In this document: one piece after another, positions 1 to 64,000 of the stretch | Numbering within the stretch: position 1 is the stretch's first letter | How the letters are laid out: each line of letters starts with the position of its first letter | Assembly (NCBI GenBank): GCA_963701985.1 | Contig: OY969691.1 | Location: 191,629 to 255,628 of the forward strand | DNA length: 64,000 bases | From: an uncultured Coriobacteriia bacterium | GTDB taxonomy: Bacteria; Actinomycetota; Coriobacteriia; Anaerosomatales; PALSA-660 | Direction: 5' to 3' | Notes under the pieces: generated by a model | What the model was told of the DNA's origin: nothing | Databases searched by the model: none | Seen by the model: the letters and a program-made list of their open reading frames with translations, nothing else | Program-made: the position numbers and the translations under genes

Positions 1-357
1 GAGATATGGCAGGGTTTCGGCGACCTGTGCCTGTCGTGCGGCGCGTGCTCCATGGTCTGCCCGACGTGCTACTGCTTCGACGTGCACGACGAGCTCGACG
101 CGGACCAGAACTCGGGAGTGCGGGTCCGCACCTGGGACTCGTGCCAGTTCAAGGACTTCGCCAGCGTGGCGACCGGGAACTTCCGCGAGACCCGCGCGGC
201 GCGCGTCAGGTATCGCTACTACCACAAGCAGTGGGGCTATCTCGCTCGGTACGAGCATGTCCTGTGCGTGGGGTGCGGGCGCTGCGGGCGCGCCTGCAAA
301 GCAGGGATCAACCCGCCGCGGGTCATCCGCGCGCTGCAGACAGGGGTGGTCGAGTGA
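1..357 (+). CDS. hyhB: Group 3b [NiFe]-hydrogenase (sulfhydrogenase-type) beta subunit, 4Fe-4S protein; C-terminal part, 5' end off window
   Basis: Frame 1 is open from nt 1. It reads ...GDLCLSCGACSMVCPTCYCFD... and ...VLCVGCGRCGRACKAGI..., both ferredoxin-type Cys clusters. Stop TGA 355-357 overlaps the next ATG (TGATG). Gamma, delta and alpha subunits follow. Confidence 0.75.
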   Translation, partial: EIWQGFGDLCLSCGACSMVCPTCYCFDVHDELDADQNSGVRVRTWDSCQFKDFASVATGNFRETRAARVRYRYYHKQWGYLARYEHVLCVGCGRCGRACKAGINPPRVIRALQTGVVE

Positions 358-1214
358 TGCCGGCTCCGAAGGTCGCGGTCCGGAAGACCGCCAACCCCTA
401 TCGTCCCTGGCCTGCCCGCATCACGTCGATCACCGACCTCACGCCGCAGGAGAAGCTCTTCGAGTTGCGGCTGATCGACGACGGCACCCGGGACGCGTTC
501 GACTTCCAATCCGGCCAGTTCGTGGAAGTCTCGGTGTTCGGAGTGGGAGAGGCGCCGATCTCGATCTCGTCGGCGCCGAGCAAGCAGGGCTTCATCGAGC
601 TGTGCGTGCGCGACTCCGGCGACGTGACCGGCGCCTTGCACCGCAAGCGGTGCGGCGACATCGTCGGCCTGCGCGGCCCGTTCGGCCGCGGGTTCCCGTT
701 CGAGGAGATGAAGGGGCACGACGTCCTTCTCGTGGCCGGAGGGCTCGGGATCGCCCCGTTGAAATCGCTGATCAACCACATCCACGACGACCGGCACGAG
801 TTCGGCCGCGTGACGATCCTGTACGGAGCGCGCACGCCGTCCGAGATCCTCTTCCGGCGGCAGTTCGAGATGTGGCAGCACCGCGACGACTTCGATCTCG
901 TCCTGACGGTGGATCGTCCTGACGACACATGGACGGGCGAGGTCGGCCTAGTGACGAAGCTGTTCGATCGTCTCGAGTTGGATCCCTCGAACACCTACGG
1001 AGCGTTGTGCGGCCCGCCGATCATGTACCGGTTCGTGATCGCCGAGATGCGCAAGAAGGACCTGGACGTCGACAAGATCTACGTCTCCTTCGAGCGGCGC
1101 ATGAAGTGCGGCGTCGGGAGGTGCGGGCACTGCGGCGTCGGCCATCAGTACGCGTGCGTCGACGGCCCAGTGTTCAGCTACTGGGAAGCCATGAACCTTC
1201 AGGAGGCGATATAG
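357..1214 (+). CDS. hyhG: Group 3b [NiFe]-hydrogenase gamma subunit (FAD/NAD(P)-binding oxidoreductase with C-terminal 2Fe-2S)
   Basis: ATG at 357 lies inside track ORF 6..1214. The 285-aa protein has a ferredoxin-reductase-like fold (GQFVEVSVFGVGEAPISISS, LLVAGGLGIAPLKS) and a C-terminal CGVGRCGHCGVGHQYACVDGP cluster. Confidence 0.85.
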   Translation: MPAPKVAVRKTANPYRPWPARITSITDLTPQEKLFELRLIDDGTRDAFDFQSGQFVEVSVFGVGEAPISISSAPSKQGFIELCVRDSGDVTGALHRKRCGDIVGLRGPFGRGFPFEEMKGHDVLLVAGGLGIAPLKSLINHIHDDRHEFGRVTILYGARTPSEILFRRQFEMWQHRDDFDLVLTVDRPDDTWTGEVGLVTKLFDRLELDPSNTYGALCGPPIMYRFVIAEMRKKDLDVDKIYVSFERRMKCGVGRCGHCGVGHQYACVDGPVFSYWEAMNLQEAI

Positions 1215-1961
1215 ATGGCGCCGAGGCTGGTCGTGCTGTCCCTGGCCTCCGACTTCGGCTGCCAGGTGCAGATGACGAACATGACGGACGAGATCCTCGA
1301 CGTGCTCGGGCTCGTCGACCTGTCGTACTGGCAGCTCGCGACGAGCGGAGATATGCCCGACGACTACGACGTCGCGATCGTCGAAGGGGCCGTGACGACG
1401 ACCGAGCACGAGGAGCTGCTCCGCCGGGTGCGCGACACCGCCGCCGCGGTCCTGGCGATCGGCGCGTGCGCGAACACCGGCGGCATCCCGGGCATGGCGG
1501 CGCGCGGGGACCTGGAGGAGCGATACCAGCACGTGTACGGCTCCGAAGGCGAGCCCACCGCGCCCGGCAGGATCGAGCCGCGGCCGGTCGACGCCGTCAT
1601 CGATGTCGACTACCACGTGCCGGGATGCCCGATCGACCCCGTCGAGTTCATGCAGGTGCTCTCGAAGGTGCTGCAGGGGCTCAAGGACCGCGTCCCCGAC
1701 AAGACGATGTGCGCGTCGTGCAAGCTGAACGAGACGGTGTGCTTCTTCGACCGGGGCCGGGTGTGCCTCGGGCTGGTCACGCGGGCGGGCTGTGGCGCGC
1801 GCTGCCCGTCACTCGGCCGTCCGTGCTCGGGGTGCCGCGGTGTGGCGCCCGATGCGAATCTGGATGGGGCCCGAGAGGTGTTCGAGCGCTTCGGGATGGA
1901 TCCCGCCGAGCTCGTCCGCGTGCTCGGGCTCTTCAACTCGGCGAAGGAGGTGTGCGCCTAG
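1215..1961 (+). CDS. hyhS: Group 3b [NiFe]-hydrogenase small (delta) subunit, NuoB/20-kDa-like
   Basis: 248-aa ORF whose ATG directly follows the gamma-subunit stop. It carries CxxQ...GACANTGGIPG...PGCP motifs typical of the hydrogenase small subunit. Confidence 0.85.
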   Translation: MAPRLVVLSLASDFGCQVQMTNMTDEILDVLGLVDLSYWQLATSGDMPDDYDVAIVEGAVTTTEHEELLRRVRDTAAAVLAIGACANTGGIPGMAARGDLEERYQHVYGSEGEPTAPGRIEPRPVDAVIDVDYHVPGCPIDPVEFMQVLSKVLQGLKDRVPDKTMCASCKLNETVCFFDRGRVCLGLVTRAGCGARCPSLGRPCSGCRGVAPDANLDGAREVFERFGMDPAELVRVLGLFNSAKEVCA

Positions 1962-3224
1962 ATGACACGACTGACCGTTGAACACGTCGCCCGTATCGAG
2001 GGGCACGGCAACATAACCGTGGACGTGCAGGGCGGCGTCGTCCGTGACGTCCGCATGGCGATCGTGGAGCCGGCGCGCTTCTTCGAGTCCATGGTGGTGG
2101 GACGCCGCTTCGATGAGGCACCGCTCATCACGTCGCGCATCTGCGGCATCTGCTCGCCGAATCACGTCGTGACCTCGATCAAGGCCATGGAGGACGTGCT
2201 GGGCGTCGATGTGAGCGAGCGCACGAAGCTGCTGCGCAAGCTGCTCGTGTACGGCTCCTACCTGCAGAACCACGCCACGCACCTGTACGTCCTTGCGGCG
2301 CCGGACTACGTCGGGTTGCCGAGCGTCTTCCCGCTCGCGGCGACGGCTCCGGAGATCGTGGCACGCGCGCTGCGGCTGAAGAAGCTCGGGAACGACCTCA
2401 CGACGGCCGTGGGGGGCAGGCAGGTGCACCCCGTGACGGCGGTGATCGGCGGGTTCAGCGCGGAGCCCGATGCGGCGACGTTGTCGTCGCTGCGCGAGGA
2501 ACTGCTCGCGGTTGCCGATGACGCGATCAAGACGGTCGAACTGTTCGCTTCGTTCGAGATCCCCGCATTCGAGACGTCGGGCGAGATGCTCGCGCTCACG
2601 GCCGCGGACGACTACGCGATCTACGACGGCGACGCCGCCGCGCTCGATGCGGGATGGCGGCGGCCCGCGCGCGAGTATCGCTCGTTCATCACCGAGAGCG
2701 TGGTCGGGCACAGCAACGCGAAGCACTCCACGGTCGACGGGCGGACGTTCCTCGTGGGGTCGGTCGCCCGTGCGAACATCAACGGCTCCCAGCTCAACGA
2801 GGCGGGTCAGCGTGCGCTCGCGGCGGCTGGCATCCAGCTGCCGACACGGAATCCGTTCCACATGAACGTGCTGCAGGCGGTCGAGCTCGCCGACGCCGCG
2901 GCGCGGTGTGCCGGCTACATCGAACGCGCGCTCGACGAGGGCGGCTCGTCGAAGCCGGTGGCGTTCCGCGTCCGTGCCGGTGAGGGCGGGAGCGCGAGCG
3001 AGGCGCCGCGCGGCACGCTCTACCACAGCTACCGCGTCGACGACGACGGCGTCATCGTCGCGGGCGACGTCATCACCCCGACCGCGCAGAACCTCGCGAA
3101 CCTCGAGGCCGACATGCGTGCGTTCGCCCCGACCATCGCCGACGAGAACGAGGATCGGTTCAGGATCCTCGTGGAGGAGCTCGTGCGAGCGTACGACCCG
3201 TGCCTGAGCTGCTCGGTGCACTGA
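1962..3224 (+). CDS. hyhL: Group 3b [NiFe]-hydrogenase large (alpha) subunit
   Basis: 420 aa with the N-terminal RICGICSPNH and C-terminal DPCLSCSVH Ni-Fe ligand motifs. The ATG abuts the small-subunit stop. Confidence 0.9.
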   Translation: MTRLTVEHVARIEGHGNITVDVQGGVVRDVRMAIVEPARFFESMVVGRRFDEAPLITSRICGICSPNHVVTSIKAMEDVLGVDVSERTKLLRKLLVYGSYLQNHATHLYVLAAPDYVGLPSVFPLAATAPEIVARALRLKKLGNDLTTAVGGRQVHPVTAVIGGFSAEPDAATLSSLREELLAVADDAIKTVELFASFEIPAFETSGEMLALTAADDYAIYDGDAAALDAGWRRPAREYRSFITESVVGHSNAKHSTVDGRTFLVGSVARANINGSQLNEAGQRALAAAGIQLPTRNPFHMNVLQAVELADAAARCAGYIERALDEGGSSKPVAFRVRAGEGGSASEAPRGTLYHSYRVDDDGVIVAGDVITPTAQNLANLEADMRAFAPTIADENEDRFRILVEELVRAYDPCLSCSVH

Positions 3225-3510
3225 GAGCCGATCCTCGGAGCGGCTGCGAGCGGGGAGCGTCCCGGCCGGCGCCGGGCGCTCCCCGCACTTCGTGCGAGGC
3301 GGCGAGGGGACCCGCCCGCGTGGCGGCTCTAGCGCGGTGGATCGCGAGCGGACAAGATCCGAGCGGGAACCGGACAGGCCGGTGTGTCACCGTCGGGCCC
3401 GCGGGGCCGGCGGAAGGCTCGAGACCGGCGACACCGTGCACTATCATGTGCGGCGGCGTGGCAGCTCGGCGGACCGCGTCGGACCTCGCGGAACCAGTGG
3501 AAGGACCTGC

Positions 3511-3840
3511 GTGCTCGACGCCCGCGTCTTGGTCGCCATCGGCATCGCGCTGGTGCTGGTGGGTCTCGCGGCGACCGCCTGGTCGCTGCGGGGTGCCCGC
3601 CGCGCGGAGCGTGTCGCGCTCGTGACCTCGGCCGTGTTGAGCGTGCTCCCCGGTGCGAACTGCGGCTTGTGCGGCAGTACGTCCTGCTTGGCGACCGCTC
3701 GCGGGATGGCGTCGGGCCGGCTCCGTGCCGATGCGTGCGTGGCAGGGGGGCCCGCGACCGCCGGGGCGGTCCAGCTGGTGCTGGAGCAGGCCGGCGGCGC
3801 TCCGGCCGCCGTTCGCGGACCGTCTCGGCCGCCCGCCTGA
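3511..3840 (+). CDS. Small membrane-anchored Fe-S protein with an RnfB-N-terminal-like 4Fe-4S domain
   Basis: GTG 3511 is preceded by GGAAGGA. One TM helix (VLVAIGIALVLVGLAATAW) is followed by LPGANCGLCGSTSCLATARGMASG...ACVAGG, which resembles the RnfB N-terminal Cys motif. The start choice within ORF 3292..3840 is inferred. Confidence 0.45.
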   Translation: MLDARVLVAIGIALVLVGLAATAWSLRGARRAERVALVTSAVLSVLPGANCGLCGSTSCLATARGMASGRLRADACVAGGPATAGAVQLVLEQAGGAPAAVRGPSRPPA

Positions 3841-3879
3841 ACGTCGTCTCCCTCCCGGATCCCCTCGAAGTCCGTTGTC

Positions 3880-4563
3880 GTGGCACGTCGAAGGGATGGG
3901 TCGGTGGCTCCTCGTTCGGGTGCATGGCGCGACTCGCGTGACGCGGTGCTCGCGGGCAGGCCGGACGCGCTCTCGGACGCGGCGCTGGTCGGGCTGCTGG
4001 TCGGGACCGGTGGTGAGGAGCTCGGCCGGAGAGTCCTTGCGGTGCACTCGTCCCCCGACGGGCTCTGGCGGGCCTGCGGCGACGAGCTCGTGCGAGTGCC
4101 GGGCGTCGGGCCGGCAGGCGCCGCGCGTCTGCTCGCATGTCTCGAGATGTCGCGGCGGGCGGCGGCGTGGCCCGCGGGCGACCGGCCGGTGGTCTCGACC
4201 CCCGAGGACGTCGTGCGTCTGTGCGCGACACAGATGCGCGGGCTCGATCGGGAGCACTTCTGGAGCCTCGTGCTCTCGACCAAGAATCGGCTGCTGCGCA
4301 TGGTGGAGGTGTCGGTCGGTTCGCTGAACGCCTCGATCGTCCATCCGCGGGAGTTGTTCAAGGAAGCGGTGCGCCTGTCGGCCGCATCGATCGTCGTCGT
4401 GCACAACCACCCGAGCGGCGATCCGACACCCTCGGGCGCCGACCTCCAGCTCACCAGGCGGCTCGCCAAGGCCGGCGAGGTGTTGGGGATCGACGTTCTC
4501 GACCACGTCGTCATCGGCGACGGGGGAGCGCACGCTTCGCTCCGGGAGATGGGCGTGCTGTGA
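3880..4563 (+). CDS. radC: RadC-family JAB/MPN domain protein
   Basis: 227 aa with an HhH region (VRVPGVGPAGAARLL) and a C-terminal JAMM motif (HNHPSGDPTPSGADLQLT). Its position upstream of mreBCD is the classical one. The exact start is uncertain. Confidence 0.85.
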   Translation: MARRRDGSVAPRSGAWRDSRDAVLAGRPDALSDAALVGLLVGTGGEELGRRVLAVHSSPDGLWRACGDELVRVPGVGPAGAARLLACLEMSRRAAAWPAGDRPVVSTPEDVVRLCATQMRGLDREHFWSLVLSTKNRLLRMVEVSVGSLNASIVHPRELFKEAVRLSAASIVVVHNHPSGDPTPSGADLQLTRRLAKAGEVLGIDVLDHVVIGDGGAHASLREMGVL

Positions 4564-4820
4564 GGTCCGAACGGCCTCCGGGCGTGCCGCGTCCGGACGC
4601 GCCGGGCACGCGCACACACCGCGCGCGACGCGAGACCGCACCCTGATTGACGGACCGGCAACAGGAGCGCCGCGAGCAGGGGTTTTCGCACCCCTGTGCT
4701 AGACTGTGACGCGCTCGGCCGTCCACCGGAGTCTCGGGTTTCCGTCATCGACGGACGTCCGGGACTGCGTCGATTCACGAAACCGCACGGGTGCGCGGCG
4801 CCCGCGAAAGGACCTCTACA

Positions 4821-5861
<1,041 letters not shown>

Positions 5862-5907
5862 GCCGCGATCGCCTGCCGGGTGATGCGGCCGAGGGAGTTC
5901 CCCGGAC

Positions 5908-6771
5908 GTGAAGAGGCTCGAGATCGATACCCGACGTGGCGCGGGCAGGCCCGGCCTGCTCGTCGTCCTCGTCGTCGCGGCGCTGCTGGTGACCACCGTC
6001 TGGTACCGCGAGGGCACGAACGGCCCCTTGCACGTGACGCGACGGGCGCTCCTTGTGGCGACGCAACCCTTCGACGAGCTGGGCACGGCCGTGACCTCGC
6101 CGTTCCGCGCGGTCGGCGACTGGATGTCCGGTGCGTTCGCGAGCCGGGCGAGCTACCGGTCGCTGCTCGCCCAGAACCTCGAGCTGAAGCAGCGTCTGGC
6201 GGCCCTGACCGAGGAGGCGCTGCAGTACGAACGCGTGGAGGCGCTCGTGGCGTTCTCCAGCGCGCAGAACCTGCAGAGCGTCGGCGCCCGGGTCATCGGG
6301 CGGGCGACCGATGCGTGGGACGGCTCGCTCATCCTCGACAGGGGCAGCACGAGCGGCGTCCAGGCCGGTGATCCCGTCATCGCCTCGGGCGGCCTCGTCG
6401 GGCAGGTGGTCGACGTGACCCCGTGGGACTGCAAGGTGCGCCTCATCACCGACGCCGACAGCGGCGTGTCCGTGCTCGTGCAGCGCACGCGGGTGTCCGG
6501 CATCGTCCGGGGCAGTGTCGACAGGAGCTTGTCGCTCGCGTTCGTCCCGAGCTCGAAGGCGCCCAAGGTGGGCGACGTGCTGATCACATCGGCGCTCGGG
6601 GGCGTGTACCCGAAGGGCATCGTGGTCGGCGAGGTCACCGGCGTCACCGCGCAGGCGTCCGACCTGTACGCGCAGGTGACGGTCGCCTCTCGCGTCCAGC
6701 TCGGCAGCGTCGAGGAAGTGCTCGTGCTCGTGGGAGCGAACACGACGGCGACGGTCGGGGGCGGAGAATGA
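5908..6771 (+). CDS. mreC: Rod-shape-determining protein MreC
   Basis: 287 aa with an N-terminal TM helix, a coiled coil (LLAQNLELKQRLAAL) and a beta-barrel C-terminal domain (GDPVIASGGLVGQV...GGVYPKGIVVGEV). Confidence 0.9.
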   Translation: MKRLEIDTRRGAGRPGLLVVLVVAALLVTTVWYREGTNGPLHVTRRALLVATQPFDELGTAVTSPFRAVGDWMSGAFASRASYRSLLAQNLELKQRLAALTEEALQYERVEALVAFSSAQNLQSVGARVIGRATDAWDGSLILDRGSTSGVQAGDPVIASGGLVGQVVDVTPWDCKVRLITDADSGVSVLVQRTRVSGIVRGSVDRSLSLAFVPSSKAPKVGDVLITSALGGVYPKGIVVGEVTGVTAQASDLYAQVTVASRVQLGSVEEVLVLVGANTTATVGGGE

Positions 6772-7280
6772 GAAAAGCGCTGCCGACCGCGATCGTGCTC
6801 CTCGTCGCGGTGATCCTGCAGACGTCCGTCGTGCCCTATCTCGCCATCTTCGGCGTGGTGCCGAACGTGCTGTTCCTCGTCGTCATCACACTCGGCCTCA
6901 CCGAGGGACCGGCGGCGGGCGGCGTGGCCGGATTCATCGCCGGGCTGCTCATCGACCTGCTCGGCACCGGGGTGGTCGGCCCGATGGCGCTCATCCTGTG
7001 CCTCGTCGGCTACGGCGTCGGTATGCTCCAGGCCAACATGTTCGCGGAGGGGTGGCTGCTGCCCGTCACCACGGTGCTGATAGCCAGCGTCCTCACCGAG
7101 ATCTCCCACGGCGTCGTCCTCGCGGTCCTCCAGCCGGGCACGGACTTCTGGCGGGCGCTGTTCTCGGTCATGCTGCCCGGCGCGATCTACAACACCGCCG
7201 TCGCCGTGCTCGTCTACCCGTGGCTCGGGCGGCTGCTGGGCACCGACCGTCATGTCAAGTCGTTCCGGCGTCTCGCGTGA
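6768..7280 (+). CDS. mreD: Rod-shape-determining protein MreD
   Basis: ATG 6768 overlaps the mreC stop (ATGA). The 170-aa polytopic membrane protein is in the expected mreBCD order. Confidence 0.8.
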   Translation: MRKALPTAIVLLVAVILQTSVVPYLAIFGVVPNVLFLVVITLGLTEGPAAGGVAGFIAGLLIDLLGTGVVGPMALILCLVGYGVGMLQANMFAEGWLLPVTTVLIASVLTEISHGVVLAVLQPGTDFWRALFSVMLPGAIYNTAVAVLVYPWLGRLLGTDRHVKSFRRLA

Positions 7281-9139
7281 ACGTGAACGACTCTCACGAC
7301 CGGCTGAAAGGCCGCTTCGCGGTCCTCGGCATCATCGTCCTGGTGGTGCTGGGCGGGCTCGCCGCGCAGACATGGCGGATCCAGATCGCGCAAGGCGCCA
7401 GCTACTCCGCTGAAGCCAACAGCAACAGGATACGGAACGTCTCGCTCCCGGCCGCGCGCGGGCGCATCCTCGACGCCAACGGGATCCCGCTCGTCACCGA
7501 TCGCCCCGTGATGGTCGTGGACGCGCAGCCCACGGTGGCGCAGGACGCGACGCTCGTGGCGAGCATCTCGCGGGTGATCGGGGTGCCCGTCGCACAGATA
7601 CAGAAGAGCCTCACCTCCTACAAGGCGGAACCGCTCGCGCCCCGCACGCTGAAGGTGGACATCTCGATGACGACGGCCGCCTACCTCGTGGAGCACGCGC
7701 CGGAGTTCCCCGGCATCACGGTGGACCAGGGCGCGGTCCGCGAGTACCCGTACGGGTCGCTGGCCGCGCACGTGCTCGGGTACACGGGCGAGATCTCGGA
7801 GGCACAGCTACAGTCGGCGACGACGAGCGACACGGCCCCGAACGACATCGTGGGGAAGACGGGCGTCGAGTCGGCCTACGACGACGTGCTGCGCGGCGTG
7901 AAGGGCTTCGAGACCCTCGAGGTCGACAGCATGGGGCAAGTGCGCGGCGTGCTGGCCGAAGGCGCGCCGAGACCCGGTGCCGATGTCGAGCTGACGATCG
8001 ACAAGAACGTGCAGGCCGTCACCGAGAAGGCGCTCTCCGACGCCCTCGCCGAGGCGCACCGGCAAGGATTCACCAAGGCGCACGCGGGCGCGGCGGTCGT
8101 CCTCGACGTGCACACGGGCGGCGTGCTCGCCATGGCGAGCGCCCCGACCTACGACCCTTCGACGTTCCTCAACGGCATATCCGACGCCGAGTGGAAGAGC
8201 CTCACGGCGACCTCGTCGGACTACCCGCTGAACAACCGCGCGATCTCGGGCGCGTACCCGCCGGGTTCCACGTTCAAGGCCGTCGTCGCGATGGCGGCCC
8301 TGCAGGACAGCATCCTGACGCCGAGCACGGTGATCTACTGTCCGGCGCACTGGACGGGCCTGGGCAAGCAGTGGGCGAAGTGGAACTGGGACCACTACAC
8401 GAACCAGAGCCTCTCGCTCGTCGGCGCGATCGAGCAATCCAACGACAGCTTCTTCTACGAGGTGGGCAAGCGGTTCTACGAGTCGCCCGGCGAGAAGCTG
8501 CAGGCGTTCGCCCGGAGCGTCGCGTTCGGCAAGGACTCGGGCATCGACCTGGGTGGCGAAGTGCCGGGACGCGTGCCCGACGCCGCGTGGAAGAAGGCCT
8601 TCAACGCGAACTACCCCGAGTACCAGCAGTGGCTGCCCGGCGACACCGTCAACATGGCCATCGGACAGGGCGACCTGCTCGTCACGCCGCTGCAACTCGC
8701 CGACTACTACGCCGCGCTCGCCAACGGCGGCACCGTGCTCAAGCCGCACGTCCTGAAGGCGGTCCTCGATCCGGACGGCACGCCGGCGGTGGTCGCGACC
8801 ACCACACCGATCTCGACGGCGAAGCTCAGTCCCGCGAACCTGGCCGTGCTGCGCACCGCGCTCGTCGGCGTGACGACGGTCGGCACCGGCGCGTCGGCGA
8901 TGCGAGGCTTCTCCGTGCCGGTGGCGGGCAAGACCGGTACCGCGCAGATGGCGGGCAAGGACGACTACGCCTGGTTCGCCTGCTACGCTCCCGCGAACGC
9001 TCCGCGCTACGCGGTGGTCGTGCTGATCGAGCAGGGCGGTCACGGTGGGTCCGTCGCCGAGCCGGCGGCTCGCGAGATCTTGAGCAAGCTCTTCAAACTC
9101 ACGTATCACACCGTCCACGCGACCGACAACTCGAGGTAG
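7277..9139 (+). CDS. mrdA: Penicillin-binding protein 2 (elongasome transpeptidase)
   Basis: GTG 7277 overlaps the mreD stop. An N-terminal TM helix is followed by the SxxK (STFK), SxN (SND) and KTG (KTGTA) motifs. Confidence 0.9.
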   Translation: MNVNDSHDRLKGRFAVLGIIVLVVLGGLAAQTWRIQIAQGASYSAEANSNRIRNVSLPAARGRILDANGIPLVTDRPVMVVDAQPTVAQDATLVASISRVIGVPVAQIQKSLTSYKAEPLAPRTLKVDISMTTAAYLVEHAPEFPGITVDQGAVREYPYGSLAAHVLGYTGEISEAQLQSATTSDTAPNDIVGKTGVESAYDDVLRGVKGFETLEVDSMGQVRGVLAEGAPRPGADVELTIDKNVQAVTEKALSDALAEAHRQGFTKAHAGAAVVLDVHTGGVLAMASAPTYDPSTFLNGISDAEWKSLTATSSDYPLNNRAISGAYPPGSTFKAVVAMAALQDSILTPSTVIYCPAHWTGLGKQWAKWNWDHYTNQSLSLVGAIEQSNDSFFYEVGKRFYESPGEKLQAFARSVAFGKDSGIDLGGEVPGRVPDAAWKKAFNANYPEYQQWLPGDTVNMAIGQGDLLVTPLQLADYYAALANGGTVLKPHVLKAVLDPDGTPAVVATTTPISTAKLSPANLAVLRTALVGVTTVGTGASAMRGFSVPVAGKTGTAQMAGKDDYAWFACYAPANAPRYAVVVLIEQGGHGGSVAEPAAREILSKLFKLTYHTVHATDNSR

Positions 9140-9143
9140 GCAA

Positions 9144-10394
9144 GTGGCCCGATCACGTTCCCGGCTCACCGGCAGGATCTCCGACCGAGTGCATTTCGGG
9201 CTCGCCGCCGCGGCGGTCGCCCTCGTCGCCTTCGGGCAGCTCATGGTGTGGTCGGCGACGACCACCATGGCGGGGAGCGCCGGACTCGTCGAGCGCGGGC
9301 TGTTCGGCGTCGCCATCGGCCTGATCCCGCTCGTCGCGCTGTGGCTGCTCGACTACCAGGTGCTCAAGTCGTGGACGGGACCGCTCTTCATCGCGCTCGC
9401 GCTGCTGATCATCTCGCCGAGGATCCCCGGCCTCGGGCTGCAGGTCTCAGGAGCGATGTCCTGGCTGAAGATCGGCAGCTTCCGGCTGTTCCAGCCCTCC
9501 GAGCCGGCGAAGCTGCTCTTCATCGTCGTGCTCGCGGCGGTCGTCGCCGAATACCGGGGCGTCATCGACAAGCCGCGCGACGTGCTCCGCATCGTCGGCT
9601 ACATGGCGGTGCCGGTCGTGCTGATCATGCTGCAGCCGGACCTCGGAACGGGGCTCGTCTTCATCGCCACCTCGCTCGGCATCCTGCTGGTCGGCGGACT
9701 GAAAGGCAGATGGTTCGCGGTCCTCGGCGTGTGCGCGGTGCTGCTCGTCGGCGTCCTGTTCGGCGCCAACGCGTTGCTCGACCGGGCACTCCACCGCGGG
9801 CCCTACAACCCGGCCTACATCGCGGCGCTCCAGAAGGCGGGCGGGGACACGTCCGACCCCACCGTGCAGGCCATCCCGGACACGAGCGTCCTCATCAAGC
9901 AGTACCAGATCAACCGGCTCGGCGTCTTCATCGATCCGAGTCTCGACCCGAAGGGCGCGGGATACAACCTCGCGCAGTCGAAGATCGCCATCGGATCGGG
10001 CGGGCTGACCGGCAAGGGCCTGCGCGCCGGGTCGCAGAGCAACCTGAACTTCATCCCGGCACGCGATACCGACTTCATCTTCTCGGTCGTCGGCGAGCAG
10101 CTCGGATTCCTCGGGGCGCTGCTGCTGCTCGGGATGTACCTCGCGCTGCTCGCGGCGGCGCTCTCCATATCGGCGTCGAGCCGCGACCTGTTCGGCTCGC
10201 TGGTCGCCGCGGGGCTGATATCGATGTGGCTGTTCCAGATCCTCGAGAACATGGGAATGACGGTGGGCGTGATGCCGATCACCGGGATCCCGCTCCCGTT
10301 CATGAGCTATGGATCCTCGTTCATGGTCACCAGCCTTGCGGGTATCGGTATGCTGTTGTCGATCTGGTCTCGGCGGTACGGGACCAGCGTCTGA
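9144..10394 (+). CDS. rodA: SEDS-family peptidoglycan polymerase RodA
   Basis: 416-aa FtsW/RodA/SpoVE family protein (...SKIAIGSGGLTGKG...PARDTDFIFSVVGEQLG...TGIPLPFMSYGSS) located directly after PBP2. Confidence 0.9.
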   Translation: MARSRSRLTGRISDRVHFGLAAAAVALVAFGQLMVWSATTTMAGSAGLVERGLFGVAIGLIPLVALWLLDYQVLKSWTGPLFIALALLIISPRIPGLGLQVSGAMSWLKIGSFRLFQPSEPAKLLFIVVLAAVVAEYRGVIDKPRDVLRIVGYMAVPVVLIMLQPDLGTGLVFIATSLGILLVGGLKGRWFAVLGVCAVLLVGVLFGANALLDRALHRGPYNPAYIAALQKAGGDTSDPTVQAIPDTSVLIKQYQINRLGVFIDPSLDPKGAGYNLAQSKIAIGSGGLTGKGLRAGSQSNLNFIPARDTDFIFSVVGEQLGFLGALLLLGMYLALLAAALSISASSRDLFGSLVAAGLISMWLFQILENMGMTVGVMPITGIPLPFMSYGSSFMVTSLAGIGMLLSIWSRRYGTSV

Positions 10395-10422
10395 CGGTCG
10401 CGATGAGGGAAGTGGGGTTGCC

Positions 10423-11601
10423 GTGGCATTCCCCGTGGACGTTCGCGGTCTCTACAGCGCGGGCAAGCGTCTGACCCAGGAGCGCGACAAGGAGGTCCGC
10501 ATCGCGGTCCTCGTCGAGATCGACGCGCCCGACGAGCTGGTGGAGGCCGCCCGCGCGGCCCTCCATCCGAGGACCGCCAAGGGCCTCATCGACGTCTCGG
10601 TCGTGGAGCCCGGCACCGTGGCGCGGGTGGACGCGAAAGCCGACGCGGCGATCGTCCTCGCCGGCAGCGGCACGCATGTCAGGGAGACGCTGGCCGGACT
10701 CCACCGGAGCGCGATCCCGACGGCGGTCGTCGCCCTGCGCGGCGAGAAGGCCGAGGTCGCACGTTCGCTCGACCACCCGGACGACGACACGGTCGTCGGA
10801 TCCGACCCGGAGGCCGTGATCTCGGGGCCGCTCGCCGACTGGATGGTCGCGAGGCTCGACAAGCTGCGGACCGCGCTCGCGCACAACTTCGAGTTCGTGC
10901 GACGCGCCGTCGCGAAGGAGAGCGTCAAGGCGACCGCGTGGCAGAACGCGGCGATCGGCGTGGCCGTCTTCATCCCGGGCGCCGACATGCCTCTGATGAC
11001 GATGAACGAGGCGAAGATGCTGCTGCAGATCGCGGCGGCCTACGGGCAGCCGATCGACGCGCAGCGTGTGAAGGAGCTCACCGCCGTCGTGGGCGGCGGA
11101 TTCCTGCTCCGCGAGTTCGCGCGCGAGGCGCTCGACTTCGTGCCCGTGCTCGGATGGGCCGTCAAGGGCGGGATCGCCTATGCCGGCACGCTGGCGATGG
11201 GCATGGCGGCCATCGGTTACTTCGAGGAAGGCACGGACGTCTCCGGCGTGGTGAGATCGCTGGGCGAGCGGGCGGGCGAGCTGAGCGCCCGCGCGGACGC
11301 GGCGCGCCGGCGCGCCCTCGAGCATCGTGGCCGGGCGCACGGCGCCGGAGAAGGGTACACGGCTCCCGTGCCGCTCCGGGGAACACCCTCCGGGCCGTCG
11401 AACGACGACGAGCTGCTCGTCGACATGGGGCCGGGCGACCTGCCCGACCCTGGCCCGCGACCCGGACGCCGACCGGCGCCGGGCGCCTGCGCGCCGAGCG
11501 CCGCGGGGGCGCAGCCGACGCTGCTCGACGTCCCGTTCGCCGCGCCGACGCTCACGGTCGAGGACGGCGGCACCGGCGGCGCTGGGACACGGCTCCCGTG
11601 A
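10423..11601 (+). CDS. DUF697-like (YcjF-type) protein with a disordered Pro/Gly/Ala-rich C-terminus
   Basis: The start is inferred at GTG 10423, after the rodA stop and a GAGGGA. The core FIPGADMPLMTMNEAKMLLQIAAAYGQPID...FVPVLGWAVKGGIAYAGTLAMG matches the DUF697 pattern. Confidence 0.55.
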   Translation: MAFPVDVRGLYSAGKRLTQERDKEVRIAVLVEIDAPDELVEAARAALHPRTAKGLIDVSVVEPGTVARVDAKADAAIVLAGSGTHVRETLAGLHRSAIPTAVVALRGEKAEVARSLDHPDDDTVVGSDPEAVISGPLADWMVARLDKLRTALAHNFEFVRRAVAKESVKATAWQNAAIGVAVFIPGADMPLMTMNEAKMLLQIAAAYGQPIDAQRVKELTAVVGGGFLLREFAREALDFVPVLGWAVKGGIAYAGTLAMGMAAIGYFEEGTDVSGVVRSLGERAGELSARADAARRRALEHRGRAHGAGEGYTAPVPLRGTPSGPSNDDELLVDMGPGDLPDPGPRPGRRPAPGACAPSAAGAQPTLLDVPFAAPTLTVEDGGTGGAGTRLP

Positions 11602-13451
11602 CGGATCTGTGGCCGCTCGTCGAGCCGCTGCTGGCTCGCGTCGAGAGGCCGGCTCGCTACATCGATCATGAATACGGCGTGCGCTCGCGACCCGAGGCCT
11701 CGTATCGCGTGGCGCTGCTGTACCCGGACACGTATGAGCTCGGGATGGCCAATCAGGCGGTCGCCATCCTCTACGACCGCCTGAACGGCATGGACGGGGT
11801 GGCCGCGGAGCGCGTCTTCGTCCCGTGGCGCGACATGGCCTCGGAGATGCGTGCCGCGCGCGTTCCTCTGTACACGCTGGAGAGCACCGCTCCGGTCGCC
11901 GAGTGCGACATGCTGGGCATCACCCTGCCGCACGAACTCGCGTACACGAACGTCTGCGAGGCGCTCGACCTCGCGGGGATCCCGCTGCGCTCGGCGCAGC
12001 GGCGCGACGGCGACCCGCTCGTCGTGGGCGGAGGACCGTGCGCGTTCGATCCGGAGCCGGTCGCCGACTTCTTCGACGCCGTGCTGATCGGTGAAGGAGA
12101 GGCGGCCGTCGCCGAGATCGTCGGCGCGCACCGCCGCAGCCGCGAGCGGGGAGACGATCGAGGCGCAACGCTGCGGGCGCTCGCGGAGGTTCCGGGCGTC
12201 TACGTGCCGTCGCTGTACCGGGCGGCGACCGCGGAGCGGCCGGCGCGACCCCTCGAAGGCGAGCGCGTGCCGCCGAGGATCGCGAAGCGCGTGCTCGCGG
12301 ATCTCGGCGCATTCCGACCCCCGGCGTGCCCGGTGGTGCCGTTCATGGACGTCGTGCACGACCGCGCGAGCGTCGAGGTGCTCCGCGGCTGCACGCGGGG
12401 ATGCCGGTTCTGCCAAGCGGGCATGATCTACCGCCCGGTGCGGGAGCGCACCGCCGACGACATCATCCGCGACGCCATGACGCAGCTGCGATGCACGGGC
12501 CAGGAGGAGCTGTCGCTGACGTCGCTCTCGACGACCGATCACAGCCAGATCGGTGAGATCCTGCGCCGTCTCACCATGGCGCTGCAGGGCAGCGGCGTCT
12601 CGGTCAGCCTGCCGAGCCTGCGCGTCGACGCGTTCGGCGTCGCGATGGCGCGGCTCGTCGGGCAGGGGAGGAAGGGCGGCCTGACCTTCGCGCCGGAGGC
12701 CGGGACGCAGCGCCTTCGCGACGTGATCAACAAGAACGTGACCGCGGAAGACCTGCTCTCCACCGTGCGGATCGCGTTCGAGGAGGGCTGGAGGCACCTC
12801 AAGCTCTACTTCATGATCGGCCTGCCCACGGAGACCGACGAGGACATCAGGGCGATCGGCGCACTGACCTCGCGTGTGCTCGCCGTGGCCCGGGAGGCCG
12901 TCTCTCCGGAGCAGCGCGGCTCCATACGCATCGGTGTGTCGGTGTCGACGTTCGTCCCGAAGGCGCACACCCCGTTCCAGTGGGAGCCGCAGGTGCCGCT
13001 CGAAGAGGTGCGGCGCCGGCAGACCGTGTTGCGGGACTCCATGCCGCGCAAGGGCGTGGACCTGCACTGGCACGACCCCGAAGTCTCCTTGGTGGAAGGA
13101 GCGCTCGCCCGGGGCGGGCGCGAACTCTCCCGGGTGATCGAGCGGGCGTGGCGCGCGTCGGGCGGGTTCGATGCGTGGACCGAGCGGTTCTCCCTGCCCG
13201 TGTGGCAGGAGGCGTTCGCGGCGGAGGGCATCGACCCGCAGGTCTTGGCGAGCGGCGAGCGCGACCCGTCGGCTCCGCTGCCGTGGGACCACATCGATGC
13301 GGGCGTCTCCCGCTCCTACCTTCTCGAGGAGCGGGAGCGCGCACGCGCGGCCGTCACCACACCCGACTGCTCCTTCGGAGCATGCACCGGTTGCGGTGCC
13401 TGCCCGGAGCTGGGAGTCGAGGTCGTGCTGGGTGGTGGTTCGCGTGGCTGA
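11598..13451 (+). CDS. Radical SAM protein, B12-binding-domain class (TIGR03960-like)
   Basis: GTG 11598 overlaps the previous stop (GTGA). The radical-SAM motif GCTRGCRFCQAG is present. The conserved partner gene and RNase G lie downstream. Confidence 0.85.
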   Translation: MTDLWPLVEPLLARVERPARYIDHEYGVRSRPEASYRVALLYPDTYELGMANQAVAILYDRLNGMDGVAAERVFVPWRDMASEMRAARVPLYTLESTAPVAECDMLGITLPHELAYTNVCEALDLAGIPLRSAQRRDGDPLVVGGGPCAFDPEPVADFFDAVLIGEGEAAVAEIVGAHRRSRERGDDRGATLRALAEVPGVYVPSLYRAATAERPARPLEGERVPPRIAKRVLADLGAFRPPACPVVPFMDVVHDRASVEVLRGCTRGCRFCQAGMIYRPVRERTADDIIRDAMTQLRCTGQEELSLTSLSTTDHSQIGEILRRLTMALQGSGVSVSLPSLRVDAFGVAMARLVGQGRKGGLTFAPEAGTQRLRDVINKNVTAEDLLSTVRIAFEEGWRHLKLYFMIGLPTETDEDIRAIGALTSRVLAVAREAVSPEQRGSIRIGVSVSTFVPKAHTPFQWEPQVPLEEVRRRQTVLRDSMPRKGVDLHWHDPEVSLVEGALARGGRELSRVIERAWRASGGFDAWTERFSLPVWQEAFAAEGIDPQVLASGERDPSAPLPWDHIDAGVSRSYLLEERERARAAVTTPDCSFGACTGCGACPELGVEVVLGGGSRG

Positions 13452-14112
13452 CACGACCTTCCGGCTTCGCGTCACGTTCGGGAAGACGGGGCGGCTCCGC
13501 TTCCTGAGCCATCTGGAGGTCGTGCACGCCTGCGAGCGCGCGGTGAGGCGCGCCGGCCTGGAGTATGCTGTCACGCAGGGTTTCAACGTGCGCATGAAGG
13601 CGGCGTTCGGTCCGGCTCTGCCTGTCGGCACGGCCGGGCTGGGCGAGATGTTCGACCTGTGGCTGAGGCGTTTCGTGCCGCCGGCCGAGTCGCTCGCTCG
13701 ACTGCGTGACGCTTCACCCGAAGGCCTGGCGCCCGTGGGGGCGTCGTATGTGCCGTCGGGCGAGCCCTCCCTCGCGGCGGCGATGACACTCGCCGATTAC
13801 GAGGTGTGCGTGAAGGGCGCGGGCATGGGTCCGCGCCGGTTGGCGGAGGCGCTGCGCGAGACGATCGCGTCGGGGAGCCTCGAGATAGAGCACAAGGGCG
13901 AGAAGAAGGTTTTGGATCTGGGCCGCTCCCTTGCCGGCGAGGTGGGGGTGCGTGCCGCGGACGACGCGGCCGTCGTCGAGCTCACCGTTCGTATGGGCGA
14001 GTGGGGCTCGCTCCGGCCGGACGCCCTGGTGCGAGAGGCGCTCCGAGGAACGGACGCGGGAGACGCGGCCGTGGTCGTGACGCGCACCGGGCTCCGCCGC
14101 GAAGACGGCTGA
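13444..14112 (+). CDS. DUF2344 / TIGR03936-like protein (partner of the TIGR03960 radical SAM protein)
   Basis: N-terminus FRLRVTFGKTGRLRFLSHLEVVHACERAVRRAGL... The start overlaps the radical SAM gene; GTG 13432 and 13435 are alternatives. Confidence 0.8.
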   Translation: MADTTFRLRVTFGKTGRLRFLSHLEVVHACERAVRRAGLEYAVTQGFNVRMKAAFGPALPVGTAGLGEMFDLWLRRFVPPAESLARLRDASPEGLAPVGASYVPSGEPSLAAAMTLADYEVCVKGAGMGPRRLAEALRETIASGSLEIEHKGEKKVLDLGRSLAGEVGVRAADDAAVVELTVRMGEWGSLRPDALVREALRGTDAGDAAVVVTRTGLRREDG

Positions 14113-14160
14113 CCGCGACGGTCCCGGCCGGTCTTCGCCCAGGCGGAGAAGGACGTACCC

Positions 14161-15648
14161 GTGGCGGACGTCGTGCGGGAGATGCTGATCTCCCATGACA
14201 GCTCGGAGACGCGCGTCGGCGTCCTCGAGGATGACAGGCTCGTCGAGTTCTACATCGAGCGCGCGAAGCGCTCGGTCGTCGGCAACATCTACGTGGCGCG
14301 CGTCCGTGACGTCCTGCCCGGGATGCAGGCCGCCTTCGTCGACATCGGACTGGAGAAGAACGCGTTCCTCTACGTCGACGAGGTCGTCGCGCCCGAGGGG
14401 CTCGAGGACGTCCCGCGGCGCGACATCCAGCGACTCCTCAAGCCCGACCAGCAGGTCATGGTGCAGGTGCTGAAGGACCCGATGGGCACGAAGGGCGCGC
14501 GGGTCACGACGGACATCACGCTGCCGGGGCGCTTCCTCGTCCTCATGCCGTTCTCGGATTTCGTCGGGATCTCTCGGAAGCTCGCGGACGACGAGCGCGA
14601 ACGGCTTCACGCCATCGTCGCGGCGGCTGCGCCGCCGGGCGTGGGGCTGATCGTTCGCACCGCCGCTGCCGGGGCGAGCGAACAGGACCTGGTCTCCGAC
14701 CTGGAGTTCCTGCAGCGCCTGTGGAAGCGCGTGCAGCATCAGGCGACCGAGGCGCTGCCGCCCGAGGTCATCTACACGGAGATGGACTTGGCGCTGCGGT
14801 TCGTGCGAGACGTGTTCGGCGAGGAGTTCAAGCGCCTCCTCGTCGACGACCGGGCCACCTTCGAGAAGGTCGTGGCGTTCCTCAAGAAGACGTCGCCGCA
14901 GCTCGTGCGTCACGTCTCGCTGTACCGCGAGCGCGTCCCGCTCTTCGACTACTTCGGGGTCGACGAACAGATCGACGTCGTGCTCGACCGCGTCGTGCGG
15001 CTGCCCTCGGGCGGATACATCGCGATCGATCAGACCGAGGCGCTCACCGCCGTCGATGTGAACACCGGCAGCTTCACCGGCAGGAAGAGCCTCGAGGACA
15101 CGATCCTGCGCACGAACCTCGAGGCGGCCGACGAGGTCGTGCGGCAGCTGCGGTTGCGCGACATCGGCGGCATCATCGTCATCGACTTCATCGACATGGA
15201 GGACGCGGCCAACCGCGCCGCCGTGTCCAAGCGGCTCGGCGAGTGCCTCGAGCGCGACCGCACGAAGACGCGCGCGTCGGAGATCTCGAGGCTCGGCCTG
15301 GTGGAGATGACGAGGAAGAACGTCACCGACGGGCTGTACAACGTTCTCACCGAACCATGTCCGACGTGCCGCGGGCAAGGACGCATCCTGTCGGAAGCGA
15401 CGCGCCGCATCATGGTCGAGCGGCGGATGCGCGAGATCCTTCTCTCCGGCAGGAGCGCCGCGTATCTGTTCGGGCTGGAGCCGCAGACGTACGCGATCGT
15501 GAACCAGCCGGGGCGTAACGTGGTGGCGGCACTGCGCGCGGAGACGCGGAAGCAGGTGGCGATCGTCGCGGATCCCGATTGCGCGCCGGCCGAGGTGCGC
15601 GTGCTGATCGAAGGGAAGGCGGGGTCCATCGAGCGTGCGTTGGCCTGA
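14161..15648 (+). CDS. rng: Rne/Rng-family ribonuclease (RNase G-like)
   Basis: 495 aa with an S1 domain (VGNIYVARVRDVLPGMQAAFVDIG), the catalytic region DQTEALTAVDVNTG and a Zn-link CPTCRGQG. GGAGAAGGA precedes the GTG. Confidence 0.9.
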   Translation: MADVVREMLISHDSSETRVGVLEDDRLVEFYIERAKRSVVGNIYVARVRDVLPGMQAAFVDIGLEKNAFLYVDEVVAPEGLEDVPRRDIQRLLKPDQQVMVQVLKDPMGTKGARVTTDITLPGRFLVLMPFSDFVGISRKLADDERERLHAIVAAAAPPGVGLIVRTAAAGASEQDLVSDLEFLQRLWKRVQHQATEALPPEVIYTEMDLALRFVRDVFGEEFKRLLVDDRATFEKVVAFLKKTSPQLVRHVSLYRERVPLFDYFGVDEQIDVVLDRVVRLPSGGYIAIDQTEALTAVDVNTGSFTGRKSLEDTILRTNLEAADEVVRQLRLRDIGGIIVIDFIDMEDAANRAAVSKRLGECLERDRTKTRASEISRLGLVEMTRKNVTDGLYNVLTEPCPTCRGQGRILSEATRRIMVERRMREILLSGRSAAYLFGLEPQTYAIVNQPGRNVVAALRAETRKQVAIVADPDCAPAEVRVLIEGKAGSIERALA

Positions 15649-15683
15649 GGACGGGTAGACACTCCCGGGGGCGTGCGCTGTGT

Positions 15684-15711
15684 TTGCGTGCGTGCTCGCC
15701 TGTGCTAACAT
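15684..15711 (+). promoter_or_regulatory. Candidate sigma-70-type promoter of rplU-rpmA
   Basis: TTGCGT-N16-TAACAT lies about 40 nt upstream of the rplU ATG, in the only sizeable gap after rng. Pattern match only. Confidence 0.3.
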
Positions 15712-15751
15712 ACCTCCTCGCGCACTGAACCGAGCAGAAGGTAGTCGCAAC

Positions 15752-16375
15752 ATGTATGCAGTCGTGAAGACGGGCGGGAAGCAGCTGAAGGTGGCTGTCG
15801 GCGAGACGGTCGCCGTCGAGCTGGTCGGCGCACCCGCCGGCTCCGTGATCACTCTGCCGGCCCTGCTCGTGAGCGACGAGAACACGGTGCTGACCGGCGA
15901 GGATGCCGCCAAGATCACCGTCACCGCGGAGGTCGTGCGCGAGACCAAGGCCGACAAGGTGCTCGTGTTCAGCTTCCGGAAGCGCAAAGGCTCGAAGAAG
16001 CTCCGCGGGCATCGCCAGCAGCTGACGGTGCTGAAGGTGACCGACATCGCGATGCCCGGTGCCAAGAAGGCGCAGGCTGAGAAGCCGGCAGCCGCGAAGG
16101 CGGCCCCTGCGAAGGCGGCCCCTGCGAAGGCGGCCCCCGCGAAGGCGGCTCCCGTGAAGGCCGCCGCCAAGCCGGCCGCGAAGCCGGCAGCCGCCAAGCC
16201 GGCCGCGAAGCCGGCAGCTCCGAAGGCGGCTCCCGCGAAGGCGGCCCCTGCGAAGGCGGCCCCCGCGAAGGCGGCCCCCGCGAAGGCCGCCGCCGCCAAG
16301 CCGGCCGTGAAGAAGCCGGCCGCCAAGAAACCGGCCGCGAAGAAGACGACGAAGCCGGCCGACTCGGCCGAGTGA
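15752..16375 (+). CDS. rplU: 50S ribosomal protein L21 with a long Ala/Lys/Pro-repeat C-terminal extension
   Basis: MYAVVKTGGKQLKVAVGETV...LRGHRQQLTVLKV is a canonical ~100-aa L21. About 105 aa of (A/P)AKAAP/AAKPAAKP repeats follow. Confidence 0.9.
   Translation: MYAVVKTGGKQLKVAVGETVAVELVGAPAGSVITLPALLVSDENTVLTGEDAAKITVTAEVVRETKADKVLVFSFRKRKGSKKLRGHRQQLTVLKVTDIAMPGAKKAQAEKPAAAKAAPAKAAPAKAAPAKAAPVKAAAKPAAKPAAAKPAAKPAAPKAAPAKAAPAKAAPAKAAPAKAAAAKPAVKKPAAKKPAAKKTTKPADSAE
16081..16345 (+). repeat. In-frame tandem repeat (15-nt unit gcgaaggcggcccct and variants) encoding the L21 AKP tail
   Basis: Two blocks of four near-identical 15-nt units (about 16096-16155 and 16215-16275) are separated by aagccggc(c/a)gc(g/c) units. 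Confidence 0.8.
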
Positions 16376-16398
16376 CGAAGAGGCAGGTGCGCTGAGAG

Positions 16399-16656
16399 AT
16401 GGCTCACAAGAAAGGTCTCGGCTCGACCCGCAACGGCCGGGACTCCAATCCGAAGATGCTGGGCGTCAAGCGTTTCGCCGGCGAGGTCGTGAACGGCGGG
16501 ACGATCATCGTCCGGCAGCGCGGCACGGCCATCCATCCCGGCGAGAACGTGGGACGCGGCGGCGACGACACGCTCTTCGCGATGAAGCCGGGTGTCGTGG
16601 AGTTCACTCGCGGCAAGGTCCGCAAGGTGCACGTCCGTCCGGTCGCCGAGGAGTAA
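16399..16656 (+). CDS. rpmA: 50S ribosomal protein L27
   Basis: [28 protein letters not shown]...; 85 aa, canonical L27. Confidence 0.95.
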
Positions 16657-16681
16657 CCCTCCGGCGGCGACGATGTCGTAG

Positions 16682-18097
<1,416 letters not shown>

Positions 18098-18214
18098 GGG
18101 CGCGGCGGCCGGCACCCCGGCCGTCGGCAGCGGGCCGTCCGGCGGCGGACCGGGTCCCGCCATCCGGTACCATGACCGTGCAGGCTCGGCCGCACGAGGA
18201 AGCGACGGCGCTGA

Positions 18215-19321
18215 ATGGCACGCGACAAACGCATCGTGGTCAAGGTCGGGACCTCCACGCTCACGGACGCGGACGGGCACGTCGATCGCGGCTGGCTCGC
18301 GTCGCTCGCCCGTCAGACCGAATCGCTCCGTGAGGACGGCGCGCGCGTCGTGATCGTGAGCTCCGGAGCGATAGCCGCCGGCATGGAGACGATGGACCTC
18401 GCGGAGCGTCCCTGCGAGCTCACCGAACTCCAGGCGACGGCCGCCATCGGGCAGGTCCGGCTGATCGGCACGTACGCCGAGGTCATGTCGGAGCGAGGCA
18501 TCCCGGTCGCCCAAGTGCTGCTGACGCGACACGACACGGGCGACCGGCAGGCCTATCTGTACGCATGCCGCACCCTCGACCGGCTGCTCGGGCTGGATGT
18601 CGTACCGGTGATCAACGAGAACGACACGACGGCGGTCGAGGAGATCCGCTTCGGGGACAACGACACGCTGGCCGCGCTGGTGGGCGTCATGGTGAAGGCC
18701 GACCTGGTCGTGCTCCTCACCGACATCGAGGGGCTCTACGACCGGAACCCGAGCGCGGGGGACGCCGCCGAGCTGCTGGAACGCGTGGATGAGATCACGG
18801 ACGACGTTCTCGCCGCGGCGGGGTGCGCCGGCAGCGAGCACGGCACCGGCGGGATGGTCACGAAGCTGGAGGCCGCCCGGATACTGATGAAGGCCGGCAT
18901 CCCCATGGTCATCTGCGACGGGCGCCGTCCCGACGTGCTGCTCGACGCATGGCGCGGCGAGCCCGTCGGCACCTACTTCGCCGGAGGCCATGGCGAGGTC
19001 GAGGCGCGCAAGCTGTGGATCGCGTTCGCGCGCCGTCCGAAGGGCACTGTCGTCGTGGACGCTGGCGCGAGCGACGCGCTATGCTTGCGCGGCGGCAGCC
19101 TGCTCCCGGCCGGCGTCGTGCGCGTCGAGGGTGTCTTCCGCGCCGGGGACGCCGTGACGGTGGCCGACGAGGCGGGAAGGGCGCTCGCGCGAGGCCTCGC
19201 CGACATCGGGTCCGACGACCTTGCGAGGGTCAAGGGCAGGAAGTCGTCGGAGATCGAGGCGATCTCGCCGGACCTCGCCGGCAAGCAGGTGGTCCATCGC
19301 GACCGTCTCGTCATCCTCTGA
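18215..19321 (+). CDS. proB: Glutamate 5-kinase with PUA domain
   Basis: IVVKVGTSTLTD...VIVSSGAIAAG...NENDTTAVEEIRFGDNDTLAA... plus a C-terminal PUA domain. Confidence 0.95.
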   Translation: MARDKRIVVKVGTSTLTDADGHVDRGWLASLARQTESLREDGARVVIVSSGAIAAGMETMDLAERPCELTELQATAAIGQVRLIGTYAEVMSERGIPVAQVLLTRHDTGDRQAYLYACRTLDRLLGLDVVPVINENDTTAVEEIRFGDNDTLAALVGVMVKADLVVLLTDIEGLYDRNPSAGDAAELLERVDEITDDVLAAAGCAGSEHGTGGMVTKLEAARILMKAGIPMVICDGRRPDVLLDAWRGEPVGTYFAGGHGEVEARKLWIAFARRPKGTVVVDAGASDALCLRGGSLLPAGVVRVEGVFRAGDAVTVADEAGRALARGLADIGSDDLARVKGRKSSEIEAISPDLAGKQVVHRDRLVIL

Positions 19322-19355
19322 GACGCCGAGCCGAGGGAACGGAGCCTTCTCGCAG

Positions 19356-20609
19356 ATGTCCGAAGTCACCGAACTCGCCGCTCGCGCGCGCACGGCATCG
19401 CGCGCTCTCGCGTCGTCGTCGACGGCCGCGCGCAACGGAGCGCTCGCGGCCATGGCCGACGGCCTGCTCGAGTCGATGGACGGCATCCTCGCCGCCAACG
19501 CCGAGGACATGCGCGCGGCGGAGGCGGCCGGCACCCCGGCGCCCCTGCTCGACCGCCTCATGCTCGACGAGTCGCGGCTCGCGGCGATGGCCGACGCCGT
19601 GCGGGCGCTCTCACTGCTCGCCGACCCGATCGGCGAGATCGTCACGGGGCACCGCCTGGCGAACGGGATCTGGCTCGAACAGATCCGCGTGCCGCTGGGC
19701 GTCGTAGCGATGATCTACGAGGCGCGCCCGAACGTCACGGCCGACGCCGCCGCGCTGTGCGTCAAGACGGCGAACGCGGTCATCCTGCGGGGAGGTTCGC
19801 TGGCGATCCGCTCCTGCACCGCGATCGCGCATGTCCTCGCGCGGGCGGCGGAGGGAGCCGGTCTGCCGGCGGACGCCATCCAGTACCTCTCCTCGACGGA
19901 GCGTGCCGCGACCGACGAGCTCATGACCCTGCACGGCATGATCGATGTGCTCATCCCCCGCGGGGGTGCCGGGCTGATCCGCTCCGTCGTCGAGAACGCG
20001 AAGGTGCCGGTGATCGAGACCGGGATCGGCAACTGTCACGTGTACGTGCACGAGGCGGCCGATCCCGCGATGGCCGAGCGCATCGTGGTGAACGCGAAGT
20101 GCCAGCGGCCGGGCGTCTGCAACGCCGCCGAGTCGCTGCTCGTGGACGAGGCCGTGTACGCCGCGGTGCTGCCGCCGATCCTGCGCGCCCTGGCGGCGGC
20201 CGGCGTGGAGCTGCGCTGCGACGAGCGCGCCTTGGCGCTCGGCGCGGTCGAGGGTGCCGTCGCGGCCACCGCGCGGGATTGGGGCGACGAGTACCTCGAC
20301 CTGACGATGTCCGTGAAGGTCGTGTCCGGGCTGGACGAGGCGATCGCCCACATCAACCGGTACGGCACCGGGCACTCCGAGGCGATCGTGACGGGCGACT
20401 ACGCGACGGCGAAGCGCTTCCTCGACGAAGTCGACGCGGCGGCTGTCTACGTCAACGCGTCCACGCGCTTCACCGACGGGGCGGAATTCGGGCTGGGGGC
20501 GGAGATCGGCATCTCCACGCAGAAGCTGCATGCGCGCGGCCCGATGGGGCTGACCGCGCTGACCTCCACGAAGTTCATCGGCATGGGGGACGGGCAGATC
20601 CGCCAGTGA
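19356..20609 (+). CDS. proA: Gamma-glutamyl phosphate reductase
   Basis: ATG 19356 lies inside track ORF 19221..20609. Contains GVVAMIYEARPNVTADAAALC...CNAAESLLV...HINRYGTGHSEAIVT. Confidence 0.95.
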   Translation: MSEVTELAARARTASRALASSSTAARNGALAAMADGLLESMDGILAANAEDMRAAEAAGTPAPLLDRLMLDESRLAAMADAVRALSLLADPIGEIVTGHRLANGIWLEQIRVPLGVVAMIYEARPNVTADAAALCVKTANAVILRGGSLAIRSCTAIAHVLARAAEGAGLPADAIQYLSSTERAATDELMTLHGMIDVLIPRGGAGLIRSVVENAKVPVIETGIGNCHVYVHEAADPAMAERIVVNAKCQRPGVCNAAESLLVDEAVYAAVLPPILRALAAAGVELRCDERALALGAVEGAVAATARDWGDEYLDLTMSVKVVSGLDEAIAHINRYGTGHSEAIVTGDYATAKRFLDEVDAAAVYVNASTRFTDGAEFGLGAEIGISTQKLHARGPMGLTALTSTKFIGMGDGQIRQ

Positions 20610-21214
20610 GCAGCGTACGTCTCGGGGTCATGGGGGGCACGTTCGACCCCATCCACTACGGTCACCTCGTGAGCGCCCAGGAGGCGCTCGCGCAGTTCTC
20701 GCTCGACCGCGTCCTGTTCATGCCCACCGGCCATCCGCCCCGCAAGGCCGACCGCGCCGTGTCCTCGACCGAGGACCGCTACCTCATGACGGTGATCGCC
20801 ACGGCGTCCAACCGGGAGTTCGCGGTGTCGCGCCTGGAAGTCGACCGGCCGGGCGAGACATATACCGTGGACACGATGACGACGCTGCGCGAGGAGATGG
20901 GTCACGACGCCGATCTCTACTTCATCACCGGTGCCGACGCCGTGCGCGAGATCCTGGGATGGAAGGGCGCAGAGCGCCTCGCGGGGCTGTGCACGTTCAT
21001 CGCGGCGACCCGTCCCGGCTTCGAGGCGGACCTTCTCGCCGGGGTGCCCGAAGGCGCCGAGATCCGGTTGCCGCGCGTCGAATACATGGAGATACCCGCG
21101 CTCGCGATCTCGTCGAGCGACATCCGCGCGCGCGTGGCGACGGGGCGCCCGATACGCTACCTGCTGCCGGACGATGTCGCCGAGTACATCGAGAAGAACG
21201 GACTGTACCGGTGA
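20606..21214 (+). CDS. nadD: Nicotinate-nucleotide adenylyltransferase
   Basis: GTG 20606 overlaps the proA stop. Contains GVMGGTFDPIHYGHL and ISSSDIR. Confidence 0.9.
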   Translation: MSSVRLGVMGGTFDPIHYGHLVSAQEALAQFSLDRVLFMPTGHPPRKADRAVSSTEDRYLMTVIATASNREFAVSRLEVDRPGETYTVDTMTTLREEMGHDADLYFITGADAVREILGWKGAERLAGLCTFIAATRPGFEADLLAGVPEGAEIRLPRVEYMEIPALAISSSDIRARVATGRPIRYLLPDDVAEYIEKNGLYR

Positions 21215-21828
21215 CGTCCGCCTCCGAGTCGCTGTCGGCCGCCCGCGGTCTCGTGCGCAGGCGCCTCTCCGCGGCGTCGCTCGGTCACAGTGAGCGGGTG
21301 GCGGCGTCGGCGCGGACGCTCGCCTCGCGTTTCGGCGTGGACCCGGACGGCGCGGAACTCGCGGGCTTGCTGCACGACTACGCGCGCGACATCCCGCGCG
21401 ACGACCTCGTCGATCGGGCCGAGGAGCTGGGCGTCACCGTGCTACCCGTGGAACGCGACCATCCATATCTCCTGCACGCTCGCGTCGGCGCCGCGGAGGT
21501 GCGGCGCGACCTGCCGGGGATCGACGAGACGGTCGTCTCCGCGATCGCGGCGCACACCGTCGGCGCCGTGCCGATGTCGGATCTCGAGCGGGTCGTCTAT
21601 CTGGCGGACATGATCGAGCCGGCCCGACACTTCCCCGGCGTGGACCGGCTGCGCGCCTCGTGCGAGGCCGAGCCGCTCGCGGAATGCTTCCGGGTGGGGT
21701 ACGGCATGTCCCTCCGTCACGTTCGTGAGTCCGGCCGACCCGTGCATCCGGCCTCCGGGCCGGTCGCCGCGGCGATCGAGCGCGAGACCGGCAAGGACCT
21801 GTTCGACCCGCCGGTGGAGGAACGATGA
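21211..21828 (+). CDS. yqeK: HD-domain protein YqeK (bis(5'-nucleosyl)-tetraphosphatase-like)
   Basis: GTG 21211 overlaps the nadD stop. The HD motif (HSERVA...LLHDYAR) and the position after nadD are conserved. Confidence 0.8.
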   Translation: MTSASESLSAARGLVRRRLSAASLGHSERVAASARTLASRFGVDPDGAELAGLLHDYARDIPRDDLVDRAEELGVTVLPVERDHPYLLHARVGAAEVRRDLPGIDETVVSAIAAHTVGAVPMSDLERVVYLADMIEPARHFPGVDRLRASCEAEPLAECFRVGYGMSLRHVRESGRPVHPASGPVAAAIERETGKDLFDPPVEER

Positions 21829-23579
21829 GCTGGTGGCCCTGGGAGCATGAAGGCGAGCCGCTGTTGGGGGGCGGGCCGTCCGCCGACGATGAGGACCTCG
21901 TCGCGGCAAACGAGCAGCCCGCGTCCGACGATGACGCGCCGACGGACGGCGACGACGAGCCGGTGATCCAGCCACGGCCGCGCCGGCCCAGGCGCTGGAC
22001 GTGGCCTCGTCCGGACCGGGCGGACGAACGGCAGGGAGCGGCCGAGGGAACCATCGCGGACGGAGCGCCGTCTGAGCCGGACGCCGAGGAGGCGGACGTC
22101 GCCGACGAGTGGGTGGACGAGCCGTTCGGTCGATTCGTCGAGCCCGCTGAGGACGTCGAGGATGCCGAGGACGAACCCGCCGAAGACGCTGCGGCTGAGG
22201 ACGCCGCCGCCGAGGGCGAACCCGATGATGCGTGCGCCGACGCCGACGAGCCGGAGCCTGCACCCGTCCCTCGAAGCCGGCGCCCGCTGTTCCGCTGGCC
22301 GTGGGCGAGAACGGCGACCGCGGCCGGACCGGCGAAGGACGTCGAAGAAGACGAACCGGAGAACGCCGCCGAGGCGCCCTCGCCGGTCGATGGCGTTCAG
22401 CTGACCCTGTTGGACGAGGCGGCGGAGGCGTCGCCGCTGGCGGATGGCGCGGCGGGCTCCACCGGAGCTCGGAAAGAGGTCGACGGCGCCCCGAAGACGT
22501 ATCGCGGCTACCGCACGCTGAGGCGGCTCCGGAAGAGCGGCCGGTCGACCCGCGTGGCCGCGTCGTCCGCTCCCACCGCGACGGCGCGCGCCCTCGTGGC
22601 CACCAAGCGCGTCCTGCGGACGGCCGCGCTCGTCATCCTCACGATCCTGGTCCTGTTCGGGGCCCTGTACGGGCTGGTCGTCGGTATCAACGCGTTCGCC
22701 CGCTGGAACGCCCGCCGCGAGGCGGTCCGCTCGCGGCCCTCGACGGCGAACGCGCAGGACAACCTGCTCGTGATCGGCGTCACCAACGGTCAGGCGGTCG
22801 GCTTCGCGGCCCTCAAGGCTGAGCGCGTGAACCACAGGGTGCTCGGCATCGCGATCCCCGACGGCGCGTTCGTCGAGGTGCCGGGGCAGGGCTTCGAGCG
22901 GCTCGGTGACAGCTACGTCCAAGGGCCGGACATCAGCACCGACGCCGTGTCGAACTACCTCATGGTCCGCTTCTCGAACTACGTCGTCGTGAGCGGGAAC
23001 GCGTACCAGGCGATGATGAAGGGCCAGAGCGTGACGGGGCTCATGGGCCAAGTCGAGGGCAGCGATCTGACGACGTCGGACAGCACCAGTCTGGCCGAGT
23101 ACTTCGCCACCGTCACGACGAAGAACGTGTGGATCGTCCCCCTGCCCGTGACGCCGATCTCCGTCGGCGACCAGCAGTATTTCGAACCGCAACGGCAACA
23201 GGTGGCCGACCTGCTGCTGCAATGGTGGGGCGTGAAGATCGAGCAACAGGCGTCCACGCCCCGCGTGATCGTGTACAACGGCGTGGGCACGCCGGGCATC
23301 GCCGGGCTCGCCGCCCAGCAGCTCATCCGCCAAGGGTTCCGGATCGTCGACAGCGGCAACGCGGACAACTTCAACCACAAGAAGACGCTGATCCTGCTCT
23401 ACCACGGCACGGAAGCGGACGCGCAGCAGGTGCGCAGCGTGCTCGGTGCTGGGCAGATACTCGTGCAGTCGGCGCCGCAGGACCTCACCGACATCATCGT
23501 GATCATCGGTGCCGACTACCGGCCTCCCGCGGACGTCACCACGGTCTCGCCGTCGGTCAGCGCCACCTTCACTCCCTGA
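21825..23579 (+). CDS. Membrane protein with an acidic disordered N-terminus, a degenerate LCP-like domain and a LytR_C domain
   Basis: ATG 21825 overlaps the yqeK stop (ATGA). About 270 aa of D/E/A/P-rich sequence precede a TM helix (AALVILTILVLFGALYGLVVGI). Then come an LCP-like core (LLVIGVTNG...LGIAIPDGAFVEVPG) and the C-terminal RVIVYNGVGTPGIAG...ADNFNHKKTLILLY. Confidence 0.7.
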   Translation: MSWWPWEHEGEPLLGGGPSADDEDLVAANEQPASDDDAPTDGDDEPVIQPRPRRPRRWTWPRPDRADERQGAAEGTIADGAPSEPDAEEADVADEWVDEPFGRFVEPAEDVEDAEDEPAEDAAAEDAAAEGEPDDACADADEPEPAPVPRSRRPLFRWPWARTATAAGPAKDVEEDEPENAAEAPSPVDGVQLTLLDEAAEASPLADGAAGSTGARKEVDGAPKTYRGYRTLRRLRKSGRSTRVAASSAPTATARALVATKRVLRTAALVILTILVLFGALYGLVVGINAFARWNARREAVRSRPSTANAQDNLLVIGVTNGQAVGFAALKAERVNHRVLGIAIPDGAFVEVPGQGFERLGDSYVQGPDISTDAVSNYLMVRFSNYVVVSGNAYQAMMKGQSVTGLMGQVEGSDLTTSDSTSLAEYFATVTTKNVWIVPLPVTPISVGDQQYFEPQRQQVADLLLQWWGVKIEQQASTPRVIVYNGVGTPGIAGLAAQQLIRQGFRIVDSGNADNFNHKKTLILLYHGTEADAQQVRSVLGAGQILVQSAPQDLTDIIVIIGADYRPPADVTTVSPSVSATFTP

Positions 23580-23593
23580 GGAAGAGGAGACAA

Positions 23594-24016
23594 TTGAGAG
23601 CACCCACACGCGACGACATCGAGCGACTGGTCCGGATAGCGGCGCGAGCCGCGGCGGAGAAGAAGGCGTCCGACATCGTCGCGCTCGACGTGGGTGGGAC
23701 GCTCGTCGTGACCGATTACTTCCTGATCGCGACCGGCTCCAACGACCGGCAGGTGTCGGCGATCGCGGACGAGGTGGAAGAGGCTCTCCGCCAGCAGGGC
23801 GTGAAGCCGCTCGGGCGGGAAGGCGAACGCGAGCTGACGTGGCTGCTGCTCGACTACGGCGACCTCGTCGTGCACGTCTTCCAGCCCGCCGAGCGCGAGT
23901 TCTACCGCTTGGAGAAGCTGTGGGGAGACGCTCCGCGTCTCGCTCTGGACGAGGATGACGCGGCGCCGGACGGCGTGACCGCGACGACGCGCTCCTCCGC
24001 GAACGGTCTCGCGTGA
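23594..24016 (+). CDS. rsfS: Ribosome silencing factor RsfS
   Basis: TTG 23594 follows GAGGAGA. Contains KKASDIVALDVGGTLVVTDYFLIATGSNDRQV...DYGDLVVHVFQPAEREFYRLEKLW. Confidence 0.9.
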   Translation: MRAPTRDDIERLVRIAARAAAEKKASDIVALDVGGTLVVTDYFLIATGSNDRQVSAIADEVEEALRQQGVKPLGREGERELTWLLLDYGDLVVHVFQPAEREFYRLEKLWGDAPRLALDEDDAAPDGVTATTRSSANGLA

Positions 24017-24972
24017 GCGACTCGACGCGCCGGTGGGCGGTCACGCTCGCCCTCGTCGGCGTGGCGGCCGTGTGGGGCGCGACGTTCGTCATGGTGAAGG
24101 ACGCCATCGCGGCGTACCCCGTCTGGTCGTTCCTCGGCCTGCGGTTCCTGATCGCGACCATCGCGTTCGTCGCGGTCTTCCCGTCGACGTTCCGGCTGCT
24201 CGACGCGGTGACGGTGCGAGCCGGCCTCATCGCGGGGGTGCTCCTCACGGCGGGGTACGTGTTCCAGACCTTGGGCCTGGCACGCACCTCGGCCAGCAAG
24301 GCCGCCTTCATCACCGGCATGTTCGTCGTGATCACGCCGTTCCTGCAGGCCGTGATCCTGAAGCGCGTGCCGCGCTGGCCCGCGTGGGTCGGCGTGGCGG
24401 CCGCGGTGGCCGGGCTCTGGCTCCTGACCGGCGGTGCGCTGGGAGGCTGGGGCAGCGGCGACACGCTCGTCCTGCTGTGCGCCGTCGCGTACTCGGCGCA
24501 CATGATCGCGCTCGGGAGCGTCGGCCGCGGCCACGACATGCGGCCGCTCACTGCGGTGCAGCTGGCGACGGCGGCCGTCGTGTGCGGCGTCGTCGGGATC
24601 GTGGTCGAGCATCCGGGCCTGCCGCGGCAGCCATCCGTCTGGCTGGCGCTGGGTGTCACGGGCGTCCTCGCCTCGGCAGTGGCCTTCGCCGTCCAGACGT
24701 ACGCGCAGAAGCACCTTTCTCCGACCCGCACGGCGCTCGTGCTCATCTGCGAGCCGGCCTTCGGCGGGCTGTTCGGCTGGCTGCTGGCGGGCGAGGTCCT
24801 CGGGGTGCGCGGGGTGGCCGGGGCGGCGCTCGTCCTCGTCGGGATGGCCGTGAGCGAGGTACTGTCGCTGGTCGTCACGCGGCGCGGCGCCGCCGAGCGG
24901 CTGGAGCCCTCGCTCGAGGGTCCTCCCGCGCGTCTGGTGGAGGCCGGAGCCGAGGCCGACGCGGCGGACTGA
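24013..24972 (+). CDS. EamA/DMT-family transporter
   Basis: 319 aa with 10 predicted TM helices and duplicated EamA halves. GTG overlaps the rsfS stop. Confidence 0.85.
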   Translation: MSDSTRRWAVTLALVGVAAVWGATFVMVKDAIAAYPVWSFLGLRFLIATIAFVAVFPSTFRLLDAVTVRAGLIAGVLLTAGYVFQTLGLARTSASKAAFITGMFVVITPFLQAVILKRVPRWPAWVGVAAAVAGLWLLTGGALGGWGSGDTLVLLCAVAYSAHMIALGSVGRGHDMRPLTAVQLATAAVVCGVVGIVVEHPGLPRQPSVWLALGVTGVLASAVAFAVQTYAQKHLSPTRTALVLICEPAFGGLFGWLLAGEVLGVRGVAGAALVLVGMAVSEVLSLVVTRRGAAERLEPSLEGPPARLVEAGAEADAAD

Positions 24973-25134
24973 CGACCGTGAGCCAGGACGCGCACGCTCA
25001 TCCGCATCCGTTGGACTCGGTCGGGACGGGCATGAGCTGCCGGACGGGTCTCTTCGTGTTCGCATGCGCCTATGGAGAAATGCTAGTCTCTTCCGGGGTG
25101 CCGGGGCGGAATCGGCTCGTCGGAAGGACTCGAG

Positions 25135-26025
25135 ATGGCACGCGCAGCAGCGAACGCGCAGGCTGGACCGAACGAGGGCGCCGGCGTCAAGGAACGGCTG
25201 GTCGCGCATTTCCGGAAGCGCCGTGAGCCGCTTCGCAAGCGATGGGTCGAGCTCATGACGGCCAAGGGTCTGCTGCCCGGACTTTCCGAGCAGGAGATCG
25301 AGACCGAATCGATGGCGATCTACGACACGTGCGTGACCTGCCTCGCTACGGGCAGCTACGCTGACGCGGAGAACTACGCGGCGCAGATGGCGAGTCGCGG
25401 CGTGCTCCAGAGCCTGAGCGCGGAGCAGATCCTGGGCGGCTTCCTCACCCTGCGCGACGTCTACGGCCGAAGCCTGTTCGATGAGTACCGCAACGATATG
25501 TCCACGCTCTTCGCCGCGCTCGATGTCTACGAGCCCGTGGCGAATCAGATCCTCGCCATCGTGGCGCTCGCGTTCATCCACGAGCGCGAGAACATCGTCC
25601 GCGAGCAACAATCCGCGATCCGGGAGCTGTCCACCCCCGTGCTGCCGCTGCGAGCGACCGGGTTGCTGATCCTGCCGATCATCGGCGTGATCGACACGCA
25701 GCGGGCACGCCAGCTGACCGAGCAGCTGCTCAACGCGATCCGAGAGCATCGGGCCAAGGTCGTGGTCCTCGATATCACCGGGGTCCCGATCGTGGACACC
25801 AAGGTCGCCAACCATCTCGTCCAGACCGTTCAGGCTTCGCGGCTCATGGGAGCCACCGTGATCGTCTCCGGTCTGTCTCCCGAGATCGCCCAGACGCTGG
25901 TCACGCTGGGCGTCGACCTCACCGAGCTCAGGACGGTCGTCGACCTCCAAGCGGGCATCGAGGTCGCCGACCGCTTGGTCGGATTCGAGCTCAGGCCCAT
26001 CGAGTCCGCCGGCGCGGGCGCCTAG
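25135..26025 (+). CDS. rsbR: Stressosome scaffold/sensor RsbR-like protein (N-terminal helical sensor domain plus C-terminal STAS)
   Basis: The C-terminal half, LSTPVLPLRATGLLILPIIGVIDTQRARQLTEQLL...VVVLDITGVPIVDTKVANHL...GATVIVSGLSPEIAQTLV, is an RsbR-type STAS domain. GGAAGGA precedes the ATG. Confidence 0.8.
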   Translation: MARAAANAQAGPNEGAGVKERLVAHFRKRREPLRKRWVELMTAKGLLPGLSEQEIETESMAIYDTCVTCLATGSYADAENYAAQMASRGVLQSLSAEQILGGFLTLRDVYGRSLFDEYRNDMSTLFAALDVYEPVANQILAIVALAFIHERENIVREQQSAIRELSTPVLPLRATGLLILPIIGVIDTQRARQLTEQLLNAIREHRAKVVVLDITGVPIVDTKVANHLVQTVQASRLMGATVIVSGLSPEIAQTLVTLGVDLTELRTVVDLQAGIEVADRLVGFELRPIESAGAGA

Positions 26026-26056
26026 CCGGCCCCGGGGACAGGGCGGTCGTGACCAG

Positions 26057-26431
26057 ATGAGTGCACCGGTGCTCAAGCAGGGCGATCTCCTGCTCGTCTC
26101 CATCCAGTCGAGCCTCGGAGACAACGAGTTGCTGGACCTTCGGGACGAGCTGGTCGAGAAGGTCGGCCGCTTTCGGTCGAGCGGCGTGATCATCGACGTG
26201 ACCGCGATGGACGTCATGGACTCGTTCGCGACGCGGAACCTTCGCGCGATCGCACAGATGACGAAACTGCGAGGTGCGACCACCGTCATCGTGGGGGTGC
26301 AGCCTGCGGTCGCTTTCGCCATGGTTCAGCTCGGTCTGACGCTCGAGGGTGTGACCACGGCCTTGGACCTCGAAGAAGGTCTTGACCTCCTTCGTCACGA
26401 ACCCGGCGGGCGATCGCGCGATGATGGATGA
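26057..26431 (+). CDS. rsbS: Stressosome STAS protein RsbS
   Basis: 124-aa single STAS domain (PVLKQGDLLLVSIQSSL...VIIDVTAMDVMDSFATRNL...TVIVGVQPAVAFAMVQLG). Confidence 0.85.
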   Translation: MSAPVLKQGDLLLVSIQSSLGDNELLDLRDELVEKVGRFRSSGVIIDVTAMDVMDSFATRNLRAIAQMTKLRGATTVIVGVQPAVAFAMVQLGLTLEGVTTALDLEEGLDLLRHEPGGRSRDDG

Positions 26432-26825
26432 GCACTGCGTGCGCATCTTCGAGGAGTCGGACATCGTCTCCGCTCGTGAGCGCGGCAAGCAGGTGGCCGA
26501 GCGCGGCGGTTTCACCGGCAGCGACCTCACCATCATCGCGACGGTGATCTCGGAGCTCGCGCGCAACATCTTCGAATACGCCGTGGGACCGGGGGAGATA
26601 TGCGTCGGGCTGGAAGCGGGGGAGCGCCCGGCGTTCGTCGTCATCGCGTGCGACGACGGTCCCGGGATCCCCGATGTGGAGATGGCCATGACCGACGGAT
26701 TCTCGACAGGGAACGGGCTCGGCCTCGGGCTGCCCGGCGTGCGTCGGCTGATGGAGGATTTTCAGATCGACTCAGGACCGGGTCGAGGGACCAGGGTCGT
26801 TGCGCGGAAGCGTCTGCGGCGATGA
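26421..26825 (+). CDS. rsbT: Stressosome switch kinase RsbT (GHKL ATPase)
   Basis: ATG 26421 overlaps the rsbS 3' end. The 134-aa protein carries a HATPase_c domain (ELARNIFEYA...DDGPGIPD...GLGLGLPGVRRLMD). Confidence 0.85.
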   Translation: MMDEHCVRIFEESDIVSARERGKQVAERGGFTGSDLTIIATVISELARNIFEYAVGPGEICVGLEAGERPAFVVIACDDGPGIPDVEMAMTDGFSTGNGLGLGLPGVRRLMEDFQIDSGPGRGTRVVARKRLRR

Positions 26826-27418
26826 TCGACTGGGCCGTTGCGTCGCGCCGGCTCGCCGGCGAGAGCGAGTCGGGCGACGCGTACGTGGCCGTGCCGATCG
26901 ACGGAGGGATGCTGCTCGCCGTGATGGACGGCTTGGGGCACGGTCACGACGCCGCTGTCGCGAGTGGCATCGGCGCCTCCACGTTGGTCCAGGACCCGCG
27001 CGGCGATCTGCCGGCGTTGTTCACGCGATGCCACCAGGCGCTCGCGGGGACCAGAGGCGCGGTCATGGTTCTCGCGCGGCTGAGCGAAAGAGACTCGACG
27101 GTCACGTGGGCCAGTGTCGGTGACGCCTACGGCGTCGTGGCGCGTGGGCCCATGAGCGGCGATAAGCGGGAGAGCGTGCTGCAGCGACCCGGTATCTTGG
27201 GGCACCGGCTGCCGCGCATCACCGAAGAGACGCTTCACATGGCGCCCGACGACACCCTGGTCCTGGCGACCGACGGACTGCGCGGGAGTTTCCTCGGAGC
27301 GCTCGATTCGCTTCCGGAGCCACGTCTGGCTGCCGACCATCTGCTGGCGGAATACGGTCGCGAGCAGGACGACGTGCTGGTGCTCGTGGCCCGTCTTGCG
27401 AGCGGGGAGTCCGGATGA
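26822..27418 (+). CDS. rsbX: RsbX-like PP2C feedback phosphatase
   Basis: ATG 26822 overlaps the rsbT stop (ATGA). A small PP2C/SpoIIE-type fold (SGDAYVAV...AVMDGLGHGHDA...LATDGL). Confidence 0.75.
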   Translation: MIDWAVASRRLAGESESGDAYVAVPIDGGMLLAVMDGLGHGHDAAVASGIGASTLVQDPRGDLPALFTRCHQALAGTRGAVMVLARLSERDSTVTWASVGDAYGVVARGPMSGDKRESVLQRPGILGHRLPRITEETLHMAPDDTLVLATDGLRGSFLGALDSLPEPRLAADHLLAEYGREQDDVLVLVARLASGESG

Positions 27419-28476
27419 GTCCGGAGGCGGATCCCGGCGAGACGATCGAGGGGCTCAGCCGGGACTACGCGAATTCGCTGCGCGAGTACATCGGGGAGGG
27501 CGGCGAGCGCTGGCTGAACGACGGCCACCTCCTCGGCAGACGCGCGATGAGGATGGGGCTCGGCATCCTGGATGTCGTCGAGCTGCATGCCTCCGCGGTC
27601 GGCTCGCTGGATCCCGGACGGGGCTTCGGATTCCTCTCTGAAGTCCTTGGACCGTACGAGATGACCCATCGCGGTTTCGAGGAGTCAAACGCGAGACTTC
27701 AGAAGGCGAACGTCGCCTTGCGTGAGCAGATCGATGCCTACGACGTGCAGCACCGGATCGCCCTTCTCCTCCAAGAGGCGATCCTGGAACAGCCGCCCGA
27801 GGTACCGGGACTGCAGATCGGCATCTGCTATGCCTCTTCGACCGAGGAAGCGCTCGTGGGCGGCGACTTCTACGACGTGTTCACCCTGTCGGACCGGCGC
27901 GCCTACTGCGTCATCGGGGACGTCTCGGGCAAGGGGATCGAGGCGGGCGGCCTGGCCGCCATGGCGAAGAACTCCATCCGGGTCTGCGCGGTCATGGATC
28001 CGCGACCCCACGCGATGCTGTCGTGCGTCAACAAGTCGCTGGACCGCTTCACCCCGGACGAGGTCTTCGTCACCGCGTTCGTTGCGCTGGTGGAGGCGGA
28101 TGCCAGGCGGATCACGTACTGCAGCGCGGGTCATCCCGCGCCGATCGTCATCACCGCGCAGGGACGCGCTCGCCGTCTCGACACCGCGAAGGCGACGGGG
28201 CCGGTCCTGGGCGCCTGCGTGGACGGTCGATACAAGAGTGGCGTGTGCTCGCTCGGCGCCGGCGACACCTTGGTGCTGTTCACGGATGGCGCCGTGGAGG
28301 CTCGCCGCGACGGGGTGCTGCTCGGCGATGACGGCTTTCGCGACTTGCTCCGAGTGGAAGAGGCGGTCGACCCGTCACGGCTGCTCGCCGTGGCCCTCGA
28401 GGATCTGCGGGATTACTCGAGGGGGCAGCTGCGCGACGACATCGCGATGCTGGCCGTCCGGTTCTCGGCGGCCTAA
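27415..28476 (+). CDS. rsbU: RsbU-type PP2C phosphatase with an N-terminal RsbT-binding (RsbU_N-like) helical domain
   Basis: ATG 27415 overlaps the rsbX stop (ATGA). The C-terminal SpoIIE/PP2C domain reads VGGDFYDVF...IGDVSGKGIEA...LFTDGAVEAR...DDIAMLAV. Confidence 0.8.
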   Translation: MSPEADPGETIEGLSRDYANSLREYIGEGGERWLNDGHLLGRRAMRMGLGILDVVELHASAVGSLDPGRGFGFLSEVLGPYEMTHRGFEESNARLQKANVALREQIDAYDVQHRIALLLQEAILEQPPEVPGLQIGICYASSTEEALVGGDFYDVFTLSDRRAYCVIGDVSGKGIEAGGLAAMAKNSIRVCAVMDPRPHAMLSCVNKSLDRFTPDEVFVTAFVALVEADARRITYCSAGHPAPIVITAQGRARRLDTAKATGPVLGACVDGRYKSGVCSLGAGDTLVLFTDGAVEARRDGVLLGDDGFRDLLRVEEAVDPSRLLAVALEDLRDYSRGQLRDDIAMLAVRFSAA

Positions 28477-28647
28477 GGCGAAGCGGGTCGGCGAGGAGCA
28501 TCTGACGCTCGATCGGTTGGTCGAGGATCCCCGCGCGGGGACCTCGTAGGGGCGTCGACCGGTCTCCAGCTCCTGATCCACTGGCGATTTGACCCTCGTG
28601 GACGCCCTCCGTATACTGGCCTTCGCCCCTCCGGGGCACCCAGGCGT

Positions 28648-28723
28648 GGGGCCATAGCTCAGCTGGGAGAGCGCTTGGCTGGCAGCCAAGAGGTCAGGGG
28701 TTCGATCCCCCTTGGCTCCACCA
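28648..28723 (+). tRNA. tRNA-Ala (anticodon GGC), CCA encoded
   Basis: Folded by hand into a cloverleaf. The acceptor stem ggggcca/tggctcc has the G3:U70 alanine identity pair. The anticodon loop is ctGGCag, the T-arm is agggg-ttcgatc-cccct, and the 3' end is a terminal acca. Confidence 0.95.
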
Positions 28724-28733
28724 AAGAGAACTC

Positions 28734-28773
28734 GGTAGGGCCCGGTGAGAACCGGGCCCTACCTGCGTCTTCC
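28734..28773 (+). terminator. Hairpin after the tRNA (possible terminator)
   Basis: A perfect 13-bp stem (ggtagggcccggt / accgggccctacc) with a GAGA loop. The downstream tail tgcgtcttcc is only weakly U-rich. Confidence 0.5.
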
Positions 28774-28889
28774 GGCGTGAGACCCAGGTGGGCTGGAGTC
28801 TGGCGACGACCGGTCCGGCGCTCGTGGCGGCCATGCTCGTTGGACGGGTCTTCCGGTCGTGGTTTGGCGGGCGCCGCTGTGGCGAACAA

Positions 28890-28954
28890 GCGCTTCAACC
28901 TGACGCGCCGAGGCGCGCGCATACTGTTGGCGAATCGGCGCGCAGGTTAAGCGC
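28890..28954 (+). repeat. attC-like structured repeat, copy A
   Basis: GCGCTT[C]AACCTG[A]CGCGCCGA - 23 nt - TCGGCGCGCAGGTTAAGCGC. The 20-bp arms pair perfectly apart from two unpaired bases. GTTAAGC matches GTTRRRY. GTTGG lies 8 nt downstream. Confidence 0.8.
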
Positions 28955-28987
28955 ACCACGTTGGCGCCATCGGCATGGGGGAGACTC

Positions 28988-29608
28988 GTGGCGGAAGGCT
29001 CGGAGCGCCTGAGTTGGCTCGCGCGCTTCTCGATCAGGGTTTCGTCCCCCAGGTCACTGCGGCTTGTGCCGCTCATGCGTAGGTTCTACGCAGTGGACAT
29101 TCAGCCTGCCGGCCGGGTCGACGACTCCGAGCTGCGCGCGGCCGAAAAAGGCACGATTGATGCGCCGCGCTACCTGCTCGCCATGCTGTTCGTTGCTGTG
29201 GGCATCATGGTCATCCTCTTCACTTGGTTGTTCCCGCTGTTGCAGGCACATGGCGAGCTGCTGATCGACCCGACCTTCAATGCGATCGCGGACGCAGCCG
29301 TGCGGATCGGCTGGGGCGAATCGGCCGCAAGTGTGGTCGCAAGCGCCCTGATGCTTGTGGGGATCTTGTTAGCGGGAGTCGTGTGCGCTGCTGTGTTCGT
29401 CACGCCGATATGGCTTCTAGGGCGGGCTTCAGTACGCGCTTGGGGTTCAACGGTCTCGGTAGCACTCGCGCTGATATCTCAACCAGCGCCATCGTCGCTG
29501 ACCGATGCCGCGACGCCGTATCCGCGTACGCGCTACGCACTGAGCAGGATGCGTGACGGCGTGTCCGTGCTGAATATTGGATTGACGCCACCGGAAGTGC
29601 GCGGCTGA
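28988..29608 (+). CDS. Cassette 1: hypothetical membrane protein
   Basis: Part of track ORF 28961..29608. GTG 28988 is chosen because GGGGGAG lies 4 nt upstream, as in the other cassettes. Three to four hydrophobic helices. No family recognised. Confidence 0.5.
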   Translation: MAEGSERLSWLARFSIRVSSPRSLRLVPLMRRFYAVDIQPAGRVDDSELRAAEKGTIDAPRYLLAMLFVAVGIMVILFTWLFPLLQAHGELLIDPTFNAIADAAVRIGWGESAASVVASALMLVGILLAGVVCAAVFVTPIWLLGRASVRAWGSTVSVALALISQPAPSSLTDAATPYPRTRYALSRMRDGVSVLNIGLTPPEVRG

Positions 29609-29620
29609 GCGCGCTAGCGA

Positions 29621-29686
29621 GCGCGTCAACCTGACGCGTCTGTAGAGGCGCACAATGGTGGGGGAATCGGCGTGCAGGTTAAGCGC
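29621..29686 (+). repeat. attC-like structured repeat, copy B
   Basis: GCGCGT[C]AACCTGACGCG...GCGCACAATGGTGGGGGAATCGGCGTGCAGGTTAAGCGC. Starts 12 nt after the cassette 1 stop. Confidence 0.8.
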
Positions 29687-29718
29687 CCAACATTCGGTGG
29701 GAGGACGGGGCACGCAAG

Positions 29719-30024
29719 TTGGCGGTCACCGACTCCAAGGACGAGCTCCTTGCTGACAAGCCCAGCCGTCTTGCCCTCGGCTTGAACATCGGCATCGCCG
29801 TGCTCCTGCTCGGGACTCCGATCATCTTGGTTTATCTCTTTGTCACGGTCGTTCTGGCCGGCGCCTTCCAACAGGCCGGATCGTCGTGGCCTGTCGCAAA
29901 CGCTCTCGGCGGGATCCTCGTCATTGTGCTGGTTGTGTCACGCTACGTGCTGCGCCGAGGGCGCTGGATGCGGCATGGCGCTCCACACCGAACGAGCGCT
30001 TCCAGCGGACGGCGTAGGGTGTGA
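29719..30024 (+). CDS. Cassette 2: small two-TM membrane protein
   Basis: 101-aa ORF starting at TTG, with GGGAGGA 12 nt upstream. Two hydrophobic helices. No family recognised. Confidence 0.5.
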   Translation: MAVTDSKDELLADKPSRLALGLNIGIAVLLLGTPIILVYLFVTVVLAGAFQQAGSSWPVANALGGILVIVLVVSRYVLRRGRWMRHGAPHRTSASSGRRRV

Positions 30025-30061
30025 GCAATGAAGCAGGCGCTGCGGTCCACCGCTGAAGCGC
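29996..30061 (+). repeat. attC-like structured repeat, copy C (stem sequence changed, structure kept)
   Basis: GCGCTT[C]CAGCGG ... CCGCTGAAGCGC. It has the same length (66 bp) and the same bulged C as copy A, but six stem pairs are replaced by compensatory pairs. It overlaps the last 29 nt of cassette 2. Confidence 0.7.
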
Positions 30062-30098
30062 CAGACGCTAGGCGTGATACGCCGGGGGGATGTCGCGC

Positions 30099-30761
30099 AT
30101 GCGAAAGCTTGGGGTCTTAGGAATCGCGCTCGTGGGAGTCTTGCTCCTCATCACCTCTGTGGGCTTCTACTGGCTCCCGATCAGCGTCATCTTCGCCGAC
30201 ATGGGCAGCTATCCTAAGCTGCTCGCCGTGTTTCTCGCGGCTCTTCCTTTCCTTGTCTGTGTCGCCGGAGGTCTCTTCCTGCTGAACCGACGCGACTCTC
30301 TTGCCGAACGATGGTTCCCGGTGTCGGAGTCGCCTTTTGTACTCGCCTCTGACGACCTGCTGCGTGTGGGCCTCGTTCTCATTGGCGCGTACCTGTTCGC
30401 CGAAGCGATTCCCTCGCTCGTCAGCCAACTGACGAGTCCCATCGTCCAGATCGTCCAAATCAACGCACAGGTCGATGCTGGTCTTGGCGCGCCGGATGTC
30501 TGGAGCCAGCTGCTCACCGCCACGCCGAGCATTCTCGCCACCGTCGCGAGACTCGGGATCGGGTGGTTCCTCGTTGCGCGTTCAGGCCGGATCGCGGCGC
30601 GGTTGATCGGCGATTCGTCACCGGTTCAGGGGTCGCCGAACTCAGCGGTCTTGGCTTGCCCGACCTGTGGAGCACCATATGACCTGTCCGAGTACGAGGG
30701 TGGCCTGGTTGAGCCGAGGTGCGCGACGTGCAAGCAGCCACTCGACGTCCCACACGCCTAA
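30099..30761 (+). CDS. Cassette 3: four-TM membrane protein with a C-terminal zinc-ribbon (paralogue family with cassettes 7 and 8)
   Basis: MRKLGVLGIALVG... aligns with the N-termini of 32663 and 33343. LAERWF corresponds to LAEQWFED in the paralogues. The C-terminus reads CPTCGAPYD...CATCKQP. ATG 30090 is an alternative start. Confidence 0.6.
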   Translation: MRKLGVLGIALVGVLLLITSVGFYWLPISVIFADMGSYPKLLAVFLAALPFLVCVAGGLFLLNRRDSLAERWFPVSESPFVLASDDLLRVGLVLIGAYLFAEAIPSLVSQLTSPIVQIVQINAQVDAGLGAPDVWSQLLTATPSILATVARLGIGWFLVARSGRIAARLIGDSSPVQGSPNSAVLACPTCGAPYDLSEYEGGLVEPRCATCKQPLDVPHA

Positions 30762-30765
30762 CAAT

Positions 30766-30826
30766 GGTTCCAACTTCGCGCACAATGGAAGTGGACCAGC
30801 GGTGGGTCGAGCGCAGGACGTCGGGC
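30766..30826 (+). repeat. attC-like repeat, copy D (degenerate, 5' arm shortened)
   Basis: GGTTCCAAC-TTCGCGCACAATGGAAGTGG...GAGCGCAGGACGTCGGG. It keeps CAAC, GCGCACAATGG and GCGCAGG but lacks part of the 5' arm. Confidence 0.55.
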
Positions 30827-30836
30827 AGGGGGCACG

Positions 30837-31256
30837 ATGGGAACAGACGCGGCCACAACTTCCTGGATAGTCAGGCTCATTGGAATCTATGTCGGTATCT
30901 ACGCTGCGGTGTGCGCCGTCGGAGGAGTGCTCGGCATCCAAGCGGCCGGAACTGCCGGACTCGTGATGAGTCTGGCGCTGCTCGTGGTTTCCATCGGCCT
31001 GTTGAGCGGCGCCATCGGGTTGGTCTTGCTCAAAGCCTGGTCCCGATGGGTGGCAGTCGGGTCGCTGATCGCGCTCATAGCGGTGAAGGCCGCCCCATAC
31101 CTGCCGACACTGGCAGGTCTGGGGTTTCCCAAGGGCTTCGTGGCGTTGGCCGTGCTTGCGCCGGCCCTCGCTCTGCCCGCGATCTGCTGTGCATACCTCG
31201 CTTTCGCGAAGCTGGATGTCCTGCGGGCGGCGCCGACCGAGGATCGAGCAGCCTAG
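30837..31256 (+). CDS. Cassette 4: four-TM membrane protein
   Basis: 139-aa ORF with CAGGGGG upstream of the ATG. Hydrophobic throughout. No family recognised. Confidence 0.55.
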   Translation: MGTDAATTSWIVRLIGIYVGIYAAVCAVGGVLGIQAAGTAGLVMSLALLVVSIGLLSGAIGLVLLKAWSRWVAVGSLIALIAVKAAPYLPTLAGLGFPKGFVALAVLAPALALPAICCAYLAFAKLDVLRAAPTEDRAA

Positions 31257-31303
31257 CCCCGGCTGACGACCCTTCGGTGCCGGCGGTTCTCGGATCATGA
31301 CCG

Positions 31304-31378
31304 GCGCGCCAACCTGACGCACCGGAGCGCGCGCATAATGCGGGGAGCAGGCGGCCGGCTTGCGCGCGAGACGTCGGG
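31304..31378 (+). repeat. attC-like repeat, copy E
   Basis: GCGCGC[C]AACCTGACGCACCGGAGCGCGCGCATAATGCGGGGAGCAGG...GGCTTGCGCGCGAGACGTCGGG. The outer stem GCGCGC[C]AA/TTGCGCGC covaries relative to copy A. Confidence 0.65.
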
Positions 31379-31472
31379 TCTGAAGACGCGGCGCTTGAGG
31401 CGGCCGGGCCTGGTCGTCGCCAGGCTCGTCGCCTCGCGTTGCGCGGTACACGTCAGGTAGAGAGAAAGGGTC

Positions 31473-32048
31473 GTGCTCGTGCTTCTCGTTATCCGTTATT
31501 GGGTCTTGCCGGTATCCGCACTGACGTGCGGCGTGTCCTGGGCCGTGATCCGATCGGCCATGCGCGTGCCGGTGCGACGGGCCGCGCTGGAGGCGCTCTT
31601 CGTCGGATATCTGGCCGCGCTGTTCTACGTGGTCTTCTTGCTGCCGAGTGGCCCGAGACCCGATGCCGCGTTGTCCGCTTGGACTTCGGTCAACCTCGTG
31701 CCAGTGCGCACCATCATCGGGATCATCCGGGACAACCCCCGCATGATCGGCTGGCAGATCTTCGGCAATGTGATCCTGTTCATGCCGCTCGGCTTCCTTC
31801 TGCCGGTGCTCAGCACGCGCTTCCGGCGGTTCGCCCTGACAGCGGCCACGGCGCTCTCCGTGTCAGTGAGCATCGAACTCGTCCAACTCGCGATGCTGCT
31901 CATGCTGATCGCACGCAGGTCGGTCGACGTCGACGACGTCATCCTCAACGTGACCGGGGCCTGCGTGGGCTATCTCATCTGGCGGGGCGCGCATGCTCTT
32001 GAGCAGACCTCTGGGCAAGGTCCGGGAGTGCTCGAAGACGCCGACTAG
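31473..32048 (+). CDS. Cassette 5: VanZ-like family membrane protein
   Basis: Contains NLVPVRTI...FGNVILFMPLGFLLP...SVSIELVQL...RRSVDVDDVILNVTGACVGYLIW, the VanZ-like signature. AGAGAAAGGG precedes the GTG. Confidence 0.75.
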   Translation: MLVLLVIRYWVLPVSALTCGVSWAVIRSAMRVPVRRAALEALFVGYLAALFYVVFLLPSGPRPDAALSAWTSVNLVPVRTIIGIIRDNPRMIGWQIFGNVILFMPLGFLLPVLSTRFRRFALTAATALSVSVSIELVQLAMLLMLIARRSVDVDDVILNVTGACVGYLIWRGAHALEQTSGQGPGVLEDAD

Positions 32049-32070
32049 CCTCAGGCGCCTTCCCAAGAAG

Positions 32071-32135
32071 GTCCTTCAACCTCATGAGACCACGTGCGCA
32101 TAATGCGAGGTAGGCGCGCCGCGCAGGCTAAGCGC
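32071..32135 (+). repeat. attC-like repeat, copy F
   Basis: GTCCTT[C]AACCTC...GTGCGCATAATGCGAGGTAGGCGCGCCGCGCAGGCTAAGCGC, with GTTGGAT 8 nt downstream. Confidence 0.7.
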
Positions 32136-32179
32136 CGAGTGTTGGATCGAAGAGTCTCACTCCTAGAATCGGAGGACTC

Positions 32180-32449
32180 GTGGATCTCGCCAAGATGCTG
32201 ATCGTCTCCTTCATCTGCTGCGCGCCTCTGTTCCTGATCCTGGTCATCGTCGCGATCGTTGTCGCGGTCACGCGCTCCAGGCGGAAGGCTGATGAAGCGT
32301 CCGAGCCGTCGGCGGAACAGCAGGCGTCTGCGCCGGCTGGCTGGTATCCGGATCCGATGGCACGTCACGAGTACAGGCAGTGGGATGGCACGCAGTGGAC
32401 GGCGGCCGTCTCGGACAACGGCGTCGTCGGCAGCGATCCTCCGTCGTAG
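32180..32449 (+). CDS. Cassette 6: small membrane-anchored DUF2510-like protein
   Basis: N-terminal TM helix followed by PAGWYPDPMARHEYRQWDGTQWT (the DUF2510 GWYPDP motif). GGAGGA precedes the GTG. Confidence 0.65.
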   Translation: MDLAKMLIVSFICCAPLFLILVIVAIVVAVTRSRRKADEASEPSAEQQASAPAGWYPDPMARHEYRQWDGTQWTAAVSDNGVVGSDPPS

Positions 32450-32650
32450 GCGCAGCATCGCGGCCGCACGTTGGACCGGATCGAGGGGTTCAGCGGATGA
32501 GGCGGATCGGCGCAGGCTTCGCGACGACGATCGCTCAGGGTGTGGCGCGCGAGCGCGCATACTGGTGGGGGATAGGCGCGCAGGTTAGGCACCACGCGTT
32601 GACCGCGATCGCCGGGTTCTTCCGGTAGGCGCAACACGTTCGGCGCGACT
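32450..32650 (+). repeat. Composite of at least three partial attC-like repeat copies (region G)
   Basis: Three 3'-arm fragments are visible: GGCGCAG...GCACGTTGGAC; ATCGGCGCAGGCTTCGCG; and a full centre plus 3' arm, GCGCGCATACTGGTGGGGGATAGGCGCGCAGGTTAGGCACC (canonical GTTAGGC at 32584-32590). TAGGCGCAACACGTTCGG follows. No intact 5' CAAC arm is present. Confidence 0.65.
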
Positions 32651-32662
32651 CAAGGGGGAGTT

Positions 32663-33235
32663 GTGAGAAAGGTCGGCGTGCTCAGCATTGCGCTTGCAGG
32701 GTTGCTGACCCTCGGTTCGGCTGCCTTCACCTTGAGCGTGGCGATCGCCTACCTTGATACAGCTGTGACCGGCTCTTCAGCATGGCCGCTCGTAGTAGCG
32801 ATGTTGCTGGTGATTCCTGTTGTCCTGCTGGCCGCAGTTGGGCGTTGGCTGATCGTCCACCGTGAGCGCTTGGCCGAGCAGTGGTTCGAGGATGGCGTTC
32901 CGCCAGACGTCGCATTGGGCGCCACCGCGCTGACGGGGGCGCTGCTGGGCCTTGCTGGTATCTGGCTCTCCGTTAACGGCGTCGGCGGCCTGTTCGTCAC
33001 CGCGGCCGATGCGGTCCGGTACCTTCAGCAGTCGCAGGCACCGTTCGGTGCGAGCCCCGAGGCAGAGGTGATCCGGCAGGTTCTGCACATCCAGAAGCTG
33101 TCCGCTCGCATGGTGCTGCAGGCGTTCGCGTTGCAAGCACCCGGCTTCACCTCAGATCTTGTGAGGCTCGGCCTTGGACTCATCGTGCTCCTCAGGCGCA
33201 CATCCATCGCCGGATGGCTCACGCGGTGCAGGTGA
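32663..33235 (+). CDS. Cassette 7: four-TM membrane protein, paralogue of 33343 and 30099
   Basis: 190 aa. MRKVGVLSIALAG...WPLVVAMLLVIPVVLLAAVGRWLIVHRERLAEQWFED...RRTSIAGWLTR aligns along its length with cassette 8. Confidence 0.65.
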   Translation: MRKVGVLSIALAGLLTLGSAAFTLSVAIAYLDTAVTGSSAWPLVVAMLLVIPVVLLAAVGRWLIVHRERLAEQWFEDGVPPDVALGATALTGALLGLAGIWLSVNGVGGLFVTAADAVRYLQQSQAPFGASPEAEVIRQVLHIQKLSARMVLQAFALQAPGFTSDLVRLGLGLIVLLRRTSIAGWLTRCR

Positions 33236-33247
33236 TGGCGCCTGATA

Positions 33248-33323
33248 GCGCGTCGAGCCGACGCGACTTGGAAGGCGCACAATGTGGGGGAGTCGGGGCG
33301 CCATGTGCGCACCGACCGTTGGG
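33248..33323 (+). repeat. attC-like repeat, copy H (both core ends degenerate)
   Basis: GCGCGTCGAGCCGACGCG...AGGCGCACAATGTGGGGGAGTCGGGGCGCCATGTGCGCACCGACCGTTGGGC. The centre is nearly identical to copy B, but CAAC and GTTAAGC are lost. Confidence 0.6.
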
Positions 33324-33342
33324 CGCCGATCGAGGGGGAGCG

Positions 33343-33927
33343 GTGAGGAAGCTCGGCGTGCTCGGCATCACGATCGTAGGGTTGATGATTCTGGCCTCGG
33401 CTGGCGTCACCTTGATGTTGCCGCTCATCCTGATCGGCGAGATCGTCAATGGCTCTTCACCATGGCCGCTGGTCGTGGTCGCGATTCTGCTTGGGACGAT
33501 TCCGTTCGCCTTGTTGGTAGCACTGGGCCGCTGGTTGATCGTCCACCGCCAGTGTTTGGCCGAGCAGTGGTTCGAGGATGACGATTCGCTGGACGTCGCA
33601 TTCGGGGGCACCGCGCTGATCGGGGCGCTGCTCGGCGTCGCCGGTGTCTGGCTCACTGTCAACGGCATCAGCGGTGTGTTCGGCGATGTGGCAGGCGCGA
33701 TCCAACAGGTTCCGCAGGCCCAGAGGACATTCGGTCACATGATGCTGCGGGCGTTCGTCTGGCAAGCACCTGCCTTCATTTCAACCCTGGTTACGCTCGG
33801 ATTTGGACTGCTTCTGCTCTTCAGGCGCACATCCATCGCCGGGTGGCTCACGCGCGGTGAAGGTGGTGGCTCCCAAGAAGGCCCTCAGCTCGATGCTCGC
33901 GAGCACGCGCCTGCTATCGGGGAGTAG
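33343..33927 (+). CDS. Cassette 8: four-TM membrane protein, paralogue of 32663
   Basis: GTG 33343 follows GAGGGGGAG, inside track ORF 33214..33927. VRKLGVLGITIVG...WPLVVVAILLG...GRWLIVHRQCLAEQWFED...RRTSIAGWLTR. Confidence 0.65.
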   Translation: MRKLGVLGITIVGLMILASAGVTLMLPLILIGEIVNGSSPWPLVVVAILLGTIPFALLVALGRWLIVHRQCLAEQWFEDDDSLDVAFGGTALIGALLGVAGVWLTVNGISGVFGDVAGAIQQVPQAQRTFGHMMLRAFVWQAPAFISTLVTLGFGLLLLFRRTSIAGWLTRGEGGGSQEGPQLDAREHAPAIGE

Positions 33928-33941
33928 ACGCGTGAGCAGTA

Positions 33942-34002
33942 GTGCTTCCAGCGATGCGAAGGGGGCACGCTGCGCGGCCTGACCGAGAGCTCCATTCGGC
34001 GG
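33942..34002 (+). repeat. attC-like repeat, copy I (strongly degenerate)
   Basis: GTGCTTCCAGCGATGCGAAGGGGGCACGCTGCGCGG...CCATTCGGCGG. It shares GCTTCCAGCG with copy C and CATTCGG with copy B. Confidence 0.35.
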
Positions 34003-34015
34003 TCCGGTCGGTGGC

Positions 34016-34180
34016 ATGATGGGCGGGGCGGCCGTTGGATCGTTGCTGCTCTTCGGTCTCGTCCTTCCATCGGCCTTACTGCTCAACGCGTTGAATCCGT
34101 TCGGTCTGTCCTTCGGACCGGGCTTGCTTGAGCCGTTCTGGACCGCGGTCGCGGCTGCGGTGTTATCCCGGCCAGCCTAG
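34016..34180 (+). CDS. Cassette 9 (tentative): 54-aa hydrophobic peptide
   Basis: Read by hand and not in the ORF track (under 60 aa): MMGGAAVGSLLLFGLVLPSALLLNALNPFGLSFGPGLLEPFWTAVAAAVLSRPA. It fills the gap between repeats I and J. Confidence 0.3.
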   Translation: MMGGAAVGSLLLFGLVLPSALLLNALNPFGLSFGPGLLEPFWTAVAAAVLSRPA

Positions 34181-34240
34181 CGTCATGCCGCAGTGAACAC
34201 GTGCGTATCGAGCAGAACCCGGGAGCTACACTGGTCTTCG

Positions 34241-34300
34241 AGCGCGCGGCGTGTGCGGTGCGCGCAATGTTGGGGCTGGTGCAGGTGAGCGGCACGACCC
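34241..34300 (+). repeat. attC-like repeat, copy J (centre plus 3' arm)
   Basis: GTGCGCGCAATGTTGGGGCTGGTGCAGGTGAGCGGCAC compares with the consensus GCGCACAATGGTGGGGGAATCGGCGTGCAGGTTAAGCGC. Confidence 0.55.
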
Positions 34301-34330
34301 ATGCAACGGCGCGTGGAGGCTGGTGGATGA

Positions 34331-34876
34331 GTGTACGGCGTTACTGCCAAGCGGCTGGGCGTACTCGTCCTCGTGATCGCCGCGGCTAGGCTTGCCGAGA
34401 ACTTGAGCGTCGTGTGGCTGCTTCCCAACACGCTCATCGCGGGCGCTCTCGTGGCACTCGCCCTGCTCAACGCCTGGCTGCTGTACCGCTTCGGATCGGT
34501 TGCATCGGGCACTCCCGCGGAGTCGCTGTTCACAGCCGCGATTGTTTCGATCTTCGTCGTCCCGATCGCAGAAATTGCTCTCGGTGAGATCGGTTCTCCT
34601 TGGCTTCCCGCGATTCTTTCCGCGGTGCCGGCGTTGCTGATGTGGGCGGGCCTGCTTCGGGCTCGTTGGGTCGCGCCGTGGATCCCATGGCTCGGAGTGG
34701 GCTCGGCGGTGTTCGCCGCAGCCGCAAGCTCCCTTCACGGCGTCTTGCCGAATGTTCTGGGCCAGGGACTCGCTTGGCTCGAGTATGCTTGGGCGATCCT
34801 GGTCCTAGTTTCCCTGGGACGCTCTCTCTTAGGGCTCTCCGATCGAGCAGGTCCGGACACCGCTCCCGCGAGCTAG
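34331..34876 (+). CDS. Cassette 10: polytopic membrane protein
   Basis: 181 aa with five to six hydrophobic helices. The N-terminus AKRLGVLVLVIAAA weakly echoes the MRKLGVLGIAL family. GGAGG precedes the GTG. Confidence 0.55.
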   Translation: MYGVTAKRLGVLVLVIAAARLAENLSVVWLLPNTLIAGALVALALLNAWLLYRFGSVASGTPAESLFTAAIVSIFVVPIAEIALGEIGSPWLPAILSAVPALLMWAGLLRARWVAPWIPWLGVGSAVFAAAASSLHGVLPNVLGQGLAWLEYAWAILVLVSLGRSLLGLSDRAGPDTAPAS

Positions 34877-34900
34877 GACGCGCCGGCAAGCCTGCCTGAG

Positions 34901-35100
34901 CGGTTCAACCTGGCGCGCCAAAGCGCGCGCATGCCGATGTCGGAGGCCGCATCCGCCCGGATGGCGCCCTTAGGCACCGGCGCGGGCGCGCCGCAGGCCG
35001 TGTTCTGCTCGCGCTCGGGATCGCGCTCATCGTGCCGGCGCGTGTCGTGATGCGGCCAGCGCCGCGATGACGGGGGATGGGCGCGCAGGTCACGCGCGCC
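34901..35100 (+). repeat. attC-like repeat, copy K (terminal copy, split by about 135 nt in the loop)
   Basis: The 5' half is CGGTTCAACCTGGCGCGCCAAAGCGCGCGCATGCC (34901-34935). The 3' half is GGGGGATGGGCGCGCAGGTCACGCGCGCC (35072-35100). An internal CCTTAGGCACC lies at about 34968. Confidence 0.6.
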
Positions 35101-35119
35101 ACGGCTCCGGAGAAACGAC

Positions 35120-35140
35120 GAGGTCAGGACCCCTGACCTC
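35120..35140 (+). other. Perfect 9-bp hairpin closing the cassette array
   Basis: gaggtcagg-acc-cctgacctc. There is no U-tract on the + strand and only a weak one (gtcgtttctcc) on the - strand. Function unknown. Confidence 0.3.
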
Positions 35141-35220
35141 TACTGACACCATACCACGATCCGGCCGAAAGAACGAGTCCTGTATTCGCCGCGCGAGGGG
35201 CGTATAACACCGTATCCGAG

Positions 35221-35820
35221 GTGATGTTCGTGATCGTTCCATCGTGGCACGACCCTGCCCGGATCCGGCTCGCGAAGGCCGTCGACGAACTCGGATCCTG
35301 CAACCATGAGATCGAGCGCTACGGCCTGTCGCTCGCGATCCAGGACATCCAGGCCCTGGTCGCGGGCCGGCTCGAGTCGCTCGAGTCGAGCGACCGCGTC
35401 GAGTTCGGCGGCAGCGGTGTGGTCAGGGAGATCGTCCTGGCGTTCGCCGGTTCGCCCTTCGTGTCGCAGGAGAATCTCGTGCCGACGCTGCTCGAGCTCC
35501 AAGAGCTCTTCTACGAGTTCAAGAACGAGTCGCTCGAGCAGATCCCCGACGACGACCTGATCGTGAAGATGCGGTCGCTCTTCGACGACCCCGCGCAAGG
35601 GGACCTCGGCTACCTCGAGGAGGCGCTCTTCGATGGCCTCGCGCGCCGCGTCCGCGAGGAGGCTGCCGGATCGATCGCCGAGGACGATGCGGCCGACCCC
35701 GACGCCGACCGCGCCGCCGGCGACGCGGCGAGGCTCGCGCAACACCGCTTCGACGTGTCGAGCTGGGTCGACGACGCATACGCACCGGGTTGGGAGGGTT
35801 CGAGCTGGCTGGACGAGTAG
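35221..35820 (+). CDS. Conserved hypothetical protein (acidic; first gene of a pair)
   Basis: 199-aa ORF with coding-like composition. ...RVEFGGSGVVREIVLAFAGSPFVSQENLVPTLLELQELFYEFKNES... resembles an uncharacterised family I recall from Firmicutes. The family name is not asserted. Confidence 0.6.
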   Translation: MMFVIVPSWHDPARIRLAKAVDELGSCNHEIERYGLSLAIQDIQALVAGRLESLESSDRVEFGGSGVVREIVLAFAGSPFVSQENLVPTLLELQELFYEFKNESLEQIPDDDLIVKMRSLFDDPAQGDLGYLEEALFDGLARRVREEAAGSIAEDDAADPDADRAAGDAARLAQHRFDVSSWVDDAYAPGWEGSSWLDE

Positions 35821-35831
35821 AGGAGCGGGGC

Positions 35832-36740
35832 GTGCCCGATGAGGACGCGCTGGCCCGGGCCGAGTCGCCGGATGCGGGCCAGGGGCTCGTGACACCCGGG
35901 GACATCGCCGCGTTCCAAGCACGGCTCCTGCGCCTGCTCGAGCGGCGCACCGCCATCTACGCGATGGGTGACAGTACGTCCGTCCCCACGCACGTCGCGG
36001 TCGACCTGTTGCGCTCGGTCTGCTTCGTGCTGGGCATCGATCCCGACGCGCCGGAGATCCCGCCCCGGCTGCTCGACGTCGACCTGGAAGACGAGTACCG
36101 GCGCCGACTCGCCGAGATCGAGCACAAGGTCGAGCTGACCGGTGAGCTCTGGCGCGAGGTGGTCGCGACGATCCCGCCGATTCCGAGCATCGCGCTGCGG
36201 GACACGCTCATCGCCATCGGAGACTTCCCGCGGCACTACGACTTCCGCTCGATGGCGCACGACATCCCCATCGTGTTCGACTACCCGCTCTGCCGGCCGG
36301 TGCCGGAGACGCTTCTGGGTGTGGACTACATCAACGAGTACCTGAGGCGGCTGTTCGTGGAAGCCGACTTCCTGCGGCGCTTCGACGTCGACAGGTGCAT
36401 CCGCGTGCTCGAGCACAGCAGCCCGGACTTCGAGGACCTGCTCGTGAACCTCTACGAGCCGGTCGCGACGAACGCGCTCGGACGGGCGCTTGTCGGCAAG
36501 GATCCCGGCCCGTTGCGGATCTCCGGGGACGAGCGCGCCGAGATCGCGGCGCGCTTGGCACCGTTGGCAGCGGAGCAGCGAGAGCACGCGATGCGCGAGG
36601 CCGTCCTAGCCGCGTGTGACTCCTTCGGCATCGACGACGATGACGCCGTACAGTACGTGTGCGCGTTGGTGCCCGAACTGTTGCCGCGCATCGACGTCGC
36701 GCTGGAGCGGGGCGACCTGCGGGCCGTGTTCGTGGACTGA
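35832..36740 (+). CDS. Conserved hypothetical protein (second gene of the pair)
   Basis: GTG 35832 follows GAGGAGCGGGG, inside track ORF 35790..36740. 302 aa, no motif recognised. Confidence 0.6.
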   Translation: MPDEDALARAESPDAGQGLVTPGDIAAFQARLLRLLERRTAIYAMGDSTSVPTHVAVDLLRSVCFVLGIDPDAPEIPPRLLDVDLEDEYRRRLAEIEHKVELTGELWREVVATIPPIPSIALRDTLIAIGDFPRHYDFRSMAHDIPIVFDYPLCRPVPETLLGVDYINEYLRRLFVEADFLRRFDVDRCIRVLEHSSPDFEDLLVNLYEPVATNALGRALVGKDPGPLRISGDERAEIAARLAPLAAEQREHAMREAVLAACDSFGIDDDDAVQYVCALVPELLPRIDVALERGDLRAVFVD

Positions 36741-36774
36741 GCGTCGGCGGCGGCCGACACGAGAGCGGGGGAGC

Positions 36775-37224
36775 ATGCTGGCCGGCGATCTCGAGTCCTA
36801 CCTGCACGAACACATCCCGCTCTCCGCGGCGATGGGTGCGACGGTCGTGCGCGCGGACGCTTGCGGCGTGGAGCTCGCCGCACCGCTGGCTCCCAACATC
36901 AACCATCGCGATACCGTGTTCGGGGGGAGCGCCTCGGCGCTCGCGATCCTGGCCGCCTGGTCGCTCGTTCACGTCCGGCTGCTGGAGGCGGGGCTCGACT
37001 GCCGCATCGTCATCCAGCGCGAACAGGTCCAGTACGCCGCACCCATGCTCGGAGACTTCGGCGCGCGCTCCCGACTGACCGATCCGGGTGCGTGGGATCG
37101 CTTCCTCCTGACGCTGGGGCGTCGCGGACGTGCGCGGACGTCGGTGTCCTGCTCGCTCGTCAGCGGGGACGTCGAATGCGGGCGCTTCGAGGGGACCTTC
37201 GTGGCGATCGACACGACGAGATGA
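36775..37224 (+). CDS. Hotdog-fold thioesterase-like protein (YiiD C-terminal domain type)
   Basis: ATG 36775 lies inside track ORF 36616..37224. ...HIPLSAAMGATVVRADACGVELAAPLAPNINHRDTVFGGSASALAILAAW... is typical of the putative-thioesterase hotdog domain. Confidence 0.65.
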   Translation: MLAGDLESYLHEHIPLSAAMGATVVRADACGVELAAPLAPNINHRDTVFGGSASALAILAAWSLVHVRLLEAGLDCRIVIQREQVQYAAPMLGDFGARSRLTDPGAWDRFLLTLGRRGRARTSVSCSLVSGDVECGRFEGTFVAIDTTR

Positions 37225-37296
37225 GGCCCGCCTGCGCGCGACTCGTCGAAGCCTGTTGCGGGCATGGATGGACCAGCATGCGAAAGGGGCGGTGAG

Positions 37297-37464
37297 ATGG
37301 CGAAGAACGCGTACATGGTGATCTACTTCCTGGTCATGATCGGCATCATCGTCGGCGCTGACGTTCTGTTCCTCCGGAATCACTTCGTGGCGCGGCTGAT
37401 CGTGAATGTCGCCATCGTCGCGCTGTTCGCCGCCGTCTACTTCGTCTTCCTGAAGAACCTGTGA
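37297..37464 (+). CDS. Small two-TM membrane protein
   Basis: MAKNAYMVIYFLVMIGIIVGADVLFLRNHFVARLIVNVAIVALFAAVYFVFLKNL. Its codon usage is noticeably more AT-rich than that of its neighbours. Start inferred inside ORF 37264..37464. Confidence 0.4.
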   Translation: MAKNAYMVIYFLVMIGIIVGADVLFLRNHFVARLIVNVAIVALFAAVYFVFLKNL

Positions 37465-37509
37465 GCCGGATCGCCGGACGCCGGGCGACCTGACGGGACG
37501 GGTGCGATC

Positions 37510-38022
37510 GTGATCCTCCCCAAAGAGCGCGACCCGCGCTTCATCACCATCCGCCGTGGAGGGACGCTCACGGACGCGAACCATCGGCTCCTGGCTTCGT
37601 GGGCGGCGGCGTGCGCGGAGCACGTCCTGCACCTCTTCGAGTCGGTACAGCCCTCGGACCCGCGGCCCCGCCGGACGATCGCGAGCACTCGGGCGTGGGT
37701 GCGCGGCGAGATGACGATGTCTCAGGCCCGCGCGGCGGCCGGTGCCAACGCCGCGGCGCGAGAGCTGACCGGAGCCGCTCGGTTCGCCGCATACGCCGCC
37801 GGGCAGGCGGTCGCGGTGACGCATGTCCCCGCGCACGAGCTCGGTGCCGCGGCCTACGCGATCAAGGCTGTGCGCGCAGCCGCACCCGATGGCGAGAGCG
37901 AGAGCGCCGGCCGGAGCGAGTGCCGTTGGCAGCGCGAACAGCTTCCCGATGAGATCCGCGCGCTGGTGCTGGACGACGAACGGTTGCGGAACGGGATCTG
38001 CTGGTCGGCGTTCGACTGCTGA
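37510..38022 (+). CDS. Conserved hypothetical protein (possibly immunity-protein-like)
   Basis: 170 aa. RFITIRRGGTLTD...WAAACAEHVL...AHELGAAAYAIKAVRAA...CWSAFDC. I recall close homologues in actinomycetes annotated as hypothetical or immunity-like. The function is not established. Confidence 0.55.
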   Translation: MILPKERDPRFITIRRGGTLTDANHRLLASWAAACAEHVLHLFESVQPSDPRPRRTIASTRAWVRGEMTMSQARAAAGANAAARELTGAARFAAYAAGQAVAVTHVPAHELGAAAYAIKAVRAAAPDGESESAGRSECRWQREQLPDEIRALVLDDERLRNGICWSAFDC

Positions 38023-38063
38023 GGTGCGTCACGGCTCGTCCGTGCCGCGCACCCGGGCAGCCG

Positions 38064-38567
38064 TCAGCCGGTTCGCAGCCGCCGCTGCGTCCTCTTCCAC
38101 ACCCGCCTGAGGATGACCTGTGTGGCGAGGTTCAACCACCACAGCGAAGAGACGGCGTACTCGTGGATCTCCGCGATCTTGCCGTCCTGGAACCGGTAGA
38201 CGTTGCAGTGCCGCATCTCGGTGACGCCGGCCCTCTTGCCCAGGCCGGGGATCCTCTTGCCGAACGAGAACGCGTGGGCGTACTCGACGCAGAGCCTGCC
38301 GGCGCCCCAGAACGAGTCGGTGAGCGTCACGCTCGTCCCCGCGGCGGCGCCTTCCGTCCGGGCTGGCGGCGTGCCCCGCATCGCGAGCGCGACCTCGATG
38401 AACGTGTGGATCTCATCGATGCCGCGGTATCGCATGTCCCCGGGGTTGATGACCCAGACGCAATCGTCGGTCAGGTGTCGCAGCATCCGCCCCGGGTTCT
38501 CGCTGTCGTTCGTGAGTATGTCGATCACCTCGCGAGCGAGCGCTTCATCGGCGATCTCGGCAGTCAT
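38064..38567 (-). CDS. SnoaL-like / NTF2-superfamily protein with a C-terminal hydrophobic helix
   Basis: ATG at 38567 (- strand) is preceded by GAGGAGG, inside track ORF 38064..38819. MTAEIADEALAREVIDILTND...DDCVWVINPGDMRYRGIDEIHTFIE... This is the only minus-strand gene in the central region. Confidence 0.65.
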   Translation of the reverse strand: MTAEIADEALAREVIDILTNDSENPGRMLRHLTDDCVWVINPGDMRYRGIDEIHTFIEVALAMRGTPPARTEGAAAGTSVTLTDSFWGAGRLCVEYAHAFSFGKRIPGLGKRAGVTEMRHCNVYRFQDGKIAEIHEYAVSSLWWLNLATQVILRRVWKRTQRRLRTG

Positions 38568-38735
38568 TCGCGGCCTCCTCGGCCTCGAGTCTCGGCAGGC
38601 TGGCGCCAGGTCATCATGGGGCTTCCGCGGGGTGCCGTCGACCCGACCCCGATGTGGCGACGCACGGCTTCTGAACTGCGACGATGCAAACGGGGACGCT
38701 CTTGTGGTACCCTTCTGCAGGCCCGCGGGTGATGT

Positions 38736-38752
38736 TTCGATACCCCTTGGGT
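38736..38752 (+). repeat. Imperfect direct repeat of the tRNA-Ala 3' half (candidate distal island junction)
   Basis: ttcgatAccccttggGt compares with tRNA 28701-28717 ttcgatCccccttggCt, 15/17 identical in the same orientation. tcca follows 3 nt later. Confidence 0.45.
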
Positions 38753-38871
38753 TGTTCCATAGACGGACCTTTCGCGGAGGTCGGACCGCTCCGGCCCCGT
38801 TCTCGCTGACGATCAGCACGATCGAGCACGATCAGCCGACACGAGGTAGGTGACGCGCGCTGAAGACTCAC

Positions 38872-39930
38872 ATGCGGCCGATCGCGGCCACGCTCCTTGC
38901 GCTCGCTCTGCTCTTCTCCACTTGCTCGCCCACGTTCGCCGACACACTCGCGGCCAAGCGTGCGCAGGCGGCTCAGGTCGAGGCGCAGGTCGCGCAACTC
39001 AACAACAAGGCTGAGCTGGCGACCGAGGCGTACGACGCCGCCACCAGCAAGTACCAGGCGCTGACGGTCAAGGTCGACGCCCTGCGTGCCAGGATCGCCG
39101 CGCTGCAGTCGCGCACCGACACGCTGCAGACGGCGCTCGACACGCGCGCCGACGACATGTACCGCAACAACGACGCGATGGACGTCATCGCGGCCTTGCT
39201 CAGCGCGCACAGCCTCCAGGATCTGCAGACGGACATCGAGATGCTCACTCGCCTGAGCGAGCAGGACGCCTCGACCGTCGACCAGCTGAAGGAAGCGAAG
39301 GCGGAGGCTTCGAAGGCGCGCGACGCGCTCCAGGTCACGCAGGCCTCGGCCCGCACCGAGCAGTTGGCGCGAGCCGCCAGCGCGAAGACCGTGCGCGCCC
39401 AGCTGGCGGCGCAGACGACGCTGCTCGCCGGCATCAACTCTCAGATAAAGAACCTCATCGCCCAGCAGCAGGCGGCGGCCGCGGAGGCCGCGCGTGCGCG
39501 ATATGACGCATGGTTGTCCTCGAGGACACCGGCCGCGCCGGCCTCCGACATCGGCGGCGGTGATCCGCCCACGAGTTCGAAGGGCGCGGCGGCGGTGTAC
39601 TGGGCGAAGACCGCGCTCGGCCGGCCGTATCAGTGGGGCGCCGCCGGGCCGGACAGCTTCGATTGCAGCGGACTGTGCATGTGGGCGTACGCGCACGTGG
39701 GCATATCGCTCCCGCATTACTCCGGCGCGCAGTACGACTCGGGCCCGCACGTGGCGCTGTCGAACTTGGAGCCCGGCGACCTCGTCTTCTTCGGGAATCC
39801 CATCCACCACGTGGGGATGTACATCGGCGGCGGTGAGTTCATCGAGGCGCCGTACACGGGAGCGGACGTACGTATCTCCGAACTCGCTGGACGCATGGGA
39901 GACTACGCCGGCGCCACACGGCCTCAGTAG
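38872..39930 (+). CDS. Secreted NlpC/P60 (C40) peptidoglycan endopeptidase with an N-terminal coiled-coil domain
   Basis: A signal peptide and a long coiled coil are followed by the C-terminal PYQWGAAGPDSFDCSGLCMWAY...GDLVFFGNPIHHVGMYIGGGEFIEAP (Cys-His catalytic pair). Confidence 0.9.
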   Translation: MRPIAATLLALALLFSTCSPTFADTLAAKRAQAAQVEAQVAQLNNKAELATEAYDAATSKYQALTVKVDALRARIAALQSRTDTLQTALDTRADDMYRNNDAMDVIAALLSAHSLQDLQTDIEMLTRLSEQDASTVDQLKEAKAEASKARDALQVTQASARTEQLARAASAKTVRAQLAAQTTLLAGINSQIKNLIAQQQAAAAEAARARYDAWLSSRTPAAPASDIGGGDPPTSSKGAAAVYWAKTALGRPYQWGAAGPDSFDCSGLCMWAYAHVGISLPHYSGAQYDSGPHVALSNLEPGDLVFFGNPIHHVGMYIGGGEFIEAPYTGADVRISELAGRMGDYAGATRPQ

Positions 39931-39956
39931 GCCGGCTCCGGCGGGCGGGGACGGGG

Positions 39957-41177
39957 GTGCCGGTGGGAGCGAGGCGTTCGATCGCTTGGCTCGCGGCGTG
40001 CGCGGTCGCCGTCGCGGCGACCCTGTCGCTCGCCGCGCCCGCGAGTGGGGCGCCGAGCGTCGCCAGCATCAGCCGCTCGATCGCGAGCAAGCAGGCTGAG
40101 GCGGCGAGCGCGTCCGCTCAGCTCACCACGATGCAGTCGCAGCTCACCAGCGCGCTCGCGCAGTTCGACGACGTCAGTCTGCAGCTGAACGCGGCGCGCA
40201 ACGACCTGGCCTCCACGACGAGCCAGTTGAGCACGCTCGACGGTGAGATCGCCGCCCGCTCCCTGATCCTCGACGACCGTGCGGTGGCGATGTACAAGAC
40301 GGGCAACTACGACGTCTTGCAGGCACTGCTCTCTGTGAGCTCGTTCCAGGAACTGCTCACCCGCGTCGACATGCTCGCGTTCATCCAGAAGTCCGACTCC
40401 GACCTGCTCGACGGCCTCGCCACGGCGCGCGAACAGGCGGCCTTCCTGCAGCAGCAGCAGAGCCAGCGCGAGGCCGATCTCGTGGTGCTGCGCCAGCAGG
40501 CGGACGCGCGCAGCGCGGCCGTCGATGCGGCGGTCGCCCGGCAGAGCGCGCTCTTGAAGTCCCTGTCGAGCGACGTCGCGCGCCTCGTGAAGCAGCGTCA
40601 GGCCGCGCAGGCCGCCGAGATCGCCAACGTGCCCGGCGTCCCGTCGAACTTCCAGGCGGACACCCTCGTCTCCGACGCGACGTTCCTCGACGCATCCTCC
40701 ATGTCCGCGGCTCAGGTTCAAGCGTTCCTGAACGCGCAGGCCGGGCCTCTCAAGTCCTATTCGGGTCCGGACCATTCAGGGGCGACCCGGACGGCGGCGC
40801 AGATGATCGCCGACGCGGCGGTGGCGTGGCACATCAACCCCAAGGTGATCCTGGTGACGCTGGAGAAGGAGCAGTCGCTGCTGTCCAGCTCGGGCACGGG
40901 CCAGACGGCCCTCGACTGGGCGATGGGCTGCGGGAAGACGGACTCCGGCACGCTGTATCAGTACCAGGGGTTCGGGAACCAGATCTGGGGCGGCGCGGAG
41001 ATACTCGAAGAGAACCGCTCATTCTGGAGCCCCGGGATATCCATCGACATCGACGGCAAGGCGGTCTACCCGTCGAACGCGTCGACGCAGTCGTTGTACC
41101 GCTACACGCCGCACTTCCACGGCGCCGTGTCCTTCTTCAAGCTGTTCTGGCGCTACTTCGGCGATCCGCTGAAGTAG
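39957..41177 (+). CDS. Secreted coiled-coil protein (N-terminus paralogous to the NlpC/P60 N-terminus) with a C-terminal domain of unknown function
   Basis: A signal peptide is followed by a coiled coil with the same architecture (..DDRAVAMYKTGNYDVLQALLSVSSFQELLTRVDML.. versus ..ADDMYRNNDAMDVIAALLSAHSLQDLQTDIEML..). The ~170-aa C-terminal domain is not recognised. Confidence 0.6.
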   Translation: MPVGARRSIAWLAACAVAVAATLSLAAPASGAPSVASISRSIASKQAEAASASAQLTTMQSQLTSALAQFDDVSLQLNAARNDLASTTSQLSTLDGEIAARSLILDDRAVAMYKTGNYDVLQALLSVSSFQELLTRVDMLAFIQKSDSDLLDGLATAREQAAFLQQQQSQREADLVVLRQQADARSAAVDAAVARQSALLKSLSSDVARLVKQRQAAQAAEIANVPGVPSNFQADTLVSDATFLDASSMSAAQVQAFLNAQAGPLKSYSGPDHSGATRTAAQMIADAAVAWHINPKVILVTLEKEQSLLSSSGTGQTALDWAMGCGKTDSGTLYQYQGFGNQIWGGAEILEENRSFWSPGISIDIDGKAVYPSNASTQSLYRYTPHFHGAVSFFKLFWRYFGDPLK

Positions 41178-41264
41178 GGCCGCTCGGGCCGGCAGGGCCT
41201 GTCGGGCCCGCGGCGGGTATTCGCTATCATGCTGCGGATAGACCGCCGGCTCGGAGGGACTCCC

Positions 41265-43823
41265 GTGACGAAGTACGATCCGCACGCCATCGAGGAGAAG
41301 TGGCAGGCCGCCTGGGAGCGCGAAGGCCTCCACCACGTCGACGAGGACCCCTCGCCGCCCCGCAGAAGTACGTCCTCGAGATGTTCCCGTACCCGTCCGG
41401 CGACATCCACATGGGGCACGTCCGCAACTACACGATCGGCGACGTGATCGCCCGCCACGCCGTCATGAGCGGCTTCAACGTGCTGCATCCGATCGGCTGG
41501 GACGCGTTCGGGCTTCCGGCGGAGAACGCCGCCATCAAGAGCGGCACGCATCCCGCGACGTGGACCTACGCGAACATCGAGACGCAGGCCGCGTCGTTCC
41601 GGCGCATGGGCTTCTCCTACGACTGGGACCGCGTGCGTGCGCACGTGCGACGCCGAGTACTACCGCTGGGGCCAGTGGATCTTCCTGAAGATCTGGGAGC
41701 GGGGTCTCGTCGAGCGGAAGTCGTCGCCGGTGAACTGGTGTCCGGGCTGCACGACCGTGCTCGCCAACGAGCAGGTCATCGGCGAGGGCGTGTGCTGGCG
41801 CTGCAAGTCCGTCGTGGAGAAGCGCGAGCTCGAGCAGTGGTTCCTCAAGATCACCGACTACGCGCCAGGAGCTGCTCGACGATCTCGACCAGCTGCCGGG
41901 ATGGCCCGAGCGCGTCAAGGCGATGCAGGCGAACTGGATCGGCCGCAGCGAGGGCGCCGAGGTCGAGCTTCACGCTCTGCGACGAGGCGGGCGAGCCGAC
42001 CGACGAGCGCATCACGGTCTTCACGACGCGCCCCGACACGCTCTTCGGTTGCTCGTTCTTCCTGCTCGCCCCGGAGCACCCGCTGGTCGGCCGGCTGGTG
42101 GCGGGCACGGAGCACGAGACGCGCGGTCGCGGCGATCGTGGCGGTCGCGGCCAAGGAGACGTCGGTCGAGCGGGCGGCGCGGCGACGCGCGAGAAGCACG
42201 GGGCGTTCACCGGCCGCTACGTCGTCAACCCGGTCAACGGCGAGAAGGTGCCGGTGTGGGTCGCCGACTACGTGCTCATGGAGTACGGCACCGGCGCCGT
42301 GATGGCGGTGCCCTCCGGCGACCAGCGCGACTTCGAGTTCGCGCGGAAGTACGGGCTGCCGATACCGCCGGTCGTGCATCGCACGCGGACGACCGTGCTG
42401 CTCGGGACGCTCGGCGGCGTGCGCGAGCGCGTGCATGGACGACGTCGCCGTGGGACCGTGCCTTCGACGGCGACGGCGTCCTGGTGCAGTCGGGCGAGTT
42501 CACCGGGATGCGCGGCGGCAAAGGCTCCGAGGCGCATGCACGCCGTGACCGCCTGGCTCGACGAGCGCGGGCTGGGCCGCGCGACCGTGAACTTCCGGCT
42601 GCGCGACTGGCTGATCTCCCGCCAGCGCTACTGGGGCAACCCGATACCGGCGATCCACTGTCCGGCGTGCGGCCTCGTGCCGGTGCCGAGCGAGCAGCTG
42701 CCGGTCGTGCTGCCGATGGACGTCGACATCACGAAGGGCGAGACGCTCGCCGACCACCCCGAGTTCTACGAGACCACGTGCCCGCGGTGCGGCGGTCCGG
42801 CGCGGCGCGAGACCGACACGATGGACACGTTCAACGATTCGTCGCTGGTACTACCTGCGCTACTGCGACGCGCGCAACGACCGGCGCCGCGTTCGACCCG
42901 GCAAGGTCGACTACTGGATGCCCGTCGGACCAGTACATCGGCGGCATCGAGCACGCGATCCTGCACCTGCTCTACTCGCGCTTCTTCACGAAGGTGCTGC
43001 GCGACGTCGGGCTACTGCGACTTCGACGAGCCGTTCACCAACCTGCTGACGCAGGGGATGGTGAAGCTCGACGGCGCGACGATGAGCAAGTCGCAAGCGG
43101 CAACGTGGTCGCGCCGGAGGACATGATCGCCCGCTACGGCGCGGACGCGCTGCGTGCATACATCCTGTTCATGGCTCCGCCGGACAAGGACCTCGACTGG
43201 TCGCTACGAGGGTCTCGAGGGCATGTGGCGCTTCCTGAACCGCGTGTGGCGGCTCGTGGAGGACGTGGCGGACGAGGCGCGGGGCGCGAGTGACGCCGCG
43301 GCGCGCGGTTCCGGGCGGGCGCGGCGGAGGAGGCGCTGCGGCGCGCGCTGCACGCGTCGATCGCGAAGTGCGGCGACGACATCGGGCGCTTCCAGTTCAA
43401 CACCGCGCTCTCCGCGATCATGGAGCTCACCAACGCGCTCAACGACTACCGGCGCGACGTGCCGGCCGGCTCGACCCGACGCTGATGCGTGACGCAGCGT
43501 CCGACCTCGTGCTGCTGCTCGCGCCGTTCACGCCGCACCTGGCCGAGGAGCTGTGGCGCGAGGTGCTCGGCGGCGAAGGCTCGGTGCACCGGCAGCCGTG
43601 GCCGTCGTACGATCCGGACGCGCTGGTCGCCGAGATGGTCGAGATGGCCGTGCAGGTCAACGGCAAGGTGCGCGACCGCCTCGAGGTCCGCTCTGCCGCC
43701 ACCGAGGACGAGATCGTGGCTGCGGCGCTCGCCCTCCCGAACGTCGTCGCCCACACGGCCGGCAGGGACGTGCGCAAGGTGCTCGTCGTGCCGGGGAAGC
43801 TCGTGAGCATCGTCGCGGCCTGA
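41265..43823 (+). pseudogene. leuS: Leucyl-tRNA synthetase, interrupted by at least 12 frameshifts (probably sequence errors)
   Basis: GTG 41265 follows GGAGGGA. LeuRS segments (VTKYDPHAIEEKWQ; KYVLEMFPYPSGDIHMGHVRNY; [17 protein letters not shown]; [14 protein letters not shown]; [18 protein letters not shown]; [20 protein letters not shown]; ...GKLVSIVAA) are scattered over all three frames in colinear order. Confidence 0.85.
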
Positions 43824-44011
43824 CCGCGCGGCCGGCCGGATGCGGTCGGGATGCCGTTCGGAAGCGGTCGGGATGTCGTCCGCTCGCGGTCGACTCCCGG
43901 ACCGGCGCCCGGCGCACGATCGCCTTGCTCGAAGGAAGCAGCCGCGGCCAGCGCGCTCGGCCGTGATCGTCGCGAACCGGAAGACCCCCTCGCCGGTGTG
44001 AGGGGGTCTTC

Positions 44012-44677
44012 GTGTTCCGCGAGATGCGTGAGTGGGCCGAGGAGCTGTCGTGCCGGCTCGGGCTCGACACATGGAGCCCGGCCGCGCGACGTCTCGGTGC
44101 CGGGATCGCCATCGTCCTGGTGGCGCTGGCGGCCTGGCGTTGGTGCGGGGGAGGCGCGGCCCCGTCGGGCGTCGCGCCGATGCCGGCGGCGGCCGGGACC
44201 AGTGTCGAGGCCACCGGAGCGCGGCCGGCGGGTCCCGGGACGGCGACCGTGGACGTCGTGGGGGCGGTCCGGCATCCGGGCGTGTATCGCCTCACGGCCG
44301 GATCGCGCGTCGACGACGCCGTGAGCGCGGCCGGCGGCATGCTGGGCAGCGCCGACGCCGCGGCCGTGAACCTGGCGCGCGTTCTCAACGACGGCGAGCA
44401 GATCGTCGTGCCGGTGAAGGGAACGGCGGCGACCGGAGCTCAGGCGGCCGGTGCGGCCGCGTCGGGCGGCGCCGCGGCCGGCGGCGTGGTCGATCTCAAC
44501 ACCGCGACGGTCGAGCAGCTGGACGCGCTGCCGGGCGTGGGGCCGGCCACGGCCAAGAAGATCGTCGACGACCGCACCCGCAACGGCCCGTTCCGCACGG
44601 TGGACGACCTGCTACGCGTGCCCGGGATCGGGCCGAAGAAGCTGGACGCGCTGAAGGACCTCGTGACGGCGAGATGA
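44012..44677 (+). CDS. comEA: Competence protein ComEA (SLBB plus helix-hairpin-helix DNA-binding domains)
   Basis: An N-terminal TM helix is followed by VDVVGAVRHPGVYRLTAGSRVDDAV (SLBB) and the C-terminal DLNTATVEQLDALPGVGPATAKKIVDDR...VPGIGPKKL. Confidence 0.85.
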   Translation: MFREMREWAEELSCRLGLDTWSPAARRLGAGIAIVLVALAAWRWCGGGAAPSGVAPMPAAAGTSVEATGARPAGPGTATVDVVGAVRHPGVYRLTAGSRVDDAVSAAGGMLGSADAAAVNLARVLNDGEQIVVPVKGTAATGAQAAGAAASGGAAAGGVVDLNTATVEQLDALPGVGPATAKKIVDDRTRNGPFRTVDDLLRVPGIGPKKLDALKDLVTAR

Positions 44678-47214
44678 GGGCCCTCTCCCGGGTCGCGGCG
44701 GACTCCGCGGTGCCGCGCCCGTCGGTCTCCCCGTTGTTCTGGGCCGGCGTCGCGTGTTGGGCCGGAGGTTGGGTGGGAACGGAAGCCGCGCTGCGCGCGT
44801 GGTGTACGGGGACGCGGAGCGCGGTCGAGGTCGCGTGGGCCGTCGTGGCGACGGCGACGGCCTGCGGGGTGTTCGCGCGCCGCTCGCGACTCCGGCTCCC
44901 GGCCGCGGCGTTCGCCCTGGGCCTGTGCGTGGCGCTCCTGCATGGCGCGTGGGTGACCGCGAGCGCCACGCGGGCGGCCTCGGCTGGCCCGGCCGAGTGG
45001 CGCGCCGTGGTCGCGGCGGACCCGGTGGCGGGCCCGACGGGCGCGACGGTGGCGCTGCGCCTCCGCGACGGTCCCGCGGCGGGCGCCGTGGCGGTCGTCG
45101 GTTGGCCGGCCGGAGAGCCGCTCCCGGAGTACGGGCGGCTCGTGCGCGTTCGGGCGCGGCTGCGCGTCGTGGACGGCTCGAAGCCGTCGGGCCGCGCCGA
45201 GTTCCGGAGCGGCCGTCTCCTGCGCGGCACGCCCTGGCGGGTGGCCGAGGATGGATGGACGCCGGGTCCTCTGGGTCGGGTGGCGTGCTGGCGTGCGGCG
45301 GCTCTGGGCCGTCTTCGGGGGCTGCGTGGGGACGGTCCGGCGCTCGTGGCGTCGATGCTGTTCGGCGATCGAACGCGCACCAGCGGGTCGCCGGTCGAGG
45401 AGGACGCGAAGGCGGCCGGTGTGGCGTGGCTGCTGAACGCGTCCGGGCTGCATCTAGCGGCGCTCCTTCTCCTGGCGGACCGGATCGCGGCGTTCGTCGG
45501 GCTCGGCCGCAGGGGCAGAGCCGGCGCGTCGATCGGCGTCGGGGCGGTCGTGTGCGCGGCGGCGGGAGCCCGGATCGCGCTCGTGCGCGCGGCGCTCGTC
45601 GCGGCCGCGGCCGTCCTGGCGCGACTCGCCGGACGAAGACGCGACGTGACCGCGGCGGTCGGGGTGGCGGTGCTGGTCCTGGTCTGTCTGGACCCGGCGG
45701 CCGCGGAGGACGTCGGCCTGCTGCTGGGCGTCGTCGCGGTGACGGCGATAGCGCTGTTCGGGAGGCTCGCCGCCGAGTGGCTGCGGCCGATCGCCGGACG
45801 GGCGCTCGCGACCGCGATGGCCGCGTCGGTGGTCGCGCAGGTCGCGGTGGCGCCGATCTCCGCGTCGCTCTTCGGGGCGCTGAACGCACTGGCGCCCGCC
45901 TCGCTCGTGGTTTCCGCGCCTCTCGCGGCGACGGCGGTGGGGCTCGGCGCGTCGGGAGCCGTCGCGGGCGGACGGCTCGGCGCGCCACTCACCGCGCTGG
46001 CGTGCATGTTCGCCCAGGGCGCGGCGACCGTGTGGCACGTGGCGGCCGGCCTCCCGGGGGCCGTCGTGCCCGTCGCCTCGGTACCGTGGTGGGCTTGGGC
46101 GGCCTGGGTGACGGTGCCGGCCCTCGCGTGGTGGCGCTGGCCATCACCTCGTCGCGGACCGCGTCTTCGCGCGATCGTCGCGGTCGTCGTGACGCTCGTC
46201 GCGATCCTGGCGCTCATCCCGCGTCCCGCCGGTCCCGAGATCGTCGTGATGGACGTCGGACAGGGCGACTCCATCCTCGTGCGCGACAGCGGCCACGCGA
46301 TGCTCGTGGACACGGGGCCCGACCCGGTGACGCTGCGTCGCGCCCTGTCTCGTAACGGCGTACGCGCGGTGGACGGTGTCGTCCTCACGCACATCCACGC
46401 CGACCACGTCGGAGGCATCTCGGGACTGCGCGGGGTGGTCGCGGAGCCGGCGTGGATCGGTGTGCCCGACGTGGACGATCGCGGGGTCGACCGCTTGGCG
46501 GCCGCGTGCGCCGGCCGCGCGGGGACCGTGATCAGGCTCCGTCGCGGCATGACCTGGCGCGTGGGCGAGACCACGGTACGTGTGCTGTGGCCTCAGGGAG
46601 GTGAGCGGCAGCTCCAGGCCAACGACACGAGCGTGGTGCTCTTGCTCGCGCGGCACGGCGCGGCGGTGGCGCTGCTGCTCGGCGATGCGGAACAGCGCGC
46701 GCAGCTCGGGGCACTCGATGCGTTCTCCGGGAGGGTGCCGATCATGAAGGCCGCGCATCACGGCAGCGTGAACGGCGTCGTGCCGGAGGCGCTGTCCGCA
46801 TGGTGCCCGCGGGTCGTGCTCATCAGCTGCGGCGCCGGCAATCCGTTCGGTCACCCGCACCGGGCCGCGCTGGAGGCGTACGGCCGGATCGGCGCCCAGA
46901 TCCACCGCACGGACCTCGAGGGCGATCTTGTGTGGGCGGTCGACGCGACCGGCGTGTGCGACAATCGCACGGTCCGGACGGGCGCCGCGGGCGCCCCCGT
47001 GGGAAGGGCCGCATGGCCGCGAGCGATCTCAGCGATCTCAAGCCCGTCTACCTCATCTACGGCTCCGAGGAGCTCCTGCTGGAGAACGCGGTCCGTCGGC
47101 TGCGGGACCGTCTGGCCGCGGTGGCGGACCTCGATTTCAACATGGAGACCTTCGACGGCGAGTCGGCCTCCGCCGACGACATCGTCAACGCCGCCAACAC
47201 CATGCCGTTCATGA
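44674..47214 (+). CDS. comEC: Competence protein ComEC/Rec2 (DUF4131, competence and metallo-beta-lactamase domains); 3' end uncertain
   Basis: ATG 44674 overlaps the comEA stop. A polytopic membrane region is followed by the MBL motif VLTHIHADHVGG...AAHHGS. The frame stays open about 200 nt into holA, so the true stop may be lost. Confidence 0.75.
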   Translation: MRALSRVAADSAVPRPSVSPLFWAGVACWAGGWVGTEAALRAWCTGTRSAVEVAWAVVATATACGVFARRSRLRLPAAAFALGLCVALLHGAWVTASATRAASAGPAEWRAVVAADPVAGPTGATVALRLRDGPAAGAVAVVGWPAGEPLPEYGRLVRVRARLRVVDGSKPSGRAEFRSGRLLRGTPWRVAEDGWTPGPLGRVACWRAAALGRLRGLRGDGPALVASMLFGDRTRTSGSPVEEDAKAAGVAWLLNASGLHLAALLLLADRIAAFVGLGRRGRAGASIGVGAVVCAAAGARIALVRAALVAAAAVLARLAGRRRDVTAAVGVAVLVLVCLDPAAAEDVGLLLGVVAVTAIALFGRLAAEWLRPIAGRALATAMAASVVAQVAVAPISASLFGALNALAPASLVVSAPLAATAVGLGASGAVAGGRLGAPLTALACMFAQGAATVWHVAAGLPGAVVPVASVPWWAWAAWVTVPALAWWRWPSPRRGPRLRAIVAVVVTLVAILALIPRPAGPEIVVMDVGQGDSILVRDSGHAMLVDTGPDPVTLRRALSRNGVRAVDGVVLTHIHADHVGGISGLRGVVAEPAWIGVPDVDDRGVDRLAAACAGRAGTVIRLRRGMTWRVGETTVRVLWPQGGERQLQANDTSVVLLLARHGAAVALLLGDAEQRAQLGALDAFSGRVPIMKAAHHGSVNGVVPEALSAWCPRVVLISCGAGNPFGHPHRAALEAYGRIGAQIHRTDLEGDLVWAVDATGVCDNRTVRTGAAGAPVGRAAWPRAISAISSPSTSSTAPRSSCWRTRSVGCGTVWPRWRTSISTWRPSTASRPPPTTSSTPPTPCRS

Positions 47215-59132: not shown

Positions 59133-60416
59133 GTGAACGTCATAGTCAGCATCGTGGCCGTCGTGTTCGTGCTCGCCGTCCTCGCCTCGACGTCGGTCCT
59201 GTCCGCGGCCGAGAGCGCCGTGCGCACGGTGCCGCGCGTGCGGGCGCGGCGGCTGGCCGAATCGGGCGGCGCCCGGGGTGCGGCGTTCGAGGGGCTGTCG
59301 GAGCGGCCGAGCCGGCTGATGTCCGCGCACGCGGCTGTCCTCGTGTTCGGAGTGGGACTCGGCACCGGCGCCGTCACGTCGGACCTCGCGGTCATCTGGC
59401 AGGGGGTCCCGGTCTGGACGGACGCCTGCGTCGCCTTCCTCGTCGTGTTCGTGCTGGTCTTCGCGTTCGGCGAGGCCCTTCCGCGCGCCGTGGCGCTCTC
59501 GAATCCGGAGGGCGTGGGGCTCGCTTCCGCACGGGCGGCGGGCTGGCTCGCGAGGATCGGCTACCCGATCGCGCGCTCCATCTCGACGCCCCTCGTGCGC
59601 GTCGTCTCGCTCGTGAGCGGGGAGCGCGGCGCCGACGTCCCGTGGCTCGAGCCCGGGGAGGAGCACCGCTTCGGCGCGACGGACGAGGAGGAAGCCAGCC
59701 GGGAGGCCGAGGAGGAGGACCTTATGGAGGCCGTGTCGGGCCTTCACGAGAAGATCGTCCGCGAGATCATGATCCCGCGGACCGACATGGTCGCCATCGA
59801 GGACACAGCGACGTTGGCGGAGACCCTGCGAACGATCACCGCGGCGGGGGTCTCACGAGTGCCGGTGTATCACGAGACGCTGGACGACATACGCGGCATC
59901 CTGTACGCCAAGGACCTGCTGCCGCGGATCGGGGCCGAGGAGACCGGCGTGCTGCCGGCGGATCTGGCCAGGCCCGCGCTGTTCGTGCCGGAGACGAAGC
60001 CCGTCGAGGAGCTTCTGGGGGAGATGCGCCGGCGAACCCACATCGCCATCGTCGCGGACGAATACGGCGGCACGGCGGGCCTCGTCACCATCGAGGATCT
60101 GCTCGAAGAGATCGTGGGCGAGATCTACGACGAGTACGATCCGCTCGTCTCGCTGATCACGGAGCTTCCCGACGGGCGCTACCGCGTCGACGCGAGGCTC
60201 GCGATCGATGAGTTCGACGAGCGCTTCGGCACGTCGCCCGAGGTCGAGGCCGACACCGTCGGCGGGCTGTTCACCGAGCTCGCGGGGCATATCCCCGTGG
60301 TCGGAGAATCCGTCGAGGTCGAAGGCGTCAGGCTGACCGTGGACGACGTGCAGGGCAATCGCGTGAAGCAGCTCATCATCGAGCTGGTCCCGACGGAGGA
60401 GGCGGCCGATGAGTGA
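59133..60416 (+). CDS. CNNM/CorC-family membrane protein (DUF21, CBS pair, CorC_HlyC domains)
   Basis: 427 aa with a four-TM DUF21 domain, a CBS pair ([11 protein letters not shown]...[19 protein letters not shown]) and a C-terminal transporter-associated domain. Intact. Confidence 0.85.
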
Positions 60417-60831
60417 CGTGACCCAGGCGGACCTGGCGCTGCTCGCTTTCGCGCGTGAGGCGCAGGAGAAGGCGTACGCCCCGTACTCCGGGTTCCGCGT
60501 CGGCGCGGCGATATTCGCCGGCGGCGAGATCTTCCAGGGCTGCAACGTGGAGAACGCGGCGTTCGGCGAGAGCCTGTGCGCCGAGCGAGCGGCCGCGGTG
60601 TCCGCGGTGTGCGCGGGCAACACCTTCTTCGACTCGATCGCGGTGGTGGGGGACTCGGAGGACCCCACCACGCCGTGCGGGTCGTGCCGCCAGTTCCTTT
60701 CGGAGTTCAATCCGGAGATGCGCGTGGTGATGGGCGGGCGGCTGGAGTACGTGCGCACCGCGAGCCTCGACGAGCTGCTGCCGGACGCCTTCGTCCGCGG
60801 CTATCTCGACCAGGAGAGTCGCGGCAGGTGA
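60409..60831 (+). CDS. cdd: Cytidine deaminase
   Basis: Contains [19 protein letters not shown] and PCGSCRQ zinc ligands. 140 aa. Confidence 0.9.
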
Positions 60832-61743
60832 GCGGCATCGATCCGCTCGCCGAGGTGCGCAGCGGCTTCGCCGCCCTGGTCGGGCGTCCGAACACGGGCA
60901 AGTCGACGCTCGTGAACGCGCTGGTGGGCAGCAAGGTGGCGATCGTCTCCGACAAGCCGCAGACCACGCGCAATCGGCTTCGCGCCGTCCTCGACCGGCC
61001 GAACGCACAGATCGTGTTCGTCGATACGCCGGGGCTGCACATCCGCACGACGCGCTCGGCGAGCAGCTCAACCGCACCGCGCTCGCCGCGCTCGGCGACG
61101 TGGACGTCGCTTGCCTCGTGATCGACTCGTCGAGCCCGGTGGGCGAGGGCGACCGCTGGGTCGCGCGCCACGTGTCGGCGGCGAAGGCGAAGAAGGTGCT
61201 GGTGATGACGAAGGCCGACCTCCTCTCGCCGGAACCGATAGAGCGCCGCGTCGAGAGGCGGCCGCGCTCGCGGACTTCGACGACGTCGTCGTCCTCTCGG
61301 CGCGGGAGGGCTTCAATCTGGAGGGGCTCGTCGCGGCGGTCACGGGCCTGCTGCCGATGGGACCCCGGTACTTCCCCCCCGGCATGACCACCGACCAGCC
61401 CGACGAGGTGCTCGTCGCGGAGCTCGTGCGCGAGAAGGTCCTGTGGTTCACGCGGGACGAGGTCCCGCACGCCATCGGCGTGGCCGTGGACGAGCTGTCG
61501 GTGGCGGAGCCGGGCGGGACGTCGCGGATCGCGGCCACGATCTACGTCGAGCACGAGAGTCAGCGTGGCATCCTCGTCGGAGCGGGCGGCGCGATGATCA
61601 AGCGCATCGGTGTCAGGGCCCGTCACGACCTCGAGACGGTGCTCGGAACGAAGGTGCGTCTGGACCTGTCGGTGAAGGTGAAGGCGGGATGGCGCCGAGA
61701 CGACGCGGCGATCGAGCGGTTCGGCTATGGAGAGGGGGGCTAG
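60828..61743 (+). pseudogene. era: GTPase Era, about 3 frameshifts
   Basis: GTG 60828 overlaps the cdd stop. [20 protein letters not shown]...DTPGLH | ...[15 protein letters not shown]...MTKADL | ...KH domain VEHESQRGILVGAGGAMIKRIG, read in three frames. Confidence 0.85.
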
Positions 61744-61748
61744 CGCGC

Positions 61749-62435
61749 ATGCGGCGTGACGAGCTCGCGGGCATGATCGACCAGACACTGCTCGACCCCA
61801 CCGTCGGCTATCGCGCGGCCAGGACCTGGCTGGAGCGGCAGCGCGACGCCGGCTTCGCCGCGCTGTGCGTGTCGCCCTTCCTGGTGCCGCTCGCGCGCGA
61901 AGTGCTGCTCGGTTCTCGCACGAAGGTGTGCACCGTCGCGGGGTTTCCGCTCGGATACGCCACCATGGAGGCGAAGGCGGGCGAGGCGCGGCGGTCGGTG
62001 TCGATGGGAGCGCAGGAGATCGACTGCGTGGTGAACGTGGCGCAACTGCTCGAAGGCGACGACGAGTACGTGCTCGCCGATGTCGGCGCGGTCGTGCACG
62101 CGGTGAAGACCGCGAGCCACGGAGGCGCGCTCGTGAAGGTGATCCTGGAGACGGGCTATCTCGACGCCGGATGCCATCGCGCGGGGCGCGTCGCTCGCGG
62201 TGCGGGCGGGCGCGGACTTCGTCAAGACGTCCACCGGGTTCGGTCCGCGCGGCGCGTAGCGTCGAGGATGTCCGCGCGATCCGTGCCGCGGTCGGCGATC
62301 GAGCTCGGGATCAAGGCCGCCGGCGGCATCCGGGACCTCGCCACCGCGCTCGCGATGATCGAGGCCGGCGCGACGCGGATCGGGACGTCCTCCGGGCTCG
62401 AGCTGCTCGCCGAAGCGGAAGGCGGCGCCCGCTGA
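61749..62435 (+). CDS. deoC: Deoxyribose-phosphate aldolase (ORF open, but about 130 nt are garbled by three +1 insertions)
   Basis: IDQTLLDP...CVSPF...KVILETGYL...IKAAGGIRD. The expected ADFVKTSTGFGPRGASVEDVRAI (with the catalytic Lys) is read in frames 1 and 2 between about 62170 and 62298. Confidence 0.8.
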   Translation: MRRDELAGMIDQTLLDPTVGYRAARTWLERQRDAGFAALCVSPFLVPLAREVLLGSRTKVCTVAGFPLGYATMEAKAGEARRSVSMGAQEIDCVVNVAQLLEGDDEYVLADVGAVVHAVKTASHGGALVKVILETGYLDAGCHRAGRVARGAGGRGLRQDVHRVRSARRVASRMSARSVPRSAIELGIKAAGGIRDLATALAMIEAGATRIGTSSGLELLAEAEGGAR

Positions 62436-62436
62436 C

Positions 62437-63191
62437 GTGCCCGCGTACCCGCTCCGCGCCCTCGTGCTGCGCAAGACGAAGCTGGGCGAGGCCGACCTCA
62501 TCCTGACGCTGCTCGCGGCCGACGGGCGCCAGGTCAGCGCGGTCGCGAAGGGGGCGCGGAAGCCGAAGAGCCGCTTCGGGGCGCGGGTCGAGCCCTTCAC
62601 GGTCCTCGACCTGCTGCTCCACACCGGACGCACCCTCGAGGTGGTCGCCGAGGCGGAGACGGTCTCGACCCACGACGCGATCCGCGGCGACTACGACCGT
62701 TCGACGGCGGCGGCCGTCATCGCGGACTTGTCGACAGGGTCTCCGTCGAGGGCCAGGCGGAGCCGCAGCTCTTCGAGATGGCCACCGTCACGCTGGACGT
62801 GATCGAGACCGCGCCGTGCGACTCGATGAGGGTGGTCGTGCTCGGCGTTCCTGGTGAAGGCGCTCGCGATGCAGGGCTACCGGCCGACACTCGACGCCTG
62901 CGCGTCGTGCGCGTCAGCCGTGAGCGGCGCGTCTTCGGCTTCTCAGCGGCGGCGGGCGGCGTGGTCTGCGACGCCTGCGCGTCGGACGAGCCGAGCGCCT
63001 TCCCGATCACCGAAGGGGCGCGCGCGGTGCTGCGCGCGCTGCTGCGCGCGCGGATGGCGGAGGTCCCCGGGCTCGGCGTGCCGGCGCCGCTGCAGGACGA
63101 GGTCCTTGGCGTGCTGCGCGGCTACCTCGCGTACCACGTGCCGGCCCGGCTGCGCGCTCTCGATTTCTACGCCGCACAGACCGCGAGCTGA
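62437..63191 (+). pseudogene. recO: DNA repair protein RecO, at least 3 frameshifts
   Basis: ALVLRKTKLGEADLILTLLAADGRQVSAVAKGARKPKSRF... | ...FLVKALAMQGYRPTLDACASC... | ...GGVVCDACAS...LRALDFY, read in different frames. Confidence 0.85.
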
Positions 63192-63239
63192 TCGCCGGGC
63201 GAGCGGAGCCGCACACGCCCGTGTGGGAAGATGTGCCGC

Positions 63240-63716
63240 ATGGAAACCATCTCGTTCGTGTCGACGCTGCGACGCTCGGACTACGTGCGCGTCGCCGCCA
63301 TCCTCATGGTCACGCACCCGCTCAGCGTGGTCGTGATGGCCGCCGGGCCGGTGCTGTGGGCCGCCGGCGCGCTCGCGGGATCCGGCGTCGTCGCACAGTT
63401 CGGACGCACGATGTCGTGGCTGGTCATCGCCGTCCCGGTCGGTTCCGTGCTCATCGGTTCGTATGCGGCGTATCGGCCGTCCGCGGGCGAGATGTACGAG
63501 ACGGCGCTGTGGGAGTTCTCGCCGGACGGCGTGTCGGTGCACCAGCACGTGAACGACGCCTTCGCGCCCTGGGAGGATTTCATGCGCTGGCGGCGCGCGG
63601 CCGGCTGTTATCTGCTGCTCACGGGGCCGCAGCGCTATGTCATCATCCCGATGCGTGACGTGCCCGCCGAGCGGCGCGCGGAGTTCGAGCAGATGCTGAC
63701 GAGGCACGTCAGGTAG
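63240..63716 (+). CDS. YcxB-like membrane protein
   Basis: Two TM helices are followed by ...WEDFMRWRRAAGCYLLLTGPQRYVIIPMRDVPAE..., the YcxB-family C-terminal pattern. ATG 63231 is an alternative start. Confidence 0.6.
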   Translation: METISFVSTLRRSDYVRVAAILMVTHPLSVVVMAAGPVLWAAGALAGSGVVAQFGRTMSWLVIAVPVGSVLIGSYAAYRPSAGEMYETALWEFSPDGVSVHQHVNDAFAPWEDFMRWRRAAGCYLLLTGPQRYVIIPMRDVPAERRAEFEQMLTRHVR

Positions 63717-63802
63717 AATGACCGAGCCCGCCGGACGTTCGTGATCGGAGCCGAAGTCGTGCGGCGGCGCACCGTCCGCCGGAAGCCGAGGATGGGTCAG
63801 AC

Positions 63803-64000
63803 GTGAAGCCGTTTTCCTTCCAGGACATCATCCTGGCGCTGTCGCGCTACTGGGCCGACCAGGGCTGCGTGCTCCTGCAGCCGTACGACACCGAGGTCGG
63901 CGCGGGGACGTTCCACCCGTACACCACGCTGCGCGCGCTCGGACCCGACGCCGTGGCGCTGCGCATACGTGCAGCCGTCGCGCCGGCCGACCGACGGCCG
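63803..64000 (+). pseudogene. glyQ: Glycyl-tRNA synthetase alpha subunit, 5' part (runs off window; one frameshift near 63950)
   Basis: GTG 63803. [44 protein letters not shown] is followed by [15 protein letters not shown] where [14 protein letters not shown] is expected. Confidence 0.8.

Follow-up and report, generated by a model that had tools for sequence, protein, structure and literature searches.

The window analysed here is a chromosomal stretch of 64 kb from an uncultured member of the Coriobacteriia (Actinomycetota), and it contains an array of small genes and repeats between 28.88 and 35.11 kb. The left landmark of this array, which is conserved, is a tRNA-Ala gene with anticodon GGC (28648..28723, + strand), confirming the position next to tRNA-Ala given in an initial annotation made from the sequence alone. 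The first repeat, site A, starts 155 nt downstream of this tRNA gene, and the sole content of those 155 nt is a GC-rich terminator-like hairpin (28734..28763, no strand assigned) located immediately 3' of the tRNA. The GC content of the array is 63-66%, against ~70% in its flanks, and is 62-65% in other arrays of the same repeat family. The Obg protein encoded in the window has 80% identity to proteins from Coriobacteriia metagenome-assembled genomes (MAGs), and relatives with Obg proteins that are 81-83% identical contain EamA, tRNA-Ala and pcsB at the same locus without any attC site, i.e., the segment is absent from these relatives and is not conserved.

Ten small ORFs are present between 29.08 and 34.88 kb, all of them on the + strand, and every one encodes a protein with at least one transmembrane (TM)-like segment, in agreement with their first description as mostly membrane proteins. 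ORF1 (29075..29608) encodes 177 aa from an ATG with 2 TM-like segments, ORF2 (29719..30024) encodes 101 aa, again with 2 TM-like segments, and ORF9 (34016..34180) encodes 54 aa with 1 such segment; ORF4 (30837..31256; 139 aa) and ORF10 (34331..34876; 181 aa) encode multi-pass membrane proteins. The recognisable families named initially were all recovered by our analysis: ORF5 (31473..32048) is VanZ-like (PF04892, 92 bits), ORF6 (32180..32449) contains one TM segment and DUF2510, and ORF3 (30090..30761; 223 aa), ORF7 (32663..33235; 190 aa) and ORF8 (33343..33927; 194 aa) are paralogues, with 52% identity between ORF7 and ORF8.

The repeat found among these ORFs had been described as a ~65-bp element, but with the one conserved outer box on either side included the unit is ~86 nt long. 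Using R1, a covariance model built from the window's repeat family without canonical class 1 sites, our search of the whole window identified significant matches at sites A (83.5 bits), B (62.9 bits), C (33.6 bits) and D (29.1 bits) and at relic K (21.2 bits); a check with an attC-type model had been proposed in the initial annotation. Arm motifs gave 5 matches in the window, where 0.03 would be expected by chance; every match is on the + strand and falls within 28.9-35.1 kb. Scattered copies, for which a genome-wide search had been proposed, were looked for in the 64-kb window, and no further copy of the repeat was found outside this region. The family consensus reads R''(YYTAAC or CGAAC)-AA-GCGCTT[C]AACCTG[A]CGCG...CGCGCAGGTTAAGCGC-5/6 nt-R'(GTTRG.), where R'' is commonly GYCTAAC or CCGAAC and R' is GTTAGR or GTTCG, and the loop contains a conserved motif, GCGCAYAATGG, followed by GGGGGA. 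The sequences GCTT(C)AAC and GTTAAGC, initially taken as the R''/R' boxes, are the inner L''/L' boxes, and the R boxes are located outside the palindrome, with R'' (..AAC) 2 nt and R' (GTT..) 5-6 nt further out.

Only site A (28881..28966, + strand; E 1e-24) is intact, and it contains the palindrome exactly as first quoted. Its left side consists of R'' GGCGAAC (28881-87), AA, GCGCTT, a bulged C (28896), AACCTG, a bulged A (28903) and the stem CGCGCCGA, and its right side of the loop (28912-34), TCGGCGCG CAGGTT AAGCGC (28935-54), the spacer ACCAC and R' GTTGGCG (28960-66). The R boxes of this site are imperfect (GGCGAAC/GTTGGCG, one G-G mismatch). In DNA folding, the bottom strand adopted the canonical hairpin, in which T and G bulge out and the R box is paired (-29 kcal/mol, z -3.3). 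The C and A previously noted as unpaired on the + strand bulge at exactly the positions seen in the aadA1 attC, and both the R1 alignment with aadA1 and the fold of site A demonstrate that the order of the extrahelical bases is the canonical one.

All other sites and relics are also on the + strand, and they have been altered to different degrees. Site B (29612..29698), close in sequence to Coriobacteriia sites on contig L016, has AAC changed to AGC in R'' (CGCTAGC), GTT changed to ATT in R' (ATTCGGT) and an eroded inner stem. Site C (29987..30073) represents a second subfamily, which reads GCGCTT[C]CAGCGG[A]CGG...CCGCTGAAGCGC with one mismatch in the stem, i.e., AACCTG/CAGGTT is replaced by CAGCGG/CCGCTG; its R'' (ACCGAAC) is intact, its R' (GCTAGGC) has GTT changed to GCT, and it is 80-92% identical to sites of L124, L093, L006, L111 and L016. 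The weak relic C' (30756..30826; 12.5 bits) has an intact R'' (GCCTAAC), a shortened middle and GTCGGGC as R', and site D (31295..31379) retains its left arm (3 mismatches) and loop, with an eroded right arm and with TCATGAC and GTCGGGT as R'' and R'. In relic E (32061..32147), R'' is TCCCAAG (AAC to AAG), R' (GTTGGAT) is intact and the right arm has 2-3 mismatches, according to the consensus stretch compared. Relic F (32541..32604) is reduced to the loop, right arm and R' (GTTGACC), with at most 89% identity to L111. Relic G (33240..33324) has GCCTGAT as R'', an altered L box (GAGCCG), an eroded right arm and an intact R' (GTTGGGC), and has a blastn match to sites in other arrays. At the right end of the array, relic J (34890..34945) is a left half, consisting of the left arm GCGGTT[C]AACCTG[G]CGCGCC and the start of the loop, and relic K (35030..35109) is a right half, consisting of the loop end and right arm GGCGCGCAGGTCACGCGC with GGCTCCG at the R' position; the two are located ~125 nt apart. 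In the R1 search of the window, relics C', E, F, G and J reach 8-12 bits, no more than the background of the model taken by itself, and they are backed by arm motifs, by blastn matches to sites of other arrays and by their position.

A recognisable attC site or relic is present after 8 of the 10 ORFs, where one copy per ORF had been proposed initially; the proposed 11 copies are in our count ~10 unequal sites or relics. The R1 search of the window identified no recognisable attC site 3' of ORF8, and ORF9 is followed by a doubtful relic made up of a loop and right arm (34258-34293, + strand; 5.2 bits, not significant). The distance between the stop codon and R'' ranges from an overlap (ORF2 and ORF3) to 39 nt in seven ORFs and is ~90 nt in ORF6: the last 37 nt of ORF2 overlap site C, and the TAA stop codon of ORF3 falls within R'' of relic C'. 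One compact ORF, or rarely two, for each attC, all equally oriented and with the attC at the 3' end, is the arrangement typical of gene cassettes, and the window shows it. Homologues of three ORFs are encoded on other contigs that contain arrays. For example, ORF1 has a homologue on L052 (34% identity over 105 aligned aa, E 1e-11), ORF3 has a full-length homologue with 37% identity that is a single cassette located between two attC sites in the 24-site array of L111, and ORF6 has homologues on L111, L053, L103, L115, L056 and L005, the one on L111 again being a single cassette flanked by two attC sites.

Our R1 model also recovered class 1 attC sites from two plasmids: those of aadA1, aadA2 and three others scored 23-35 bits, each on the correct strand, i.e., 5 of 7 class 1 sites have E <= 1e-5, and the other two score ~10 bits (E 0.3-0.5). 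R'' and both bulges of these matches are in register with R1, and the aadA1 attC match is located directly 3' of the aadA1 gene in plasmid R100. On the top strand of the window family the bulged C occurs 8 nt past AAC and the bulged A 6 bp beyond it, which in the R1 alignment is the register of the aadA1 attC. The window family shares the layout of class 1 attC sites (59-base elements), R''-8 nt-[C]-6 bp-[A]-stem ... L'-spacer-R', as a comparison of the aadA1 attC, GTCTAAC AATTCGTT[C]AAGCCG[A]CGCCGC, with site A, GGCGAAC AAGCGCTT[C]AACCTG[A]CGCGCC, makes clear. Unlike class 1 sites, those of the window family are ~86 nt rather than 60 nt long and have a loop that is conserved within the family, and three extra GC pairs between the R and L boxes leave an unpaired spacer of 2 + 5-6 nt. 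In an alignment of 106 sites, which was fitted to R1 and therefore somewhat favours pairing, 87% of cells were paired against 74% in shuffles and 24-36% in slid controls. Double-sided changes numbered 388 against 155 in shuffles, a value attained by 0 of 500 shuffles, and occurred in 21 of 27 stem pairs; AAC/GTT are retained in 99-103 of the 106 sites. Integron attC sites are characterised by outer inverted repeats (R'' RYYYAAC and R' GTTRRRY), by L boxes with two extrahelical bases in register to R'', and by a stem better conserved in structure than in sequence around a variable terminal loop. Outer R boxes, L boxes and extrahelical bases in register, and compensatory stem changes are all present in this family.

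In MAGs of Coriobacteriia and Thermoleophilia, R1 detected one-strand arrays of 8-24 sites, on contigs as long as 2.7 Mb. Integron integrases are present on metagenome contigs (TIGR02249, 478 and 458 bits, cut-off 265), and in L059, L076, L095, L085 and L137-140 co-directional R1 sites are located directly downstream of TIGR02249 integrases, with the first site 0.4-1.2 kb downstream in L076, L095, L085 and L137. L076 and a 332-kb Thermoleophilia contig have cassettes in common with 95-98% nucleotide identity. The related integrases are ~52-54% identical to IntI1, and NCBI records place close relatives of them, among the matches listed, in MAGs of Thermoleophilia and Aeromicrobium, where their contigs are short. 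Sedentary chromosomal integrons with a co-directional ("inverted") integrase occur, for example, in Treponema denticola. This orientation type has been described (PMC13323075), and L076, L095, L059 and L137 resemble it in that intI precedes, without a change of strand, small ORFs and attC sites of one homogeneous family; the window itself differs in having no intI. The attC sites of this family may be substrates of the TIGR02249 integrases with which they are associated. The one-strand arrays elsewhere, the adjacency to TIGR02249 integrases, the detection of class 1 attC sites and the covariation bear out an integron-like array without an integrase: the window repeats are integron attC sites, and the main interpretation of the initial annotation therefore holds. 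The conditions named there as refuting it also turned out in its favour as far as the 64 kb and the sampled relatives go: an attC-type model has matches, the repeat is confined to the array, and the relatives lack the segment.

Other origins of the repeats were weighed against this identification. That they are a REP- or MITE-like element dispersed between genes and clustered here by chance is highly improbable: they resemble REP/MITE palindromes in being short, GC-rich, imperfect and located between genes, but they are clustered on a single strand, one per ORF, with no copy in the 64 kb beyond the array, and they lack the target-site duplications and terminal inverted repeats by which MITEs are usually known. 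Furthermore, conserved asymmetric bulges and AAC/GTT outer boxes are not REP features, and the family adjoins IntI elsewhere and matches canonical attC sites. A role as a promoter, operator or 5' leader that is repeated to co-regulate membrane-protein genes might be argued from the conserved loop GCGCAYAATGG, which resembles a -10 hexamer and precedes GGGGGA, and from the position of the sites 7-107 nt upstream of the next ORF. However, a simple sigma-70 scan of the region found no promoter-like site, an Rfam search of the window returned tRNA only with no match to the repeats, R'' overlaps the stop codon or 3' end of the preceding ORF (ORF2 and ORF3), and many unrelated cassettes have array-forming sites with this same loop. 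The covariation also favours a hairpin, of DNA or RNA, flanked by outer AAC/GTT boxes over an operator, and we find such a regulatory role scarcely credible.

Clusters of attC sites lacking an integron integrase are known as CALINs (Cury et al. 2016, PMC4889954), defined as at least 2 attC sites <4 kb apart with no intI in the cluster or its neighbourhood (PMC4889954). In the window, A, B, C and D are significant and are located within 2.5 kb. No tyrosine recombinase, as already reported initially, and no intI or intI pseudogene fragment was detected in the 64 kb; tblastn of IntI1 and three related IntI proteins against the 64 kb gave no match below E 0.8, and no complete integron, i.e., intI, attI and Pc adjoining the array, was found there. 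As in other CALINs, the attC sites share one strand, each small ORF has one, no intI is nearby, and most of the cassette genes have no known function. The host differs in belonging to the Coriobacteriia, within the Actinomycetota, from which integrons are reported to be nearly absent; CALINs are a known kind, and what is unusual here is the phylum. Most sites in the window are also eroded, which the definition of a CALIN does not require. We consider the region 28.88-35.11 kb to be, very probably, a lineage-specific and mostly fossilised CALIN.

The bottom strand of attC folds into a hairpin, whose R box, L box and two extrahelical bases (G and T) are the features recognised by IntI; the enzyme cuts the bottom-strand AAC between A and C (top strand G|TT). 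Cassettes are inserted by attC x attI and excised by attC x attC recombination. An integrase of the TIGR02249 type associated with the same attC family would have built the array; its gene may have been adjacent and lost since then, or it may have acted in trans at a secondary site. The array would have been acquired after the split from the sampled relatives, a time that is loosely bounded, since the closest relatives available are only ~81-83% identical in Obg. In the nine sites other than A, the crossover triplets have been point-changed or an arm has been lost, so the cassettes are now probably fixed chromosomal genes; with most copies eroded, the array is, judging from its sequence, probably no longer mobile. 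It is unlikely that the array still works, with its cassettes excised and inserted in trans by an IntI from another part of the 1.84-Mb genome. Site A is intact, IntI is encoded on related Actinomycetota contigs, and some real attC sites tolerate deviations. However, excision requires two proficient sites, and AAC and GTT are both present in only 1 of 10 (A), whereas B, C, C', D, E, G and K show losses or changes in these triplets, against their near-complete retention in the sites of intact arrays. The folding proposed in the initial annotation, which was canonical for A, gave no canonical fold for B, C, D, E and G; three of the copies are half-sites, and among the best 120 matches listed no IntI homologue is attributable to the window genome. 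The array may once have reached further to the right, where the product of an Imm5-like gene (37510..38022, + strand) has 58% protein identity to one of the cassettes in the complete integron of L095; this gene may mark an eroded continuation.

Using a two-arm pattern (CAACCTGRCGC, 28-45 nt, GCAGGTTARGC) and one genome per species, we recovered 21 stretches, 14 of which contain the full element; by MAG, these 14 belong to Coriobacteriia (7), Thermoleophilia (3), Actinomycetes (1), Firmicutes/Eubacteriales (2) and a gammaproteobacterial endosymbiont (1). In all 14 the palindrome is preceded by GYCTAAC or CCGAAC and then AA, and is followed by a 5-6 nt spacer and then GTTAGR or GTTCG. These flanks complete the canonical R''-L''...L'-R' layout of an attC site, with outer R boxes (AAC/GTT) and inner L boxes, and therefore GCTT[C]AAC and GTTAAGC, which the initial annotation took as the bounding R boxes, are the L boxes, with the true R boxes lying outside the palindrome. 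Alignment of the copies showed a conserved loop (GCGCAYAATGG...GGGGA) and a conserved CGTTGG box 5-6 nt outside the palindrome. In this attC subfamily the terminal loop (GGCGCACAATGG..GGGGA) is kept in sites A-G of the window and at the loci L016, L009, L111, L095 and L014 from other genomes and metagenomes, and it contains a -10-like hexamer; a role for this motif as a promoter was rejected, as a simple sigma-70 scan was negative. From the 15 best copies we built a covariance model, R1, with the R''-L''...L'-R' structure supplied, and 86% of the cells in its seed alignment are paired, vs 19-42% with the partner slid.

Each array detected with R1 has 8-24 sites in 8-10 kb, confined to a single strand at spacings of 300-1200 nt. 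These arrays sit on contigs of up to 2.7 Mb, the long contigs being Coriobacteriia and Thermoleophilia MAGs. R1 was built without canonical sites, and it detects the attC of aadA1 at 35 bits (E 2e-9); the sequence of this site matches at 100% identity the 60 nt immediately 3' of aadA1 in plasmid R100. The model also detects the attC sites of aadA2, a HAD-family hydrolase cassette and another aadA1 copy as well as one additional site, on pSTM6-275, with two more sites at ~10 bits; matches to class 1 sites are always on the cassette strand, with R'' and both bulges aligned to R1. The aadA1 attC and the R1 family have the same register (AAC, 8 nt, bulged C, 6 bp, bulged A), which settles the order of the two extrahelical bases, left open at first reading, as the canonical one. 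Covariation was examined in 106 sites from 14 loci, an alignment which was fitted to the model and so favours the structure somewhat: 87.3% of cells are paired vs 73.7% in shuffles, double-sided changes number 388 vs 155, and the observed value was reached in 0 of 500 shuffles. Slid controls, with 24-36% paired, are far below the observed level. Individual stem pairs are split (e.g., CG in 56 sites and GC in 49), and AAC/GTT is kept in 99-103 of the 106.

The same two-arm pattern was found at 107 loci in metagenome contigs. Full or partial integrases are present at four of these (L059, L076, L095 and L085) and are 52-58% identical to IntI1 by tblastn, with two of them scoring 478 and 458 bits on NCBIfam TIGR02249, "integron integrase" (cut-off 265). 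The R1 sites lie downstream of intI on the same strand, i.e., in a co-directional ("inverted") arrangement, and this co-directional order recurs on contigs of 220-327 kb that carry relatives of the L076 integrase. No intI was found at the 21 genome loci, most of which lie inside arrays; L003 begins beside pntB, and L016 beside unknown ORFs. The putative taxonomy of the IntI-bearing metagenome contigs is based on shared cassettes and on the submitters' binning. L076, which carries IntI and an array, has cassettes in common with a 332-kb Thermoleophilia contig at 95-98% nucleotide identity. NCBI records already name integron integrases from MAGs of Thermoleophilia and Aeromicrobium, where they lie on short contigs. 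Taken together, the one-strand arrays, the adjoining IntI, the detection of class 1 attC sites and the covariation support the integron-like attC array proposed in the initial annotation.

The two cassettes that L076 (600-2020) shares with this 332-kb Thermoleophilia MAG contig (L003, 4753-7746) lie at different distances from the array start, which from sequence is consistent with recent cassette movement or with closely related hosts. Three contigs that seemed to be strains with the same IntI and different cassettes (L137, L138 and L139) were rejected as such, since a fixed offset of 8521 or 9498 nt separates all their model matches: the three carry collinear DNA and differ in gene calls alone. 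On a 220-kb contig (L140), dimethylamine methyltransferase (Dimeth_Pyl) genes at 7066-8535 lie ~1.5 kb upstream of an integron integrase, and are divided between two ORFs, the pattern that an in-frame pyrrolysine codon would give.

In the window, GC content is ~70% overall and falls to 63-66% at 29-35 kb, to the right of tRNA-Ala(GGC) (28648-28723). Matches to the repeat arm motifs, in a window-wide scan, are all on the + strand and confined to 28.9-35.1 kb, with five matches to the right arm at ≤3 mismatches vs 0.03 expected. Ten + strand ORFs (29075-34876) occupy this region; nearly all were first described as predicted membrane proteins, and each has one or more hydrophobic stretches long enough for a TM segment; few belong to recognizable families, namely ORF5 (VanZ-like), ORF6 (DUF2510) and the paralogues ORF3, ORF7 and ORF8. 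The TM-like segment is present in all ten cassette ORFs, the three paralogues included, a bias that may be general in arrays of this family or may reflect selective retention. Stop codons overlap R'' or lie close to it: the TAA of ORF3 is within GCCTAAC, the 3' end of ORF2 enters site C by 37 nt, and the gap is 3-39 nt in five further ORFs and ~90 nt for ORF6. A simple scan found no sigma-70-like promoter in the array region, Rfam at a permissive E-value returned nothing except the tRNA, and no intI or intI fragment was found in the 64-kb window, in agreement with the earlier report that no tyrosine recombinase is visible in it. Homologues of the window cassettes occur in other arrays, with ORF3 matched over its full length (37% identity) by a single cassette of the 24-site array L111, ORF6 by homologues on six array-bearing contigs, of which the L111 copy is flanked by two attC sites, and ORF1 by a homologue on the array-bearing contig L052.

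Scored over the whole window with R1, sites A, B, C, D and K reach 83.5, 62.9, 33.6, 29.1 and 21.2 bits, and sites C', E, G, J and F reach 8-12 bits, as does some unrelated sequence elsewhere in the window; these five are backed by arm motifs, by blastn matches to sites of other arrays and by the fact that each follows an ORF. In site A (28881-28966), which is intact, the bottom strand forms a long hairpin where the R box is paired and T and G bulge out (-29 kcal/mol, z -3.3). Site B has an eroded inner stem, with AAC changed to AGC and GTT to ATT. Site C, 80-92% identical to sites of five other arrays, belongs to a second subfamily in which CAGCGG/CCGCTG replaces AACCTG/CAGGTT in the L box, a compensatory pair of changes; it has GTT changed to GCT and one stem mismatch. 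In sites D, E and G, AAC or GTT is gone along with part of an arm, and sites F, J and K are half-sites. The description of one repeat copy after each ORF holds for most ORFs; nothing recognizable follows ORF8, and only one doubtful relic follows ORF9. Since AAC/GTT is kept in >93% of sites in intact arrays, this pattern points to decay and not to ordinary variation, and the window array would be a "fossil". Half-sites J (left) and K (right), at 34890-35109, are mutually complementary and ~125 nt apart, and could be one site with a loop insertion or two sites joined by a deletion; that the gap between them holds a truncated 3' end of the ORF7/8 family is unsupported, the evidence for it being a match of 13 aa (E 0.07).

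In surveys of complete genomes, Actinobacteria yielded not one complete integron and just "a few CALIN", clusters of attC sites without an integrase (PMC9024848); Cury et al. (PMC4889954), who defined CALIN, likewise reported none of the three element types complete in this phylum. The remark that integrons are rarely reported in high-GC Gram-positives agrees with the literature, where the reason for their absence from some large clades is treated as an open question (PMC9024848). The kind of element is already known and it is the host phylum that is unusual; the extent of such arrays in uncultured Actinomycetota appears undescribed in the papers searched. We consider it rather probable that large sedentary chromosomal integrons of a separate lineage, with co-directional IntI and a homogeneous attC family, are maintained in uncultured Actinomycetota of soil and peat (Coriobacteriia, Thermoleophilia), that the reported near-absence from the phylum reflects the sampling of genomes to date and not biology, and that the window array is a decaying offshoot recording past integron activity in a Coriobacteriia lineage. 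The window contributes a bona fide attC array from a Coriobacteriia chromosome, and its natural series of decay (A, then B and C, then D, through to F, J and K) could be used to ask how cassettes become fixed genes. The attC consensus and the IntI proteins are concrete sequences for tests of integron function in high-GC Gram-positive hosts, and the intact attC beside naturally mutated sites is further material for them.

The Obg protein of the window is 80% identical to proteins of NCBI-named Coriobacteriia MAGs and 70% to an Anaerosomatales one. On three contigs from relatives (Obg identity 81-83%), synteny with the window runs from mreC to eamA, after which come tRNA-Ala(GGC) and pcsB/NlpC-P60; no R1 site is present at their tRNA-Ala locus, so that the array segment is absent from all three and its gene content is not conserved. 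Because pcsB directly follows tRNA-Ala in these relatives, and the pcsB-like genes of the window are at 38.9-41.2 kb, ~10 kb after the tRNA is lineage-specific. A search for a direct repeat of the tRNA 3' end, the expected mark of a tRNA-targeted island, found none, the sole match (35120-35140) being an unrelated hairpin in inverted orientation. An Imm5-like putative immunity gene (PF21805; 37510-38022, + strand), 2.4 kb past the last recognizable attC, encodes a protein 58% identical to a cassette (3427-3918) of the complete integron L095, which suggests that the eroded array may reach further right. The 35.1-38.9 kb stretch is absent from relatives and contains DUF6323 and DUF6179 genes, a YiiD_C thioesterase, a 55-aa YldA-like peptide, the Imm5-like gene and a SnoaL gene on the - strand; all of it may represent fully eroded cassettes.

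The RsbU/STAS operon before the tRNA is likewise lineage-specific. This partner-switching module (25135-28476), between eamA and tRNA-Ala, comprises five genes, for two STAS proteins, an anti-sigma kinase, SpoIIE and RsbU, and is missing at this locus in the relatives with 81-83% Obg identity; the operon also occurs on a contig that is more distant (L130), where other genes lie downstream. RsbU was a poor probe for relatives, its best match being 57% identical with different downstream genes, and Obg worked. In an independent short-read assembly of the same organism, the Logan contig L001 (7580 nt) ends ~200 nt past rsbU, close to the tRNA and to the first attC, as expected for a contig break where repeats begin. 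Elsewhere in the window, the ComEC gene region (44000-47200) has a GC content of 77-78%, well above the window mean.

Follow-up and report, generated by a model that had tools for sequence, protein, structure and literature searches.

The imperfect palindromes that follow one another in the window (the whole stretch of 64,000 nt that was analysed) are most probably attC sites, and the segment between 28881 and 35117 would be a CALIN, i.e., an array of integron gene cassettes with no integrase beside it, located on the chromosome of an actinobacterium of the class Coriobacteriia. From the sequence comparisons described below, we put the probability of this reading at about 0.88. Four lines of evidence carry it: the anatomy of the sites, covariation in all helices across a wider family of such sites, integron integrase genes (intI) beside sister arrays, and cassette boundaries located at the R' box. 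Read in this way the element is a textbook integron cassette array and its mechanism is not new.

The array is found directly 3' of a tRNA-Ala gene, from 28.9 to 35.1 kb, and consists of about 11 co-oriented small ORFs, each followed by an imperfect palindrome of about 86 nt (Table 1). The ORFs have a short leader with a ribosome-binding motif. Their content is cassette-like: they are small and co-oriented; in a search of 5.8 billion sequences, one of them (ORF 7) matched only itself and its paralogue ORF 8 and nothing from other genomes, and distant homologues of another ORF occur in other arrays. The DUF6323 and DUF6179 genes that come next may be a last, two-gene cassette that has lost its own attC, although this is uncertain. 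In the contig L006 a homologous pair is flanked by attC sites, with R'' and the upstream R' being exact complements (8-9 nt). When genome contigs were scanned with the DUF6323 protein, 11 loci came up, without a tRNA or a conserved gene order in any of them; two (L006 and L011) bear related attC sites. A candidate promoter inside the repeat (CTGACG-N16-TAnnnT) was rejected, as a consensus scan gave no sigma-70-like site in 28.6-35.3 kb and the hexamers differ between copies.

Table 1. Features of the cassette array and its surroundings in the window (CM, covariance model; MFE, minimum-energy fold).
Feature	Position	Strand	Remarks
tRNA-Ala(GGC)	28648..28723	+	ARAGORN, Rfam; adjoins array on upstream side
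Hairpin	28734-28763		3' of tRNA-Ala(GGC)
attC A	28881..28966	+	CM 88.9 bits, E=1e-28; sole fully canonical site
Cassette ORF 1	28988..29608	+	Membrane protein, no Pfam match; 33% identity to an ORF of array contig L048
attC B	29612..29698	+	CM 72.6 bits; C16 and A23 kept; R'' CGCTAGC (AAC to AGC), R' ATTCGGT (GTT to ATT); one G.A mismatch in L helix; hairpin not MFE
Cassette ORF 2	29719..30024	+	101-aa membrane protein; 3' end overlaps attC C
attC C	29987..30073	+	CM 38.0 bits; hairpin is MFE on top strand only; R'' ACCGAAC, inner stem CAGCGG/CCGCTG, R' GCTAGGC (GTT to GCT); variant also present in L062
Cassette ORF 3	30099..30761	+	Membrane protein, C-terminal zinc-ribbon-like end; paralogue of ORFs 7 and 8; TAA stop within R'' of attC D; 37% identity to a cassette ORF of L077
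attC D	30756..30826	+	Short, degenerate; CM 14.5 bits, E=0.02; canonical R'' GCCTAAC, R' GTCGGGC
Cassette ORF 4	30837..31256	+	139-aa membrane protein
attC E	31295..31379	+	CM 38.2 bits; R'' TCATGAC; outer stem GCGCGC/GCGCGC (TT/AA to GC/GC, compensated); R' GTCGGGT
Cassette ORF 5	31473..32048	+	VanZ family (Pfam PF04892, E=5e-26)
attC F	32062..32147	+	CM 18.0 bits; C16 and A23 kept; R'' degenerate (CCCAAGA), R' GTTGGAT
Cassette ORF 6	32180..32449	+	One transmembrane helix and DUF2510 domain (Pfam PF10708, E=1.5e-9)
Remnants including site G	32495..32644	+	Partial CM match, 17.3 bits; repeat families D6 and D14; 3'-arm fragment at 32510-32527; site G at 32540-32604, 5' arm partly deleted, R' GTTGACC; second R'-like box GTTCGGC at 32638-32644
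Cassette ORF 7	32663..33235	+	Membrane protein
attC H	33240..33324	+	CM 29.2 bits; C16 and A23 kept; inner stem degenerate, R' GTTGGGC; hairpin not MFE
Cassette ORF 8	33343..33927	+	Paralogue of ORF 7, about 51% amino-acid identity
Relic I	33875..33955	+	5' part like site F (alignment); no CM match
Cassette ORF 9	34016..34180	+	54 aa
Relic J	34215..34300	+	Central motif and 3' arm discernible by eye; no CM match
Cassette ORF 10	34331..34876	+	181-aa membrane protein
Site K, composite	34891..35117	+	5' half 34891-34941 (C16, G23), then K2 (35027-35117), a full-length degenerate site, CM 27.1 bits, R' GGCTCCG, bulged C absent
DUF6323 and DUF6179 genes	35230..36740	+	Pfam

Counted from the RYYYAAC-like box, the sites have a bulged C at position 16 and a bulged A at position 23, separated by a stem of 6 bp, and a GTTRRRY-like box lies 3' of the 3' arm. 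The C16 and A23 of the top strand correspond to G16 and T23 of the bottom strand, the canonical extrahelical bases. For attC sites, extrahelical G16 and T23/24, a required spacing of 6 bp and a length of 57-141 bp have been described (Nivina 2016). Site A has the whole layout, i.e., R'' GGCGAAC, AA, GCGCTT, C16, AACCTG, A23, CGCGCC, the loop, GGCGCG, CAGGTT, AAGCGC, ACCAC and R' GTTGGCG, and both of its strands have the hairpin as their minimum-energy fold (z = -5.2 for the top and -4.2 for the bottom), with all 18 expected pairs formed. Its recombinogenic bottom strand would be the - strand. The window sites are 71-87 nt long and both C16 and A23 are present in A, B, C, E, F and H. The covariance model retrieved nine of them, all on the + strand between 28878 and 35117 with a spacing of 375-770 bp, and a single additional weak match elsewhere in the window that is probably due to chance.

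The same anatomy is found in a large family of metagenomic sites. The metagenome scan gave 82 loci, about 20 of which were chance matches in coding DNA that were removed by a 3'-arm filter and the model, and model R1 then found 295 matches in 380 kb, as one-strand arrays of up to about 25 sites (about 25 in 10 kb in L077). Of 142 family sites, 141 have C at position 16 and 122 have A at position 23; the triplets are preserved (AAC in 131/142, GTT in 131/148), the distance from AAC to the first bulge is the canonical 8 nt, and the length of 82-100 nt (median 86) falls inside the attC range. There are also departures: in half of the family R boxes the fourth base is G or C (CGAAC/GTTCG), unlike in a strict RYYYAAC/GTTRRRY, and the unpaired central spacer is asymmetric, with 2 nt (AA in 133/142) on one arm and 5 nt on the other, against the 5-6 nt per arm expected of attC.

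The first-pass annotation had described a hairpin with compensatory changes in three copies, and the pairings can be read directly in the sequence. In copy A, GCGCTT[C]AACCTG (28890-28902) pairs with CAGGTTAAGCGC (28943-28954), in copy C, GCGCTT[C]CAGCGG (29996-30008) pairs with CCGCTGAAGCGC (30050-30061), the two being 65 and 66 nt long as reported, and in copy E the partner of GCGCGC[C]AA is TTGCGCGC. As reported, A, B, C, E and F share the place of the unpaired C, and H has it there too. The statement that all six inner pairs differ between A and C went too far (only three do, at positions 1, 3 and 5), but all three changes are compensated as it had said; between A and E there are two compensated pairs. 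What had been taken for the outer stem is the L-box helix, with the R'' and R' boxes located 2 nt upstream and 5 nt downstream, so that the true ends of the site are outside it. The second bulged base (A), 6 bp inside the bulged C, had escaped notice, as had the degeneracy of most window copies and the lack of an integrase nearby, and the array extends beyond the coordinates given there, to 35117.

In a structural alignment of the wider family, covariation is statistically supported. For 135 distinct sites (alignment A3), 93.5% of the cells are paired, versus 20-42% when the 3' partner is slid, and the L and stem helix reaches 97.5%. Double changes occur at 13 of the 25 pairs (219 cells), and in 500 shuffles neither the pairing nor the covariation score was ever as high as observed. 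As alignments A2 and A3 had been selected by, or fitted to, the pattern and the model, they are biased toward structure; the boundary test described next is independent of that bias. The bulges, the boxes, the co-oriented ORFs with their leaders, the covariation, the linkage to integrases and the boundaries all support the earlier suggestion that selection acts on the folded hairpin, as for attC sites, and not on the primary sequence.

The limits of the cassettes provide a further clue. Across 113 cassettes, the variable bases of R'' of site n pair with the R' of the upstream site (n-1) at 3.48 of 4 positions, with their own R' at 2.38 and with a random R' at 2.08 (sign test, 79 vs 10, p=1.9e-14). 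Hand counts in the window go the same way: R'' pairs 3/4 with the R' of A versus 1/4 with its own in cassette B, 4/4 with the R' of B versus 2/4 in cassette C, and 4/4 with the R' of C versus 3/4 in cassette D. To judge from these sequences, such pairing marks the cassettes as circularisable and cut at G|TT, so that the last six bases of R' would belong to the downstream cassette. In the mechanism that we envisage, the bottom strand of each site (here the - strand) would fold into an imperfect hairpin in which R'' pairs with R' and L'' with L', while two bases of the R''-L'' arm left without partner (G16 and T23) would flip out. An integron integrase would recognise the shape of this hairpin and cut the bottom-strand R' box within its AAC, between A and C (G|TT on the top strand), and an ORF with its downstream site could then leave as a circle and re-insert. 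This mechanism is established for integrons.

Integrases are present where the sister arrays are. Complete integron integrase genes occur in L093, L036 and L089 and fragments in L020 and L068, four of these five having been identified by tblastn, and L097 also carries one. The L093 protein scored 488 bits against TIGR02249 (cut-off 265), and its alignment with VchIntIA (PDB 2A3V; E=6e-94) runs from end to end and covers the IntI-specific insertion; the L036 protein scored 468 bits. Neither tblastn with two family IntIs in the database nor a motif scan detected IntI in the 64-kb window. For this reason, and even though sister arrays have an integrase, the window is classified as a CALIN and not as a complete integron.

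Within this framework the window array is most likely a decaying relic that is losing its function. We infer this from the lack of an integrase within 64 kb, from cleavage triplets mutated in most sites, from the preference for the hairpin fold in only A and C, and from the reduction of three or four sites to fragments. GTT is retained in 5/10 window sites versus 131/148 family sites (p=0.005) and AAC in 3/8 versus 131/142 (p=0.0003). The first-pass annotation had chosen as one test that the hairpin be the minimum-energy fold in most copies, and in the window this holds for just two of ten (A, and C on the top strand only). Sites B, E, F and H keep 12-17 of the 18 pairs, yet the hairpin is not their minimum-energy fold. 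For metagenomic family members it is (at least 15/18 pairs) in 92-98 of 166 sites. It is possible, but rather unlikely, that the same element is still active as a satellite store, with cassettes excised and shuffled in trans by an intI located elsewhere on the 1.84-Mb chromosome. Site A, fully canonical, would fit with this, and so would the GTT kept in R' at four more places (sites F, G and H, and the additional R' box that follows G). Besides, genomes with a CALIN in one place and an integron in another have been discussed (Cury 2016; Neron 2022), and sites scoring as low as 26-33 bits also occur in L093, next to an integrase. Against such activity stand the significant excess of mutated cleavage triplets over the family, the fragmentary state of G, I, J and K, and the recovery of an identical array in two independent sequencing runs. 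None of the best 120 of more than 8000 IntI homologues is on the source contig, which weighs only weakly in the same direction.

It is far less probable that the repeats only resemble attC and are REP- or MITE-like extragenic palindromes confined to one lineage, or elements acting at the RNA level such as terminators or 5' leaders. The repeats are intergenic, the central motif GCGCAYAMTG..GGGGGA has outlasted the stems in conservation within the window, and the 5' arms of B, E and H can form alternative local hairpins, all of which speaks for such elements. This reading is already contradicted by several observations. Integron integrases adjoin the sister arrays, and R'' is complementary to the upstream rather than the adjacent R', which would not be predicted by any model of a REP or a terminator. 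Stems covary while the loop sequence varies in neighbouring sites that had not been selected. The hairpins are not followed by a T-tract, sigma-70-like promoters are lacking, and the only Rfam match, at gathering and E-value thresholds alike, is the tRNA; for attC itself Rfam does not contain a family. If a single gene-plus-repeat unit had recently been duplicated in tandem and its copies had then drifted, the paralogy of cassettes 3, 7 and 8 would be accounted for, but this reading is contradicted by the cassette content and has a negligible probability: as the first-pass annotation had argued, simple recent duplication does not fit, since the remaining ORFs are unrelated to one another and the repeats differ by compensated changes, and even the homology between 7 and 8 begins at an R' box (the second R'-like box of the remnant stretch) and finishes at the end of the ORF, with different sites downstream.

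Taking the repeats as attC sites, the array resembles the CALINs defined with IntegronFinder (Cury 2016; Neron 2022) in having at least two attC sites within a few kb with no nearby intI, and small co-oriented ORFs mostly of unassigned function. Its size (about 11 sites) is reported for only a minority of CALINs, and it differs from them in its host, a Coriobacteriia-class actinobacterium, and in the visible decay of many sites. As a reference for single sites we have used a 60-mer that we take to be the attC of the aadA7-type cassette of class 1 integrons; it recurs in 1962 plasmid records (99% identity or higher), which confirms the 60-mer, not the cassette assignment. Both share the R''-L''...L'-R' layout, the TT[C]AA at the L box, C16/A23 on the top strand (G16/T23 on the bottom) with 6-bp spacing, and the AAC 8 nt upstream of the bulge. 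The family site is longer (86 nt versus 60 nt), and its loop measures about 27 nt and is G-rich on the top strand. From the bulge, the L helix continues outward for 6 bp, leaving a spacer of 2 versus 5 nt instead of 5 versus 6, and the 3' arm is 2 nt longer (11 vs 9 nt between the bulge position and GTT).

The position of the integrases is that of the inverted-integrase integrons, a type recognised in the literature: intI is on the cassette strand and upstream of the array in L093, L036, L089, L068 and L097, and likewise in L020. In L036 and L089 the gene order is tRNA-Pro, intI, array, whereas the window has tRNA-Ala, array and no intI. We found no description in the literature of such integrons adjoining a tRNA, and the spacer between the tRNA and site A, in which attI-like similarity was sought, did not match the regions upstream of other arrays.

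Regarding the host, the named relatives of its ObgE (67-80% identity) are all Coriobacteriia, Anaerosomatales or 'Actinobacteria bacterium', one sister array (L006) is in a Coriobacteriia MAG, and the best 120 of more than 8000 IntI homologues include some that NCBI names as coming from Coriobacteriia and Anaerosomatales MAGs. Surveys of complete genomes report for Actinobacteria no complete integron, a single In0 and only a few CALINs (Cury 2016; Neron 2022). A study of permafrost-soil MAGs speaks of a 'virtual absence' of integrons among the Actinomycetota (Nat Microbiol 2026). This gap is treated as unexplained, and a barrier to establishment has been postulated. We would give even odds to the proposal that Coriobacteriia/Anaerosomatales-like Actinomycetota carry a native family of sedentary chromosomal integrons, with a co-oriented intI by a tRNA, homogeneous attC sites of about 86 nt and dozens of ORFan cassettes. 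If so, the window would show the end state of such an integron after integrase loss. Should the link to this lineage be correct, the phylum would not be closed to integrons, and the family would offer about 270 homogeneous sites, several cognate integrases with which to test attC recognition in a high-GC Gram-positive background, and a natural example of array decay following the loss of the integrase.

Sedentary chromosomal integrons, e.g., the Vibrio cholerae superintegron with its VCRs, are comparable in their lineage-specific and homogeneous attC sites, their long arrays (as in L077) and their mostly ORFan cassettes, and differ in phylum and site sequence and, with respect to the window copy, in having an integrase. 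They also share a probable orientation relative to replication. GC skew is positive on the + strand of the window, and the attC bottom strand would thus be on the inferred leading-strand template, as it is in 25 of 30 sedentary chromosomal integrons (Loot 2017).

The repeats that follow the tRNA-Ala gene of the window form an integron cassette array classed as a CALIN (a cluster of attC sites without an integron integrase). By the definition of Nivina et al. (2016, PMC5027507), an attC site has R'/R'' boxes of the form RYYYAAC/GTTRRRY, and its bottom strand has an extrahelical G at position 16, an extrahelical T at 23 or 24 and a required 6-bp stem in between; the central spacer is unpaired, the terminal structure varies and the length is 57-141 bp. 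The plus strand of copy A reads GGCGAAC-AA-GCGCTT-C-AACCTG-A-CGCGCC-(27-nt loop)-GGCGCG-CAGGTT-AAGCGC-ACCAC-GTTGGCG. What the first-pass annotation had described as an outer stem lies here between two boxes: the upstream one, 2 nt away, ends in AAC, and the downstream one, 5 nt away, starts with GTT. When positions are numbered from the upstream box, the bulged C falls at 16 and a second unpaired base, an A, at 23, with exactly 6 bp between them, and the complementary strand reads G16 and T23. The same register is seen in what we take to be an aadA7-type attC (GTCTAAC AATTC GTT C16 AAGCCG A23); this 60-mer appears in 1962 plasmid records at 99% identity or more, which confirms the 60-mer and not its assignment to that cassette. 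There are also differences from the textbook attC: an outward extension of the L helix makes the central spacer asymmetric (2 versus 5 nt), G or C is frequent at the fourth R-box position, and the top-strand loop is G-rich.

The stem pairings that the first-pass annotation had quoted for copies A, C and E, as evidence of an attC-like compensated hairpin, are all present at the positions given, and the unpaired C keeps the same register in sites A, B, C, E, F and H. Between the inner stems of A and C every change is indeed compensated, with three of the six pairs differing and not all six as had been claimed. The expectation that the hairpin would be the minimum-energy fold in most window copies failed: when each was folded alone as DNA, this was the case only for A (on both strands, z = -5.2 and -4.2) and C (on the top strand only). 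A local hairpin inside the 5' arm was preferred in B, E and H, and D, F, G, I and J gave no significant fold.

One pattern scan of metagenome contigs (TCAACCTGACGC-N6-20-GCGCAYAMTG) returned 82 loci, of which about 60 have both R boxes and clearly belong to this element. A covariance model of the repeat (R1), built on 49 copies, has 295 matches across the 82 loci (380 kb), which form one-strand arrays with a spacing of 300-900 bp; the largest has about 25 sites on a 9.9-kb contig (L077). All nine window sites matched by R1 are inside the array and on the plus strand, namely A (88.9 bits), B (72.6), E (38.2), C (38.0), H (29.2), K2, the full-length part of the composite site K (27.1), F (18.0), part of G (17.3) and D (14.5), and the same search left I and J unmatched. 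A weak attC-model match, a GC-rich palindrome within the coding sequence of proB, is probably due to chance.

Covariation was assessed on a family alignment of 135 distinct sites (A3), with two caveats: A3 is fitted to the model, and the pattern used to select another alignment, A2, holds the 5' inner stem constant. Standard pairs fill 93.5% of the cells of A3, and only 20-42% in a control with the 3' partner slid by 1-3 columns. Both-sided changes occur at 13 of its 25 pairs (219 cells), and none of 500 shuffles equalled the observed pairing or covariation score. Unselected array neighbours show such changes, among them CCTG/CAGG to CTTG/CAAG, AACCTG/CAGGTT to CACCTG/CAGGTG, and GCGCGT/ACGCGC to GCGCTT/AAGCGC or CCGCAT/ATGCGG.

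In integrons the final six bases of each R' box are part of the next cassette, and therefore R'' should complement the upstream R' and not the adjacent one. For 113 non-redundant cassettes we scored how many of the four variable bases of R'' can pair. The upstream R' is complemented at a mean of 3.48 positions (perfectly in 78 of the 113), versus 2.38 for the adjacent R' and 2.08 +/- 0.08 for random R' boxes (sign test, upstream versus adjacent, 79 vs 10, p=1.9e-14). The window cassettes B, C and D, counted by hand, give 3 versus 1, 4 versus 2 and 4 versus 3, and obey the rule even where their AAC/GTT triplets have since mutated. We are aware of no other class of repeat for which this relationship would be expected. 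The complementarity of R'' to the upstream R' shows that the cassettes have moved in circular form, with cleavage at the R' box.

Integron integrase genes, identified by tblastn and NCBIfam, adjoin arrays of the same repeat family. The integrase of contig L093 and VchIntIA (PDB 2A3V) can be aligned from end to end (E=6e-94), and the alignment covers the IntI-specific insertion (ALERKYPNA..WRWQWVFP). The intI of L089 is complete, and L020 and L068 hold fragments at contig ends. In every case (L093, L036, L089, L020, L068) the gene is upstream of the array and on the array strand, the position and strand found in "inverted integrase" integrons, a recognised layout. In L036 and L089 a tRNA-Pro gene is found just upstream of intI. 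The gene order is tRNA-Pro(GGG)-intI-array in these two contigs and tRNA-Ala(GGC)-array in the window, with the tRNA gene directly upstream of the integron element and on its strand in all three.

Coordinates of features in the window and in related contigs
Sequence	Feature	Position	Strand	Remarks
Window	attC-model match in proB	18999-19092	-	17.4 bits, E about 0.002
Window	tRNA-Ala(GGC)	28648-28723	+	upstream of array
Window	cassette membrane protein 1	30099-30761		
Window	cassette membrane protein 2	32663-33235		
Window	cassette membrane protein 3	33343-33927		
Window	non-coding stretch	35110-35225		~110 nt
Window	hairpin in this stretch	35120-35140		
Window	DUF6323-DUF6179 pair	35230-36740		after last attC
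Window	Imm5-like gene	37510-38022		PF21805, E=2.5e-38
Window	high-G+C region	44000-46000		G+C 77%
Window	1060-aa ORF	44032-47214		
L036	intI	4290-5240		TIGR02249, 468 bits
L036	tRNA-Pro(GGG)	5399-5475		
L089	tRNA-Pro(GGG)	5889-5965		
L093	intI	6285-7265		TIGR02249, 488 bits (cut-off 265)
L006	DUF6323-DUF6179 cassette	1400-3494		attC-bounded
L011	attC-like site	2374-2445		72 nt, 4-nt loop

The window is core chromosome, with a G+C of ~70%, a positive plus-strand GC skew throughout, the majority of genes on the plus strand and a gene content that includes a group-3-like NiFe hydrogenase, mreB, pbp2, rodA, rne, obgE, proB, proA, rsfS and RsbU-type phosphatases. After the tRNA-Ala gene the G+C falls to 64-66% over ~6.5 kb. 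Downstream of it there are 10 small plus-strand ORFs, the majority coding for predicted membrane proteins (one product is a VanZ protein and another contains a DUF2510 domain), with one repeat copy between each array ORF and the next. The high-G+C region that overlaps the 1060-aa ORF is unusual for its base composition and has a strong GC skew (0.13) and a negative AT skew.

An integrase may be encoded elsewhere on the 1.84-Mb source contig; tblastn and motif searches found no IntI-like sequence anywhere in the 64-kb window. GTT is retained in 5 of 10 window R' boxes versus 131 of 148 in the family (p=0.005), and AAC in 3 of 8 R'' boxes versus 131 of 142 (p=0.0003). The only fully canonical window site is A; in site G the 5' arm is partly lost, I and J can barely be recognised and K is composite. 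These mutated triplets and degraded sites, together with the identity of the array in two independent sequencing runs and the lack of an integrase in the 64 kb, point to a decaying, integrase-less array.

Regarding the host, the named relatives of the window ObgE (67-80% identity) are all labelled Coriobacteriia bacterium, Anaerosomatales bacterium or Actinobacteria bacterium HGW-Actinobacteria-6, labels shared by 6 of the 11 nearest DUF6323 relatives (four others are Eubacteriales and one Syntrophothermus). Cultivated Anaerosomatales have genomes of 1.84-2.1 Mb with 66.6-67.7% G+C and, in one, a group 3b hydrogenase, traits compatible with the window. L006, from a MAG labelled Coriobacteriia, contains a sister array of at least 9 sites with exact R''/R' complements. 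Coriobacteriia and Anaerosomatales MAGs are also among the sources that NCBI gives for IntI homologues, and one of these homologues, on a 185-kb contig, is followed by a co-oriented related attC. The mechanism is ordinary; the host is notable because complete-genome surveys report no complete integrons and only a few CALINs in Actinobacteria (Cury 2016; Neron 2022), and our literature search found nothing linking integrons with Coriobacteriia, Anaerosomatales or OPB41.

The three cassette membrane proteins in the table are paralogous and have in common an N-terminal RK(L/V)GVLxI motif. Homologues of the first, 31-42% identical, occur in the metagenomic array contigs L077, L066 and L035; for the second and third, 5.8 billion proteins include no relative from beyond their own genome. 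The DUF6323-DUF6179 pair of L006 is a cassette in which the R'' of the downstream site, GGCCTAAC, is the exact complement of the R' of the upstream site, GTTAGGCC. Since the same pair is attC-bounded there and follows the last attC here, the window pair may be a cassette of two genes that no longer has an attC of its own. The non-coding stretch that separates the last attC from the start codon of DUF6323 is conserved in distant relatives, upstream of the DUF6323 homologues of L006 (87.5% over 72 nt) and L010 (81% over 108 nt), and also in L011, L008, L004 and L003; it has no match in Rfam and may be an undescribed cis-regulatory leader. The Imm5-like gene, for a putative immunity protein, comes after the DUF6323-DUF6179-YiiD_C genes, ~2.4 kb downstream of the array. 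The attC-like site of L011 (a MAG labelled Actinobacteria bacterium HGW-Actinobacteria-6) reads TGCTAAC..GGGCTT[C]CACCTG[A]CTCGC...GTTATAC and is located ~5 kb upstream of the DUF6323 homologue of that MAG.

Follow-up and report, generated by a model that had tools for sequence, protein, structure and literature searches.

The roughly 60 frameshifts that break essential genes from about 41.3 kb onward in the stretch of 64,000 nucleotides analyzed here (hereafter, the window) are false: they are assembly errors of a metagenome-derived contig and not biology. Frameshift-aware alignment to a close relative and comparison with independent contigs of the same strain placed about 60 frame-breaking indels between positions 41,319 and ~63,200. 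The first-pass annotation had described an abrupt switch from intact to damaged genes at about 41.3 kb, and the base-level comparison confirms it. The first mismatch with the same-strain contigs is at 41319, 54 nt into leuS; the window differs from these contigs at 99 positions over the 11,269 covered bases after that point and at 0 of the 14,876 covered bases before it (Fisher p = 5e-37). From 41,319 on, the contig is probably a consensus of mixed templates, made up of the organism's own lineage (lineage A) and one or several related lineages.

The same-strain reference consists of Logan contigs assembled independently from the sequencing runs ERR11593882 and ERR10755942. With 100% identity to the window over ~19 kb, the contigs of both runs belong to the same strain, and the two independent assemblies concur at every position they share. 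They do not contain the 25 bases inserted in the window, and their HrcA, DnaJ and MtaB are intact (339, 371 and 464 aa, respectively); the lesions are thus errors of the window's contig, in agreement with the initial opinion that they reflect a consensus artefact and not functional biology. The Logan contigs stop inside leuS, lepA, phoH and also mreB, and none was obtained for most of leuS and lepA or for 56.5-64 kb. The final 390 nt of contig L081 are backed by this contig only and code for the odd residues YDPDR (YDWDR in the relatives); they may be imperfect themselves. Exact look-ups with the DnaJ and DgkA of the window hit no recorded contig. A search with the repaired LepA retrieved nothing above 91% identity, and so failed to recover the true LepA or the second template.

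Lesions were counted with a custom frameshift-aware protein-to-DNA alignment against the genes of L085, a JGI contig that was the closest relative found (LepA 91% identical). The counts for rpsT, era, the deoC-like gene, recO, corC and cdd come from the more distant relatives L002, L004 and L005. The aligner over-calls at ~55% identity, as a control on relative L004 produced 3 spurious shifts in mtaB; the HD, deoC and recO counts, which depend on distant relatives only, are therefore approximate. The counts for hrcA, dnaJ, mtaB and phoH were checked base by base against the same-strain contigs. A reference-free frame plot of third-position G+C missed much of the damage, close compensating shifts being invisible at its 240-nt resolution. 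Two long-read MAGs with weak DnaJ hits (L079 and L080) were considered as further examples, but their hits were to distant paralogues and uninformative.

The clean part of the window (1..41318) provides context and a control. It carries hydrogenase genes, mreBCD-pbp2-rodA, rng, rplU-rpmA-obg-proB-proA and others. Each open reading frame with a Pfam hit in the first 41 kb covers practically the entire profile (MreB 2-326/327, MreC, PBP2, RodA, RNase G, L21, Obg, ProB and others). In addition, the stretches covered by Logan contigs L083/84, L088/89, L092 and L081/82 (1083-2161, 5294-12826, 16246-19029 and 37839-41318; 14,876 nt) are 100% identical to them. These two observations bear out the earlier statement that no frameshift is found in the first 41 kb. 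Synteny with the relative L093 delimits a lineage-specific segment of 16.3 kb between EamA and leuS (24973..41264), which has a lower G+C content, many open reading frames without Pfam hit and a tRNA-Ala (28648-28723). In L093, LytR_C-RsfS-EamA are found directly upstream of leuS, and their orthologues lie at 22458-24936 in the window; the upstream neighbour of leuS in the relatives differs from that of the window. The damaged zone starts at the right edge of this segment.

Within the damaged zone, the frameshift counts proposed from the sequence alone were recovered almost gene for gene. The leuS gene (41265..43823, forward strand) contains about 16 events in the alignment to LeuS of L085 (844 aa; 81% identical once repaired), located around 41354/41364, 41636, 41865, 41968, 42134, 42177, 42437, 42447, 42541, 42845, 42927, 43015, 43097, 43204, 43316 and 43471. 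The G inserted at 41354 and the A inserted at 41364 are missing from Logan contigs L081 and L082, and the G at 41637 is also missing from L081. From the 3' end of leuS to the 3' end of rpsT (43641..48092, forward strand), the window is free of differences, being 100% identical to L090 (4452 nt) and L091; this patch comprises comEA (44012-44677), comEC (~44668-47214) and holA (47013-48011), all on the forward strand and without frameshifts relative to L085. The rpsT gene (48020..48282, reverse strand) has two single-base insertions (~48116 and ~48231) in the alignment to the S20 protein of L085 (84% identity). The lepA gene (48477..50289, forward strand), whose matches hop between frames, has 12 events at 48492, 48637, 48872, 49032 (a deletion), 49142, 49314, 49333, 49418, 49434, 49885, 50102 and 50232/50234. 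Its repaired protein is 92.5% identical to the LepA of L085, and comparison with Logan L086 confirmed the final insertion together with 6 substitutions. The next patch, 50242-52317, is nearly clean: it differs from L086/L087 by 2 substitutions (51282 and 51922) and includes an intact hemW (50289..51584, forward strand) with 1 difference.

Damage resumes in hrcA (51743..52766, forward strand), where the base-level comparison with L086/L087 reveals four single-base insertions (52318, 52341, 52462 and 52537), all four of them stacks of synonymous wobble bases. In dnaJ (52825..53943, forward strand), the alignment to L085 and the same-strain contigs locate insertions at 53091, 53171 and 53198 together with 10 substitutions (53030-53607); as these insertions sum to +3, the reading frame stays open, yet 35 codons are out of frame. 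An rsmE-like methyltransferase gene (54023..54523, forward strand) shows no frameshift in the base-level same-strain comparison, its differences being 2 substitutions and 3 nt inserted in frame (54175-54178). The mtaB gene (54513..55915, forward strand) has 6-7 frameshift events and 7 substitutions, with insertions at 54729, 54790, 55245, 55532-55533, 55540, 55598 and 55659 relative to L086/L087, which encode the intact protein. In phoH (55902..56947, forward strand), frame hops and the same-strain comparison indicate 3 frameshift events, with insertions at 56124 and 56218 and an insertion/deletion pair at 56185/56187, alongside 30 substitutions in 55925-56452 (~6%). The region 56967..58388 (forward strand), aligned to relatives, encodes an HD-domain protein and YbeY. 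The former has 1-3 events (at least one shift at ~57425, possibly also at 57102 and 57154), and its Pfam HD match in the downstream frame is truncated at position 52 of the profile; ybeY has a single insertion at ~57968. Protein alignment to relatives found no frameshifts in dgkA, corC and cdd (58403..60831, forward strand). Finally, era, the deoC-like aldolase gene and recO (60822..63191, forward strand) could be compared only with relatives of 60-67% identity, so that positions are approximate: two one-base deletions in era (~61041 and ~61253), three insertions in the deoC-like gene (~62166, ~62257 and ~62300; net +3) and three events in recO (~62731, ~62844 and ~62932). In sum, no frameshifts were found in comEA, comEC, holA, hemW, rsmE and dgkA relative to L085, nor in corC and cdd relative to more distant relatives; with the exception of rsmE, these are the genes that had been listed as intact.

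Taken at face value, so many disrupted genes could suggest real pseudogenisation, either through genome decay or with functional second copies elsewhere. Frameshifted genes in a row are indeed reminiscent of pseudogene-rich decaying genomes such as those of Mycobacterium leprae or recently host-restricted symbionts. In those genomes, the lesions are real, preferentially affect dispensable genes and include deletions and stop codons. Here, on the contrary, about 60 lesions hit presumably single-copy essential genes (leuS, lepA, rpsT, era, dnaJ), translation genes among them, next to intact non-essential genes, while codon structure and third-position G+C are preserved and the same locus is intact in two independent assemblies of the same strain. 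The multiple disruption of the essential leuS (16), lepA (12), rpsT (2) and era (2) would be incompatible with viability if these genes are present in single copy. We consequently regard pseudogenisation as hardly credible; leuS, lepA, dnaJ, era and the other broken genes are almost certainly intact in the organism itself. Programmed frameshifting was also rejected, as it would involve dozens of sites that have no common motifs and are absent from the same strain.

The nature of the indels is informative about their source. Where the true sequence is known, 25 bases are inserted and 1 is deleted, and 16 of the 19 single insertions are isolated bases outside homopolymers. This largely sustains the early description of the lesions as single-base insertions outside homopolymers, except that both lesions of era, and a few of those in leuS, lepA and recO, are one-base deletions. 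Sixteen of the 19 single insertions adjoin a wobble base and would give a synonymous codon if they replaced it (random expectation 33-40%; p ~1e-4 or below); the remaining 3 correspond to conservative V/M, M/I and L/V alternatives. The pattern is as if both alleles of a SNP had been retained. The inserted bases match the wobble alleles of the available relatives no better (25/76) than the lineage A base does (30/76), a comparison of little information as third positions are saturated at such distance.

Residual indels are a familiar problem of long-read (Nanopore and PacBio) assemblies and MAGs, in which single-base indels in long metagenomic contigs break open reading frames and inflate pseudogene counts. 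The proovframe preprint (10.1101/2021.08.23.457338) reportedly deals with this same problem. The window belongs to what appears to be a long-read metagenome contig (a single contig of 1.84 Mb), and its lesions are indels; frameshifts in nanopore assemblies have been attributed to residual indels, which truncate predicted proteins and call for re-polishing or frameshift-aware annotation (PMC9262707). One possibility is therefore ordinary consensus noise, that is, random indels surviving in an unpolished or poorly covered stretch. Nevertheless, long-read errors are described in the literature as concentrated in homopolymers, and they extend genome-wide with coverage. The marks of homopolymer noise (homopolymer indels, common deletions, spread along the contig) are absent from the window: 16/19 single insertions are isolated, 25 of the 26 indel bases are insertions, and the lesions occupy patches of one zone, with insertions that are associated with wobble positions having a synonymous alternative and with accompanying substitutions that bear the alleles of relatives. 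An unpolished stretch would have given random, homopolymer-centred and deletion-rich errors throughout, hemW and comEC included, and low coverage would have damaged both the 4.4 kb and the 2 kb stretches that are perfect or nearly so within the zone. Ordinary noise thus seems unlikely. Two causes had been put forward in the first-pass annotation, an unpolished or poorly covered long-read stretch and a mis-polished region such as a strain mixture. The evidence favors the mixture, through the wobble alleles, the alleles of relatives and the base-perfect patches, over the former.

The substitutions in the window resemble real divergence. Of 73 substitutions, 41 fall on the third codon base (p = 5e-5) and 34 are non-synonymous; 56% are G<->C exchanges, a spectrum expected from true divergence in a 70% G+C genome. 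At the 31 phoH sites that differ from lineage A, the base of the window is found in L085 at 22, in L002 at 19, and in L004 and L005 at 18 each, and 9 of the 10 dnaJ substitutions carry the allele of relatives L002 and L003. In these two genes, the window's allele is thus common to relatives at 60-90% of the differing sites, whereas random errors would agree with the relatives' base in less than ~10% of cases. Reference-guided polishers (Homopolish, proovframe) were considered as the source of these alleles and set aside: such programs would remove indels, not create them, and would require close references.

The spectrum of the substitutions and the coincidence of the abrupt boundary with a structural breakpoint could also be explained by a chimeric contig, which after 41.3 kb would continue into another, thinly covered strain with real substitutions and low-coverage indels. 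Yet, the clean patches beyond the boundary (43641-48092 and hemW) match the same lineage A as the sequence before it, and in a strain diverged by 2-6% in leuS and phoH, the fast-evolving comEC and hemW would differ as well. Moreover, low-coverage indels are not expected to fall at wobble sites as synonymous alternatives. This scenario is accordingly quite improbable.

The probable mixed-template consensus may have arisen as follows. A pile-up or alignment would have combined molecules of lineage A, reproduced by the Logan contigs, with molecules of at least one related lineage. Where the templates differed by a single base, the consensus would most often have kept the lineage A base; at some sites it would have switched to the foreign base, resulting in a substitution with the relatives' allele, and at others both bases would have been retained side by side, producing a one-base insertion and hence a frameshift. 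We infer the consensus step or program responsible, as well as the identity of the second template: it may have been a column-wise or likelihood consensus that rated indels cheaper than mismatches, so that a SNP was laid out as 'G-' over '-C' and both columns survived. Wherever the foreign template was identical to lineage A or did not align, the consensus would be base-perfect lineage A. The onset of the zone at the start of leuS would then correspond to the synteny breakpoint: as the upstream 16.3 kb are lineage-specific, foreign molecules would have had no alignment target there.

Several observations run against the mixture. Local conservation is indeed higher around the damaged sites (mean identity to relatives 0.69 vs 0.59, p = 1e-6), which could suggest that conserved genes recruited foreign reads. 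However, the first 25 kb are clean and syntenic with the relatives, they include genes whose conservation equals or exceeds that of lepA (obg, rpmA and mreB, with MreB at 85-95% identity to relatives), and their checked parts are 100% lineage A: the Logan-covered parts of the conserved mreB-rodA and rpmA-obg regions, including the 3' part of mreB, are base-perfect. Not all shared regions are thus affected, and plain recruitment by conserved genes cannot explain the restriction of the damage to this zone. Inside the zone, too, conservation is an imperfect predictor of damage and per-gene values do not separate damaged from undamaged genes: frameshifts occur in mtaB and the HD protein (58% identity to L085) but not in cdd (78% to L002) or dgkA (74% to L085). 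Recruitment by conserved genes was therefore rejected as a sufficient cause. Finally, 34 non-synonymous substitutions out of 73 are high for a closely related strain.

It is conceivable, if rather doubtful, that the second template was a co-occurring sister strain without the 16.3 kb segment upstream of leuS or with a different version of it. The patchy 2-6% divergence to the right of the segment would then record recombination tracts, a real mosaic carried along when the segment was gained or lost. Although the frameshifts would remain artefacts, their positions would trace genuine microdiversity beside a genomic island of such an uncultured, Coriobacteriia-like population. A mixed-template consensus also has a parallel in the errors (haplotype switching and indels) at heterozygous or strain-variable sites of collapsed diploid or mixed-strain assemblies, in which two similar templates enter one consensus. 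Such a consensus is a mosaic of both alleles with small indels at variant sites, and the regions where the templates agree are perfect. The window differs in two respects: the alleles of the second template are similar to those of other species of the family, and only part of the shared synteny is affected. We found no paper describing the side-by-side allele pattern.

These lesions have no biological weight, and their worth lies in quality control. The warning that annotation and pseudogene counts from the damaged half are unreliable holds. These 23 kb of a public contig of 1.84 Mb give rise to about a dozen false pseudogenes and truncated or chimeric proteins, as well as to scrambled proteins that look intact (dnaJ and the deoC-like gene, with their net +3 insertions) and to amino-acid changes imported from other lineages. 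The combination of non-homopolymer insertions that double a wobble position with a synonymous alternative and switches to the family-consensus base provides a reference-free way to tell mixture-induced consensus errors from ordinary long-read noise, and can mark contig regions in need of strain-aware re-polishing. Faulty proteins of this kind are already present in protein databases as singletons.

The frameshifts that break housekeeping genes from 41,319 onward are not a biological feature. Several proteins of the window recur in the Logan assemblies of the public runs ERR11593882 and ERR10755942, from which eleven independently assembled contigs of the same strain were retrieved. Before 41319, these contigs show 0 differences from the window in 14,876 nt (1083-2161, 5294-12826, 16246-19029 and 37839-41318); after it, 99 are found in 11,269 nt (p = 5e-37). 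All ORFs of the first 41 kb with a Pfam hit match their profile end to end (including MreB, MreC, PBP2, RodA, RNase G, L21, Obg, ProB and an RsbU-type phosphatase). The undamaged first 41 kb and the abrupt switch at about 41.3 kb described in the first-pass annotation are therefore both borne out, and the switch is real and sharp: two same-strain contigs, L081 and L082, diverge from 41319 with one substitution, followed by an extra G (41354) and an extra A (41364) in the window, differences beyond 41364 being covered by L081 only. Two others, L086 and L087, span 50184-56473 and agree throughout their overlap; relative to L086, which covers the full stretch, the window has 54 substitutions and 22 extra bases and lacks one base. 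HemW, HrcA (339 aa), DnaJ (371 aa), RsmE and MtaB (464 aa) are all intact in both contigs. Together with the 0 versus 99 differences, these intact genes show that the lesions are errors of the window's contig, as had been proposed, and the possibility that the broken genes are real pseudogenes is excluded by the intact locus of the same strain. The same-strain contigs cover about half of the zone, leaving out most of leuS, lepA and the region past 56.5 kb. Support for the final 390 nt of L081 comes from one contig, with odd residues: its positions 3610-3852 (window 41602-41845) encode YDPDR and FLTMWE instead of the YDWDR and FLK(I/F)WE of the window and relatives. Near its end, L081 may follow a variant or erroneous path and is a weaker reference there.

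The extent of the damage was assessed by tblastn of ORFs from related loci against the window, and with a purpose-written frameshift-tolerant protein-to-DNA aligner using the genes of L085, the closest relative found. With tblastn, the pieces of LeuS, LepA, HrcA, MtaB, PhoH, the HD protein, Era and RecO are colinear but switch frames; DnaJ, HemW, ComEC, HolA, YbeY, DgkA, CorC and Cdd match in a single frame. Against L085, 16 frameshift events are found in leuS, 12 in lepA, 4 in hrcA, 3 in dnaJ, 7 in mtaB, 3 in phoH, 3 in the HD protein and 1 in ybeY, nearly all of them +1 insertions in the window, and none in comEA, comEC, holA, hemW, rsmE or dgkA. Alignment to more distant relatives gives 2 events in rpsT, 2 in era (both one-base deletions), 3 in a deoC-like gene and 3 in recO, with corC and cdd in intact frame; since a control on L004, another relative, showed the aligner to report excess shifts at about 55% identity, counts resting solely on distant relatives are approximate. 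The total, about 60 events within 22 kb, very closely matches the per-gene list made at first reading, whose seven intact genes (comEA, comEC, holA, hemW, dgkA, corC and cdd) indeed have no frameshift. dnaJ (52825-53943) and the deoC-like gene (61641-62429) carry three insertions apiece that restore the frame; both are annotated as intact proteins, yet an internal segment is scrambled in each, and the scrambled DnaJ is present in public protein collections. The zone is of value as a quality-control case with a recognizable error signature.

This signature is dominated by insertions, as had been noticed: inserted bases outnumber deleted ones 25 to 1. It is not that of homopolymer noise, since of the 19 single insertions 16 stand as isolated bases outside homopolymers. 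Nanopore frameshifts have been blamed on homopolymers (PMC9262707), whereas the insertions in the window are mostly isolated bases. In the frames of the intact genes, 16/19 single insertions directly flank the third base of a codon and, taken as replacements, leave the codon synonymous (e.g. GTG/GTC, GGC/GGG, TCG/TCC, AGC/AGT), against a chance rate of 33-40% (p ~1e-4 or lower); the remaining three give V/M, M/I and L/V alternatives. Each insertion therefore looks as if both variants of a SNP had been retained next to each other. The third codon position also holds 41 of the 73 substitutions (p = 5e-5); of all 73, 56% are G<->C, as expected from real divergence at about 90% third-position G+C. 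Where phoH differs from the same-strain sequence, the window base is found in four relatives at 22, 19, 18 and 18 of 31 sites; two relatives carry it at 9/10 such sites in dnaJ, and the single differences in hrcA and hemW likewise have the relatives' base. Random errors would be expected to match relatives in a few per cent of cases. Rates so far above this show that the damaged patches contain true alleles from a related lineage, mixed into the sequence of the strain itself, with insertions where the two differ. Of the two causes initially envisaged, the mis-polished mixture is thus favored by the wobble association and the relatives' alleles. Generic noise from an unpolished or poorly covered long-read stretch is contradicted by both and by perfect patches such as 43641-48092, which lies within the damaged half and is 100% identical to same-strain contigs. 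comEA, comEC, holA and hemW, 100% identical to the strain found before the boundary, contradict a switch of the contig to a different strain with thin coverage.

A consensus built from mixed templates is the most economical reading. Where a similar second template was aligned, the consensus would keep the strain's own base, switch to the other or keep both; without such a template, or with an identical one, it would come out perfect. In long-read error models where indels predominate, and in some consensus schemes of the partial-order or column-wise type, an indel costs less than a mismatch, and under such scoring both alleles would be kept. A literature search found no published account of side-by-side alleles, and a search for the second template's sequence did not recover it. 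The same-strain contigs end at window positions 5294/5645, 41454/41845, 43641/43652, 48092, 50184/50244 and 56344/56473; in both runs, the breaks of these short-read-style contigs fall within mreB, leuS, rpsT/lepA and phoH. Such breaks in conserved genes are expected if co-sampled related genomes share exact k-mers there, and thus give indirect support for co-occurring relatives.

The onset coincides with a synteny breakpoint. In L093, another relative, LytR_C, RsfS and EamA genes lie immediately upstream of leuS; their orthologues are at 22458-24936 in the window, which makes 24973-41264 (16.3 kb) lineage-specific, and in L085 leuS is preceded by a different gene again. Since these neighbors differ, the start of leuS is a breakpoint rightward of which alone foreign molecules could have aligned, which would produce a sharp edge. 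This accounts for the edge but not for the clean, syntenic first 25 kb. MreB is 85-95% identical to that of relatives, yet the 3' part of mreB, obg and rpmA are base-perfect; the damaged sites sit in more conserved sequence, but damaged and undamaged genes cannot be told apart by how conserved they are. It is possible that the relative's reads had their own contig upstream and none in the zone, or that assembler collapse was confined to the zone. The second template could also be a sister strain differing from the window's own strain only in recombination tracts beside the variable segment.

The 16.3 kb segment has lower G+C (64-67%), a strongly negative AT skew, many ORFs without Pfam hits and a tRNA-Ala(GGC) at 28648-28723, and may be a variable region or island. 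It encodes RsbU/SpoIIE-type phosphatases with STAS/HATPase partner-switching genes, VanZ, DUF6323/DUF6179, an Imm5-like immunity protein, and NlpC/P60 and PcsB-like hydrolases. Directly past the tRNA, about 6 kb (28961-34876) hold ORFs without Pfam match; consecutive same-frame ORFs split by apparent stops are seen at 30090-30761, 30837-31256 and 31257-31460, followed by VanZ (31473-32048).

The window as a whole has a G+C content of about 70%; its closest gene matches are uncultured Coriobacteriia (DnaJ 69% and LepA 91% identical to MAG/metagenome sequences). Exact matches of its proteins assign it to one 1,839,548-bp contig in NCBI and ENA, which has the look of a metagenome assembly from long reads. 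It opens with a hydrogenase cluster (6-3224) comprising an NAD-binding/Fe-S subunit, an Oxidored_q6 small subunit (1215-1961) and a NiFe large subunit (1962-3224). At 3292-4563, outside the coverage of the same-strain contigs, ORFs for an Fe-S-motif protein and a RadC-like JAB protein share a frame with one stop (3838-3840) between them, and are probably two neighboring genes rather than one disrupted gene. Ribosomal protein L21 (15752-16375) has about 100 extra C-terminal residues, consisting of Ala/Pro/Lys repeats with AAPAK-like units.
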